Shown here piece by piece: positions 1 to 64,000 of a stretch of DNA of 64,000 nt; position 1 is the stretch's first letter, and every line of letters starts with the position of its first letter. Source of the stretch: Kudoa neothunni (Eukaryota; Animalia; Cnidaria); the NCBI GenBank assembly GCA_964304625.1, contig OZ199839.1:4389292-4453291 (forward strand). The letters run 5' to 3'. Both the position numbers and the translations under genes were made by a program. The notes under the pieces are model-generated. The model had not been told where the DNA came from, made no database searches, and saw only the letters and a program-made list of their open reading frames with translations.

Positions 1-947
1 ATAATTCTTGGTAGGTTTTCCAACGATGATCGGTTTACGTGCGGATGGGGTAATTATTGATTGTACAATCGTGCCAGTTCCTAACCAGTTAAAAAATATT
101 CACTATAAACTCAAATCGCGCCAACCTGGACCATATTTTCCATCTTGCAAGGGAAATATAGAATCCATATTGGTAGCAATGAACATTATTTCAGGATTCC
201 TGAGATAAGTCATAGCGTCCGTAATTTTCTTTAAACTCAAATGTCGATCGTATCCAACAAGCACAGCTGACACCTATCAAAATTTGAACACGTATATGAA
301 TGATTTCCAGTATTATCTAGAAGAAAATATATACTCCATCAGTAGAAGGTAGCTCAATATCATGCAAATGGATGTGTTCAGCATATTGGTCCGGCTAAAA
401 TAGAATCGCATTAAATTAAATTTCTTCAAAAGAGAAAATACGCCTAAACCAAAATGAGGAATATCAAAATTTTTCAATTCTTCAGACATAGCAGGATTCC
501 CGACAAGATACACCTTTCCAGTTAGATTTAGTTCGCTGATGTATTTGGCTGCAAGAAAAGACGTACAAAAACACTCAGACTATACAAATATATTTTAACA
601 ATCTCTATTAATAATTATATTTTGGTAGTTGAAAACTACTTCGGCAGCTTCAAATCCTCTGTCAATAAGTTTTTTATGAAGACCTTTTCGAGTGGTGGAA
701 TTGTTGTTGGTCACGTATGCAACTTTTTTACCCTTTTAAATTAATCAGATACAATATTTATTATCCACATTGTAATGTAATGCAAAAAACACTTTAGCTT
801 TGAGCATAGAAATCAATTTGGTAGAATACGGAAACACATGCTTTCCACGCCATAAAACCCCTTCATTAATTTATGTTAACGCACAAATAAACTCAAATTA
901 CCATCGCAGTCAAATATAAACGCTGTACAGTTTTTGATGAAACTCAT
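1..947 (-). CDS. PGP: Phosphoglycolate/glycerol-3-phosphate phosphatase-like HAD subfamily IIA hydrolase, multi-exon, 3' end outside the window
   Basis: ATG at 947. Spliced translation over six short GT-AG introns: MSFIKNCTAFIFDCDGVLWRGKHVF...GKKVAYVTNNNSTTRK...KVYLVGNPAMSEEL...VSAVLVGYDRHLSLKK...FIATNMDSIFP...PGTGTIVQSI...IIVGKP. DxDGVLW, TNN, TNxD and GKP are HAD-IIA motifs. Confidence 0.92.
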
Positions 948-3096
948 GTAACCAGTAAACAACGCTTAGGCTCACGTTGCTAGAATCTCGGATCTGACCA
1001 ATCGTCCCTTAATCTTTGGAAAAGAAACGATTACCAACAAGGTCTCAGATCAGTTTGAGACACTTTAAAAAATGGTTTAAAGTTCAATTAAAATCATGTT
1101 TAATGTATACGTTATTCCATTAGCTACTCAATTTTTTGTAAATATATTTTTTGCGCTACCAAAACTTCAAAATTAATGAATTTATTGCAACTTTAGTAAA
1201 TTAGCTATAGAAAACCTATATAATAGTTTTTGGTCAATGCTAAATGAGTAATCTTCCGACGGATAATGTAACCCTAATCCTTTTGATTAATTTTGACGAT
1301 CGTTGATCTAATAGCTTACATCTCATTTTTCATCAAAACATTAAATTTTTCGATGATTTCCATAATTTTTCAAAAACATTTATTCGTTGAAAATTAAACG
1401 GAAACATTACAAAAAAAATGACGCTCATTCCTGTCGACAACGTTAATCGCGGATGTCGGGTCGTACATAGTCGCTGATCCTCGTTTCCAAAAATTAAACA
1501 TTATTTCTTATTTATTTTCCAATTAATTTTATTTTAAAAATTATATTATTAAATTATACGGACCGATTGAATATAAGGGTGAGGCGCAATCACACATAAT
1601 TGAAAATGAGTTGATTTGAAAGTGATTCGCAAAATGGTTGTTTAAATGGTGTTAATTGGACGAGAAACTCGGGTTGGAAATAAAATTTTTTTGATGAGTT
1701 AGAATTTACTCTGATAATAATCAGATATTTGATGAAAAATGAAAATATATGCTAAACTAATGCAGCAATCGCTTAAATGTTGAACTTTCTGAGTATCCTC
1801 AAACCGCGTACTATTCGAGTAAAATGGAGTTCATTTTGATCCAAGATTTTTATATCAATTATTTGTTTAATAATTTATTTCCTAATTATTAAAAAATTAT
1901 CAATAACTCTACTCTAATTATTAAGTGCACGAGCGCACGTAGACACAATGTCTATTTACATTTAAAGTACCCATCACTTTAATTTCATGACTGCTTTTGA
2001 AGGTCTAAGAAAATATCAAAAATGCCTACTGCAAGCGTCTAAAATAATAAATATTTTAATTTGTATATTTGAAAAACAATCTATTCAAAGGAAGAATGCA
2101 ATGATTTACGACTAATATATTACATAGAAAATCCTTCACTTTTTTATTCAACATAAATATTCTTTAATTAAAAATCCAAAGTAATTCTGTCTATTAATAA
2201 TAATATTTTTGGAGGTTCACATCAAAATATATGCAGTGACGCAGGATTATTACGTACTCGAGTCTTTGTGTCAGCAAAACGCGTAGTATTCCTGCACAAC
2301 TGTAGTACAATGTATTATATAAATATTATAAATAATTAAAATAAATATGGAATGCAAAATCGGCTGGAAAAAATGGGGCAGATTATTTTTATATTATCAG
2401 TTCTTGGCGTTCCACAAATGGTCTCACTCTGGAGAAAATTCATGATATTTACCGCAAGTGTCTTAATTTTAATAAAAATCCTCAAATTTTTATTTTGTTC
2501 GATGAGTGAATTAATAACTTATTTGTAAGAATTCTCATTAGTTTCCTTTAAATATAAAGGTCTCATTTATCAACGTCGTTAATTCCAATGCCATCGTCAC
2601 TTCTACAAAAATACTACCCGCCAAAACAATGAAGATTTTTACAATTATGCAAATTTTGATGAATAAAGTTTGTTTTAATTTTATTATTTTTCAGTAAGTT
2701 AAATTTTGAAATAGAAAAATGGAGCCCTAATGAACCCCATTTTACTCGGAAAGTTGATAAATACGACAACTATTAGTTTATTTATAGATTTTTCTTGTAA
2801 CCCAAAATATAATTATTAATACTTTAAAAATTAAAGGTAATGCTAATTGTGTCCTTAAATAAATATCTGTAGATTTTGCATTTTATTTAATTTTCAGAGA
2901 GAAACAATGAAGCTAAAGTGAGTGTATTTTTCATCATTGCTTATACTTAGTAGCAGAATTGGGAACAAATGAACTTAAAAGATTCACTTTATGATAACCT
3001 CATAATGTATGAAATATAAATTAAGGGGGATTAGATTTTTGAATTTTGTTATAGCATCGGACTAGTTCGTTGTTGGCAAGCTTTTTTGCCACGGCG

Positions 3097-3348
3097 ATGG
3101 CATCTTCAGTTAGTCTTATTTTAGTTGGTTTCTATAGTGATAAAATTTTCTAGACTCAAAATAATAAGTTTTTAAATAGAAAGCAACGCGAGATGTGTTA
3201 TCAATATAGAGATAAGTTGTTTGAATGTCTGGATAGCACGAATGACAACTACAAGCAATGTGAAGATGCAAGAAAAGAAGCGTTAAAGTATTGTCCTGAG
3301 ACATGGCTGGCTCTCTTTGTCGAGAAAAGAGCTTCAAATAGAACTTGA
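3097..3348 (+). CDS. COA6: Cytochrome c oxidase assembly factor 6 (COX6B-like twin Cys-motif protein), 2 exons
   Basis: Exon 3097-3108, intron 3109-3153, exon 3154-3348: MASSTQNNKFLNRKQREMCYQYRDKLFECLDSTNDNYKQCEDARKEALKYCPETWLALFVEKRASNRT*. Shows CX9C-X10-CX10C spacing plus the R..C...RD and CP..W...F..KR pattern of COA6. The first exon is less certain. Confidence 0.85.
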
Positions 3349-3568
3349 CATCGTTTATAGGATATTGTTTTTAACTTTGAAATGTTTTATGGGTTTGCGC
3401 TTTAAATTCATTTATTGGGTAGGATTTTAAGGATAGGAGTGACTTAAATAGTTTAGATAGAGGTGTGATATATTTGATACAATTTGAAAGCGTTCACTGT
3501 CCTAAGTGTGATATCAATTAAATTTTAAATTAAATATTGAATTTTTATTGTTTGGCAATATATCCTTG

Positions 3569-6500
3569 ATGGACCTTGCATACATTTTGATTTATTTTGC
3601 ATTATGCCAACTCAATACATTACTATTTTTCCCAGTTGTTGAAGCGGCAACTCCTGCGATGAGAGATATTCGTGAATTTTCATCAGCTGGCGCTTCTTCT
3701 AGAAATACTCGTTATGGTTATTATTAGTCTTGCAGTTCATGCTTTCTAATAGAACGTAGGAAATAATTTATTTTCAAAAAAAAGTTTGGATTTTGATCCA
3801 GAGGATGAAATAATGTACAATAGTGAAGATTTCGAAAAGTCAATGGAAGAATTTCCATCCTACAACGAATATTATGATACAAAGGTTCGTTATTATCGTT
3901 TTTATTAATTTTAATAGACTGGATCTGACAAATTTTTTAAAAATGTGGATGTTTTATATTTTAAAAATAGGAATAAATTTAAATTCATATAATATAAGTT
4001 GGTTTTAAACAAATTTGTTTATCAATATTATTTTAGAAAACTCTGTATGAAAATAATAACGTTGATGCTGCAAAAAAGGACGTTGTAAATAGCATCCCCG
4101 AGGTTAAATCAAGTTCCAATATGTGTGATGTTAATAAAAATTCTAACGAATGCTTATGCGAGAGAAGTTGCCTTCCTAACTTAGTGCACAATTTCTCCCC
4201 TTGTCAATGCATAGAAATTTTAAATGATCAGCCAAGTGACACAGAATATCTTCGTAATGATCATCAACAGTTCAACAATAAAATAATGAATTATTTACCC
4301 ACACCTTCGGTTGACGTAGAGAAAAAGTTAACTTATAGCACGAGCCCCTACACGGCTAATACTATGTTGTCGGTTTGTGAACGTGCCTGTATACCACACA
4401 AACCTTTGTCTCAATCACCTTGTCTTTGCGATGTAGAAGGAAGCTACAAAAATAATGTATATTATTGTGTTGAATTTCTTATTTTATTTGTGATCTTGAT
4501 AGAATTATGACAACTTTATGTCCCCAATGAAATATTCCTATGTACCATCATCATTATCTACGCCACTCTCAAGTGGAACACCATACCAATCGTCATACCA
4601 ATATAGTTCTTACCCTTATCAGTCGGCAAATGCCTACAACACTTTGAGCTACAATTATCCCGTGGCCACCAGTTATAATCCTGATACAAATATCTATCCC
4701 TCTGCTTACCTTCAAAAAAACAATGACGGGCAATACAGCAGTGGCTATACGAATCAGCCCATCGCAGACACTATGGTAAAATGTAAAAAAGCCTGTTTCC
4801 CATTTGTGGTTCAAACGTCTAATCCATGCAGTTGTGACTTTAATTCGTACAAGTCCCCTTATAACCAAGATGGTAGCGGTGGTTCTCAGTATTCATCTTC
4901 ATTCATCCGTTCGTCAACCGCCAGTGATGTAGACCCTGCTTATGATACATTACAACCAGCTAGAAAGCCACAATCGTACAATAAGCCTATATCTCCATCT
5001 GAAGATACCTATGGAAGTTATGAACCTGGAATTCCTCGAAAGGAAAGTTATCCAGACAATCATCATAGAAAAATTTCATATAGTAACTTGGCGTAGGTTG
5101 ACTCTTCTAATAGGTTGATATACTTCTATAGCTGTGCCTCGCTATCTTGGATGTTTTAAGGATGAAAAAGAGCATGGGCGTGATCTCAAGATTGATGTTC
5201 CCATTGAGAAATTAACGATTGATAAATGTGTAAAAAAATGTCGCAATAAGAAAAAAAGATTCGCTGGTGTTCAATATGGATATTTGTGCTTTTGTGGAAG
5301 TAGGTTTGGTCGCTACGGTAAGGCTGACAACCAAAATTGCACCACCCAGTGTGTGGGTGATCGTACTCAAATGTGTGGGGGTCCTTGGTTTAATTCAATT
5401 TATTCTACCGGTAATTATATTATGTTGGATATTAACATAATTCTGGGTAATAGACGGTCAAAGGTATAGTGAAACACAGTTTTCATTTTCCACCCCTGAT
5501 TCCATGGACGAAATCAAGGCAGAGGAGGAAAAACATAAACTTACCAACAAAGCTAAAATACGTCATATAAAAACATCTAAATCAGCTTCAAAATCTAACA
5601 AAAAGAATAAGCTACATAAAAATTCGAAAAATCTTTTAAAAACAACCCGAAAATTAAAAATTAAAGACAACATCGAAGTAGCCACAAAATCACCCGTAAT
5701 CGGCAGTGAAACACAAGACGGTAAGAATTATTAAAATATTTTTGAAATAATTTTCTTCTTAAAGCTGCTAAAAAAGCTTACGAGGGAACTCCAAAAGAAA
5801 GCGTAACGACAAGCAAATTAAGTACGCTCTCTCGCTCTACGAAATAATGTAAATCGATAATTCACATAGATCTTGAAAATATTAAAAAGAAGCTTAAAAG
5901 CCTCTGGAATAAAACCATCGAAAAAAGTAGTCCACCCGTGTTTGAACTATCTAAACTTAATGACGATGACTCCCCGTTCTATAAAACTTCAAACAACAAC
6001 CCCTCCACTTTATCACTGAATGAAACAGATATGGTCGGGAAACCCAGCGAAAATGGCTCAAATCAAATGGAGAGTATGTTTTTTTGTTTAAAATACAAAA
6101 TAATATCATAAATTATCATCCACTGATTTTAAACTAGTTTTGTTATGGTGTAATCAAAAATAAAGAATTACTTAACTTTGTATTCCAATCTATATTTAGG
6201 CGAAAATTTTTATTTCTGTTTAGCTCTATATAATTTAGTATAATACACTTATGGCAATCACATAATGTCCTATCACAGATTTAAAAACAGTTATTCTTTA
6301 AAATTAGGTTACGCTGAATCTTCAATTCGCACCATTTGAATTCATAAGTAATAATATATGAAATATAATGAATAATATTTAGACGTCGAAAAGGAGGAAG
6401 ATAATGAAAATGACGAAACTCCTCAAGAGGAAGTTAAAGAAAAGGAGAATGAATCCAACTTAACCGATGAAAACGACAAGGAGGATTATGTCAACAATTC

Positions 6501-6687
6501 GGATGATTCAGTAACAACAGTGGCACCAGCAAACGTTTCAACTGAAGATAATAATGATAATGAGGATTCGCCGTCTGATGAGGACAATAATAATAAAGAT
6601 GAAAAACAATGGGTGAAGACCAACGAAACTAATAGTGAGGATGATAATGATGAAACTGACAGTGACGAAAAAAATTTTAAAGTCTAA
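3569..6687 (+). CDS. Secreted protein with three CX3CXPX7PCXC repeats, Tyr/Ser-rich region, WSC domain, Lys-rich segment and acidic tail (about 9 exons)
   Basis: Signal-peptide-like start MDLAYILIYFALCQLNTLLFFPVVEA. ORFs 4121, 4518, 5134 and 5504 join in frame through short GT-AG introns. WSC domain YLGCFKD...LTIDKCVKKC...FAGVQYGYLCFCG...CTTQCVGDRTQMCGGPWFNSIY. Final Asp/Glu/Asn-rich exon 6383-6687 ends in TAA. Confidence 0.8.
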
Positions 6688-7831
6688 TGTCTCCAAAAAT
6701 AATTTATTAGTCCATATTAAACTATATAAAATATAATTTTGATTGTTATTCCCATTATTTTTTTTAATATTCTTAAATGATAGATAATACAAATAGTATA
6801 AATACTTGGATAGCAATTATTAATTCTTTTCTCATATAATAAATAGGTTGACTGTCTCAAATGCTAAGACATTTTTCAAATCATAATTTATTTTGTTTTA
6901 AAAATTTTACTGAACAACTCTCTGAATCAATTTTATGAAAATAAATTTATAGTAAATAATGGGATGTTCATGAATAAAGTTTTAAACATTGACGATCCCA
7001 AATGAATCTGATAAACAATTATAGAATGGAATTAAATATAATATTATCTCATGAATAACGAAATTTCGTAAATATTTGATCTTTAACTTTGTTTGGTGGT
7101 TTTTTTGATAACGAAGACTTAAGAACTTTCCCAATGAAGCTAAATTATTTGGTGTCTATTCTTCGTCAAATTATCAAACAAACAACAGGTGCCATTATAT
7201 CTCATACCAATAAGTGCAAAATAATCAAGTTATGTAAATTTTATCTAATATTTTAATCATAAATATTGGTAGGCTAATAAGCCAGTTCTTTCCATTTAAT
7301 ATTTTGTGTAAATTGATTACCGAACGCTTAACAAATAAGTAAAATATTCAATTTTGTGAGAATATAATAAAGTTGAACTAAGAAACATCACTCTATTTAT
7401 TAAAAATTATAAATTCATATTACTCTCAACTATTAAAGTTATTTCTAAGGTTATTTTAAAGTATATGCGAAGGAAAATTTATTGAGATGCATAAACGAAA
7501 CTAATCACAATATTTAGCTCATATTTTAAGGTAACACTCGGTAGATTATTTTTTATTTCACGTAAATATCTCAATAAGTAATAAAACACATTATTCATCC
7601 TAACCATGATTATAATTTTGAATTTGAGAATTTTTATTTCTCAATCGATTGTCATCGTATAAAAATTAGTTTGAATTTCCACAATTTTTAAAGTTTTCAA
7701 CTGGGTTGAATATATATGGAAATTTTTTAAAGGAATTTACATTTATACCTGATAATTGCGATCTATCCTTATTTCAAAACAAGATTATTTGTATAATATA
7801 TTATGTAAATCTCCATAATGGGATTAAGCTG

Positions 7832-7903
7832 GGCCTGGTGGTCTAGGGGTATGATACTTGCTTTGGGTGCAAGTGGTCCCGGGTTCAAATCCCGGCCAGG
7901 CCC
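7832..7903 (+). tRNA. tRNA-Pro (anticodon TGG)
   Basis: 72 nt GGCCTGG TGGTCTAGGGGTATGATA CTTGC TTTGGGT GCAAG TGGTC CCGGG TTCAAAT CCCGG CCAGGCC C. Acceptor, anticodon and T stems pair; canonical eukaryotic tRNA-Pro D arm. Confidence 0.97.
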
Positions 7904-7910
7904 GAATGGC

Positions 7911-7915
7911 TTTTT
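7911..7915 (+). terminator. RNA polymerase III T-run terminator of tRNA-Pro
   Basis: TTTTT 7 nt after the tRNA 3' end. Confidence 0.6.
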
Positions 7916-10900
7916 GCTTATTTTATTTATTCTAAGTCTAGAAATTCTTTATCACATATCACATTTTGACATGAATTTTTACATTTCGGTCCATAACAGT
8001 AAATACTTCATAATAGAAGTAATATTGAATCGATTGAGTATATTAATGAAATGTCTTATAGGCCATAATTTAATTCCAAATGGTTTGTTAGTCTTGATTA
8101 GAACGAATTCTATATTTTCAACTGTATATGTAACCTTGAAAATAAGAGCTGCAGTGACTAATTAAAGTAGTTTTCGGTACACATATTTAAGATTGTATTG
8201 AGGTAGACCGATAGACACAGCTTCATACAAAAAATTATATTTCTTATTCATATTTATGTTTTATCTATCATTTTAAATAAACTATAGTTGTGATGATTAA
8301 TATTTATTTTGTAAAATTTAATTTCCCCTAAATATCATTCAAATATAAGTTTACTATGTTAAAGCGAAATCAAATTCAAGGTTTGGTTTCGGCCCCATTT
8401 TCGCAAATAGAATAATCCCTTTATAAACAATATTTTCAATTATTTATACTTGTAATAAACGAAATATTGCACTTTCCTTTTAATTATGACGATGGAAGTA
8501 GGAATATAATAAAATATTTTTTGATTATATGTTCACCAGAGGACCATTCCTCTTTATTAGATTATTAGTTTGCTATATAATAAAATGGTACGTAGTATTT
8601 TATAAAATACTCTCAAGAAAAATCATTTCTGATACCAAAATCATTAACGTTTAAATAATTGTCAATTGATTTCAAATCCTACATTATTTCTATATGTTTA
8701 AAATGAGTAGTTTAAACAATAATATGCGTATGAATTTAGGTAATATTATATCTTGTTAATCAAAAACTTTTTGTTAGTATTAAAAAGTGATGGGTGTTTC
8801 TAAGAGATCGCAAAAATCTAATTTAACAAAAAACAGATTGATTGGCTCGAATTCACCCTAAAACTTTTCAACCATAATATCAAATATATATAAGTGAAAG
8901 TATTAAATTTTATATTTTTTATTTAATCACTGACTGAACTTTTTTTTACTCTTTTTTTTTTTATATTAATAAGTTTATTCAGTAAGACATAAAATTAATA
9001 TTCATATTTTATTACGATCTTATCCATTAAACAATAACTTTCGGAACTATTTTCCATTACTACCAAAATATTTCTCGAACTGTATTCATTTTGTAAAATT
9101 GTCATATTTAACGTTACTTTCTCTTATCATAGACGTATTACATACACAAAATAAAGAATTTTGGTATACTATTGGTATAAAATACATGTTGCTAATTAAT
9201 AAAATATTCAATATTTTTTCAATCCATTGATAATCTAACAACTATTTACTTCGTTAAAACTAAAATCATATAGTTAACATTACAGTTTTACAACAAATTA
9301 ATGTTAAGTAAAGATTTTTTTCCTTTAACCTCGTCGATGGTTTTAAAATAATGATTTAAACATAGTGGCAACAATAAGTGATTCTGCGTTATAATATTTG
9401 AATTATCCAAGTGAGCTAATAAATAATTATTCTGCGAGCGAATTGAAAGGTATGAACTGATTATTAACACAAATATTGAACACATCTGTAACGCTATAAA
9501 TTTTTAATTTTGTTTAATGATTATTAAGTAAATTAACGAGTATTTTTACAGCCAGGAGAAAAAAATTATCTAATTTCTATCGTATCGATCTTGTGAGGCT
9601 AGCTTGCCGTTTTTGATACACTAGGATATTCCTGATATATTTTTAAATGTAGTTAATAATAATAATAGTTCTTACGTATATAACTTAAATACATCCTTCT
9701 AATATAAATATTATAGACTTAGAATATAACATCTTCATCCTTACACCAAATAATTTCGAAATAATGAGTCATTGGAACTCAAAAGGGAATATATTTTTTG
9801 TTAATGCATAAATGTCTATATCGGTTTAATATCTATATATAGATAAAATCCTTTGTTTGCCCGTGTGTGGGTGTCCATAAGTACGCATGTGCGACAAAAT
9901 TTGTTTCCTTATAGACAAATATTTATGAATTTTCTAATCATTAAAAATATAGGACAAAGTATTTTAAAAGTAAAAATGAAATACTTATTTTCCTGGTTTT
10001 AAATTCGTTGGCTGGATTAAAAGAAGTTTCATTATAGGATTATCCTCCATGCAACAAGATTAAAACTTTATTAAGTAAGAATAAAATCACTTATTTCAGG
10101 GTGATGGATGAAGTTAATGTTGTTGTTACATGTTATAATCAAACGTTGATTTAATATTTTCATCAATCTGTATACAGAAATTAGGTGTGCATTTTATAAG
10201 ATGAACGCAATTACATTCCTTATATATATGACTCATAAATATATTTTATTTGACAAGCACACCTTAATACTTTATATTAATTGTTTCAATGCAATAAAAT
10301 GGATTAAATCTGCTTATTTAATGCTGGATTGGTAACGCATATCATAATTAGGTCGATTAAAGCTTTAGAATTTTAGGTTTACAACCTTAGATTTAATTGA
10401 AGCAGCATGTTAAATTACACTTATAGCAATTAGATTCAATAACAACGTTTTATTTTTACTTTACCCGACTATTCAATAATTTAGGTGGAAATTTTTGTTG
10501 CGTAACTATACTGTACTCAACCGTATATTATAGCTTATATCGGATCAAGTGTCATTAATTTGAGCTAAAAAATTAGTTTACTTAAGTCACTTTCTAACTT
10601 AATAATTGTAGTTATTTTTGAGCCCCGTAAAATTACCTTAATTTTAATTTCATTAATCACAATTTTTAGAAGTACAGTAGATAACTAATTTAGTTAGAAT
10701 ATTGATTAGTCATTGCTTATATAATATGTTTCTTATAATATTTCAATCAAAAATTTTATAAAAATTATTTTAAAAAGTTGCTAAATAATGTAACTAAAAG
10801 TGACGTGATTTCCTAATTTCACACACTTTATTTCGGGTACTTCTTGTTTATTATTCAGTTAAGTCAATATTTAATACCAAAAACTCCTATAACTATACCT

Positions 10901-11389
10901 ATTGCCGAATAGTACAATATTACTTATTATTATGAAACTCTCCAATGTAATGACCCAAAAACTATCACTACATCACGTTTTTAAATATCTATTATCTCAA
11001 CTCCTAATGGCATCCTAGAGATGAAAAATATAATAATCAAAACCTATAAATGTTTTTAGAATCTAAAAATAGAAATTATCTGCATGTAGGTCAGTTTAAT
11101 TCTGTAGATAAAGGTGTAAATGAGTGGACTTGGTGGACACGAAGCAAAAAGATTGTATTAAGCATCGTCACGATAATCATCAAGAGAAATCAAGTAACAA
11201 AAGAAAAAGGTTTACCTTCATGTGCAATTCGTGGTAGGTTTCGCTCTTTTAAAAAAAAGTTCCAACATTAAAAAATCAAATTTGATTAATTAATCTATCG
11301 ATGCTACGCCTGATACTGTTACAGAGTAAATCAATCAAATCAGAACATTTTTTAAAAGATACTCTGAAATTTTTATTTACAATGTAGGC

Positions 11390-12809
11390 CAGTGTTTCCC
11401 TACAAATTTTACACCCGTACTCCCACCCTAATTTCCGCGTTCACTTCGCACCCCCTCCTCCATGTGAAAGTCAACACTCAATTATACTTTTTACTTAAAT
11501 GCGAAAATAATAATACCAATGAAGAATGTCTTTAAAATATAATTGTATTATTTTTGTCTTTATTTGAACTTGAAAATTTTCCCCAATTACTTCTAAAATA
11601 AATTAAAAAAAATATTTTGGTTAATTAAATTTTCTATGCATGATTGAAAAAAGATGAACGTTATCTTTTCATTACTCATGACTTAACATTCAATGATTGG
11701 AGTTATTATTCATTCCAGCTTATATATACCATTTTGATGTAAAGTAATAAATGATTTTAATAAATTATGTTATTAGAATTAATACAAAATATTAGACGCA
11801 TGAAATAAGTAAAAGTGTAATACTAAACTATAAAAAGTATTGTCGCTTAATAAGTTCTGTACTTAAAGGTGAAAATTAAATAAGCCAAATAAAAAGAGCC
11901 AATTCGTATAGTTCACAAGAAACATTATTTCAAAATAAATTGTCACTTAGTATTTATTTGATCTTACGACTCTCTTGCTCTCGCCGGTTTTTCATAAGTA
12001 ATTCAAAGCAGGACATTTTGTTGGACTATGAAACATGAAAATGGTTTCCGGTGTTTAATGAATTCCAATATTTATTATTTGTGTATAATGAAGTTGATAA
12101 GCTTGTTTCATATGCTATCTTGTGCTGAATAAATCTAGCGACTTCCTTATTCTATATTGAGTCATATGTAAACTTAAATTTTGAGACAGTAGGTTAATAA
12201 AAATTCCATAGATTCAAAAAATATTCCTTCTAAATATACTTTAAAAAAATTAATATATATTGTTAAAAGTGATATTCATTTATTTATGTGTATAAATGAA
12301 TGATTTGATCCTTATTTTACGTACACTTTAAAGAACAATTTAAATTAGATTTATATCAGAGGCGAGGTACAAATTCGAAAGTAAAATTTGAAACTAAACA
12401 TAATAAAAATTATACGATTAAATGATGGATCTCAAACTTAGACAGAAGACAAAGTTAAAATTACATCGTGGTTTTATTTTTATGGATATAGTTTATTTCT
12501 AAGTAGATAAAAATGGCGAAAGTTAAATTTTTTAGCTGAACAGGCTTAATATAAACTATCACCTTACTGCACTATTTCGTAGAATAAATTATAAATTAAA
12601 TAACTTATCATATCCCATTTTTGGAATCGAAACTAAATGATATCAAAACAACCAGATAAAGTATTGCACGCATTACGTTCTTACATGATTTAAACGGGGA
12701 CTAACGAAAATTACGAAGTAAATAAATTAAGATTAATTTTTAAATTTATTCTTGAACGACTCTCGCACCACCAATGATGGTTCTTCGCATCCCCTGTAGG
12801 GAAGCACTG
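11390..12809. mobile_element. Non-autonomous hAT (Buster/Charlie-type) element
   Basis: TIRs CAGTGTTTCCCTACA and TGTAGGGAAGCACTG (14/15). 8-bp TSD ATGTAGGC / ATGTAGAC with a central TA. No recognisable ORF inside. Confidence 0.85.
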
Positions 12810-13025
12810 ATGTAGACGAACTGCCTTATTCTACCGATGGCAACAAGGGAAGTATTTCATAAATCGTTGAAAAATATTGTGCTGTTAACACGTTTCTCGA
12901 GTTTTAATTATTTTTTAAAAATCAATATATAGTTAACTGGTCTTTTTAGACGCAATTTAATAATTTTTAAATGCCAATTTTTTCTGAAATGTTTGCGCAC
13001 GTGAGTGTGTGAAATTAGGTGTGAC

Positions 13026-13951
13026 CAGGGCGTCCAATGAGACTATCGGAAAAACCCCAAGGTAGAACTCTTAAGAAACCCAAGGTCGCAAAGAAAACAC
13101 AATAGTATTATTAAAATGACAAATTTTTTTATTTTAAACGCGTTTTCTAATTACTGTCGTCAATTGAATCGTCTTAATCATCGTCACAACCCTTAGTTAA
13201 GAAGCTTGATCTATTTTTCAAGCGCTCATGGTATCGTTGGCTTACAACACCGCTGTTCACATCATGCATTAGTTTATTTGTTGGATGCGACGTCAAACAC
13301 GTATTATTATTTTTTCTGATCAACTGCTTTGCGTTAAGTTTACATTTTACAGTTTCAACCTTGAATGAGTTTGTTTAGATTTTACTGTGCTCATCAATGA
13401 ATAAATTCGTTCAACATTTGCAGTAGCTGGAATTTCTGTCCTTAGCATCTTGATCAAGCCAACATTTAAACCTACTTTTAATCCATCTTGATTGGAGTAC
13501 ATACCATTCCTCCCTCTTTTTTGAGCTCCGTTTGAAATTTCGTGCATACTTTAAAATAATATACGTCAATAACCTCAAAATGTGTTATTAAAAAAAAGAA
13601 AATTTCAAGACGGCGTTTAAATACCCAAATACAATCACAAAATAATAAGAACAATTGATTAAGTAACAATTATCCAGGGGTTGGAAAACAGCGCGTTATC
13701 GACGACCGTGACATCTTTTTAAAATTTCGAGTAATTTTAATTCTCTCCATTACTAAATCAGTAAATATGATTATTCTACCTAATTCTAAAACTTATTATT
13801 TATAACTGATCTCAAGGAATTCAATAATCTACAAGTTTTGTAAAGAAATAAAACCTAAAGATTTGACTTAAAGTGAAAAAAACCCCAAAAACCCAAGGTT
13901 AATAGAAAAATCCCGAGATCATAGGAAAAACCCCAAGGTTTGGACGCCCTG
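13026..13951 (-). mobile_element. Internally deleted hAT element retaining a fragment of the transposase C-terminal dimerisation domain
   Basis: Perfect 12-bp TIR CAGGGCGTCCAA / TTGGACGCCCTG. Perfect 8-bp TSD GGTGTGAC. Subterminal AAACCC(C)AAGGT repeats at both ends. ORF 13347-13547(-) contains IPATANVERIYSLMSTVKSK. Confidence 0.92.
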
Positions 13952-15320
13952 GGTGTGACCGACTTAACGCACTTTTTTCTTGGTCCCGAGGGTGTTACAT
14001 GATATTGGTTTCTTACTGAATATAGATTATTGAGGTCAAACTAACGTCCGGAATTCCGTTAACTATAGTTTTTCCTTGTTTACAACAAATATTTTAATTA
14101 AAGAATTAATGATACACTTAACTTTTAAATCTAGTGGAATTTAAAGCAGCAAACGCCTAATGACATTGGAGAAAATGAATTCTAAATCAGGTAATAAGGT
14201 AGGATTAAGCACCTACATGCATCCTTTTTGTGTGTCGTTTTCTCGCCTATACTTTTATGATAGGTTATTATAAGAAAAAACAACACCGATGGCAAGAACT
14301 CAACTAATTATGGTTACTTCCTATTTGGCTACCAAGTCCTAAATACACGTGGTTAGTAGCACTTGTGAAATCTTCGTTAATTTCTACGACCAATGGAAAC
14401 CCAGTTTATCATCCCCATATTAACTTCCAGTTTAATTGTTCGATTTTAAAACATTTTTAATAATGTTCCTTATACGAAAGTATATGACCCTACCATTTAA
14501 ATAAGGTTTGCACGTTTTATTACAAATTATCTTCTCTATCGTTTTTTATATCGACTATAAACTTTAAGAGCAAACGTTAGGATCGATTCAGAATTTTTTT
14601 AGTTTATATATTTTTTCTCCAACTTATTTACAATCAAAAAAAATTACAAATTATTTTATCGCTAAAATTTTATCATTAAATTTTTGTAGTGACAAGATAG
14701 TAAGGCTTTAATTCTATAACATTGAAAGTTCGTTAATAAAAATCATTAATTTATTTCCCCTGACTCATTTGTAAAAAAATTAAAGTTGCAAGGAAAAAAC
14801 TGCAATAAACAAAAATTTTATCAATATATAATTTCCAAATAATATGTTGGATATAACTAAGTATACGTATGTCGGAATAATTCAAATCGCACCTTCAATC
14901 ATTTCCCTACAGTCTGATTAATGATAAAATCAATAAGCCAAACGAACCATTCAAGAATATATTATAATGACCACACCGTACATATTTTGCATAAAACATC
15001 CTTGAGTTGACTATCCTAACCTAATGAGAGCCTGAAGTATCCAAAAAACAATTAATCTCAGCAGAAATACTAAGACATCCTCCCAATTTAGGAATGAAAA
15101 CCATACCACGACAGAATTCATCGATATTAATTATATCGTGAGAAAACTACCATAGGATAAAATTTGAATTATGAAAGAAAAAATTACGTAGAATAATAAT
15201 TTATTAGCATCAAGCAACGCAAAAACAAATGAACAAAAATCTAACGAAAATAAACTAACGAGAACGTAATGTCATAACTTAGTTGGATCCAATGATTAAC
15301 CAATAAATGTAATAGTAGAT

Positions 15321-17018
15321 TTAGATTTCGAGTTTGTTTCCACTGACCGATTGATTGAGTCCACGGAGAGTTCTGTCGCTACCAATGCGAAGAATTCTCA
15401 TGGTGTTGCTGAATCCGGGGCCATTTTGCCATCCACACACAAAGATAACGGTGGAGTCAGTTCTTACGAAACCGAGTTTTTTTGATTGAACAATAGCATA
15501 CTGGAGTCGTTCGGCAACATCATCTTCCCAAACTTTAAGTGGGGCACCAGGATGATGTAGAGGGAAAAGACCGCGACACAAATTGAGTTGTCTTACAACT
15601 CTGATATCTCTGCTCACAACAACAATAGGACATTTGGGTCTAAAATTGGAGATAAATTGGGCGGTTCTTCCAGATGTTGAAAAGACAATAATAGCGTCAG
15701 CTTTCAGCTTGTAGGAAACGCTAGCAGCACACATAGCAACACCTTCAGATGGATTCATGTCAACTTTGGTATTTTTTATTTCTTCATATGTACGCTTGTA
15801 GAAAATAATATCTTCAGCTTCACGGCAGATTTTTCTCATTTTTTTAACAGCGATGGAGGGAAAATTTCCGTTTGCAGTCTCTCCAGACAACATAACACAG
15901 TCGGCTCCGTCAAGAACGGCGTTTCCAATATCGGATACCTCAGCACGAGTAGGTCTTCTATTGACGATCATGGATTCCATCATTTGGGTGGCACAAATAA
16001 CTGGTTTGTTGCGGTAGTTACATTTGGCAATGATCATTTTTTGGGCTGCAACAACCTTGGACAAAGGCAAATCCATACCAAGATCTCCTCTGGCAACCAT
16101 AATACCATCACTAGCCTCAATGATTTCGTCGATGTTTTTAACTCCCTCGAAGTTTTCAATTTTTGATACGATTTTGATTTTGTCACCATTGGGTTTGGTT
16201 TGAAGCAATTTTCTGATTTCTTTGACGTTATCAGCATTTCTGATGAACGAAGCAAAGATAATATCGAGATCCATATCGGCAGCAAACAAAACATCTTTCT
16301 TATCTTTCTCGGCAAGAGCAGGCAAATCAACAGAAACACCAGGAAGGCAACAATTTTTTCTGCTTCCAAAAGTAGCACCACATGTAACCTCACATTCAAC
16401 TTCGTTTTCAAACGTGATTCGCTTGCATTTCAAGATAGCAGTACCATCAGCAATAAGAATTTTTTGTCCTACTTTACAATCCCTTGGTAGTCCCTTGTAA
16501 TCGATGTAGATTTTTTCAGCAGTACATTTATCCTTAAACTCTTCGTTCGTAGTCAAGATAACGGTGGAATCATTTACCAATGTGATAGATTGATTTCCAA
16601 CAGTGAGACCTGTTCTAATTTCTGGTCCCTTGGTGTCGAGTGCAATACCCACACATCTAGGATAAATTTCTGTGGAAACTTCTCGGATATTTTTTATAAG
16701 GTTGGCATGAAAATCATGATCACCATGAGAGAAGTTCAATCGAGCAATCTTCATTCCTGATGAAATAAGTGCTTTGATCTGGTCCACCGACATACATTTT
16801 GGGCCAATAGTACATATTATCTGAGTACCACATGAAGCTCTGGGCTTAGAAAACACATCCAACTCGCTGAAAAACTCAATACAAGAAGAAGCACGGTCAG
16901 CCAATTCGTAGTTGTGTTGAGCAACAGATGTGTGATTAACTTCCTACATTAACATATATATGAGAAAAGTGGCACAATACAATGAGCTTTAACGTACGTT
17001 TCCTTTAGTTGGTGTCAT
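15321..17018 (-). CDS. PK: Pyruvate kinase, 2 exons, about 547 aa
   Basis: Exon 17018-16998 (MTPTKGN), intron 16997-16944, exon 16943-15321. Motifs IICTIGP, ARLNFSHG, LDTKGPEIRTG, SKIEN, DGIMVARGDLG, ATQMMESM, RPTRAEVSD, DCVMLSGETA. Confidence 0.97.
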
Positions 17019-18324
17019 TGGTAACCGACTCACAATCAATACTAAGTAGTAATCAGTACTTGGATTTAGTTCTTACTAGCGATTTCGTATCACGAGGTTT
17101 TAATGCTATTCATCATTGTCATTATGCATAATGTTTAATAAATATTGCTGATAATAATCGGCGTAAGCCACAACTCGGCTAATTAAATATTCATTCATAT
17201 AAATATTAGGTTAAAATTTATTTATTTTGAATCTAAAGTTTAGGGCACACATTAGAAATACTCATAACTTGGAGGCGTGATTTTAATCTGTTCGAAAGTA
17301 GTATTAATCCGTAAAAAGTTAATCGAGTTTTTAACTAAATGGCTATCCTCTTAATGTGGGTCCTATCCGCAACTTATTTATCAAAACTTCTATGACGCCA
17401 ACCTAATTTTTACGAATACTGCACTAATAATTTTACCTTCTGAGAAACGAACATTTTTTTAACAAAAGTGATAATCCGCAGGGAATCATGTTAATTTATG
17501 ACCTTATCCATGGAATATGAATCGCTTATACAAATCACGAATATGATATTATACTGTTACAGCTTTACTAAAGGTAACCGCCAATACGAAATCTACATAT
17601 CGAACAGATAAATACAATTATTCCATACTTGTAAAAAAATATTAATATTTTTTTCTATTGAGTAGTTGTTGAATTATTTAATGGGCATCTTATTGTGTTT
17701 TTGTTGTTCTTTTATTTAATCAGATTTTTAATATCCATCACAATGGATTACTAATGATGTTTATCGTATTAACCCTTAAGGACTTAGGTCACTAAGGTGT
17801 CGGCTTTATCTGCAAGTTGGTAGTATAAATATTTTAACGCTTTCACGGTCGTGTCAATCTCCACCAACCTAAAGGAACCTTACAATAATGAATTACTCGT
17901 ACATAACACTATTCGTATGCGTATTATGTGTTGTGTTGTAAATAATTTTCTTATTAATAATATATTAAAAATTCTAACAATTAAATCATTCGTCCCACAT
18001 AATTTTCAAGTATACAATAGTGTATTGATGTAACGCAGAAATTGGCAAGATGAAAACCATTGTGTCGCATCCATTTTTGCGCTGGACACCGTCGAATAGC
18101 GCATGCGTTCGGCCAAAAATAACGGGTTTCCGTCGATAATATAATCAATAATGAATTAATTTGAAGCAAAAATTAACTTGTATATTTTTTCGTATTAAAA
18201 TAACGTTCTAGATTTTATGTTCTGTAAAAGCTGTTCAAATATTGAGTCAGCTTTTTCAAGTTCGGTTTATATGGTCAAGCATTGACAAAATCTTATTCAG
18301 AAGGAGTTTTCTAACTTTTCTCAA

Positions 18325-20240
18325 TTAATATAATTCTTCTTGGTTTGATATAATAATTTTATCCATATAATCAGAGTCGTCATCAATCTTACCAAATTCA
18401 GGAAAATCTGATGTTGTCGAAATATCAGAGATGTCGATTATGTCGCTTTCAAGAGTTTCTTCAATAGGATTTGTTAATTTTAGTGATTTTTCCCCTTCAA
18501 ACAGCTCAATTATGTTATGTTTAAATTGATCATCATCGGAATCATCATCTAATGGATTTTCAGAGAGGAAAAATGATTTCCTAAAGCAGTTAACTATGGC
18601 TTCCCTTTTCAATGTAATCCCATATTTTGATTGTCGAATGAATAACATACAAAACATTAGCTACAATGTAGCCAATATCTTGAAATTCGATCTGATATAT
18701 GAATGACGTCATTAGATTTCTTTTGTGCATCATTATAAAGCTTTAACAATTCCATTATCCAATGGCTGAAGCACGCTGGTTGTGTTAGAAGAAAAGTAGC
18801 AGTGTTACATTAGACCAGGGGTGGACAACGGACAACCTGCGGCTGTTTGGGCTGTTTAAGGTCATAAGTGCGGTTCCCCACCTTACGCGCATAATATAAA
18901 CTACAATATCTAAGGTTAAAACGCGAATAAATTATATAATTACTAATTGATGAACTCATTATTACGCTCAAATTTTGAATTTTCATCAGACAATTTATTT
19001 TTTAATGGAAATAGATGGGTATTAAAAAAATGTGATACTCCAATTTCACCGATTTGAACTAATTATCTTAATTTGCAATTTAGAAGTTAAATATAGAAAG
19101 AAAAGATTCAGCGAATACAAATAACTCATGAATAATAAAAATTCCTCATGGAACATTGTTCTATGCATATGCAATTATTAACGAGACACAATAACTCCAA
19201 GTGTTCTCAATTTTATCTACGGTTTTATTGCATAAATTTTTTTTATCATTATTCAAAATTTCTCCTTAATTAAAAGGTTATTATTAAACTAAAACTATTT
19301 AAAAATAAACTTTACGATCATTATACAAAATACATCTTATCTGTTTATATGCAAACTTTGTTTAAACCTTTAAATTAGACTCATGAAAGTGTTGATAGTT
19401 TTCCCAGTTTATACATTTTGTTGAGTCAACTTTTTTACATAAAAAATAGTTATATATATATTTTTTCATTAAATGTTATCCATTAGAAAGAATTCTCTTG
19501 TAATATTAAACGTTCTTCAGTTTTAATACAAAGAAAACTCCATATAAAATGTCGTTTAACTTATTAAATTCAGGAAAATACACTAGAAAGTAAGTAATTC
19601 TTTCAATTTGAAAAGATTAAATTATATGGTTGAAATTTTCTTTTTGTTGACAATAATAATCATGAAAGTGAATTTGTATCGTATATTTGTTGAATAGAGA
19701 TCAATGGTAAAATTTCTAATTCATCATAATGGAAATTATCGAAAATGAAATTACAATATTACTTGAGGTAATAAGACAAATTCAAGTGCATACTTCTATT
19801 ATTCTTGTTATTTCTCCATGCATTAAAATACTAATGATAAAAATAATAGGTTAATTAGTTTTTAGAAAAACGCGTAGATACATTAACTGGATTATTTCCT
19901 CCAAATTTTTTTGAAATGTACGTATTCATGGTTTAAAAGTTAAATGTTTTGACTTTCAAGTCTAAATTTAATATGCGACTCTGGGAATAGAAAAAATTTC
20001 CCCCGCCATCAATAATTGGCTCCTCCGGCGACATCGGTTGCCGACCCCTGCCCCTGCATTATTCAAATATTTTTGGTGGGCTAAGAAATAGTCGAGAAAT
20101 AGTAAAAAAATTATCTTAGAAATAATGAGTTGCCTGTTATATTTTTCAAGAAAGTACACAAAAATGTAACTGGTCATTTAGGCCTTTTTATTATGGTAGT
20201 GTCTTTTGGTCTGGCAGATAAGTTTTATGATCGTTTTGCC
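18325..20240 (-). pseudogene. Decayed pogo/Tigger DDE transposase, split by a nested hAT element
   Basis: Right of the insert: YHNKKA*MTSYIF...LLFLDYFLAHQKYL. Left of the insert: SNVTLLLFSSNTTSVLQPLDNGIVKAL...AIVNCFRKS. These are contiguous DDE_1 motifs. Outer boundaries of the element are not resolved. Confidence 0.8.
18816..20056. mobile_element. Non-autonomous hAT (SPIN/Charlie-like) element inserted in the pogo transposase
   Basis: Left end CAGGGGTGGACAAC...CTGCGGCT, right end GGTTGCCGACCCCTG(CCCCTG). Degenerate 8-bp TSD CATTAGAC / CATTATTC. Confidence 0.75.
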
Positions 20241-20799
20241 TTTTTCACCATAAAAAACAAAATAAGATTTGTTATTTTATGATTATTATATTACAACGTT
20301 TAAAAACGTACATTCGATATGGTAGTCGTTCCAGTTGGGAAGTCTTACCGATATTGCTTGTTTATGTTATTCAGATTTTATTATTTTATGTAGCATTGTA
20401 TTGTTTTATTTTTCGAGTAGATTTATGAAAAATCGATTAATTAGCCATAGTATCAACATAATGTTGTAACGTTGTATTTTATGGAACTTATATATAGGAT
20501 AGCGTTGTTATACATACAAGATGAACAGCGCCGATGGTGGATTAGAAGATAGTGATATTAACACTGAAAAGAATAGTTTTTTAACGTTAGTGATATATTT
20601 TGTCACTTTTCGGAGTTTAAATTGAGAATCTAACAGTTCGAATATCAGAGAAAAAATAATATTTCCGTATTAAATCGCAAAGTCATTGAGAGCGCACAAA
20701 AATGATATGTTCGAGTATTATAATGTCACATGAAATAATATCGGTAATATTATTGAATGATTTAAATAATAGAGTAAATACTCTTTCTGTTTTCAGTAG

Positions 20800-21534
20800 A
20801 ACTTGTTATAAGGCGGATTTGTTAGGAAGTATCGTTTTTAAATTAACTTCTAAAATTTTAATAAGTTTCTATAATTATGTTATCTTACATGTAACCATCA
20901 TTATATACGCTCAGCGTTTAAGAATATTCTATCATAATTAATATATTTTTTTTAGAAAGTAAATGAAAATGTTTAACTACTTTATTGGGACATTAAAAAT
21001 GTTTATTTTAATTAAATAATTAATATAATTTTTAGATATAAATATGTTAAACTACTTTGCTGCTTGACCAAATAAATTATTTGTATATTAAGCATCGTGT
21101 GAACTAGATCTTTAGTATTATTTTATTGAAAATAAATATTGATAAATTATCGGACTGATATAAACAATATTCTCTTATTTTTAAAAATAAGGTAAAATAC
21201 ATTTGATCACCATTACTTGTAAGCGCGCTTTAAAGGTCAGTATAACACAAGTTAAGTTATCAGAATATATAAATATGAAGTTTAAATTTTTATGGGATAA
21301 TTAAACTTAATGAACTCTTTGATTCAAAAATATAACGTTTCATAAGTTTAACCGTAAAAATCTTGATGTTATCCGTTTCTAAATAGGGTCTTCTACATAT
21401 TCTTCAATCAAACATAATTTTTAGATATATTTATCATTGAAATGTTATTTATAATGTTAAATTTTATGGTATACCAACTTAACGTAAATTTATAAAACAC
21501 GCAACGCTAATCTGTCAGACCAACAGTCACTGCC
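20800..21534 (+). repeat. Diverged copy of the 3' terminal region of the MULE family at 32244-36358
   Basis: 21361-21534 aligns by eye with 36185-36358 (ends GCTAATCTGTCAGACCAACAGTCACTGCC vs GCTAATCTGCCAGGCCAATAGTCACTTCC). Shared blocks also at about 21140/35950 and 20810/35570. Left boundary approximate. Confidence 0.75.
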
Positions 21535-22445
21535 TTTATTATTGTCCTATTCTATTGGCAAATTTTTACATCGCTTAGAGCTTAGTATCTTTATTATATG
21601 ATATGAATTCGTAAAACTTTATAATTTCGAGTTTTTTGATAACGTATGGTGACTTTCTTCGCTAAACTTGACGTTCCATCCATTATTTTTTGCAAAGATC
21701 AGATATGCGCTGCGCTCGAGCCATTTTTGCGTTAGATCCATACAGTAACTTTTCAACGCTAGTATTTTGTTGAAACCAATTATTTACGTTTGAATTAAAA
21801 TAAAACAAGTAGCAAACAAGTAAATTTTTACAAATTGCGTTTAAGCCATATTGCGTACGACACAAAATGTATAAAAACCATTTAAAATGAAATTTTTCTA
21901 AATCAAATTTAAGAAAGATGTTTCTAATGTTGTTAAGTTTATATTATGTGAGTTAAATTTTCTGGATATTGATTAATTTATATTTCATTGCGATATTACA
22001 TACGATGCTTAATTGCCCACGACCCATAAGTTACTGTATAAAAATTCATTAAGAAAGTTTTCTACATGTTTTTATGTAAAATCGTCCAAACCTTATGATG
22101 AATATAAAAGAATAATTTTAGTTTTTAGATTATAAAAAAATTGGATGTGTGAATTGCATTTAGTATTTTTTAATTTCTGGTGACAGAAATCACTAATGTC
22201 GTGCTTCGATATAGCTTTACTCGGTATTTCATAGTACAGTGGGTGACGGATAATCCGCACTTTTTACCTTTAGCGTAAATTACGCGTATTTTGAATTTAA
22301 TTTTCTCATCTATTTATACTGATGTAATAATTAAAACTTATAGTATCTCATAAAAACGCAATTATTGGCCCATTGTTGGGTAATCGACACCTTTTTCTAT
22401 GCTGTCGCCTCGAAAATCCTCACCGATTTCAGCCTGCTTAGTAAC

Positions 22446-24052
22446 ATGACCGGAAAGAAATCTCATAAATGGCGCACAATGAATAAAAAATATGCCATAT
22501 TGAATTATTTTGAGAGTCAACCCCCTCAAGGAACAAACGCCAGACTGTTAAACATTTAAATCTTAAATCTATATCTACATTAAATAGTATATTGTCAAAG
22601 AAAGTTGAGATTAAACAAGCTGTTGAAAGTGGACTGGCGAAAAAAGTCGTGTAATATTAAAGCAAGGTTCAAACAAAGAAAGAGATCAGCAGGTACATGA
22701 GAGGATTTCATGGATGAGATCAAAAAATGTTGAGCTCTCTTCAGCGGGAATAATTGCCAAACGAAATGAAATACAAAAAGAAGTTAATAAAGACGCTGAA
22801 GATGTTAGCTACGGTTGGTTCCGTGGTTTCAAAGAGAGGTTTAATTTGCGCAGATTAAACTTTCACGGAGAAGAGAATATTGTTGAAACAAAAACTATCG
22901 ATGAATGGAACTTGCGGTTGAAAGAAATCTTGAAGAATTATAAAGCTGAACAAGTTTATAATCTGGATGAGACAGCTTTATTTTATCAGCAGCACCCAAG
23001 TATGACCAATGAAACCTAAGTCAATCAGGATATATTATTTTGTTAAATTTTTTATTTAGTAAGAAGTTATGTTCTTTCTAACGAGACAACTGCTAAATGC
23101 TCTAAACGATCAAAAAAAAGGGTCACACTTTTACTAGGTTCCTCAACGTTAGACGAAAAACTTGAACCGATTGTAATTGGTCATTATGCTCATCCAATAT
23201 GTTTTAAAAATCTAACGCAAACACCAGTCACATATTATTCAAACAAAAAAGCTTGGATGACTTCTGATATATTCACCAATTATTTAATCAAATTAAATAA
23301 CAATCTCAAAAAACAAAACAAGAAAATATTAATATTTCTTGATAATGCTAGTTGTCATCCACCGCTAGAGTTATCCAATATCGAGTTAATTTTTTTCCCT
23401 AGAAACACCACGTCAGTATTACAACCCATGGATCAGGGGTGTTATTAATTCATTCAAGTCCGTTTACAAAAGACATGATACAAAGATCAACTTTTTTTAA
23501 TTGAAAATTCCATTGAATTGAAACCCCTGAATATTCTAGATGCATTAGTGTCGATTAAAGGGTCATGGGAAGATATAACAAGACAAACTATATCTAATTG
23601 TTTTAAAAAGGCAGGATTTATTTTTTGAAACTTGTGGTAAATTGACCATAATACGGTTTTTATTAAAAAATATCATTTAGAAACGAAAGAAAGTAAAGAA
23701 GAGTCTTTGGTCACATCGGCTGAAGATAATTGCTCTGATTTCCTTGAATCTATAAATGAAGAAAATCTCATTAGAGTCTGCGAATATGATGGAAATTTTG
23801 AGAATAAAAGTGTTAATACTCCAGACATAATGGAAAACTCATCCGATTCCGATTGCGTGGAAAACCATGAAGAATCTTATAGTTCAAAAGATGCTTTCAA
23901 ACGCCTCGAATACCTTAAAGGTTATTTTACAAAAAATGATTCTAATGTATGTAAATACTTACATATACTCGAGGAAAAAATCTTTGCAATCTCAGCAAAA
24001 AAATCAAAAACAAACTAAAATTACAAGCTTTTTTAAAAAGAAGATAAAATAA
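22446..24052 (+). pseudogene. Frameshifted Tigger/pogo transposase (CENP-B HTH plus DDE_1) with spliceosomal intron(s)
   Basis: SYGWFRGFKERFNL, VYNLDETALFY, KKRVTLLL, NKKAWMTSDIF, ILIFLDNASCH, FFPRNTTSVLQPMDQG, TISNCFKKAG, QTKITSFF. Intron 23000-23059 restores the frame; several frameshifts remain. Confidence 0.9.
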
Positions 24053-24076
24053 TACCTTTACAGGAGGATAATTAAT

Positions 24077-27000
24077 CAGGCACGTGCCGTGGGTAATTGC
24101 TCGGGGTAGGCAGCCGCTGCCTTGGTACAAGAAAATTGCAACTATTTATATCTGTATATAGGAAACTAAAAAATATCTAAACTATAAATAATTTTTTAAG
24201 GAAATTAGGTTTGGATTTAATATTTTAAGAAATATTGTTCAATAAATTTTTTAATAACTTTTTACCGGGAATTGTAATTCTTAGGTTGAATTTGTAGACT
24301 AAAGACAAAAACATTAAAAGTATATATAGAATTTTTCAGGATTTTGAAATGTTTATTTGAGTAAATTTATTGCTTATGCGTGAGAACGCAATTAATTTAA
24401 ATTCTATCGATTTATTGGGAATATGGACGTCTCTTTATCAAATTAAATAGGCTACAATAACAATCGAACGATATATTTTTATATTTTAACGATTTATATA
24501 TCAAGAAATTAATAATACTTCATTCTTATATAATTATTATGGAGATCATATCTAGTTAACGCTATAAAACATTCTTTATTTAAATTTGCAACCCTGTTCT
24601 ATGATACGTAAACATCTAAATTAGCTAATAAAGAGATTCTTTTACAATATTTTAGAATCCAAACCAACAATGTCTCGATAGGACAAAATAAAGCGGATAA
24701 ATTATTGATATATGTTAAAATTATAAAAATATTTGAAAGTTGGGTCTTGTTCCATCCTGTTAAGTCTTTCTTTTTCAACCGATATTAATGCAAGGGAAGG
24801 AAAGCCGTTGGTTTGCCATCCTGTTTCTTGTGTAGCTTTTAATTCGTTTCAACGCAGAAAACGACCTTTCTACAGAAACGGTTGTTGCTTGCAGGAATCG
24901 TTAAAATTAATTGTAACAATTTGACAACTTCAGGAAATGTTTGGTCCAGTTGATTTTGGAAGATAAAATCGAGCAATGTTGTATGGGACTTTTTCAATGA
25001 ATACATGTGCATTATAAATTCCTGCCAAATCAGCTTTCAGTCTTTAAAACGTCCAAAAAATTTTCCATAATTCCTTTGCAGGCTTTCAAGAGCGCTCGTG
25101 TCAACTTGACATGATAAATTGTCAAAGTTATTTACATTAAGTCAATGAAATGAAACTTGAGATTTTCGACATCATTAAATCTCGTTCCCAGATTCTTTAC
25201 TATATCACTGGCTATTGTATCAAATAATCTCGCTCTTTCATTTTTTATGTCACATTGAGGGCGAAGGATGGATCTAATTAAAGTTCATTTTTCTTGGCAA
25301 TATTTTTCGAACTTATAATACAATAATTCAAATTTTGTGTGCATACTCCTCAAGTGTTGTTATTGTAACATTGATCCTTTCAATACAATACGCAATGTCT
25401 ATCATTTTCGTCTGCAATATATTGAAGAGCGCGTCAGTTAACACGAAAATTTCATTGTATATCATCAGTAAAAAGTATGTTGAGTCGTTTTTTAGCCAAT
25501 TGTAAAGTCCATTACTTCGAAGTAAAGTGTCTGAATCCCATAATGAGGGATTGCTGTTCATATTGTAGAAAAGTTTGCAAAGATCATCGTGATACTCTAA
25601 TATCATCTGCACCAACTTTGAATTTGAATTCCATCTCGTTGCCGCTGCTGTTGGAATGCGTCTCCGCACAATTTCATCAAGAAATTGAACCCGTTTAGTT
25701 GAATTTTTGAAAAAGGAGAAAGTGCTTCATTGGTCTTGAAAAAACTCGTACAATCAGGGATAAATTTGGCCGATTGTGACAACACAAGATTTAACTTATG
25801 GGCGTAACAGTGAGTAAACAGCGCGGTCGATATCTTTTGTCTAACTTTCGACTGAACTCCATTTTAAATGGCGAGGCCATAGCTATCGCTCCATCATACG
25901 TTTGTGCGATTAATTTCTCTTCAATGTTGTATTTATATATGTTTTTAAATACGCATTCCGTTACACCATCCGCTGTTCTGTCACGTAGAATATCAAATCC
26001 AATGAAAACATCCTTAATTTTTGATCCCAATACGTATCTCAATATTGTCGAACATTGAGATGTGCATGAGATATCGGTCGTCTCATCCACTTCTATCGCA
26101 ACGAGCGGAGCCTGTGCTAATTCCTCTTTAATATTATTCTCCAAAACCATCTTTATAGCCTCAATCAGATCATTTTGAATCCTGTTGGAAATACCAGAAG
26201 ACTGATGAATTCTGTAAGTGACAAGATAATTTTTCGTCGAATTTTGCGGTATAACTCAACAACTCCAAATAATTACCACGATTTAAGGACAGTTTGTGTT
26301 CATGATCACCGCGGAAAGCAAGTTCTTGTTTAATCAAAAAGCAAACTGCACGGATCAATGTTTTCAATATCTCTCTGTTATCCTTAACATTTTTATTGTG
26401 AAGTTCAATCGAAATATTTTTCTGTTTATCAAGGGAGACAATCTACTCGTACAGATCCAAATGTTTTCCATGAAACTTGACTTTGATAGTGTGTGTTGCG
26501 GATCGCTCATGTTTATTTAAAAGCGATTGGCAAATTATTCAAGTCGAAATATCCTTCTTTGATCCACACACTTTCACTAGTCACTGAAAAAAAGCAAACA
26601 AGGGAAGCAAAAAAGCCTTATTGTTGTAGCACGCCCACATAACCACTCTTTTTTTCTCATACCATGAAGTATTAAACGTCCTGATAATTGTCTTACCTTT
26701 CAGTTGTTTAAGTTCTTTAAGATCAGGTGTCGGTCTACCATTACTTATAATTTGTAATTTATCTTCATAAGAAAGTTTTGAAAACTCTTTAAGATATCCG
26801 ATATCCATATTTGAAGAGATTAAGTAAGATTAACAGAGGCGCGGGCTCTTCTTACAAGTAGGACAATAATTAGTATTAACTTTGGGCGATATTCCCAGTA
26901 TAGTTGTCATATAGATTATCGTATTTTAAAAAATTACCTTTAATTAAAATTAAGAAAAAATTTGAAGAAACAGAACAATTTATTTGAATTAATAATGCAC

Positions 27001-27346
27001 GCGCAACTGGAATATTTTAGAAAGATCACGTGACTCAACCGCAGGCAGAATTTATACTGCCTACGGTCGGCCATTAAAAACGCAGTGATGCGCAGAATGA
27101 TGCGGCACGTGCTAGTCACGAAATTTTACATGGATTTTATATAACGATTAGAAGGCAGAGACGACTTGTGCCTATCTTGCTACTAATACCTCGAATTTTT
27201 TTCTAGCTTTATAATAATATTTAAATAATTATTGTAGTTTTGAGATAAAAGGAATTTTATCTTTAAAAATTAGTTAATTTTTCCCCAAATTTTTATTCAT
27301 CAAGGTAGGCACTGCCTACCTTGCCTACCCTGACAGCACGTGCCTG
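24077..27346 (-). mobile_element. hAT (Tip100/ZMYM1-like) transposon with frameshifted transposase, nested in the pogo element
   Basis: TIR CAGGCACGTGC(C/T)GT at both ends. Perfect 8-bp TSD TAATTAAT (24069-24076 and 27347-27354). Minus-strand fragments RTFNTSWYEK, LIKQELAFRGDHE...NRGNYLELL, AIEVDETTDISCTSQCSTILRYV, IAQTYDGA, TRWNS. Confidence 0.93.
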
Positions 27347-27637
27347 TAATTAATGTTCAATGCGCATGCGCCAAAAGTGTCGATTATCCACCACTGCCGG
27401 ATAATCGACACTTTTCCTCCAGTCCCATAGGGATTACGTTTTACCCGTCCACCCACTGTAACTCTATATCTCGTTAATTTTTTAATCGATTATAAATTTG
27501 GATACTGCTAAATAATAATTACATTAATATCTCGTAAAATACGTGTAAAAATATTTATGAATAAAAAAATTTAATATGAAATTGCTCAGTACTGCCAAGT
27601 AATTCCATATTGAGCAGTAATTCTAGAGCCCAGAAAT

Positions 27638-27749
27638 CCCGTTTTGATTCGACATTACGTGGTAAATTTGACCATGTCAAGGATACAGAATGATCCCGTT
27701 TGATTCGACATTACGTGGTAATTTGACCATGTCAAGGATACAGAATGAT
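27638..27749. repeat. Two-copy tandem duplication (57 nt + 55 nt)
   Basis: CCCGTTT(T)GATTCGACATTACGTGGTAA(A)TTTGACCATGTCAAGGATACAGAATGAT twice; the copies differ only in two homopolymer lengths. Confidence 0.9.
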
Positions 27750-28881
27750 GTTGAAGAGAATTTGAAATCATCAGTTGTAATAATTCAATAAATCAATGAA
27801 GAGTTTAAAATGAACAGCTTAGAAATTTGACCTTAGTAATAGAACAATTATGTCTTGGTAAAACATATACATTTAGATATGAGGAACATTCAACCCTCGA
27901 TAGAATCTTTTAGATGGAAGAAAACTTCCAGCTACTACGTCTCTAACAAACGAAAGCGTGAATGAATGAGAGACATCATTGGTGGTCTAATTTAATAGTG
28001 GGCCATGCGCCAGTATCTCTGATGATGACTGTCAAAGAAGTAATAATCGTCAACGGTCAACCTAAAATTAAGGATGTCTTAAGAACTATTAGACAACCTT
28101 TGCAAGCCAAGGTCCAGAAGGTCTATATGATTTACATCCTGCTACGGATCGAAAATCAGCATTGTAAAAGAGAGGGACCACAGATTAAAATGGAGGGCAA
28201 TTCTCTAAAGATAAAATGAAAAACAGACAAACCTTATTTCATTATGTAAATGAATTTATGTTAAAAGGGAGCCAACAAATGGTTTAATCGAATTTGTATT
28301 GCGTAGCAAGTTGGCGCTTCCAATTTACTACGCATTACCGAGGCACGACTGTAGTATTATCATCACGTTGTTTAAATAATTGTTTCTACAAATTAAAATT
28401 AAGGGTCGACGAATCAATCGCACTTAACCTTAACATCATTTTTGTACAAAATTTTTTATTTAATATACTTTTTATTATAACCGAAAACATGGGTGATAAA
28501 TAAGAGGATTAAATTGCAAGAGCTCACATTAAAATTAGGTTTTGTTGGCATGCGTCATGACGGCTCTAGGGCATCTTGGAACTCAGTCCCCATTTTAGTG
28601 CCCACGACCCCTCACCTACTGTATAACATATTCTAAAAAATTAAATCTGTATGCAGCTTTAAAATAAGAGTTTCTGGGATTAAAAATCTACATCGCACAA
28701 GGGTACAGGTCGTGTAGGGATAAAATTATTGAGCCAATGCCCCTGCCTTAAATAGTCATGCGCCGCCACGTGGCTGCAATAGTAGTGTTAGTTGCGTTTT
28801 GGAGGGGTTTGAATCTCTCTTTTCACTTTAACTGAATCATATATAGTTAAGATAATTTTTGAATTTATATCGCTGAGGTTC

Positions 28882-29670
28882 ATGGGAAATGCGACTGTGT
28901 TCAACCTGTCGGAAATATCAAATGATTTGGGTACAAAAATTTACTTTTGACAACTCTTAATCTGACTAAAGAAGAGATCAGGCACTGTTACAATAAATGC
29001 TTGAAAAGTATGCTCGATCATAAAGTTATTGCCGTTCCCACTGACACAATTTACGGAGTTGGCTGTATTCCATCCTCTGACATTGCTATCAACAAAATAT
29101 CAATGAAAGCTAGAGATTTAGATAAGCCATTAGCATTGTGCGTATCCGATTTCGAATCAATTTACAAGTAAAAATCTATCAAGTTACATACAAGTAATAG
29201 AACCTCCTATATAGATGGTCCGAGTGTAACTTAACACACGACGAACTTTCACTTTTCTTCCTGGAAAATGTACTCTCATATTCAAGCGTTCGTCGCTCTC
29301 TATAGTCATTAAATCCTGGAAATCAAACAATTGGCTTTCGAATACCTGAGGAGGATTTATCGTTAAGCTTTGCTCGCAATTACCCGAGAAATCGCTTGTG
29401 TTAACAAGCGCTAATATTAGCAATTCGATGAGTTCGCTTGTTCCTCAAGTTTATTAGACTTATTTTGTATTATCGGTGATATTTTTTAGGATTTTGAAAA
29501 ATTAAATGACGTATTGATGTTATTGTGGACAAAGGAAGTCCACTATCAGAGGATGGTTGTCGCCTAGGTTCAACTGTGATAGATATTTCAACGATCATCT
29601 CTTTACGATATTAAGAGAAGGTTCAAATTGCTCTCATTACAAGGAAATACTCACCAAGTTTAAAATATAA
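28882..29670 (+). CDS. YRDC: YrdC/Sua5 threonylcarbamoyl-AMP synthase, 4 exons, with five apparent frameshifts (sequence error or pseudogene)
   Basis: VIAVPTDTIYG, KARDLDKPL, LPGKCTLIFKR, LNPGNQTIGFRIP, LVLTSANIS, IDVIVDKG, CRLGSTVIDIS, ILREG appear in the correct order but in shifting frames. Confidence 0.85.
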
Positions 29671-30257
29671 ACAGATCTAACATTTTACCAGTAGAAATTA
29701 AAACAGCTTATTCTACTCAGTTGCGACGGTTGTTGTGGATCTTTTGTATTTTGGGTGGTTTCTTTTTGTTTCTCCGATATTATTTTAATAAATGTTCAAT
29801 TCTTGAATGGTAGACGTTCAATTGAAACTTGGTTTTCTGTAATTCCTTCCAATATATGCATTGATTGTCATGATGCACTTCCTAATTAATCATAAATTAA
29901 ACCTTAATACAATGAACAATATTATTAACTATTTAATCGAAGGTGTGAAAACTAATTTTTGAGAAATAGTGAATATTTTAAATAGTTAAATAAATGTTAT
30001 TCTATTTCAATTTTTTATAATTTTCTCAATTATTTTTAGCCCATCAGTTAACACTTTTATAAGTGCTGTATTTTCTATCACGCTCACTCAGACTCAGGAT
30101 AAACACACGCGGCCCGTTCAAGTCCGACTGCAATAGTATAGAGGTTGCTTAACAAGGCGGTGAAGCCGCCGCTAATTTATATATTATTTATAATCTCCAA
30201 CTATGAGCTAATGAGTTATTTTGTACACTTAATGTCATACATTATCTACGATGCTAA

Positions 30258-32233
30258 CCCATAGCGGGTTTTCGTTGCTTTTTCGGCTCTGGTATATGAC
30301 CGCCATAAAAACTTTCATTATTTTTAAAATTTTATTATTTTTTTCCCATCAATAATGAATGCATTTTTTATTTATTACTAAAGTATAATTATAGTTAATA
30401 ATGTATTTGTAAAGATATGATAATAAATAACTCATACCTTGTGCTTAGGTTATAATGCAACAAAAAATTATGATATAAGTCTCTTTGAAGAGTATTTTTG
30501 TAAATTTAGAAAATTATATTTAGTTGTATGATATAAATTCAATTTAAGAACTAAAGACTTATCTAAGATAAGTTATAACGGATGTAATGTGAAGCCATAA
30601 AAGCAACGAAGAACGACCGGCATGCTAAATCCCAATAATCCCACATTTGTTGCTTGAGAGATGAGGTATAGGAATTTGATCGACGCAGTTGATGAAATTG
30701 GTAATAATGATGATGAAATTAATTGCATCGATGTTGTAACATTACCCCCTGAAACAGTCGATATTTTAACGGACGAAGAAGAAAGTTTTGTCAGCCTAGA
30801 TTCAGACAATGTTGACATCAGGAATGTCCCCGAAGTTTGCGGGGAAGTTGAGATATTTTCAACATTAGATGATGGTCAGACTGCTGAGAACTTCAGTAGG
30901 CTAAGTGGAAAAATTCTTCATTCATCAAATTATCACCGATGCGGAAACTAATGTTTTTTCACAAAACAAAATGAATTGCCAACAAACGTTTCGCTCGAAA
31001 AATACGATTCACTTGAAGCATTTTATGGATTTTTTGATGAAAGTTTATTGATGCACATTGTTAAACAAAGTAATCTGTACGCTCGCCAGAAGAATGACCA
31101 TTCTTTCCACTTATCGTTAAAGGAACTAAAATCATTCATTGGTATTTGCTACTGTCTGGATATAATAAATTATCCCAACAACATATGTATTGGGAATCTG
31201 CAATGGACTCTGGAGTTGATATAGTCAGAAAATGCATGTCCTATAAACGCTTCAAGACTATAAAATCATATATTCATTTTAATAATAACGCCAATTTAGA
31301 TCCTGAAGATAAGCTCTTCAAACTTACACCAATAATAAAAAAACTGAATGAAAATTTTAAGAAATTTGGTATTTTCCATAATAACGTTTGTGTTGATGAA
31401 CAGATGGTTCCGTATACCGGTCACCACTCATGCAAATGTTTATGAGAGGAAAACCAATTCGGTTTGGTTTTAAGCAGTGGATGTTGACCTCTGCGGATGG
31501 TTTTGTGTATAGCTTTGACGTTTATACAGGCAAGTCAGCGAAATATGATAAATATTTTGGCCTCGGTGGCAGTGTTGTGCTGAATTTTGCGGACGATCTT
31601 AAGGATAAATCAAACGCTCATATTTATATGGACAATTTTTTTACATCCTATAAATTGTTCGTGAACTGAAGAAAGATCCCTCAAAGCAACCGGCACCGTG
31701 AGAACCAATCGTACTTCCAAATGCCCGCTTACAACAAATAAAGTGATGGAAAAATAAATTGTTAAACCATATTCGGAATATCGTAACATGTTTAATTAGC
31801 ATAAGTGACCATGAAAAACTACCAGAACATCGTCCCTATCCAAACTCCAAGCGTCATCATTGTGCAAAAAACCTTGCTTAATACCCATCCTGCAAAAAAG
31901 AAACGTAGATGTATAGTTTGTAAAAAAACTACAATACATTTATGTACGAATTGCCAATGTTATATGCACATAAAATGTTCAATAAAATTTCATAAGGCAT
32001 AATTATTTACAATTGTTCACTTTAAACCAGCTGTTATTTGTTTACCGCAAACACAACCTGCTACTGGAAATCGCACGTCGGTAGTTTTTCGTTGCTTTTT
32101 CGGCCAATACTAATTCAATTGTAATTCATTAAATATTTAATATTTCAAAAATCTATTGCATCAGTGTTAATTATTAATGATTTAATACATATATAAGTTA
32201 TAAATAAAATCTAAACATTGGACCCGTTATGGG
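30258..32233 (+). mobile_element. piggyBac element with frameshifted, internally deleted PGBD3-like transposase
   Basis: TIR CCCATA(G/A)CGGGT, flanks CTAA / TTAA. Internal direct repeat TTTTCGTTGCTTTTTCGGC near both ends. Fragments CVDEQMVPYTGHHS, MRGKPIRFGFKQW, IYMDNFFTSYKL, C-terminal RRCIVCKKTTIHLCTNCQCYMHIKCSIKFH. Confidence 0.92.
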
Positions 32234-32243
32234 TTAAATAATA

Positions 32244-35200
32244 GGTACATGCGTGTGGTAATGTCTATTGGCCCGGCAGATCAGTTTCACGATTTTGTAA
32301 TCTTTCAAGAGTAAAATTAGGATTTTAATTGCCTAACTGTTAAATTGCAACGTTTACGAACACATTTTTTAATATTCGAGTCGCTCAAGCTCAAGTGGGA
32401 ATTGTTACCGGCACAGCTTGATTATCGTTTTCAAATATTATATATTTAACTTATATTATATTTTTTTCGCCGAAATTTGAGAATAAATTGATCTGGTGAT
32501 CGCATCTAAATTAAACAGTGACGTTGAATTTTACGAACCTGTGTTTGTGTGTAGTGTGGTTATTCATACGCAATGAACAGCAACGAAAGTGGTGGAAGCA
32601 ACCATGATGTTAAAACTAACGAGAATAGTTTTTTCAACGTTGGTGATACGTTAATAGCTTTGAAGAGTTAAAGTGAAAATTGAACAGTTGGAATTACTCG
32701 ATAAATATACGATGTCCATATTAGATTGCAAAACCACTGAGAGTGGCCAAAAACGTTGTGATCGAGTGTTAAATCCATTATTAAAATATTATCAATTAAA
32801 ATTTTTCTGTATTCACCACGGAAAAAAGGTAAATCGTTTATTTTATTAATATTATTTTCATTTAAGGTTAATTATGTTTTGTCTTTAGAAATATTTTTAT
32901 TTAGTTGTTAAGTTCTTTATTGGTTTTATTATTTTAGAGAAAGCGATCAACTGGTCAACGTAATACGAACTCTTATTATAAAGGATGCCCAATGTTTTTA
33001 AGGTTTCTAATTGACGCAGACGGCAAAAAACTTGTGTTAAAATCTCTTAATTTATCACATAAATACGAGTCTCTTAGTTTACCCCAAAAATTTTTAGGAA
33101 GAAGGGAAATATGTTATATTGAAAAAGTTAAGAAACATTAAATATTCAATTAAATCCCATTCAGCCACACTTGATTTTTTGCTAACTCCAAAAAATAAAT
33201 CAAGTGTATTCATTGAAGTGCTAGAAGGTGGAAATAATTTTAAGAGTCTATTTTATCATGATTTAGACATGAAAAAATGCTTAACAGCTTACCCCGAAAT
33301 AATATTTGTTGTCGCCACATATAAATTATTATATTGTAGGGCTACAGTTTATTTTCTTGTGGTAATGGATGGAAGAGGAATGAGCGAGATAGTGGCAACA
33401 GGAATCCTCACTGAAGAAACAGAGGAAATACTATCAGGGTTTATTTAAACAATGTAAAAACGTAACCCAGTGATAGAAAACGAGACTAAAATTTTTATGA
33501 CAGATAAAGAAATGATGGAGCGAAAAGTTTGAAAAAATATTTCCCAAATGTTAACATTCAATTATGTCTTTATCATGTCTTAAAGGCATTTAATCGTGAA
33601 ATCAAAGTAGAGAAAATGAACATTAATTCTAAGGAAAAAGAAATTTCTCTATTTTATCTACAAAAAAATCTCATACGCCAAAAAATTTGAAGAATATAAT
33701 TCTATAAAAAACGATATAAGGATAACCTAGGAGAAAACGTTTATCGTTATTTTAGAAATAATTGGCATACAATCAAAGATGAATGGGTTATTGGTTTACG
33801 GAGATACGATGGAATGTTCCTAAATTTTAGCAATAACAGAATTGAAAGTGTCAATTCCAAAATGAAAAAAGTGATTCCATTATTTTCCTCTTTTGAATAA
33901 TTTTTCAAGAAATTTCTAGTTTACAAAAATACTTCAAGAATGGAGAAGGATAATAAGGCTGTTCAAGAAATTTTAAAGACATCTCAAAAATTTATGGATC
34001 GTGATATAATCGAGTGTTATAATTTTTTGACAAAATAGCCATTCCAAATGAATGTGCTAAAGTTCACCTATTGCTAGAAAACATCGTCGATGAAACTACT
34101 CCAGATGGTTTTAACGCGTCTACTAATGATAAATGTGATTGTCCATTTGGAATCAGCATGAATTTACCATGCTGCCACATATTTACATCTCGGAAAACGT
34201 GTAATCTTCCACTTTTTGATAAATCGTTGTGCTCTCAGAGATGGACGACAAATTACTTTATTGAAAATTCGAGATTAAAAGAAAATGTTTGTAAAAATAA
34301 TGATGTCGACTTTGAATGCGATTCGATTTCTTTCAGTTCCTTATCCAAAAATGTTCAATATTCAGAACAAAAAAAAATTCAATGAAGGTTCTAGATTGGT
34401 GAAAATTGTCGCTGCCAGAATCTCAGAAAAAACAGGTCCTGAATATAATTATTGGATTGATAAGCTGAAACAGTTAACGGAAGACAATGAAAATATTAAA
34501 AAAATTCCGCGAAACAAACTTAGCGATGATGACTCTATATTCTATATGTGAGGTCTCAACAACCTCAATCGAAAACATCACACTGTCTAGAAATGTTTTT
34601 CTATGTAATATAATGCAATATTAATTTTGATGTATTTAGATTCAGAATTACCTCAATGTCCTATAAACGAAAGTCAACAACTGTAAAACGGAATCCCTGC
34701 TAAAAGATTTATTCTAATTATAGGGAAAAATCAAATAATAATGAAAAAAACATTTACAATATCTGGTGAAAATAATAAAATTGCAAGTAATACAAAAGTT
34801 AATTATATTTTTGAAATAAAATGCAGAATTAATTCTGACCTCAAAATTCAATACAAAGGCCGCCCGAAAGGTTCATCTATGACTGTAATTGGTAAAAAAG
34901 ATCTAAAATACACATGAATTCGTTCATGAATTTAACTGAAATGCAAAAAATTTCGACTATATTATAAATTAGAAATTTTTTAAATCATTGATAGTTATGC
35001 CGAGCTGGTTTGTTGATAAAAATATTGCAAAAAAAGCTATGGTTAATAAAGAAAAAATCGATGTAAAGCACGTCGAGGTTTTTCCTAATAACGTAAGTGA
35101 CGCAATTCTTGACCAGAGGGTTTAAAATGATAAAATATTTCCTTATTTTACTGATGATACCATTAATAATATTATAACTATTATAAACAACGAAACTATT

Positions 35201-36358
35201 GTTGGTTATAGGTGCAGTATCTGTATAAACACGATTGGGAACATGGAATCACCTATAGGTTGTGATATTTGCTTAGAATGGAGTCATTTCAAATGTTAAA
35301 ATATTAGCATTAGCTCATATTCTAAGTATTGGTGTTGCGACGAATGTAAAAAATTATTCAAGAACAAATAACAGAACCAAATTTAAAACCTGAATAAAAA
35401 TATTTCTCCAACAAAAGAATAATCTTATTCGAATTATTTTCAAAATTATTTACAATTTTTCCTGAAAAAAATCCTTTGTATTGCAAGCAAAAATAACTCA
35501 CAATTAAATTATATTTTTAATTTCATGAATAATAGAATAAGTACTATTTCTTTTGCAAGCAGCACCGGTTATTTAAGTTAGATTTGTTCAAAACCTTCGT
35601 TTTATAAATTAATTTCTATAATGTCAATCAATTTCTATAATGATGATATATACGTAAAACCGTGGGGCGATGATTATGATGTCGTATATAATCAACATTA
35701 AAAAAGTTTCATGTTTAAGAATATACCAATATAATTAATATTTTTTCGAACTCGGAAGGAGATATTTACTTACTCATTCGAAATAGCATAAAGAGTTTAA
35801 TTTATTTAAATAGAAAGCACAATTTTGATAAAATTTCGATGCAAATTTTGTCAAGTTGCTTTACCGCTTAACTAAATGAATTTTTGTTTGTTATGCGTTA
35901 TGTAAACTAACCTACTGGTACGAATCAATATATCGAGATTGAATATAAATAAATTATCAGACTGATATAAATAATTATTAATTTGTTGTCCCAAATAGAA
36001 CTAAATATATCTCTACACTTATTTTTATATGCATTTTAAGGGGTAAACGTAACAAATAGTTATATCAACAGAATATGTAAATATGATGTAAATATTTCCA
36101 TAGAAAACTTAAGCTTTATTAATCCAATAGCTCATAAATGTTAGTTTATGTAAGAGTAGCATTTTCAAAGTCTAATAATGAAAATCTCGATTCTATCCGT
36201 GTCTAAATAGGTTTTTGAGTATTCTCTTTAATTAAACTTAATTGATAGATATACTTGTCATTAAAATGCTAATTAAAATATTAAATTTAATTGTATATCA
36301 ACTTAAAGTAACTTTATAGAGCATGCGATGCTAATCTGCCAGGCCAATAGTCACTTCC
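32244..36358 (+). mobile_element. Mutator-like (MULE) element with decayed ZSWIM3-type transposase, SWIM and PHD fingers
   Basis: 9-bp TSD TAAATAATA (32235-32243 and 36359-36367). TIR core TGTCTATTGGCCCGGCAGAT / ATCTGCCAGGCCAATAGTCA. Fragments YPEIIFVVATYKL...VMDGRGMSEIVA, FMTDKEMMER, QLCLYHVLKAF, SNNRIESVN, SWIM CDCPFGISMNLPCCHIF, PHD CSIC...GCDICLEWSHFKC...WCCDEC. Confidence 0.85.
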
Positions 36359-38751
36359 TAAATAATATTCTACATTATTGATCCTTTTCTATTTATTTTG
36401 TATTTTTGTTTGAAAAATTATTGGAAACTAAAATAGAAATAAAAATATATTTCGTTATATTTAAATTATAATATGTATGATAAAAAAGTATCACATAGAA
36501 CAGTCGAGAAAATTAAAAGTTTTAATAACGTAGTGATAACACTTTCAAATTTATTATAAAATCACCGTGACGGTGATAATCCACCTCAGGTAACGTTCAT
36601 ATAACAAAACATTGAGTTAGCTTTAGATTTTCACTATAATATATCTATAAATAATTTTTTAAAAATACACATAAAATGAACTGGAGAAATAATTTATGAA
36701 ATATCACAAAAATTAGTATTAAACAAAAATTAATTGTATTCAACTGATTTTGAATATCACAATAATTATTTTGATTATATAACTATAATAAATACCAGAT
36801 CTCTAAAATTAAATTGATTTTTAAAATTTCCATCTTAAGGGATGTTTTTTAAGGTGTTATTACAACCAACGTATAATCGATTCCAAGTAATTCTTAATAA
36901 TCATTATTTTATAAACGTTTCTCGTATTAATACTACTACTATTTAAATTGTTGTCGTTTTCTTATGAGCAGAAACATTTAAGTGGGTTAAGCACATCAGT
37001 TGAATATAATTGTTTCCAAGAATGAAATCATATCTAAGCAAAATTAATATTTGGGTATTAGATGATTCTATTTATTAAAACTTGAGTATTTATTTGTGAT
37101 TATATATTTATTACGTGGTCTTAACATAGTTATATATTGGGGATTAAATGTAAATAAAATGATCCATTAATATTTATTCTTATTTGAATAACTATGATTA
37201 ATGTGAGAGTTTAATTTTTGGATGTAAAATAATACGAATTAGGAGCATTATTAATACTCTTAATTTATGGAAAATGGTTATTTATGCTGTTCTTTAGAGT
37301 TAAAACATCGTTTTGAATTTCTTTATAATAAATAATCATACAAGAAACAATGCTGATTAACTGATTAAAACAAATATTGCAAATTTAAGCATAAGTTATG
37401 AACGAATATTTTTCTAGGGGATTTTATTCTGGATTTATATAACTAATTTGGACTTCTATTATATTTAGAGAAAAAAAAATATTTTAGCAATAATTCATTC
37501 ACTATTTCAAAATTACACGCTTTTTTATCATTGTTGGCACAAAAAGTTAATAATACCTAGAGATGAATTATAAATATACAATAAAATATTTTTTATATTA
37601 AGTGATTTTAAAATATGACATTGTTAAATCTAGAATTATGATTTCGCACAAAAAATCAGTTGTTAGACTCCTAATTTACCTACAAATGAGGAAACGGCCC
37701 ATATCAATCCGAGGAATACTAGGTATTGACATAAAGCTACATTGTCATCTTCCAATAAAAAGTCAATAGTATGTGTTAGGATAGAAATATAGATAGAAGT
37801 TGTCTATTGTTGGAATCCTCAAGGGATATTAAAATTAACACAAATACTCATAACCAATAAATAAAACTTCAAATATTTAATAATCATACATTATCCGAAT
37901 CGACGACACATTGAACTAACTGGTCCAAACTTTTATTTATATTTTTTTTCACAGAGTCTTTCTGAATGAAATTATTTCTGTAGACATTTATTTCTCTACT
38001 AATAGTTTCATTTTGACTCACACACTCTTCTATTTCAAGATATTGTTTTTCTAGGGCGTTTTCAAGGTATTCAACTAATAACTACGTAAAAATACAAAAT
38101 ATGGAGGTAATACTTCTTTTTAGCATTAAATCATTTTTCAATGGAATTATAATTCGTTTTTTGAATTTTTATTATTTTACATTATATTTTATGATGTATT
38201 CTTGTCGCTTTCGGAATAACAAAGTTAGCGTCCATTGATATAAATGTTACATGGTAAAAAATTTAATCAATCACTCATATCATAATCCAGCCTGGGTGAA
38301 ATATACGGTTTTCTGCATTCGAATAAATATCTTGTTGTATTATTGCAAGAAAAATGATTCGAATTTTCTAAATTTTGACTCACCTAACGATGACTCTAAG
38401 TTGTCAAGCTGCGACGTCTATCAATTAGAGGTGCCAATAAACCTTATTATAAACAATTAAGGAACAACCAGATCTCTTTAAATACCTGTTGTTATTACCA
38501 AACGGAACCCACTTTTGATTAATTCAATTAACGAATTCCATTTTTAGTCAAAAATTCTTACATTTGTTAAGCCTAGTTATTTTACGGTTACTTGGATTAA
38601 AATAATTTAATCAGACGCGACAATTTAAACAATAATGAATAAGAAAACGTGTCCAATATTTCTCCAAAGTGTGCATATTTTAACAGCTATCAACATCTGA
38701 CGTCAGCTGAAATTGAATAAAAATTAACACTACTGCACTTACCCCTTTTCG

Positions 38752-41700
38752 ATGAATTTATTAATAATATTTATAAATTTTGCTTTCATCGTATATTCCT
38801 ACAAAATACCTCCGCCAAGATACAAGAGGAATGCTGAGTTCGGTACCGGCACTAAGGCAAAACCACATATTGTTTTAATAACAGCCTCCGAATTGGTAAT
38901 CTCCAAAAATTGTACATATTGCATCTATCTTTATACTATATTAGGGATGGGATGATATAAGTCAACATGGTTCCCCACTTGCTCTAACTCCTAATTTGCA
39001 TACTCTAGCCAAACATGGAATTCATTTTAGTCATCACTATATTACACCCTGGGACTTTACCACCAGAGTTGAATTATATACTGGTGAATACGCCAGTCAT
39101 CAAGGTAATAATCATTTCTGATTTATGATACAGGTTTTTTGTTTAATTGAAAACCAAATTCAATTATTAAAACTGGGATCCTTATATTAAATTTCATGGG
39201 ATAAAAAGGCTTCCAACATAAAACATATATTTATGAATACTAAAAATAGCTTCGGGAATAAATTCCAATGTTTCTATGAACTTTATTGTTATCAATAATA
39301 ATTCAAAATTGATCTTTACATTTAAATATATCTATGACGAGTTGAATCGAATTTTTCTCCAGAGTAAAGTGAGGCTCTATTAAGAATATTTATTATGCCG
39401 TTAATTACAATTATTTATTTATAAACTAGTTTATGTGGCGTAATTTACTTTTAAATGAGTAAAGAAAGGCGTGAATACTTCCATTGCTTTTATCAGTGCG
39501 AGAAATAATCGTCTAAATAGGTCTATCCGAATAATTCAAATGAAATTGTTGAATCTTAATAAGTTTTAATCAGATTTTAGCCAACGTTTGTATTAACAAT
39601 AATCGCTCGCAAAATTTTCATTTTTATTTAAGTTTAACTTAATTTCAGAGGTAATTTACCATTTCTTTTCTAGGACTACAACACGGAAATATTACGAATG
39701 GCCAGCCAATTGGCTTGAATATAACTACAAAAATTTTACCGGAATACCTGAAAGAATTGGGTTACAACACTACGTTATTAGGAAAGTGGGGTTTAGGATT
39801 CTATAAGAAGCAGTTGACTCCAACGAATAAAGGGTTTAATTACTTTAAAGGATCGCTGGGATTCGATAGCATAGACTACTACAATTATACCAGTAAAGCA
39901 AGATATGAAGGTTACGATTTGTACGAGAACGAACAAGTAAATTATTTCTCAATATTTTTATGTACAAAATGTAAATTTAGCCATTTTACTCGAATGATGA
40001 ACAACATTTAACAGAGTTGTTGACTGATGAAGCCACCAAAATCATTCATAATCAAATAAACTGTACCAAGCCATTGTTTTTACATGTTTCCTTCCAATCT
40101 CCTCAATTCGCATCCACTACAAATAAACCACAAGTCCCTGACCATTGGTTGAAACCGTTCGAGGGCATATTTAATGACACTGATAGAACTGGGCATTCCG
40201 GTAGGTAAATTCAGTTGGCTTGAATATGATTTTATTCTAGCAATGGTTCTCTCATTGGACGTTGCGATCGGAAAAATTATGGATGCCTTGTCGGTTGCAA
40301 ATATTTTTGACGACACATTCTTCGTATTTCTCACCACCTCCACCTCTAAGTCTTGCTCAAGTGTTCATGCCGTTGGTTGTAACTATCCACTGAAAGGTGG
40401 CAAGGGAACCTATTGGGAAGGCGGAGTTCGTTCAATGGCGATGGTCTATTCCGGTGATATTACTACGCCCGGTAATAATCTTTCTTAGTTTAATTTTCTA
40501 ATCAAGTTTCTAGGAATAACAATTAAAGATACTATACATATCACTGATTGGATGCCAACCATTCTAAATTTAGCTTCCAAAGGACAGTCTTCAAATCTTT
40601 TGAGCACACTTCATGGTTTTGATATATCTAACATCATTTCCAAAAGTGAGAAATCCAAAAGAGAGTTTATTCTACATGGTTACGATCCTCTAGCGAGTAA
40701 GTTCTAATATCATTCAGTGGAATGTGTAAAAAAATATAGACAACAGTGGTGCTATTCGATTACGTGATTATAAACTTGTCATTAATCAGCAAATAGATGA
40801 GCGAAGCGACTGGACTAAATATTTTGCGTTTGATCGAAATAAAACAAGAAATCTTGAAATCCCAGGCTTTAGACCTAAATCAAACGCAAAACCAGACGTT
40901 GAATCGGTGATTTTGTGTGACAGTGGTTTTCCACACCCTTACTTACGACTGAGAGCTCCTCCATGCAATCCGTCGGAAAAACCTTGTCTTTTCAACATCC
41001 TCTGGGATCCGTGTGAGTATCACAATCTCGCGGACTTTTTACCAAAAACAGCTCATTATCTCTATGAAAACACAAAGATGATTCTAGATTCTGGTTATAT
41101 AAAAAAACCACTCTATCCAGAGTTCGATAATAAGTCGGATCCTAAAAATTTCAATAACACATGGGCACCTTGGATCCAATCAAACTTTGACAACAATAAA
41201 CTAAAATTAGAAAATCTCTCCAATCTATTGGAAGAAGATAAAATCATTATTCTTAATAATAAGATCCAGAAAAACAACAGTGCCAATGATTCATCCAAAT
41301 TTAGTAATATGACAGCTGGTACAGCTAGAACATCATCTGCAGCGAATGCTGAAAAAGATGCTTTTCCGTACCAGCTAATAAATGAAAACGAGCTAGACAA
41401 CTTCGGTCAAGATGGTGCTTCGGATAATTTTGGAAAGTACGGGAGTAATAAGATCTTGAAAATCAGCTGTGAAGAATTGGACTACTATAACTATACGATC
41501 GAATGTATTAGTGTTGCTAATTCTGCTGACAAAGATGGATCCTCTAATAATATATTTGATGGTTATGACGATCGGAAGAATATAGACTTGGTTAAACTTG
41601 GAACCTATGTGGAAAATATGACGGACAAAATATTACTGGATGACCAATTTAAACTAGATAATAATGACAATGTTTCCGCTCGCTCAAATGCGACGGATTT

Positions 41701-43893
41701 CTCTGAAAATGACCCGTTTAAACAGTCATTTAATAAGCTTATGGATAACGGCAATCAAAGCAACAGCCCAACTGATCTGACTGGTGGAAAAATCGAGAAA
41801 AATATAAGTGTTACTCCTTTCCAAAACATTACTCGAATTTCACCTGGAAATGAAACTCATCCTATTCCAGTAAATGTTGAAAGATTTAGCATAGATGAAG
41901 TAAACGAGAACTATTGTATTCGATTATTTGATTCACTGTCTACATTTAGAAACCAGAAAGATCCATGGATAAAAATGAAACGATTTCTTCAACCACCACT
42001 AATGCTCCGACCACTCCCAATGTAACGCATACAGTCGGCCAAGAAAGTAGTATTCTCATTATAATACGTTATCAAAATCTTATCTAATGTCTTTAGTTGA
42101 AAATAAAAACGAATCATTAGCAAATGACGAGATGAAGAAAAAACTGGAGAGTTCTTTTAAGATAGCAAAAGCTGAAGGATCAACTAAATTAATTGGTCCA
42201 TTCGACGAGAAAAACTCAACATTAAAACTGTTGACTAACGCTATCGCTGGAAATATTACTGATGAGAAGAAAGAAAATTATCTCAGCGAATTAAACACAG
42301 ATCAAAATAATCCTAATATCGACTGGCATTTGACATCGAAAGCTGTGAGTATAGACTTTTCTCCCAACGTGACACAAACTAATTGGACGACTATGGAACA
42401 TCCTAATTGGGAAAATAAAACAAATTATGGTTTGTCGAACTTCACGAAGATTGAAAAATTTTCAAATACGCGAACGAATTTTAGCAATTTTGGTGGTGAA
42501 GCAAGAAACATTCCAAGCGGGCCGCCTCCCGATCCCCAGGTTAAAAGTGATGTAAAGGCAATAGCCAATGCAAACAAGGGTGAAAATATCAATGTGAGTA
42601 CTCTCTCGTTAAATGAGTCACAGAAACCAAATTCAACCATCCAAAACACGGTCCAAAAACCAGAATACGGTCCAATAAACGCTCCAATCCATAATACTAC
42701 CAACAACACATCTCAGAAATCACTTATAAAAGATGGAGATTCATTTAGGTCGTTAGAAATAATTAACGAACCATTAGATCAAAATGCAACTCTGTGGAAA
42801 AATAAGTGTGATTGTGGCAATGGAGGTGTATCGTGCGATAAGTGTGCTGAGGCACCATCGAAAGATAAATCAGCCCTGATCAACAGTTTTGAAAAGTCAA
42901 AAAAACAGTAACAATCAGAATTTAGTCAACACTAACCGAGTTACTGGACAAAAAATTGACGGAATTCCATTCAGTGGCCAAATAGAAATGTCCAACAAAA
43001 AATTCAATGTAGAAGGTACTGTAATGGAAGACAGCCAAGGAAAAACTATCACTAATGGTGATTACTCAGTATCTTCCAGTAATGATAATATGATTGGAAT
43101 GAGTTTGTTGAAAAACGGAGGATACGACCCGAAACAACAAAATCATAATCCAGAGTTAGAGTTTATGGAATCATCTGCAAATCTCAAATTGACGCCACTC
43201 ACAAATGACCATTTCAAAAAACATACAAAACAAAATAAAACACGTATACTACGAACTAAAAAAGGATTGATAGAATTAGTTGGAGAGCTAGGTGATTCAA
43301 ACGAAGAAGATTCCACTCCTACTCCCAATAGCTCGGCTCCCAAAAACGAATCATCAGTTAGTAAAATAATTTCCAATTTAGAAAAACTGCTAGCTAACAG
43401 TGTTCCAACTGAAAACAACACCTTAGACAATATCAAAGATCTATTTAAATCTCGCATGATGGATATGCTTGCCAATCACCAGCTATCAGAAAATGCCACA
43501 ACTCTACCAAATAATGGCACAACCACTCTTAACAATAGCCAACCACTAGGTAATGAAAACAAAACAAATAGTTCTGTTTTGAGCAATGAGATCTCTGGCC
43601 AAAAGAAAACTTTCACTAATCCTCAACAACCTCCAAACACAAATGATGCCAAGAAGGATTCAATAACCATTAACGATAGTGGTGCTAAAACAAATCAAGT
43701 CGCTACATTGATTGCTATTATTCTTGCTGGGTTGATCGTGATCGGTATGGGTGTTGTAGCTGTAGTTGCTGTTGTTGCAAAATCGATAGACGAACGCTCG
43801 AAATCATCCAAATCAAAACTTTCCAAAGATAAACAACGTACCAGTTCTCCAAGAGCTCATCGCCTTAGAGAGAAAATACCTTTCAATACCTAA
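38752..43893 (+). CDS. Arylsulfatase B/I/J-like type I membrane protein, predicted catalytically inactive, with long Asn/Thr/Ser-rich stalk and C-terminal transmembrane helix
   Basis: Signal peptide MNLLIIFINFAFIVYS. KPHIVLITASELGWDDISQHGS...TPNLHTLAKHG...TPWDFTTRVELYTGEY...GLQH...LPEYLKELGYNTTLLGKWGLG...NYPLKGGKGTYWEGGVR...IHITDWMPT...CLFNILWDPCEYHNLA. About 9 exons. TM helix VATLIAIILAGLIVIGMGVVAVVAVVA followed by a basic tail. One +1 frameshift in an A7 run at about 42900. Confidence 0.87.
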
Positions 43894-45048
43894 GTGTAGA
43901 ATACTTCGCTTCGTCCACATCTCTATTACCTTAGTTTATGTGCTAGTGTTGATTGATTTATGTTTAATGCTGAATTTGCAGATATAATTTCTTAAAAATA
44001 AAAGCCAAAAATAATTCTTTTAATTTTATTAATAATCTTACAAAAATGGTATGCATTTTAGCAAAAAAAGATTTTACTCATCAATCAATTCTAAAATGAA
44101 TTAATATATCTAAATAAGTAGTTAGCACAATACAGCATCAATAATAATTTACTCGTTATATTTCAGTTAATTCAATACTTCGTGTCATTTTATTAAAATA
44201 ATAATTTATTTTTATTTGTTAATCTTTAATTTTAATTTAAGAAGATAAAATGTCTAATGTAAGATACAAACGAATTTTTCTAAAAGTTCCCCATAATAGT
44301 AGTTAATTTTAAATGTAAATATAAGTGTATTCTTTGAGATATTTAAAAAATTATATTCTTTTAAGTAATTATTAAAATATTACGTAGCAACATTTGAGAA
44401 GGGAAGTGTTCGGTTATATCCTAACAGTTCTATATTTTAATAAGAAAATTTAACAACACTTAAACAACCACTTACATATTTGCAATTTTGTTTTCAATCA
44501 AAACGAGGCTCATAAGAAAAATTTTATCTGTTACATTGGGAAACCGTTCTACGACATTACACATTTTATTTCATAATATTTAAAAAATTTTTCACATTGA
44601 TGGAATGAAAAATACAATGAATATGTTATGGCTGTAATGATCTGCGAAGCTCGCCTGTAAACATTTCGAATAAAATTGGAGGGTCGATTTCATCGCGCCA
44701 GAGGCCTGTGACTTGCAGCTGATATTGTGTTAAATTAATTTGATAAATATGTTAAAAACGCAAGAAAAATATATTTATTAAAATTATAATGCAAATAAGC
44801 GAAATCCACTTTAATTAATTAGAAAATAATTATCAATTACAATCTCCAATCTCCAATATAAAGGACGTGTTTTTATCAAGGAAGAGCGTTTAATTTCTAA
44901 ATTTCGAAATAACATCATCTATGTGGGCATATTACTTTAAACTCCCATTTTTTGATTATAAGAGATATAAGAAGATTGATTTTTTCTTAACCAAATTGAA
45001 TTATTTTAGGTTTATTGGATAATACACAAGTTAAACGCGAGTTATTAT

Positions 45049-47241
45049 AGATGGCTACTATGCAATTGCTAGAAAATTAATTTACAAATCTATAATAAAT
45101 AATGGCATCGTTTCTGATCCATTTAATTGATTTTTTACCTTTTTCAATTAGTTTTATCGCATAATTTTTGTCTTCAGCAATCATTTCTAAAAGATTCAAA
45201 TTCAATAATATTTTCCACTTTTTTTACGAATCTCCTGGAATATTCCCACAAATATCTAAACGTACACCAATCATTAAATTGAAGCACTTGCTAATGCAAA
45301 AATAAGCTTTTTATATTAAATTAGAGATTAAAATAAACAGTGATGACTAAAATTATCTCGATTTTTGGAATTGTCTGCATATGCTGATAAGTTGAAATAT
45401 TCCTAAAAGTATTGACCTAAAATGTATTCACTTAATGAAGGCAGAGGCTATTCGCACTGTAAATTTTAATCTCAATCTGTGCGCGTGCATACTCAGCGCG
45501 TTTTTAAATCGTCACGTCTTATTCGAAAGTTCGATGCAGATTTAATTATTTAGAATTTGCTATATATAGTTATTTTCGGCCCATTTTTTCGCTTTTAGGA
45601 TTGAGAAATAATTACATATAGTAAAACCCACAAGCAAAAATTCGCCGGTGCAAACGCAATGCACTTAACTATAATTAATTTTCTCTATAATCACGAAAAG
45701 ACGACAAATCTAAATTATAATAATATAATAAATAAAGCTAAATCAATTTCCAACTATGAGTTTTTGCTATTCTCTCTAGATAGAACAATCCATAATATAT
45801 AATATCGGTGATAATTCAACGCTATTTCCTTCAATTTGGTAAACTTCTCTTCTTTCTTTAAATTTTCCGCTGAGGAAGGATTGCACATCAGAAAATTAAT
45901 ATCTTGTTCAACAAGACTCTGAGTCTCTTAATTTCTCAATGAATATTGGTAATCCAGGATGCGTTTGATCAAAACAGCCGTAAAAATGACGATGGAAATT
46001 CTCGGCAGCATTGCGTTAGTTGTTAGATCAGTTCCATCCATCAGTCTATCGTACGCATTCCATGATAAATTTTGATACTTGTAATTTTGAATAAAATTTC
46101 CTTCGAAATAGTTAAAAAATGAAGATAATTCATTTATCTCAAGATTTTTGGATTTTTGCTTTAATTTTACAAATTCGTGTTTTAATGTATCAAGCGGTAC
46201 AAAGGCTAACAATGTAAAACACTTGATAAACAGGCGAAAATCAGAATCATCGCAATATCTGGTCTCCAAACCTAAATTTTGGATTTTCCCCCATATGCAT
46301 TGCCCAAAATGAAACAAACAATGAAATGTGTTGGAATGTTTTGATGCTTTTTAAAAGCATTGGAAGCGGGACGTTCAAAATCAAATATAATACTTGTGGG
46401 AACTTGAATTGAACGTTAGCCTTGTCTTTTAATATCAATAAAACCCTTTCATAGCTCTCTTGGAATTTATCAACCATTAGGACAAAAATCAACGGAAAAA
46501 TTCTACCAAATATTTTACCGTGGATCATGTATACTTGATAAAATTTGTTAGGAACCGCATTAAACGTACCATCAGATACCCACGTTTCGCAATTATTTAG
46601 GTGTACTATATTATTATCTGTTGTGAATATTATAATTCTATTGGTCGACTTGGACCCAGAATCATACAAACAAAACTGTCCTTGCATATGCGTAACAATG
46701 TTTTGTTTGCTTAAATCGATTTCCAAGTCCATAGTAACATAATTTCTCTTTCGAGAGTTCTGGATGTTTTTGTGAATATTCTTTGGGGAATTGTGGGTAT
46801 TTCACTTATTCTGTTTGTTGTAGTTTTAATTGAATAAATTTTGGAGGGTGGATAATGATTATTTTCAGCCAGTAATTTTACGTCACAGTAGAAAACCTTT
46901 TTATTTATTTCTTCATCAGAAACTGTACGGTCGTGATAGCCTCTTTTCTCGATGCTATCAATTTTATCGCTAAGCGTTGTCGATAATTGGCCCTTACATT
47001 TCCTGACGTCACATCTCCAATATTGTTATTCTTAGTGTAATCTTTAACATAAAAAAATCCCTCGTAAAGAATTTTATCGCTTCCGCGTTGTGTTTTTAAT
47101 GGAACGTACTTATTATTGGAATTATCCTTTCCCGTCATAGCCCTGTTTGTCAATTGTAGCATTGCGCTCGCGCAAACAGGGTTTTAGCCATCTCAAATCT
47201 AGCAAAACCTGAATATTTTTTACCGTTCTAGTAGCCACCTC
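45049..47241 (-). mobile_element. MULE element with frameshifted FLYWCH-MULE transposase
   Basis: KTQRGSDKILYEGFFYVKD (FLYWCH-like), WVSDGTFNAVPNKFYQVYMIHG...PLIFVLMVDKFQESY, FHFGQCIWGKIQNLGL, LLAFVP, LTTNA. Short imperfect TIR AG(A/G)TGGCTACTA; no TSD seen, so the ends are tentative. Confidence 0.8.
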
Positions 47242-47465
47242 GTTAAATCAATTCACTATGAGGATAAATAGACTAAGCCAACTTAAAACACAACCTAAAA
47301 GTTCCTAATTTATAAATGACAACTGGACGAAAAATACACAAATAAAAATCAAAGATGCTTAATATCTGAAATATATCAAAAAAATATTTATGCTATTATA
47401 ACGATATTAATAGTAGAAATGCTTCAGGGAATAAAAACTTCACGGACACAACTTCACAGTAAGGT

Positions 47466-50400
47466 TCATAACAATGACATTATTTTTTTGGAGATAGCCG
47501 TAGTTAACTCAGATAGGTTTGATCTTACAGTTAATCTCATAGTCTATAAAATATTCAGAGTTAAAGCAATAAATATTGACTTACAGCACTATCAATTTTC
47601 GTCTCAAGCCTTGTTATGCAACCAGCAACAAATGCCTGGCAGTAGAATGCGGATGCAGTTACAAAATTCATTGGATTAGGATCAATGCCATTGAGAATTT
47701 CCATATTTAGAGATTTTAACTATGTAAAAGTAAAACAACGTAAATATCAACAAATCAACCTTTTCAGTAATGTAGGCACTATCAAATACCCTGGAAGCTT
47801 CAAAAATCTCAATATTCTCAAGTTCAGGACTAAATCAAAGTGCAATTCAACATTAGGTCTAAACAAACATCATTCACGAATAGCTTACCTAGCCATATTA
47901 TTCCATATGTTAACAAAAATTGGAGAGTTCTATAGTGTATGGCATCATATAGTTGACCACACTGACCGGTAACATCAACGGTAGTATTTTCACGTTTTGT
48001 AAATCATTAGAAGACCTAACAGACCAATCAAAAATAAAGTTGAGATAAATTTATGTATACAACAAATGAATAGTGATGGTAACGCCCAAACTCAACGGTG
48101 AGTTGCACACAGATTGAAAATTAAAAGAACAGCCACCGGAGAATATTTTTGTGCAATCGGGAGTGAATGTCGAAAACAAAACTTCTACATAGTTGGTAGT
48201 TGGTGTTTGTTAAAGACTCATAATATATGCATTACCTTTCGATTCAGACGTAGAATAATTCACAACTTTTAAGTGAATATAAGGATCTGTTGATTCCAGG
48301 CGTATTTCATGAGATCCAACGCTCTGATTATATATAGAAGCCATTTTTACAGTCAATGATTTGTCTTCAAAGAGGGTTCCAGAGTTCGATGTCAGAAATC
48401 TATATTTAAAGAGAATACATCAGGTGCAACGAAACGACCAAATCATCAGTTAAAGCTTCGAAATTTTGTATATAGAAATATTCATCTTTTAGATCATATA
48501 ACTTGAATATTATTTATGTAACGCAACTTTACTAATTTATGGAAGAACTCACTTGAACAAAGTTTCTACATAATATAATATATTCAATTTAAGAATTTAT
48601 ATTGGAACTGAATAATACTCAAGTTTTTATGGTTTATAGATAAAGTATGAACGGGAAAACAACAGTGACCATTATTTTATTCAAAATACTCCTTCTCTAG
48701 ATAGAGGTTAAATGAAACCTAACTTACTGTTTAATATCTAAATCAGTAGTCTAAACATTTTTTGTCGACCCCCCTCCAGAGATGTTATTAAAAAAATTAA
48801 AATATTCTTAGCTTTTCGACTAGAACAAATACAAATATATGCACTATATCCCATTAATATTCTATTTCCAATATATAATAAAATGCAAAATTATATTGAT
48901 GAAAAAATATTATTTATTAACAATGTAACATCAAAATATATCGGAAAAATTTAAGATATTTGCAAATATCTATACAGATATATATAATCCAGCCATGCCA
49001 CGAAAAACAACTATATTAGAGAATTTACCACAGCGAATCTGTTTTTCGTCATAAATCATTCTCAATAGGTCTCCCCAAGTAGGGTCGCTTGTATATGATT
49101 ATAGTTACATAATTTTGCACTAATTAAATACAACGTCAGATTTTTTTATATTAAACTACATCGTATACATAGAGAATTTAATATTTACTCGTGGCTGTCT
49201 TTAAAAGTTAATAAGAATATCTTCATCTTTACCTTAAAATAATTTGACGTAGCTGGAGGTCGATTGAAGAGTTTTTGAAGTGTCCGCAGGGGTTGAAAGG
49301 ACAATTGCAATTTATTATAATTATTTTCGTAGCTTTTATAATTTTTATTCAAATCAATCTTAAAAATAAGACTTATCCTTCTTAGTCAATTAAATACTTA
49401 ATTTAAACCATCGTTATTGTTTTACATTCTGTTCATAACAATCAGTACTAATGATCCTTTAAATTTAAGAAAAATTTAACGCTAATTTTATATGAGCTGC
49501 AATGTCTCTACATTAATGAAATTAAATAATTAGGAAAATTGGAGATCAATTTTAACCTATAAAATAAAACACAAATATTATTGGGTAGTTTTAATTAATT
49601 TTATTAAATAATGTAGAATGGAGTAGAAAGATGGGAAGAATTATCTTAAAAGCCCGTCAAATTCAGTGGAATCTCTTAACGCGTATCGATCCTCTTTCCG
49701 ACCTCTAACTTAATTAACGACCACATTGGAGAGCCATTGCATAGAACGTAAGAAAAAAATTAATTATTTTAATTTTAATCAGCTTTAAAATTCCGATTTT
49801 ACTCTATTTAGACTTTCAGCTACCTGTCTAAGAATGGAGCATTGAGGATTTGTCCATATGAAGGTAGGGTTGGAGTGGTTGACATTCGTGGAGATGGGGC
49901 GTTTTCCTTGATAGATGCAAGTGCTACACAAAAATCACCTATGAAAATAAAACATCATAAAACATACTATTTGAGGATTCAACAAATTGCGTGGCTTTGG
50001 CAGACTCATCTCCGGATAGAAGATCAGTGGCACTAGATACGAGATTATCTTGTTGAATGCTTCTATCGGCACTCTCGATAATTTCATCTTCACATCCATC
50101 GCTCTCTGTGTATTCGAACACTGGCATTTCGCTCAATACTATAAAGGTGTTGAGTATTATGCGCCGGTAAAAAGAGTTCGTTACCCACAGACAGCATATT
50201 ATTATCTTTGGTGAGTAGTTGTCTGTATTCACATGCCCGTTGTTGAAGTTCGGTGTCAATATTTTGGGTGACAATGTTGTTGTTGAAAAACTATACACCA
50301 TAACATTACACTCAAAGCAAATGGCACACGTACGTCGGTGATTTGCTGCCTAAGAGTGGCTTGATTGAATGCCATTTTAGCCAGGGCAGTGAGTATAATA

Positions 50401-52423
50401 TTTTTTGTGCTAACACCATAAAAAGGAAACAACCCAATGACCAAAGAGTATTGGGATTGAGAGCTGAACGAGGTCTGTTTGCAAACGAGGTGGCCGTACT
50501 CACCGATAAGATACACGCCAAGTTTGGCGATATATTCGGAACTGTTGGGATGGTTGAGATAATTTATCAGAGTTTTGACCGAGTATTCTTGAATGTCTCT
50601 GTATTCGCAGACGGTTTGAGCAATTTTAAACCATACTTCTTCGCCGGCCAATTCTCTTCCATGGATCAGCACGTTTATCATGCTGTCGATGTACCATTTG
50701 GCATCGGAGATACTTTTGGAGGCAATAGCACAGATTTTGAGTGATAGTTCTTCCCTTATACAGAATTCGGCATTCATTAGAAATTTGATCATATTTTCCA
50801 CTATTTTTTTCGAGTTGGATAAATCTCCAACACTGTATATAACGGAAACAGCTTGTAGTCGAAGGCCGGAATTTTTTTCAGAAACGATCAAATCTGAAAG
50901 TCGCTGAGAGAAATCTTTGATAATTACTCGAAACGATGGAGTGTGCTTCATTTTGATTAAATTCTCGAGGAAAAGGAATCGATAGTTGGTTTCAGCGGAA
51001 GACAGCATTTTGGAGAGATAGTTGTACGCTTGACTCAAGCATTCCTCATTGACCGTTTTGGATGCAACAACGCTGACCGCTTCGAATTTAATAGCATTCA
51101 ATATGTTGGAATAATGGATTTTTTTGCTGGATGACTTGTTTGGAGCATGTGGGTTTTCCAGCGAGAAAATTAGTTGCAGCAACTTGGATAACGGTAACGT
51201 GGATTCGTTTGATGGATTTAACAACTGTAACAACTGCAATGATTTAATTATAGTCCAAGGGGATATAATATTGTAATAGCTCAACGGAGAAATGGACGAG
51301 ATTACACATAGCTAATAAATTATAGTTGCACTAAATCAATTTAACAATCTTTAAAACCTACCTTGAAAAGATGTTGAATGATGGTGGGAAACAAGAAAGA
51401 CAAATTGTCTCCATTCACAAGTGCACCTTCATATAAAATATTGGTTATAGGTAACAACATCATCTATCAAATCAAACTAATAGTAAACAACAAAAACAAA
51501 CCAACTTCTAAAAAAATACTTCGGAAGCTGAGGAGTACATTTTTAAAATCTTGTTAAAAATTTCAGGATATTTAGAAATGTATTGTTTATCGTGCTTAAT
51601 GAAAGCCAAATAACAACTTAAATACATTTGATATTCACTGTTTTCTTGAGGTCTGTGTGTTGAAGAAATTAGATAGTTAAATTAACAACAAAATTCATCA
51701 CATCAACGATAATTGTTTGTGTAATACCGGACTCAATTCATCAATCATATCCTCATTTATAACAAATGGTATAAAGTGGGTAGCCATCATTACACTGTAA
51801 TAATTCAACGAACATAAATCAGATGCCACATTATTGATTATAATATGATTCAAATCGCTATCCTCACTGCTCGAGAGTAGAGACAAAAACAAATATCCCT
51901 ATACATCATCACATAATCCAATATATATACAATGTAGAGATACGACAAATAAATGACAAAATATAATACAATTTGTTTTTCGGATTGCTTGGCGGATGCC
52001 AACAAGAACGCTGCTTCCGATTGTCCAATGTTTACTTCGTATCCAAGTAAAAATATAAGAACTAATTTGGCGATATATTTTTTCCGATGGTAACCATCAA
52101 TGTTTTTGTCCGCTATTTAAAAAAATTCATCATCAGTATGATAAACCACTTAAATATCTGTAATTGGTTGCATACTTCTAAATTTATTTCTTATATTTGC
52201 CAACTCTTTGTTTACACGTTTGACCTCTGCTTCTCTAGATTTACCTACGTACATATAAACTATCAGTATCAATGATGATGCACATACACAAACGAATATC
52301 AGTGATGAATTGGGTTAAACCTTTCATTTGATCTTTGGTGTTGAATGCGGCCGCCTCAACTTTACCTTCTACAACGCAAGCACATATAAAATACAGTGGT
52401 CGTTTTCAAACCAAAGTTTCCAT
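47466..52423 (-). CDS. AP2A: AP-2 complex subunit alpha (alpha-adaptin), multi-exon
   Basis: [35 protein letters not shown]...DGYHRKKYIAKL...EKQIGYLFLS; YYNIISPW; ETNYRFLFLE; IREELSLKICAIA; YLIGEYGHLV; appendage RFLTSNSGTLFED...PNPMNFV...GCITRLE...MRLTVRS, stop at 47466. The start is either 52423 or the internal ATG at 52327. One 1.4 kb intron at about 48400-49823. Confidence 0.93.
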
Positions 52424-55423
52424 TTTAAATAATATTAAATAGATGTTAAGCTACCGATTTTCTGTAGTAAATTATTGATTATCTGAACCATCTTCTGCAA
52501 ATCAAAGTTAGAAAAATAACCAAGTGTACTTATAGAAAAAAATACTTTGATCAATGACTGTGTATAACACAAAATCGTATTACCGAGTGCATTTACATCG
52601 ACAGCCGAATGGATTACTTATGTATACCAAGAAACACACCCGGCCAATTTTATATTTCCAAATGTTTTTGCCTATTTTGTGGATTATTATTTGAAGAATA
52701 CTGTTATTATGCATTTTTAACGTTAAATAAGTGGGTTTTCGGAATGCGTACTCTTGTGTATTGTTTCCCGTAAAATATCAAATATAATAGTATTAGTTGA
52801 TATTTTAATCTGCTGTAAATGTGAATAATTAATATATTCTCTATCCAATAACGATAAATTGTCAATTCCGTGTTGTATCAGTTTATGGAACATTATATTT
52901 TGTTACTTTTTTCTCCATCACACAATTTAACTCGTTATCTTTGATTAACCTATAATATAACAATCATTCCTTCCCGTCTTTTCTATAAAGACACTACTTC
53001 AATTTTTTGACCGAATAGTTCTATTCTATGTTATATGTGTTGGGGTTTTGCTGATATTAATATGGTTATACTTTTTGAAATTCGAAATCATCAACTTTAT
53101 ATCTCGTAACCTTGTATAATTATAAGGTTTTATATGTCGTATAATTATAATATCACAGAAAGACCATCCAGTTAATAGAAACACTTAAAATGTGGGAAAT
53201 TAGATGGGACCATTGGAGATAATCGCGACGATTGTTATGAGTATTATCATTACGAACACCCTGTTAGATGTATCGTTGTTGACCCGACACTTGTGTTTTG
53301 ATGTTCGAAACAAAAACATAGGATTAAAATGTTTAATAAAACTTTAAAATCAAAAATATATTATGTGAAACAATTTTATCATATTTAGAAAACATTTAAA
53401 CTTATTATTCAGTAATACATTGGCTCACGAACTCTAAACTAAATGCTTGGATGTATCAATGTGTCGATTTAGTACGCTCCTTTGATGGTATAACTCTTAG
53501 CAGGTGATTATTACCTATTATTCGGATAGTTTTTATCTCTAAGCTTAAGAGAATTCTAACTCTGTGAATTAATTTTCAGGATTTGTTACATTATAAAGGG
53601 ACTGCTAAATTATATAAGTTGTTTTATCGAATATTAATCGTACAACATTCCATTGAGTATAAATAAATTGCTGATTCCAATTAGTTTAGAATAGTAAGTT
53701 TAAATTTAATCGAATTAACCTTAGGTGATTTTAAGATATAAAATTGAACACCTGTATTAGCATGAAGGAGTGAATTTTTCTAAAAACCTCATTTAACCCA
53801 GGTATATAATTATAAATGTTTCATACATAAAATGATTGATCAATTAATTTATTCCAATTTATCAACAAAATTAATATTTTGTATAATTCAACTTGAATTT
53901 TAACGACAAACTTTGTTATTAAAACATTAAGTTGGAGGCATTCTTCATCAACATTAATCCTTAGTTTAAAAACAAATTATTCGTTTAAAAATTATAAATT
54001 TAAAAACTTAATTATCTTCTGTGTCATTTTAAAAAACTTGATAAAACATAATTGTCATTTATTTATGCTAGACGTGAGGCGCGTAATATGCAAAACTTTA
54101 ACATCTCATTAAATATTGCTTCATTTTGTTAATTATTTTTATATAAATTATTTAGATAAAAACGTACTGCCAAAAGGATTAATTAATACATATAAGAACA
54201 AATAATCCATCACTCTTCCCATAATCAATATGAACGAAAAAAGATAAATTATGGAAGACTCCAGCATAATTAAGATTTAAACTTTTGGGAACACTTACCT
54301 TAAAATGGGTCAAAAGTTTTTTTATTTGTTATCTACAAGTACATGAATGTAAGTTACAGATTTCATAAGAGACTTTTTTCCTATTATTTTCCATTCAATA
54401 TCTACAATATTACAGCTACTCCTAAAAATAATGCGATCTGTAATATACCCAACAATTGTATTTCAAAGAATTCATTAGTAAAATGATTTCATTTTCACTT
54501 CTAAAAAAATTTTGTATAAAAAATTCCCGTCACAAACGTTTTTTTAATTATAAACATTATTTTTAAGATATTTCTTTTTATATGAGCGTTTTCTGACAGC
54601 TTTTTATTATAATACACGTTTCTTATATAAAACTAAAATAAATTATGTCGTAAATTGTTTTAAAGATAGGATAGGTTTATCGGTTAACTAGCATAAAAAC
54701 TATAAATACAATGTGTTATGTATATAGAGCCATTTTTAGAGGTGAAACTAATATAGTATCATCGGAATTTAGGTTGACTTGGTCCAATAAAACATTTTTA
54801 CTACTTAAGATGTTAATGTATAATCAGTGAAAATTTTTTCATTGAGAAAAAATAACAGCAAAATTAACTAAAGACTTGAAAAATGTAAACAATAGCTTGT
54901 AGGCATAATACCGAATATTCGGCTGTTTGTATTTTGGTATTCATTTTATCTTGTTCATAATTATAAAAATTTTTATAATAGCTTTGATGAATACATGTTT
55001 AAAAATAAAAATTTATACACATACCCATTATGAAAAGGTATAACGTGATTGTTTACAGTAAGATTGTGAGGTCACTTTACAAATCTATACACCTTTGCAA
55101 ATGATTTAAATGTCAATTTTCCATAACAGTTTTTATTTATAAATATATTTTCGTACAAATTATAAAAAATAAGAGTTCATTTAATGAAATTTTTTTGAAT
55201 AAAATAGATTTTTGCTCATTAGCTTGATGGCTCATAGTCCTGCTACTTACATCAAATCTTAGAGGCTTTGTGGTATAATTCTTCCAGTATCGAATATTAA
55301 ATTAAAAAATTTGGAATAGATTGAGATAAAAACGCATGAATAGTACTTCGAAAATAAGTTAAGTAGCGATAATTTTGGCTTAATGAGATTCTTGTTGTTG
55401 CTCTCAGGACCGAGCTGAGATAT

Positions 55424-55487
55424 GCAGCTTTCGTATAAGCGGTGAGATAACCCATGTGATGACAGGGTTCGAATCTCACACAGTCCA
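55424..55487 (+). pseudogene. Degenerate tRNA-derived sequence (tRNA pseudogene or SINE head)
   Basis: A-box-like TCGTATAAGCGGTGAG and B box GGTTCGAATC, but only about 64 nt and the stems do not pair. Confidence 0.3.
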
Positions 55488-57554
55488 CTATTTCTCTTTC
55501 AATGTAACATTTTAACTTAACAAAGGCTGTTGTAAAAGCTTAAGCTTATTTTATAATTATGTCACATGAAATTGCAATTGATTAAAGGGTGAATTTAGAT
55601 GTCGGAATAGTCTGACAGGCAGTTATGTAAAAAATGAGCTTGTCCTCTCGAGACTTATTAAAGAAAGTGGGATCATGAGTAGAATTACATAAACAAGTAT
55701 TTTTGGAGTTCCAAATTTATATACCATAGCAAAAAAGAAGCGAAAAAATCGTCAACTACGTTTCGAGGTTCAGGTAACTTCAGCGAGGAAGGAGCCCTCC
55801 CAAACAGCCAGGACCCAGGATTCTACAACCTAGTAAGTTTCGCCACAAAATTTACATTATAAATATTATAAAATAAATATGAAAAGGTATGGAAACACTA
55901 ACGATAGTTTTAAGCATTTTATCGTATATCTAGAGAACTTATCAATACAATCATCCTCAAATTGTCCAGGTTCCACATCTCCAAAACTGAGGACTATTCT
56001 TAGAAATATTTGATCAAATTTGCTTATTTGAGCGTCTATTAATAGATGGAAATCGCACTTTTAATCAAAAAAGTCTCAACTGCATTTTGATTAAATCTGA
56101 TTTAATACGAATTGCCGTTAGATCAATACCTTAAACGCCGTAATCCCTAATTATATTACAGAAGATAAAAGACTGCCAACCAAATAATATTCATAGTTAA
56201 ATTTTACTGGTACGTCTATTTCATTTTGTCAATTTGAATATTGCTCTCAGTTTTTTACTTAATGCCACTTTGATTCAATGAATTTAAGATGGTCTCTCTA
56301 TTGAAACATTTGATAGAAATACCGCATTGTAAAATTCCATCACTTAAAATTTGTATGCTACACGTCGACATATTATATTTGATTATTGCGGAATAAAGCC
56401 ATATAAAGAACAACTAAGCATTTGAATTCAGTTAAGGGGTATTTCACTCAACAATAGAAGGTTATAAAACTGATCTCTCAAGGATTGAATAAAGGGATTC
56501 ACTAAGGTTCTCAAACGACTCAAGAGCTTACTCGACCAACTTGGTTCTAATAACGTGCATAAATCTTCGTGAATATGTTGGAAATTAATTTCTATTCACA
56601 TTATTGCAAAAAATAAGATTGATCTTTAAACCTATAATAAAAATTCGGAATGGCAAACCAATAACTTTTGTTCCGTTAAGGTTATCCACCAGAATAATTA
56701 TGTAGGATTTGTAACATGTTAGTGCCTAATATAAATGAAGACAAAAACTTAAATTTAAAAATTTCTATTAAGAAAGAAAATTCTTAAAATTAACCACCAC
56801 TTTATCACATTGTTAACTTGAAAACCAACCTGAATGCATGAATGTGAAATTATTTCCTCCAATTTCTTCCCGTCGTATTTTTAATAATTTTAATTTGAAA
56901 AAACAACTCAAAAAATATTAAGAATATTCATCTTTCTTTTCTAATTCAATAATACAATTGAAATAATCGCAAACATCATTTACCTGTATGCAAATACAAC
57001 GTAAAAAAATTGATTCGAAAAAACAATTTCATTCAATAATAATTTAAAATTGCGTAATTTTGAATAAAATATCAGTGTTCAGAATTCTTCAGTTATAAAC
57101 TACAAACATAATTTCTAATAAATTATACCTAATAGAAACAAGATCTCTTAACTTTTAAATAATTTAATTTTTATAGTTATTTCTATTTGGCTTTCAAGAT
57201 TAAATAGGATATCTACTTCATTATTTCTACCGGTTGCGATGAACGGGTATTGCTTTGCTATGAGCGCAAAAGCTTGGTGATTGGAGAAATGCTGATATGA
57301 TAGGTTAGGATCATGTCTCTTCGCTTTCGAAAGGAAAAACGGAGAGAAATGATTATAAAGTCTATTTAAATATAAAATAATATTCACATACGCAATGTAT
57401 AAAATCAGCCTTATTCTTGAAATGTGGATATATCACGCAAATAACAAGTCATAAATTTATCATTCACAAGATTTTCATAGTTAAATCAAAAACAATTAAT
57501 GTACTACAAATTCAAGAGTAGTCGTCAGTCATAATTACTATTATTTAGAAATCC

Positions 57555-60500
57555 TTAGTTGGATGGCTTGGATTCGAAATAAAACGTGTATAGCTCTAAA
57601 GGAGTTGCATTTGTGAATCTTGAAACAAAATTCCACATTGCACATTTCATATGATGAAAATTTTTGAATATTTTTGATTTTTTTGAAGTGGATAAATTTT
57701 TATCGTATGCCGAATCTATACAGTGCCCAATTGCATCCAAACACTCTTTGAATTCATCTGAGTTAGAAACTTCATCAAAAATCCGTCCCCTAAAAATGAT
57801 CTCTAGCTTGGAGATGCTTTCTTTAATCGGCTTCAACAGTGAGCCACAACAATCCACCATTTTATCGGTTAAAGTAATTTCGGATATTTTCTCCTTTTCG
57901 TGCAAAGATGAGCAGTTAGTTGATGTAGTCGAGGAGGGGTTTAACGAATCATTTTTTAGAGGTTTCATGTACTGTGTAATAAGAGTACTATTGGAATGTT
58001 TTACTGAGCTCTTTCCACTACTTCGGTTATTCTTTGACTTTTCATTGTCAGTATTGTTGGAATTTGACTTTTTAGTCTAAAATAGCAATATTAGTGCCGT
58101 AGATAAAAAACTTAAATAATATACTTTTGGAGATTTGGTTGGTTTGTGATGGTCGCTCTCTTTAGAACTAGATTTTGAAGAAGTAACACTGGTTTGAGTC
58201 TTTTTCTTGGTGGGTGTTTTTTTAGATTTTGTGTGTTTCTTTGCATCCTCAAAATGATGATCATCATCGCTGGTTGGTTTAACCGAATCAACATCGTCTT
58301 CATTCTCATAATCTGAAAAACTACCACAATTGGAGTATTTCGTTCTGCAAAGAACATCAACTAAATCACTAAGGCGACTTTTCAATTTTTTGGAAATAGC
58401 CGAAGTAGACATGTCGATATTTTTGATCTAGTAATATAATTCAGTAACAAAATTATTACAAACCGATAAATGTTCTACCAAGGTTAACAGACCAGCATCA
58501 AACATCTCCTTCCAGTTACCATATCCCACGAAAAAAACTCCAACAATAAGCTCAGCGTCATGTTTTTGTTTCCAGTTAACTTTGTTGTGAATAGAAAACG
58601 GTGGAAATTTACAATATCTAAAACAGGCGCCAAGAGATGGAAACAACTCGCGGAAAAACTCCAGTGTAATATTGCCGACTTTCACGTTGGCAAAATCTGA
58701 ACTTTTATCAACAATATGACTTTTGATGTGTTGTGAAATCGGTTTAGCCATCTGTTCCCATTCATATAGTTCGGCACTACTGATTTGCACATTATTGATA
58801 GTCAATTTATTGGAACGAGTAGATTTGGCTTTGGAAGATGATTTCGGATTAGCTTTAGGCAATATACTATGAAGCCATTTGGAAAGTTGTTGAACTTGTT
58901 TGATGGGTTTATTGGATAACGAAGCATCTCTAGCTACAACCTCGCATCGTTCCCATGCTGATGGAAATTTTTTATAACTGGCAACAAACTTTTTAATATC
59001 ATGGCCAGTAAGTCCAATGAAATCGTTTACAAACTGAGAGAGCTTTCCTTTTTTTCGAGAAGCAGAAGTTGACTTCTTGTCATCACTCGAATCCACATAA
59101 TTATCATCACCAGAATTGTCCTCGTTATCATATTTATGGGCCTGTTTCTTGTTAGTTTTAGAGATAGATTTTTTGGAAGTTGTCTTTGATGTTAATGCGG
59201 TCAAGGGATCTATCAACGGAACAGTGGAGCGTCTTCTGGGAGGAAGATAGAGCTGAGCCATGCGTGCCGTTTCCTCCTCGTCCAGAATTCTTCGTCGTTC
59301 ATGTTCAGGAATAATATCATCCCACTTGAGACCCACTTCAGATTCGGATTCATCGTTTTCGCCGTTATCATCACCCATATCAAAGTCAGATGTTTTAAAG
59401 TTGGCCACTTTGAATGATGACAACAACTCCTCACTAACATTGTTTACGTTGTTTGGAGAGGGGTTCGAATTAAGTTGATCACCGTCATGTTCCTCAGCAA
59501 GCAGCAGAATTTGATCAATGTCCATTTCCTCGAGTTTGTCATCGTTATCGTCATCTTCTTCTTTGAACAGTTCTTCAGCGCCAAACTTGATAATTGAAGA
59601 GAGATCCTTTTTATCGAGATTCGACGCTATAGAATTGGACTTGGTGTTGCTACCACCACTTCCACCGATGAAGCCACCTCCCACTCCACTCATTGTTTGA
59701 ATGACAAGATGATCAAGAACCATTTTCTTTTTCGCTCGTTCGACAATAGTCTCATCAACTGAGCCTTTGGTGACCAGCCGATAAATTTTGACAGTCTTGG
59801 TCTGGCCGATACGATGGGCTCTGGCTTGGGCTTGTAGATCGTTCTGAGGATTCCAGTCCGAATCGAATATGATAACCACATCCGCGCTGACCAAATTAAT
59901 ACCGAGACCACCAGCACGTGTTGAGAGTAGGAAACAAAAATTCTCTGAACCTACAGCATTAAATTCGTTCATGGCTTGTTTACGTTTGGCTTCACCAACC
60001 GAACCATCCAAACGTTGGAACGAATACCCTTTCAGTGTCAGGTACGCAGACAAAATATCCAAAATCATAATCATTTGCGAAAATATCAACACACGACTGC
60101 CATCCCTTTTAAATCGTTCTAAAAGCTTATCCAATAGTATCATTTTTCCCCCTCCTCTCAATATATCCTGCAGAGTACAATCCACAAGATCCGTATGGGT
60201 GATTAAACTAGTGTGATTGCAGCATTTTTTCAATTCCATCATCACATTCAAAAATCCAGTGATATTACATTTCAGCTCCTTCGATAGTTGAGTATAGTTT
60301 TTGGTGAGGATACATTTGTAGAGATCTTTTTGCTTCTTGGTCATTTCTACACGAAGAATTTGCTCAATCTTTGGTGGCAGTGATTTTTCTACATCTTTCT
60401 TCATCCGTCTAAGAATGTATGGGGATATTTCTTTTTGCAATTTCATGTAGCCGGATTTGGGATCAACCTGAGAGAAATTCATCTCAAAATCATCCCATGA

Positions 60501-62756
60501 AGGATAACGATCTGGGAGAATAAAGTGCAGAATAGACCAAAGTTCACGTAAATTGTTTTGTAGAGGGGTGCCAGTCATCAACAACCGATGACTAGAGTAG
60601 AAAGTCTGTAGAGTGATGTACAGAGAACTCTCCACATTCTTTAGTCGATGAGCCTCATCAACAATCAACGAAACCCAGTCAAATTGACCGATAAATTCTT
60701 TATCTTTGATAATCATCTCGTAAGTGGTAACTAAAACATGAAATTTTAACTGGAAATTATAGATGTTAAATTCTTGAGAAGCTTGTGATTCAGCTGTATT
60801 TTGATCGCTCCGGATTTTTTCAAACAAATCTGGATTGTCATCTGCATCATTATCGAACATGGTGTATTTTCTCATGTTTTTTCTACTCTCAGCATTGCCT
60901 GTATAACCAATAACAGTAAGTCCGGGGGCCCATTTTTGAAAGTGTGTCTTCCAACTTTCAACAGTGGACAATGGGACAACAATCAAATAAGGGCCACTGA
61001 TTTGGTAGGTATGATATAACGTTGATATGAAGGAGATAACCTGTACAGTTTTCCCAAGACCCATTTCATCTGCAAGAATAACGCTTTTCTTTCTGCAGAA
61101 GGAACTGGTCATCCAGTTAATTCCTTCAAGTTGATAGTCACGAAGTATATTACATGTGGTGTGAAGAGGTTGTATATTGTAGGATACCGGTGGATTTGTT
61201 TCATCTTCCAACTTAACATCTTCCAATTCAAATTTGGTGGACTCATTACAGTTACAGTGGGCAATGAAATCAGGAGTGTTATCAACTTTGTAAAACTTGA
61301 GATTTCCCATGCGTCTCAAATCCAACTGATAGTACATTTTAGATTTCTTCAAAAAGTATTCTCTGATTGCATTGTGAAACAGCTTGTGGATAAATGCCGC
61401 ATCCTCCCAAGTTGCGTCACTGCAGGGCAAATTATTCCAATGACATAGAAAATGCACTCCTTCAGATAACAACTCATCTAAATTGATGTCACTCGTCGAC
61501 TCGTACAATGAATACTGTTCTAAAGCAACGTTGCTGGGTGATATTGCTAACAGACAATCGAGTTTAGTGAATTCTTCAAGCACACTGTCTATTGCTTGAT
61601 TCTTATCGGTGACCATGCTTTGAGAATGTTCATCCATTAAACTTACTGGATCAACTGTACACGATGGATCAATATTGTTGTCTTGACAGAAATTTTGAAG
61701 TTTTTTGGTATTGGTAACACCCAAGTCCGTGAGACTTTTCTCCGTCTCCCAGCTACAATGAAGATAGGACTTGTCCTTCCATTTTATAAGAAATTGCATC
61801 ACATAGAGCTTGGAATCTTCTTGTTTGACCGTTTCCTTATTAGATATTAATTGATATTCATCTCCCGACATTACAGTATCTTCGATCGCTTCAATTTTCA
61901 ACACAGTAGTATCATCAACCAAAGGGATAAACGAATCATCCGCATGTTGCTTACTGCCATTTTCGTCCTGGAGGGGCAGATGGAGTTGGTGTATTTTACT
62001 ACCAATCAGACTGACAGCCCCAAATCTATAGTTTAAAACTTTGTCAATGAGAGGTTTCTTCGACGTTGAATAAGCCATATCATTGTATTTGGTTTCCATT
62101 CCAAACTGATTTATATCAAATTTTTTCGATGTAACATGTGTTGATTCACAAGATGGCAAGTGATCCTCATCACCACTGGCAGCAGGCTCATACTTGTAAA
62201 AGTAGTCATTCTCGTCGTATTCCTCTTCGGAAAACAACTCTTCTTCAGTGGTTGTATCACCATAGTCGACTTCACCGTAGGTGGAAGACTTTTTTTTCTT
62301 TTTGAATTTTATAGAAGGGCGTCGAGATTTGCCAAATGCGCTTGATATACTGCGTTTAGTTGAGGATGGTGTTTTGGTTTTCTTGGTGGATTTGGTAGCG
62401 GCCCGCTTTTTCGATCTTTTTGAACCAATCACAAATTCATCATCATCCGAGTCCAACTCATCTATTGGTTCGGAGACTTCACATTCACTCAAATAATATT
62501 CATCGTATTCCTCTTCATCGGGTGGCAAGGCTATTTGCGATGAACGTTCTTCATAAAGATCGTCGTCATCGTCGCCACAATCACTGATTTCATCACTGGT
62601 AAAATCATTAAAATCGTCAAACATATTTTCATTATTAGTATCGTCGGGGAGAGTAGTGCCCCCATTAGCAATAGGATCAATCGGTTGTTGATCAGAAGCA
62701 ATTGCATCTGATTCTGCTTGAAAAATTAACTCATCAACATCATTATTTACATCCAT
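57555..62756 (-). CDS. CHD1: Chromodomain-helicase-DNA-binding protein 1/2, 3 exons
   Basis: Tandem chromodomains (FLIKWKDKSYLHCSWE, FLCHWNNLPCSDATWE). SNF2 ATPase (LADEMGLGKT, VDEAHRLKN, TGTPLQN, QAQARAHRIGQ). SLIDE-like WKQKHDAELIVGVFFVGYGNW. C-terminal CHCT-like LLKPIKESI...IGHCI...MWNFVSRF. Two short introns near 58428-58463 and 58078-58124. Confidence 0.96.
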
Positions 62757-62799
62757 ACTACAACAATTAGAGCTAATTCATTAAATAGAATAGATTACG

Positions 62800-62807
62800 T
62801 TTCCCGC
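62800..62807. promoter_or_regulatory. Possible E2F-type site upstream of CHD1
   Basis: TTTCCCGC about 45 nt upstream of the CHD1 ATG in an AT-rich background. Single motif only. Confidence 0.3.
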
Positions 62808-64000
62808 GTTTCATTATTCTCATTGTTGGGAGAGGGCATTTTCACAGTTGTTCACAACCAACTTCAACTAATCTATGCCGATAACAATCAAGCTTTAAGA
62901 AAGCATTTAACGTTAAAAATGTACTAGCCAATGTTTAGGTTATTGATTCGATTCGATAGACTAGGCAACAACGGAACACAGACAGCCTTCGAACCAGCCT
63001 TTATTGCGTATACAGATTCTGAGCGTGTTAACATGCGCCAACTTTATCAACTGACATCAGCGACAAAATTCACTCCAAAATCAAATTAAACATCGCACAG
63101 CGACTCACATAAATTGATCAGTAATTTAACTCAATTATGTGCACTAATTAGACAATTCATTGTTGATTTCATGTGTTTTAACAGAAATTGTTGTCTATAA
63201 GTCAAAAGGTTTTAATTTAAACTAATAATAAAGTGATAAATTAGTAACAACCCTCAACCGAAAAGCTGAGGCAGCCAGATCAATTAAATCCTTCGCCAGC
63301 CATCGTTAATTCTACCATAACGACTATTTGTTTTCACCTATCTAATCATTGGTTTGTTGTAGGTTAGTTGCGGCTAATTGGTTTATAAATTAAAACTTGC
63401 ACGATAAATTTCTTGATTATAAATTGAAAGTACATTTAACTGTTTCGGTGAGAATAGATAGCGCCGGGCGTATGGAAGCAGACGCGTCAGAATATTAGCG
63501 TACTTATAGTGATTGTATCCATTCAAAAATATACCAATGTGTATATAATAGAAAAAAAATATTGAGCAATTATAGTGCGCATAAATATTTCCTATTAAAA
63601 AGTTTTGCTTTTTTTTCATGATCGTTCCAATTCGTGGATCATTTTACTAATTATAATCTGGATTTTGACTACACGAGACAACAATGATGGCCGAAGTGGC
63701 TTCGTTTTTGTCAATTTTACTCAATTATACACTCGGAAAACGTTTTCATATTATTTTTAAACTTTTTGAATGTAATTTTGAAACTATTCTAGTACATTTA
63801 ATACCTAAATTTACGCTGATTTCGACGTGAATGGCTGAGTGCGTGGCACCTGTAAATTATCATCTTTTGCATGTTTTTTCCACTTTTTTATTGTTTCTTG
63901 TAATAAAATGGAATTCCAAGTACTAAAATTTGTATCAAAATAACAAACTGTTAAGTTTAACAACTCATCATCTGAACAATACTGGATACGGGTGCCATAT

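Follow-up and report, generated by a model that had tools for sequence, protein, structure and literature searches.

The analyzed window (64,000 nt of the Kudoa neothunni genome) contains a nine-exon gene on the forward strand (38752..43893), whose eight introns all have GT-AG borders and measure 40-50 nt, save for one of 569 nt (Table 1). Four orthologs sharing its exon positions and site residues were found in other myxozoan genomes, in agreement with the myxozoan setting proposed in a previous sequence-only reading of this DNA: L002, L003 and L008, from the sequencing runs SRR31175926, SRR33849685 and ERR9890981, and L004, from Thelohanellus kitauei. The introns on either side of exon 8 are likewise present in L002. 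As that reading had stated, splicing out the introns leaves the frame open across the entire sulfatase domain, and the motifs it had quoted (ASELG, DFTTR, GKWGLG, QSPQ, TTST and KGGK) were all located where it had placed them.

Table 1. Exons, motif positions and other features of the gene (window coordinates)
Feature	Position	Strand	Remarks
Exon 1: signal peptide, RYKR furin-like site, first beta strand with ASEL	38752..38895	+	
Asp53/Asp54 positions = Ser, Glu	codons 38887-38892 (exon 1)	+	ASELG motif at 38884
Exon 2: PWDFTTR	38945..39104	+	aligned to 1FSU
Cys/formylglycine position = Asp	39053-39055 (exon 2)	+	
Arg95 equivalent, retained	39065-39067 (exon 2)	+	
Exon 3: GKWGLG (39781)	39674..39936	+	PF00884 E 4e-9
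Lys145 equivalent, retained	39784-39786 (exon 3)	+	
His147 position = Gly	39790-39792 (exon 3)	+	
Exon 4: QSPQ (40095)	39981..40200	+	alignment
His242 position = Gln	40104-40106 (exon 4)	+	
Exon 5: TTSTS, Cys pair, KGGK	40241..40471	+	TTST at 40333, KGGK at 40393
Asp300/Asn301 positions = Thr, Ser	40336-40341 (exon 5)	+	
Myxozoan-specific Cys pair	40354-40356 and 40378-40380 (exon 5)	+	
Lys318 equivalent, retained	40402-40404 (exon 5)	+	
Exon 6: HITDW structural motif	40514..40696	+	
Exon 7: C-terminal sulfatase subdomain with four conserved Cys (to ~41179), then start of N-rich stalk	40740..41899	+	
Exon 8: Thr-rich, mucin-like stalk segment	41950..42046	+	
Exon 9: stalk with conserved blocks, TM helix, tail, stop; frame change inside	42097..43893	+	
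Frame change	42880..42911	+	change within 42880-42908, beside A7 run 42899-42905, upstream of TM
Transmembrane (TM) helix	43702..43779	+	KD 3.0; conserved in L002 and L004
Basic cytoplasmic tail (37 aa, SPR..R.R motif) and stop codon	43780..43893	+	

Stalk, membrane anchor and frame change

The sulfatase domain is followed by a stalk of approximately 810 aa with N-glycosylation sequons, one TM helix and a basic tail; together with the signal peptide, these are all the elements of the type I membrane architecture that had been described. The stalk contains 39 sequons (20 in shuffled sequences, p<0.001), and a sequon excess was observed in all three full-length genes (window gene, L002 and L004). 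It had been regarded as NxS/T-rich sequence of low complexity: its sequon richness was corroborated, but low complexity alone does not describe it, as some of its blocks are conserved in the orthologs. It matched no Pfam or Atlas family and showed no internal repeat. The complete succession of signal peptide, domain, stalk, TM and tail lies in a single frame in L002 (1373 aa) and L004 (1353 aa), while in the window gene the TM is located past the frame change. The possibility that stalk and TM form a gene of their own was discarded, given that exon 7 spans the domain into the stalk and that L002 and L004 are continuous.

The frame had been thought to run through to the TM, but in this assembly exon 9 reaches a premature stop (42909-42911) after 1089 aa, and the TM is in another frame. 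A sequencing or assembly error appears the most likely cause, because both complete orthologs (L002 and L004) read through the site. Moreover, 337 stop-free codons extend beyond the break, with an identity to L002 similar to that of the codons preceding it (43% vs. 44%), and the break falls at a homopolymer in an assembly built from about 7x HiFi coverage. The same observations make it highly improbable that the change is real in this species, which would imply a secreted, anchor-less form or the onset of gene decay, despite the stop carried by the assembly and an assembly QV of 48.5, equivalent to an average of roughly one error in every 70 kb (PMC12239612). Even a real change would leave the reading of the family unaltered. 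Introns were also considered as the cause and rejected: tiny ones of 11 and 18 nt (GT-AG) run into stops, and those of 61 and 67 nt would remove blocks conserved in L002. The out-of-frame position of the TM in this assembly counts against a membrane-anchored reading.

Ancestry and catalytic site

Database queries were single exons or database proteins, and the joined model, with X at the break, served for translation and alignment. The domain matched PF00884 (E 8.6e-15), with homology to the sulfatase fold along its whole length. Human ARSB (1FSU) was the best PDB match for exons 3 and 5 and for exons 4-5 of L003, and the second-best for exon 2, and the N-terminal half of the T. kitauei ortholog keeps the sulfatase fold (Atlas TM 0.84; best Foldseek match 1FSU, E 5e-6). 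These results are in line with the ARSB/I/J ancestry previously assigned, and on sequence grounds the gene is classified as an ARSB/I/J-type homolog of the alkaline phosphatase superfamily. Its nearest neighbour by path in one tree was a Hydra ARSJ-like sequence, a placement without branch support. The protein shares with the ARSB/I/J group (FGly-dependent family S1) the fold, the motifs GWDD, TG, GKW, NYPL.G.K..WEGG and HITDW, the C-terminal CLFNI..DPCE, and Arg95, Lys145 and Lys318; it differs from the group in the absence of the Cys/Ser nucleophile, CxPxR, both His and three of the four Ca ligands, in the addition of the Cys pair, stalk, TM and tail, and in that no FGE was found in its genome.

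Based on alignments with human ARSB (1FSU) and 158 relatives, eight of the eleven motif positions are replaced, Cys→Asp among them, and the equivalents of Arg95, Lys145 and Lys318 are kept. The replaced motifs do not reflect alignment noise, since the Cys is retained in 145 of the relatives and both His in more than 150. The PS00523 signature ([CS]-x-P-x-R), which defines the FGly-dependent family S1 (PMC5066984), is absent from the five myxozoan proteins, which have DFTTR (K. neothunni) or EFSSR, EFSSR, EFPTR and EFSTR (orthologs), the Arg alone being kept. An acidic residue thus occupies the nucleophile position in all five (Asp in K. neothunni, Glu in the four orthologs). Ca-binding motif 1 ([DE][DQ] after the first strand) is replaced by SE, TD, TD, TE and TD, and motif 2 (D-[NHQ]-G) by TST, TST, TST, EST and AST, while in place of PS00149 (G-K-W-[HL], with His147) and of His242 all five proteins show GKWG and Gln. 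The positions of Arg95 and Lys145 are R and K in all five, and that of Lys318 is K, K, K and R where covered; the reported survival of the Arg and both Lys therefore holds for the window gene but not entirely for T. kitauei, where the second Lys is Arg. Six of the eight replaced positions are invariant or conservative (background 49%), no significant excess over the conservation of the remaining domain. Sulfate binding in ARSB involves Ca2+, His242, Lys318 and Lys145, and Arg95 is a buried residue binding FGly/Asp (PMC4014121). Judging from these replacements, the head is predicted to be no longer able to hydrolyse sulfate esters.

In the genome, the only PF00884 match was this single-copy gene. 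Genome-wide searches for SUMF1/FGE found neither a PF03781 candidate nor anything fitting two approximate FGE motif patterns, a result that is not proof, although the same search method did recover a 54-aa Sua5 exon. Along with Cys→Asp at the aligned catalytic position, the missing SUMF1 match agrees with the loss of the formylglycine machinery that the sequence-only reading had put forward.

Selection and annotation of the orthologs

The orthologs and the window gene formed one clade (support 99-100). The dN/dS values were 0.07-0.21 in six of the seven measurable pairs, and are only rough because dS was close to saturation. They argue against neutral decay, as had been anticipated, and support a gene under purifying selection, kept rather than decaying; for the family, a decaying pseudogene was rejected. 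Contamination from the host (fish) was also rejected, considering the tiny introns, 30% GC, synteny with L002 and a clade apart from fish ARSI. The idea of a nematode source was likewise abandoned, in view of the T. kitauei ortholog and of the telomere repeat, TAAACC.

No full-length ortholog protein was present in the protein collections searched. The T. kitauei ‘Arylsulfatase I’ (NCBI, 179 aa) and an adjacent gene of 1143 aa are one ortholog split by annotation, listed in databases as an ordinary arylsulfatase, and M. honghuensis EVM0003451.1, compared by annotation, is labelled Sulfatase and has T. kitauei ‘Arylsulfatase B’ as best match. Both species' genes are annotated as ordinary arylsulfatases, with no mention found of a dead site or an anchor, and the literature search found neither an account of a pseudoenzyme of the sulfatase family used as a dedicated membrane receptor nor a paper linking myxozoans and arylsulfatases. 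The four orthologs, their single clade under purifying selection and the same design in five myxozoan genomes are new.

Proposed function and alternatives

We propose, with a probability of roughly 0.52, that the gene encodes a single-copy myxozoan pseudo-sulfatase, with a non-catalytic head on an N-glycosylated stalk of ~800 residues acting as a recognition or adhesion module whose pocket is filled from within. In general terms, the protein is probably a non-enzymatic surface binding protein. The head, unable to cleave sulfate esters, would serve for recognition or adhesion. The fixed Asp/Glu would occupy the position of the FGly-sulfate ester and pair with the retained Arg and Lys, so that the old sulfate pocket would be filled from within and, according to the alignment and the known geometry of ARSB, may resemble a permanently sulfated enzyme. 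The surrounding cleft, in which His→Gly, His→Gln and an added disulfide loop would have changed the shape, could then bind a glycan or protein of a facing surface, either the host's or, just as easily, that of the parasite's own cells or its spore envelope. Sperm-surface ARSA (SLIP1) offers a parallel, as a sulfatase reported to bind sulfated glycans at the cell surface (PMC7827414), but it is an intact, soluble, moonlighting enzyme, whereas the window protein lacks the chemistry and has its own anchor.

The sequence-only reading had gone further, to a lectin whose old active site would read sulfate on host glycosaminoglycans or sulfomucins, and hence to a plausible host-recognition adhesin. 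The equivalents of Arg95, Lys145 and Lys318 are indeed basic wherever covered, ARSB, a GalNAc-4-sulfatase, is the closest relative by structure, PDB titles list Cys→Ser sulfatase mutants crystallised with substrate, and sperm ARSA sets a precedent for glycan binding; besides, the genome gave no match to a GAG-type sulfotransferase Pfam (one search without positive control), so that a GAG ligand would have to be host-derived. This reading is nonetheless doubtful, given that the carboxylate fixed at the sulfate position provides the retained Arg and Lys with a partner of their own, that His242, His147 and three of the four Ca ligands are gone, and that the domain, with net charges of -5, +4 and -4 among the three full orthologs, shows no conserved basic surplus. 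Moreover, there is a single copy of the gene, which is conserved in lineages that use different hosts, free-living animals have similar dead sulfatases, and the parasite genome keeps PAPS synthase and an intact Gal-3-O-sulfotransferase, by which it can, as predicted from these genes, make its own sulfated galactose, a possible self ligand. Neither sulfate binding by the old pocket nor a host-derived ligand gained support from anything tested. A broader scenario, in which myxozoans lost formylglycine chemistry and their last sulfatase became a stalked receptor for fish or annelid glycans at invasion, with Glu/Asp mimicking the sulfated intermediate and a class of membrane-anchored pseudo-sulfatases extending to bryozoans and others, is speculative and, as a whole, unlikely.

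Other members of the alkaline phosphatase superfamily have Ser or Thr nucleophiles, and the Asp/Glu could likewise be the nucleophile, acid/base or metal ligand of a re-tooled, FGE-independent hydrolase or transferase at the cell surface. The acidic residue at the nucleophile position in all five proteins, the second Asp still being acidic, the mostly O-donor residues (Ser/Thr) at the remaining metal positions and the invariance of the Gly, Gln and Ser replacements would fit such an enzyme, and loss of SUMF1 would favor FGE-free chemistry. We consider it distinctly unlikely, however, since both catalytic His are absent, and catalysis is hard to reconcile with Asp/Glu interchange at the nucleophile or with Thr/Glu/Ala at the Asp300 position (99% conserved); the literature search found no paper on an enzyme of this kind. 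Sulfatase ancestors are lysosomal or ER/Golgi enzymes, which would suit a structural or scaffolding role inside the cell, within the secretory pathway (Golgi, lysosome or a vesicle forming the polar capsule), instead of that of a plasma-membrane receptor. A stalk this long (~800 aa) and enriched in sequons is what surface proteins typically carry, and no conserved tyrosine or dileucine sorting motif was seen by eye in the tails, making this location very unlikely, even if one study (PMC5566210) reports the use of glycosaminoglycans in capsule assembly and sulfatase domains in two of the four capsule proteomes compared.

Myxozoans shed most ancestral genes, and the distant Kudoa and Thelohanellus retained this one despite lost catalysis; its maintenance after losing catalysis and, at least here, its activator points to an important non-enzymatic job. 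The molecular basis of host attachment and recognition in myxozoans is poorly known, and a single-copy, conserved and probably surface-exposed protein offers a concrete candidate, possibly also a cross-species marker or vaccine antigen in fish farming.

Degenerate ARSB/J-like proteins were also found in the free-living animals Watersipora (XP_067951666.1), Batillaria (KAK7506885.1) and Sergentomyia (GAB0091259.1). All three have lost the Cys, and those of the bryozoan and the snail also lack both His; the bryozoan Watersipora protein also carries the His242→Gln, Asp300→Thr and Asn301→Ser changes seen here, and its C-terminus is a hydrophobic, GPI-like tail. In contrast to the myxozoan clade, they present Gly or Ser at the FGly position and no stalk. 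Support for a possible kinship with this clade was 99, falling to 84 without the site columns. Their annotations read arylsulfatase or hypothetical protein. The occurrence of dead sulfatases in a bryozoan, a snail and a sandfly suggests that more such proteins are concealed under ‘arylsulfatase-like’ labels.

Gene model and active site of the pseudo-sulfatase

The gene model consists of nine exons separated by eight GT-AG introns; the reading frame starts at position 38752, stays open for 1089 codons and encodes a hydrophobic signal peptide, an RYKR site, a sulfatase domain (~aa 37-547) and a stalk. Database searches were run exon by exon, and the joined model was excluded from every search and fold. 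All motifs quoted in the sequence-only reading were found in place, and its claim of intact splice frames and a stop-free domain held. Exon 9, however, contains a stop (42909-42911), and the last 337 codons, including the TM and tail, lie in a different frame from upstream exon 9. The switch falls within 42880-42908, adjoining a run of seven A; an intron was rejected as its cause, as none accounts for the switch unless conserved blocks are removed. Identity to the ortholog L002 was 43% after the break vs. 44% before it, and both complete orthologs (L002, and L004 from Thelohanellus kitauei) showed an uninterrupted frame at the corresponding site. Since the post-break part is equally conserved and both orthologs read through, a homopolymer error would be the favoured explanation.

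Based on an alignment with ARSB (PDB 1FSU, numbering used here) and 158 relatives, the replaced positions were Asp53→Ser, Asp54→Glu, Cys91→Asp, Pro93→Thr, His147→Gly, His242→Gln, Asp300→Thr and Asn301→Ser, and Arg95, Lys145 and Lys318 were retained; the aligned catalytic positions were canonical in 143-155 of the 158 relatives. Among 4058 S1 sulfatases the nucleophile is Cys or Ser only, and the Asp300 and His242 positions are 99% conserved (SulfAtlas; PMC5066984). The sequence indicates a descendant of S1 sulfatases that does not test as an active member, and that is predicted to be unable to act as a formylglycine (FGly) sulfatase via any described route.

The domain-to-TM distance is ~810 aa. 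Stalk sequons exceeded composition-matched shuffles in each of three full-length genes (39 vs. 20, 31 vs. 21 and 17 vs. 11). The stalk, which gave no match in a family search, carries short conserved blocks, some reaching T. kitauei, and the TM and SPR..R.R tail motif are likewise conserved.

Orthologs and degenerate relatives

The exon searches recovered four further copies of the gene, forming one clade with the window protein (support 99-100; pairwise domain identity among the five, 43-77%). Domain intron positions are mostly common to the orthologs, introns of L004 and L008 measuring 20-23 nt, typical of myxobolids (PMC13644364), and L002 shares with the window the order of Sua5 and the head-to-head neighbour. 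In the NCBI annotation the T. kitauei ortholog appears as two genes, 'Arylsulfatase I' (179 aa) and another of 1143 aa, and its start lacks the signal peptide; remodelled with 21-23-nt introns, it yields a single protein with a hydrophobic N-terminus.

The FGly position is Glu in all four orthologs (Asp in the window protein), and Gly147, Gln242, Ser301, the next Thr-Ser and a new pair of Cys residues do not vary among the orthologs. These common replacements place the dead state before the Kudoa-like/myxobolid split and imply its maintenance since. Three pairs were saturated; of the seven measurable ones, six gave an NG86 dN/dS of 0.07-0.21 and the seventh 0.40. Six of the eight replaced positions were conserved vs. 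49% of the whole domain, a non-significant difference, so selection on the rebuilt site itself can only be suggested. The membrane-anchored pseudo-sulfatase family of myxozoans is real and conserved, and apparently undescribed so far; a literature search on myxozoan sulfatases and natural non-catalytic sulfatases, with subscription papers mostly outside its reach, found nothing relevant, and sulfatases go unmentioned in the S. molnari genome preprint.

Among ~160 ARSB/I/J-like matches, a few from free-living animals also lack the active site. The bryozoan Watersipora subatra 'arylsulfatase J-like' protein XP_067951666.1 (P0090/P0277), without the Cys, Lys145, both His, Asp300 and Asn301 and with a hydrophobic, GPI-like C-terminus, is a candidate second anchored pseudo-sulfatase. 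A Batillaria snail protein reads GKWGLG and SES at the site motifs, and a sandfly protein has likewise lost the site. Degenerate ARSB-like proteins besides the bryozoan one are P0132 and P0002, both of Batillaria attramentaria, P0052 of Sergentomyia and P0102, the second domain of P0002 having Asp near the Cys position (PLDGPSR) and its remaining motifs intact. The Watersipora protein grouped with the myxozoan clade with support of 99 under a simple model and 84 under a mixture model with site columns removed; AU tests reject neither this grouping nor the alternative that includes the Batillaria protein. A single old clade and convergence are both plausible, and under either one loss of sulfatase catalysis is independent of parasitism. 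Among these matches, both Asp/Glu at the FGly position and a long stalk were found in myxozoans only.

Sulfation repertoire and possible function

The Kudoa neothunni assembly (four contigs, 40,260,978 bases) is published as 40.2 Mb with N50 12.0 Mb, three chromosomes and a mitochondrion, QV 48.5 and HiFi coverage ~7x (PMC12239612). The myxozoan origin guessed beforehand was correct: the telomere-like array ending the window's contig at 12.04 Mb, window GC of ~30% and introns of 40-50 nt agree with the TAAACC telomere, 30.4% GC and 49-nt introns of this species (PMC12239612). Genome searches with PF00884 (sulfatase domain) and a canonical ARSB-like query matched the pseudo-sulfatase locus only, and PF03781 (SUMF1/FGE) and two FGE motif patterns gave no match, by a method that recovers a 54-aa Sua5 exon. 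Loss of SUMF1 and every active sulfatase would be the simplest reading, one genome's blank being no proof. Given a retained PAPS synthase and an intact galactose-3-O-sulfotransferase, the parasite itself can probably make sulfated galactose; three further sulfotransferase Pfams had no genomic match, leaving no sign of GAG sulfation. Sulfate addition thus seems possible for the parasite, but not removal, as no active sulfatase was matched.

In ARSB, FGly is bound by Arg95, Lys145 and His147, and sulfate by His242, Lys318, Lys145 and Ca2+; the Arg is buried and salt-bridged to Ca-binding aspartates (PMC4014121). From this geometry, Glu at position 91 would extend its side chain to about the sulfate site of the FGly-sulfate intermediate and occupy the pocket, pairing with the retained Arg and Lys, which would account for their retention; a pocket so plugged would repel incoming sulfate. 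Domain net charge (-5, +4 and -4 in three orthologs) reveals no conserved basic surplus. Because of the presumably filled pocket and the missing surplus, a non-catalytic surface-binding head with a self-plugged pocket and reshaped cleft is favoured, at a probability of about one half (0.52).

The sequence-only reading had instead seen a host-sulfate lectin, in which the surviving basic residues would form a pocket for sulfate; the fixed acidic residue and the variable charge both speak against this, and it is doubtful. Conservation as a single copy also fits a conserved ligand, or a housekeeping function at the surface, better than a host-specificity factor, and host-adhesin function is hypothetical. 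The nearest precedent, sperm-surface ARSA, is reported to bind sulfated zona glycans (PMC7827414) but, unlike the myxozoan protein, is an intact enzyme. That the domain is a re-tooled enzyme is improbable, an intracellular scaffold more so, and a gene locally broken in Kudoa neothunni, set against the conservation past the frame switch, highly improbable.

Neighbouring features

The small head-to-head gene is compact in L002; in the window an ~8-kb gap between its matching exons holds, by eye, piggyBac-like (~30.6-31.9 kb) and MULE-like (~32.6-34.7 kb) remnants. Downstream of the pseudo-sulfatase lies a frameshifted MULE-like transposase remnant, recognized by eye and without a Pfam match at 0.01. 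At a further locus, a WSC domain (E 2e-20) comes after Cys-rich and Ser/Tyr-rich ORFs, possibly representing a surface carbohydrate-binding protein.

Features and orthologs, with their locations
Feature	Location	Details
Pseudo-sulfatase gene	window 38752-43893 (+)	
WSC-domain locus	window 4121-5469	
Pyruvate kinase	window 15321-16904	single ORF
Sua5/YrdC gene	window 28926-29604	syntenic with L002
Head-to-head gene	window 29789-38081 (-)	
MULE-like remnant	window 45928-47183 (-)	
Adaptin subunit	window 50256-51284	
CHD1-type remodeller	window 58428-62756	
(TAAACC)n array	G000:C2:12039536-12040069	
ATP sulfurylase/PAPS synthase (L009)	G000:C2:5015031-5015744	retained
Galactose-3-O-sulfotransferase (L013)	G000:C3:9379096-9380238	intact 432-aa ORF
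Ortholog L002	Logan SRR31175926	complete, 1373 aa
Ortholog L003	SRR33849685	sulfatase domain almost whole
Ortholog L004	Thelohanellus kitauei GCA_000827895.1, L004:5943-10180	1353 aa
Ortholog L008	ERR9890981	N-terminal half
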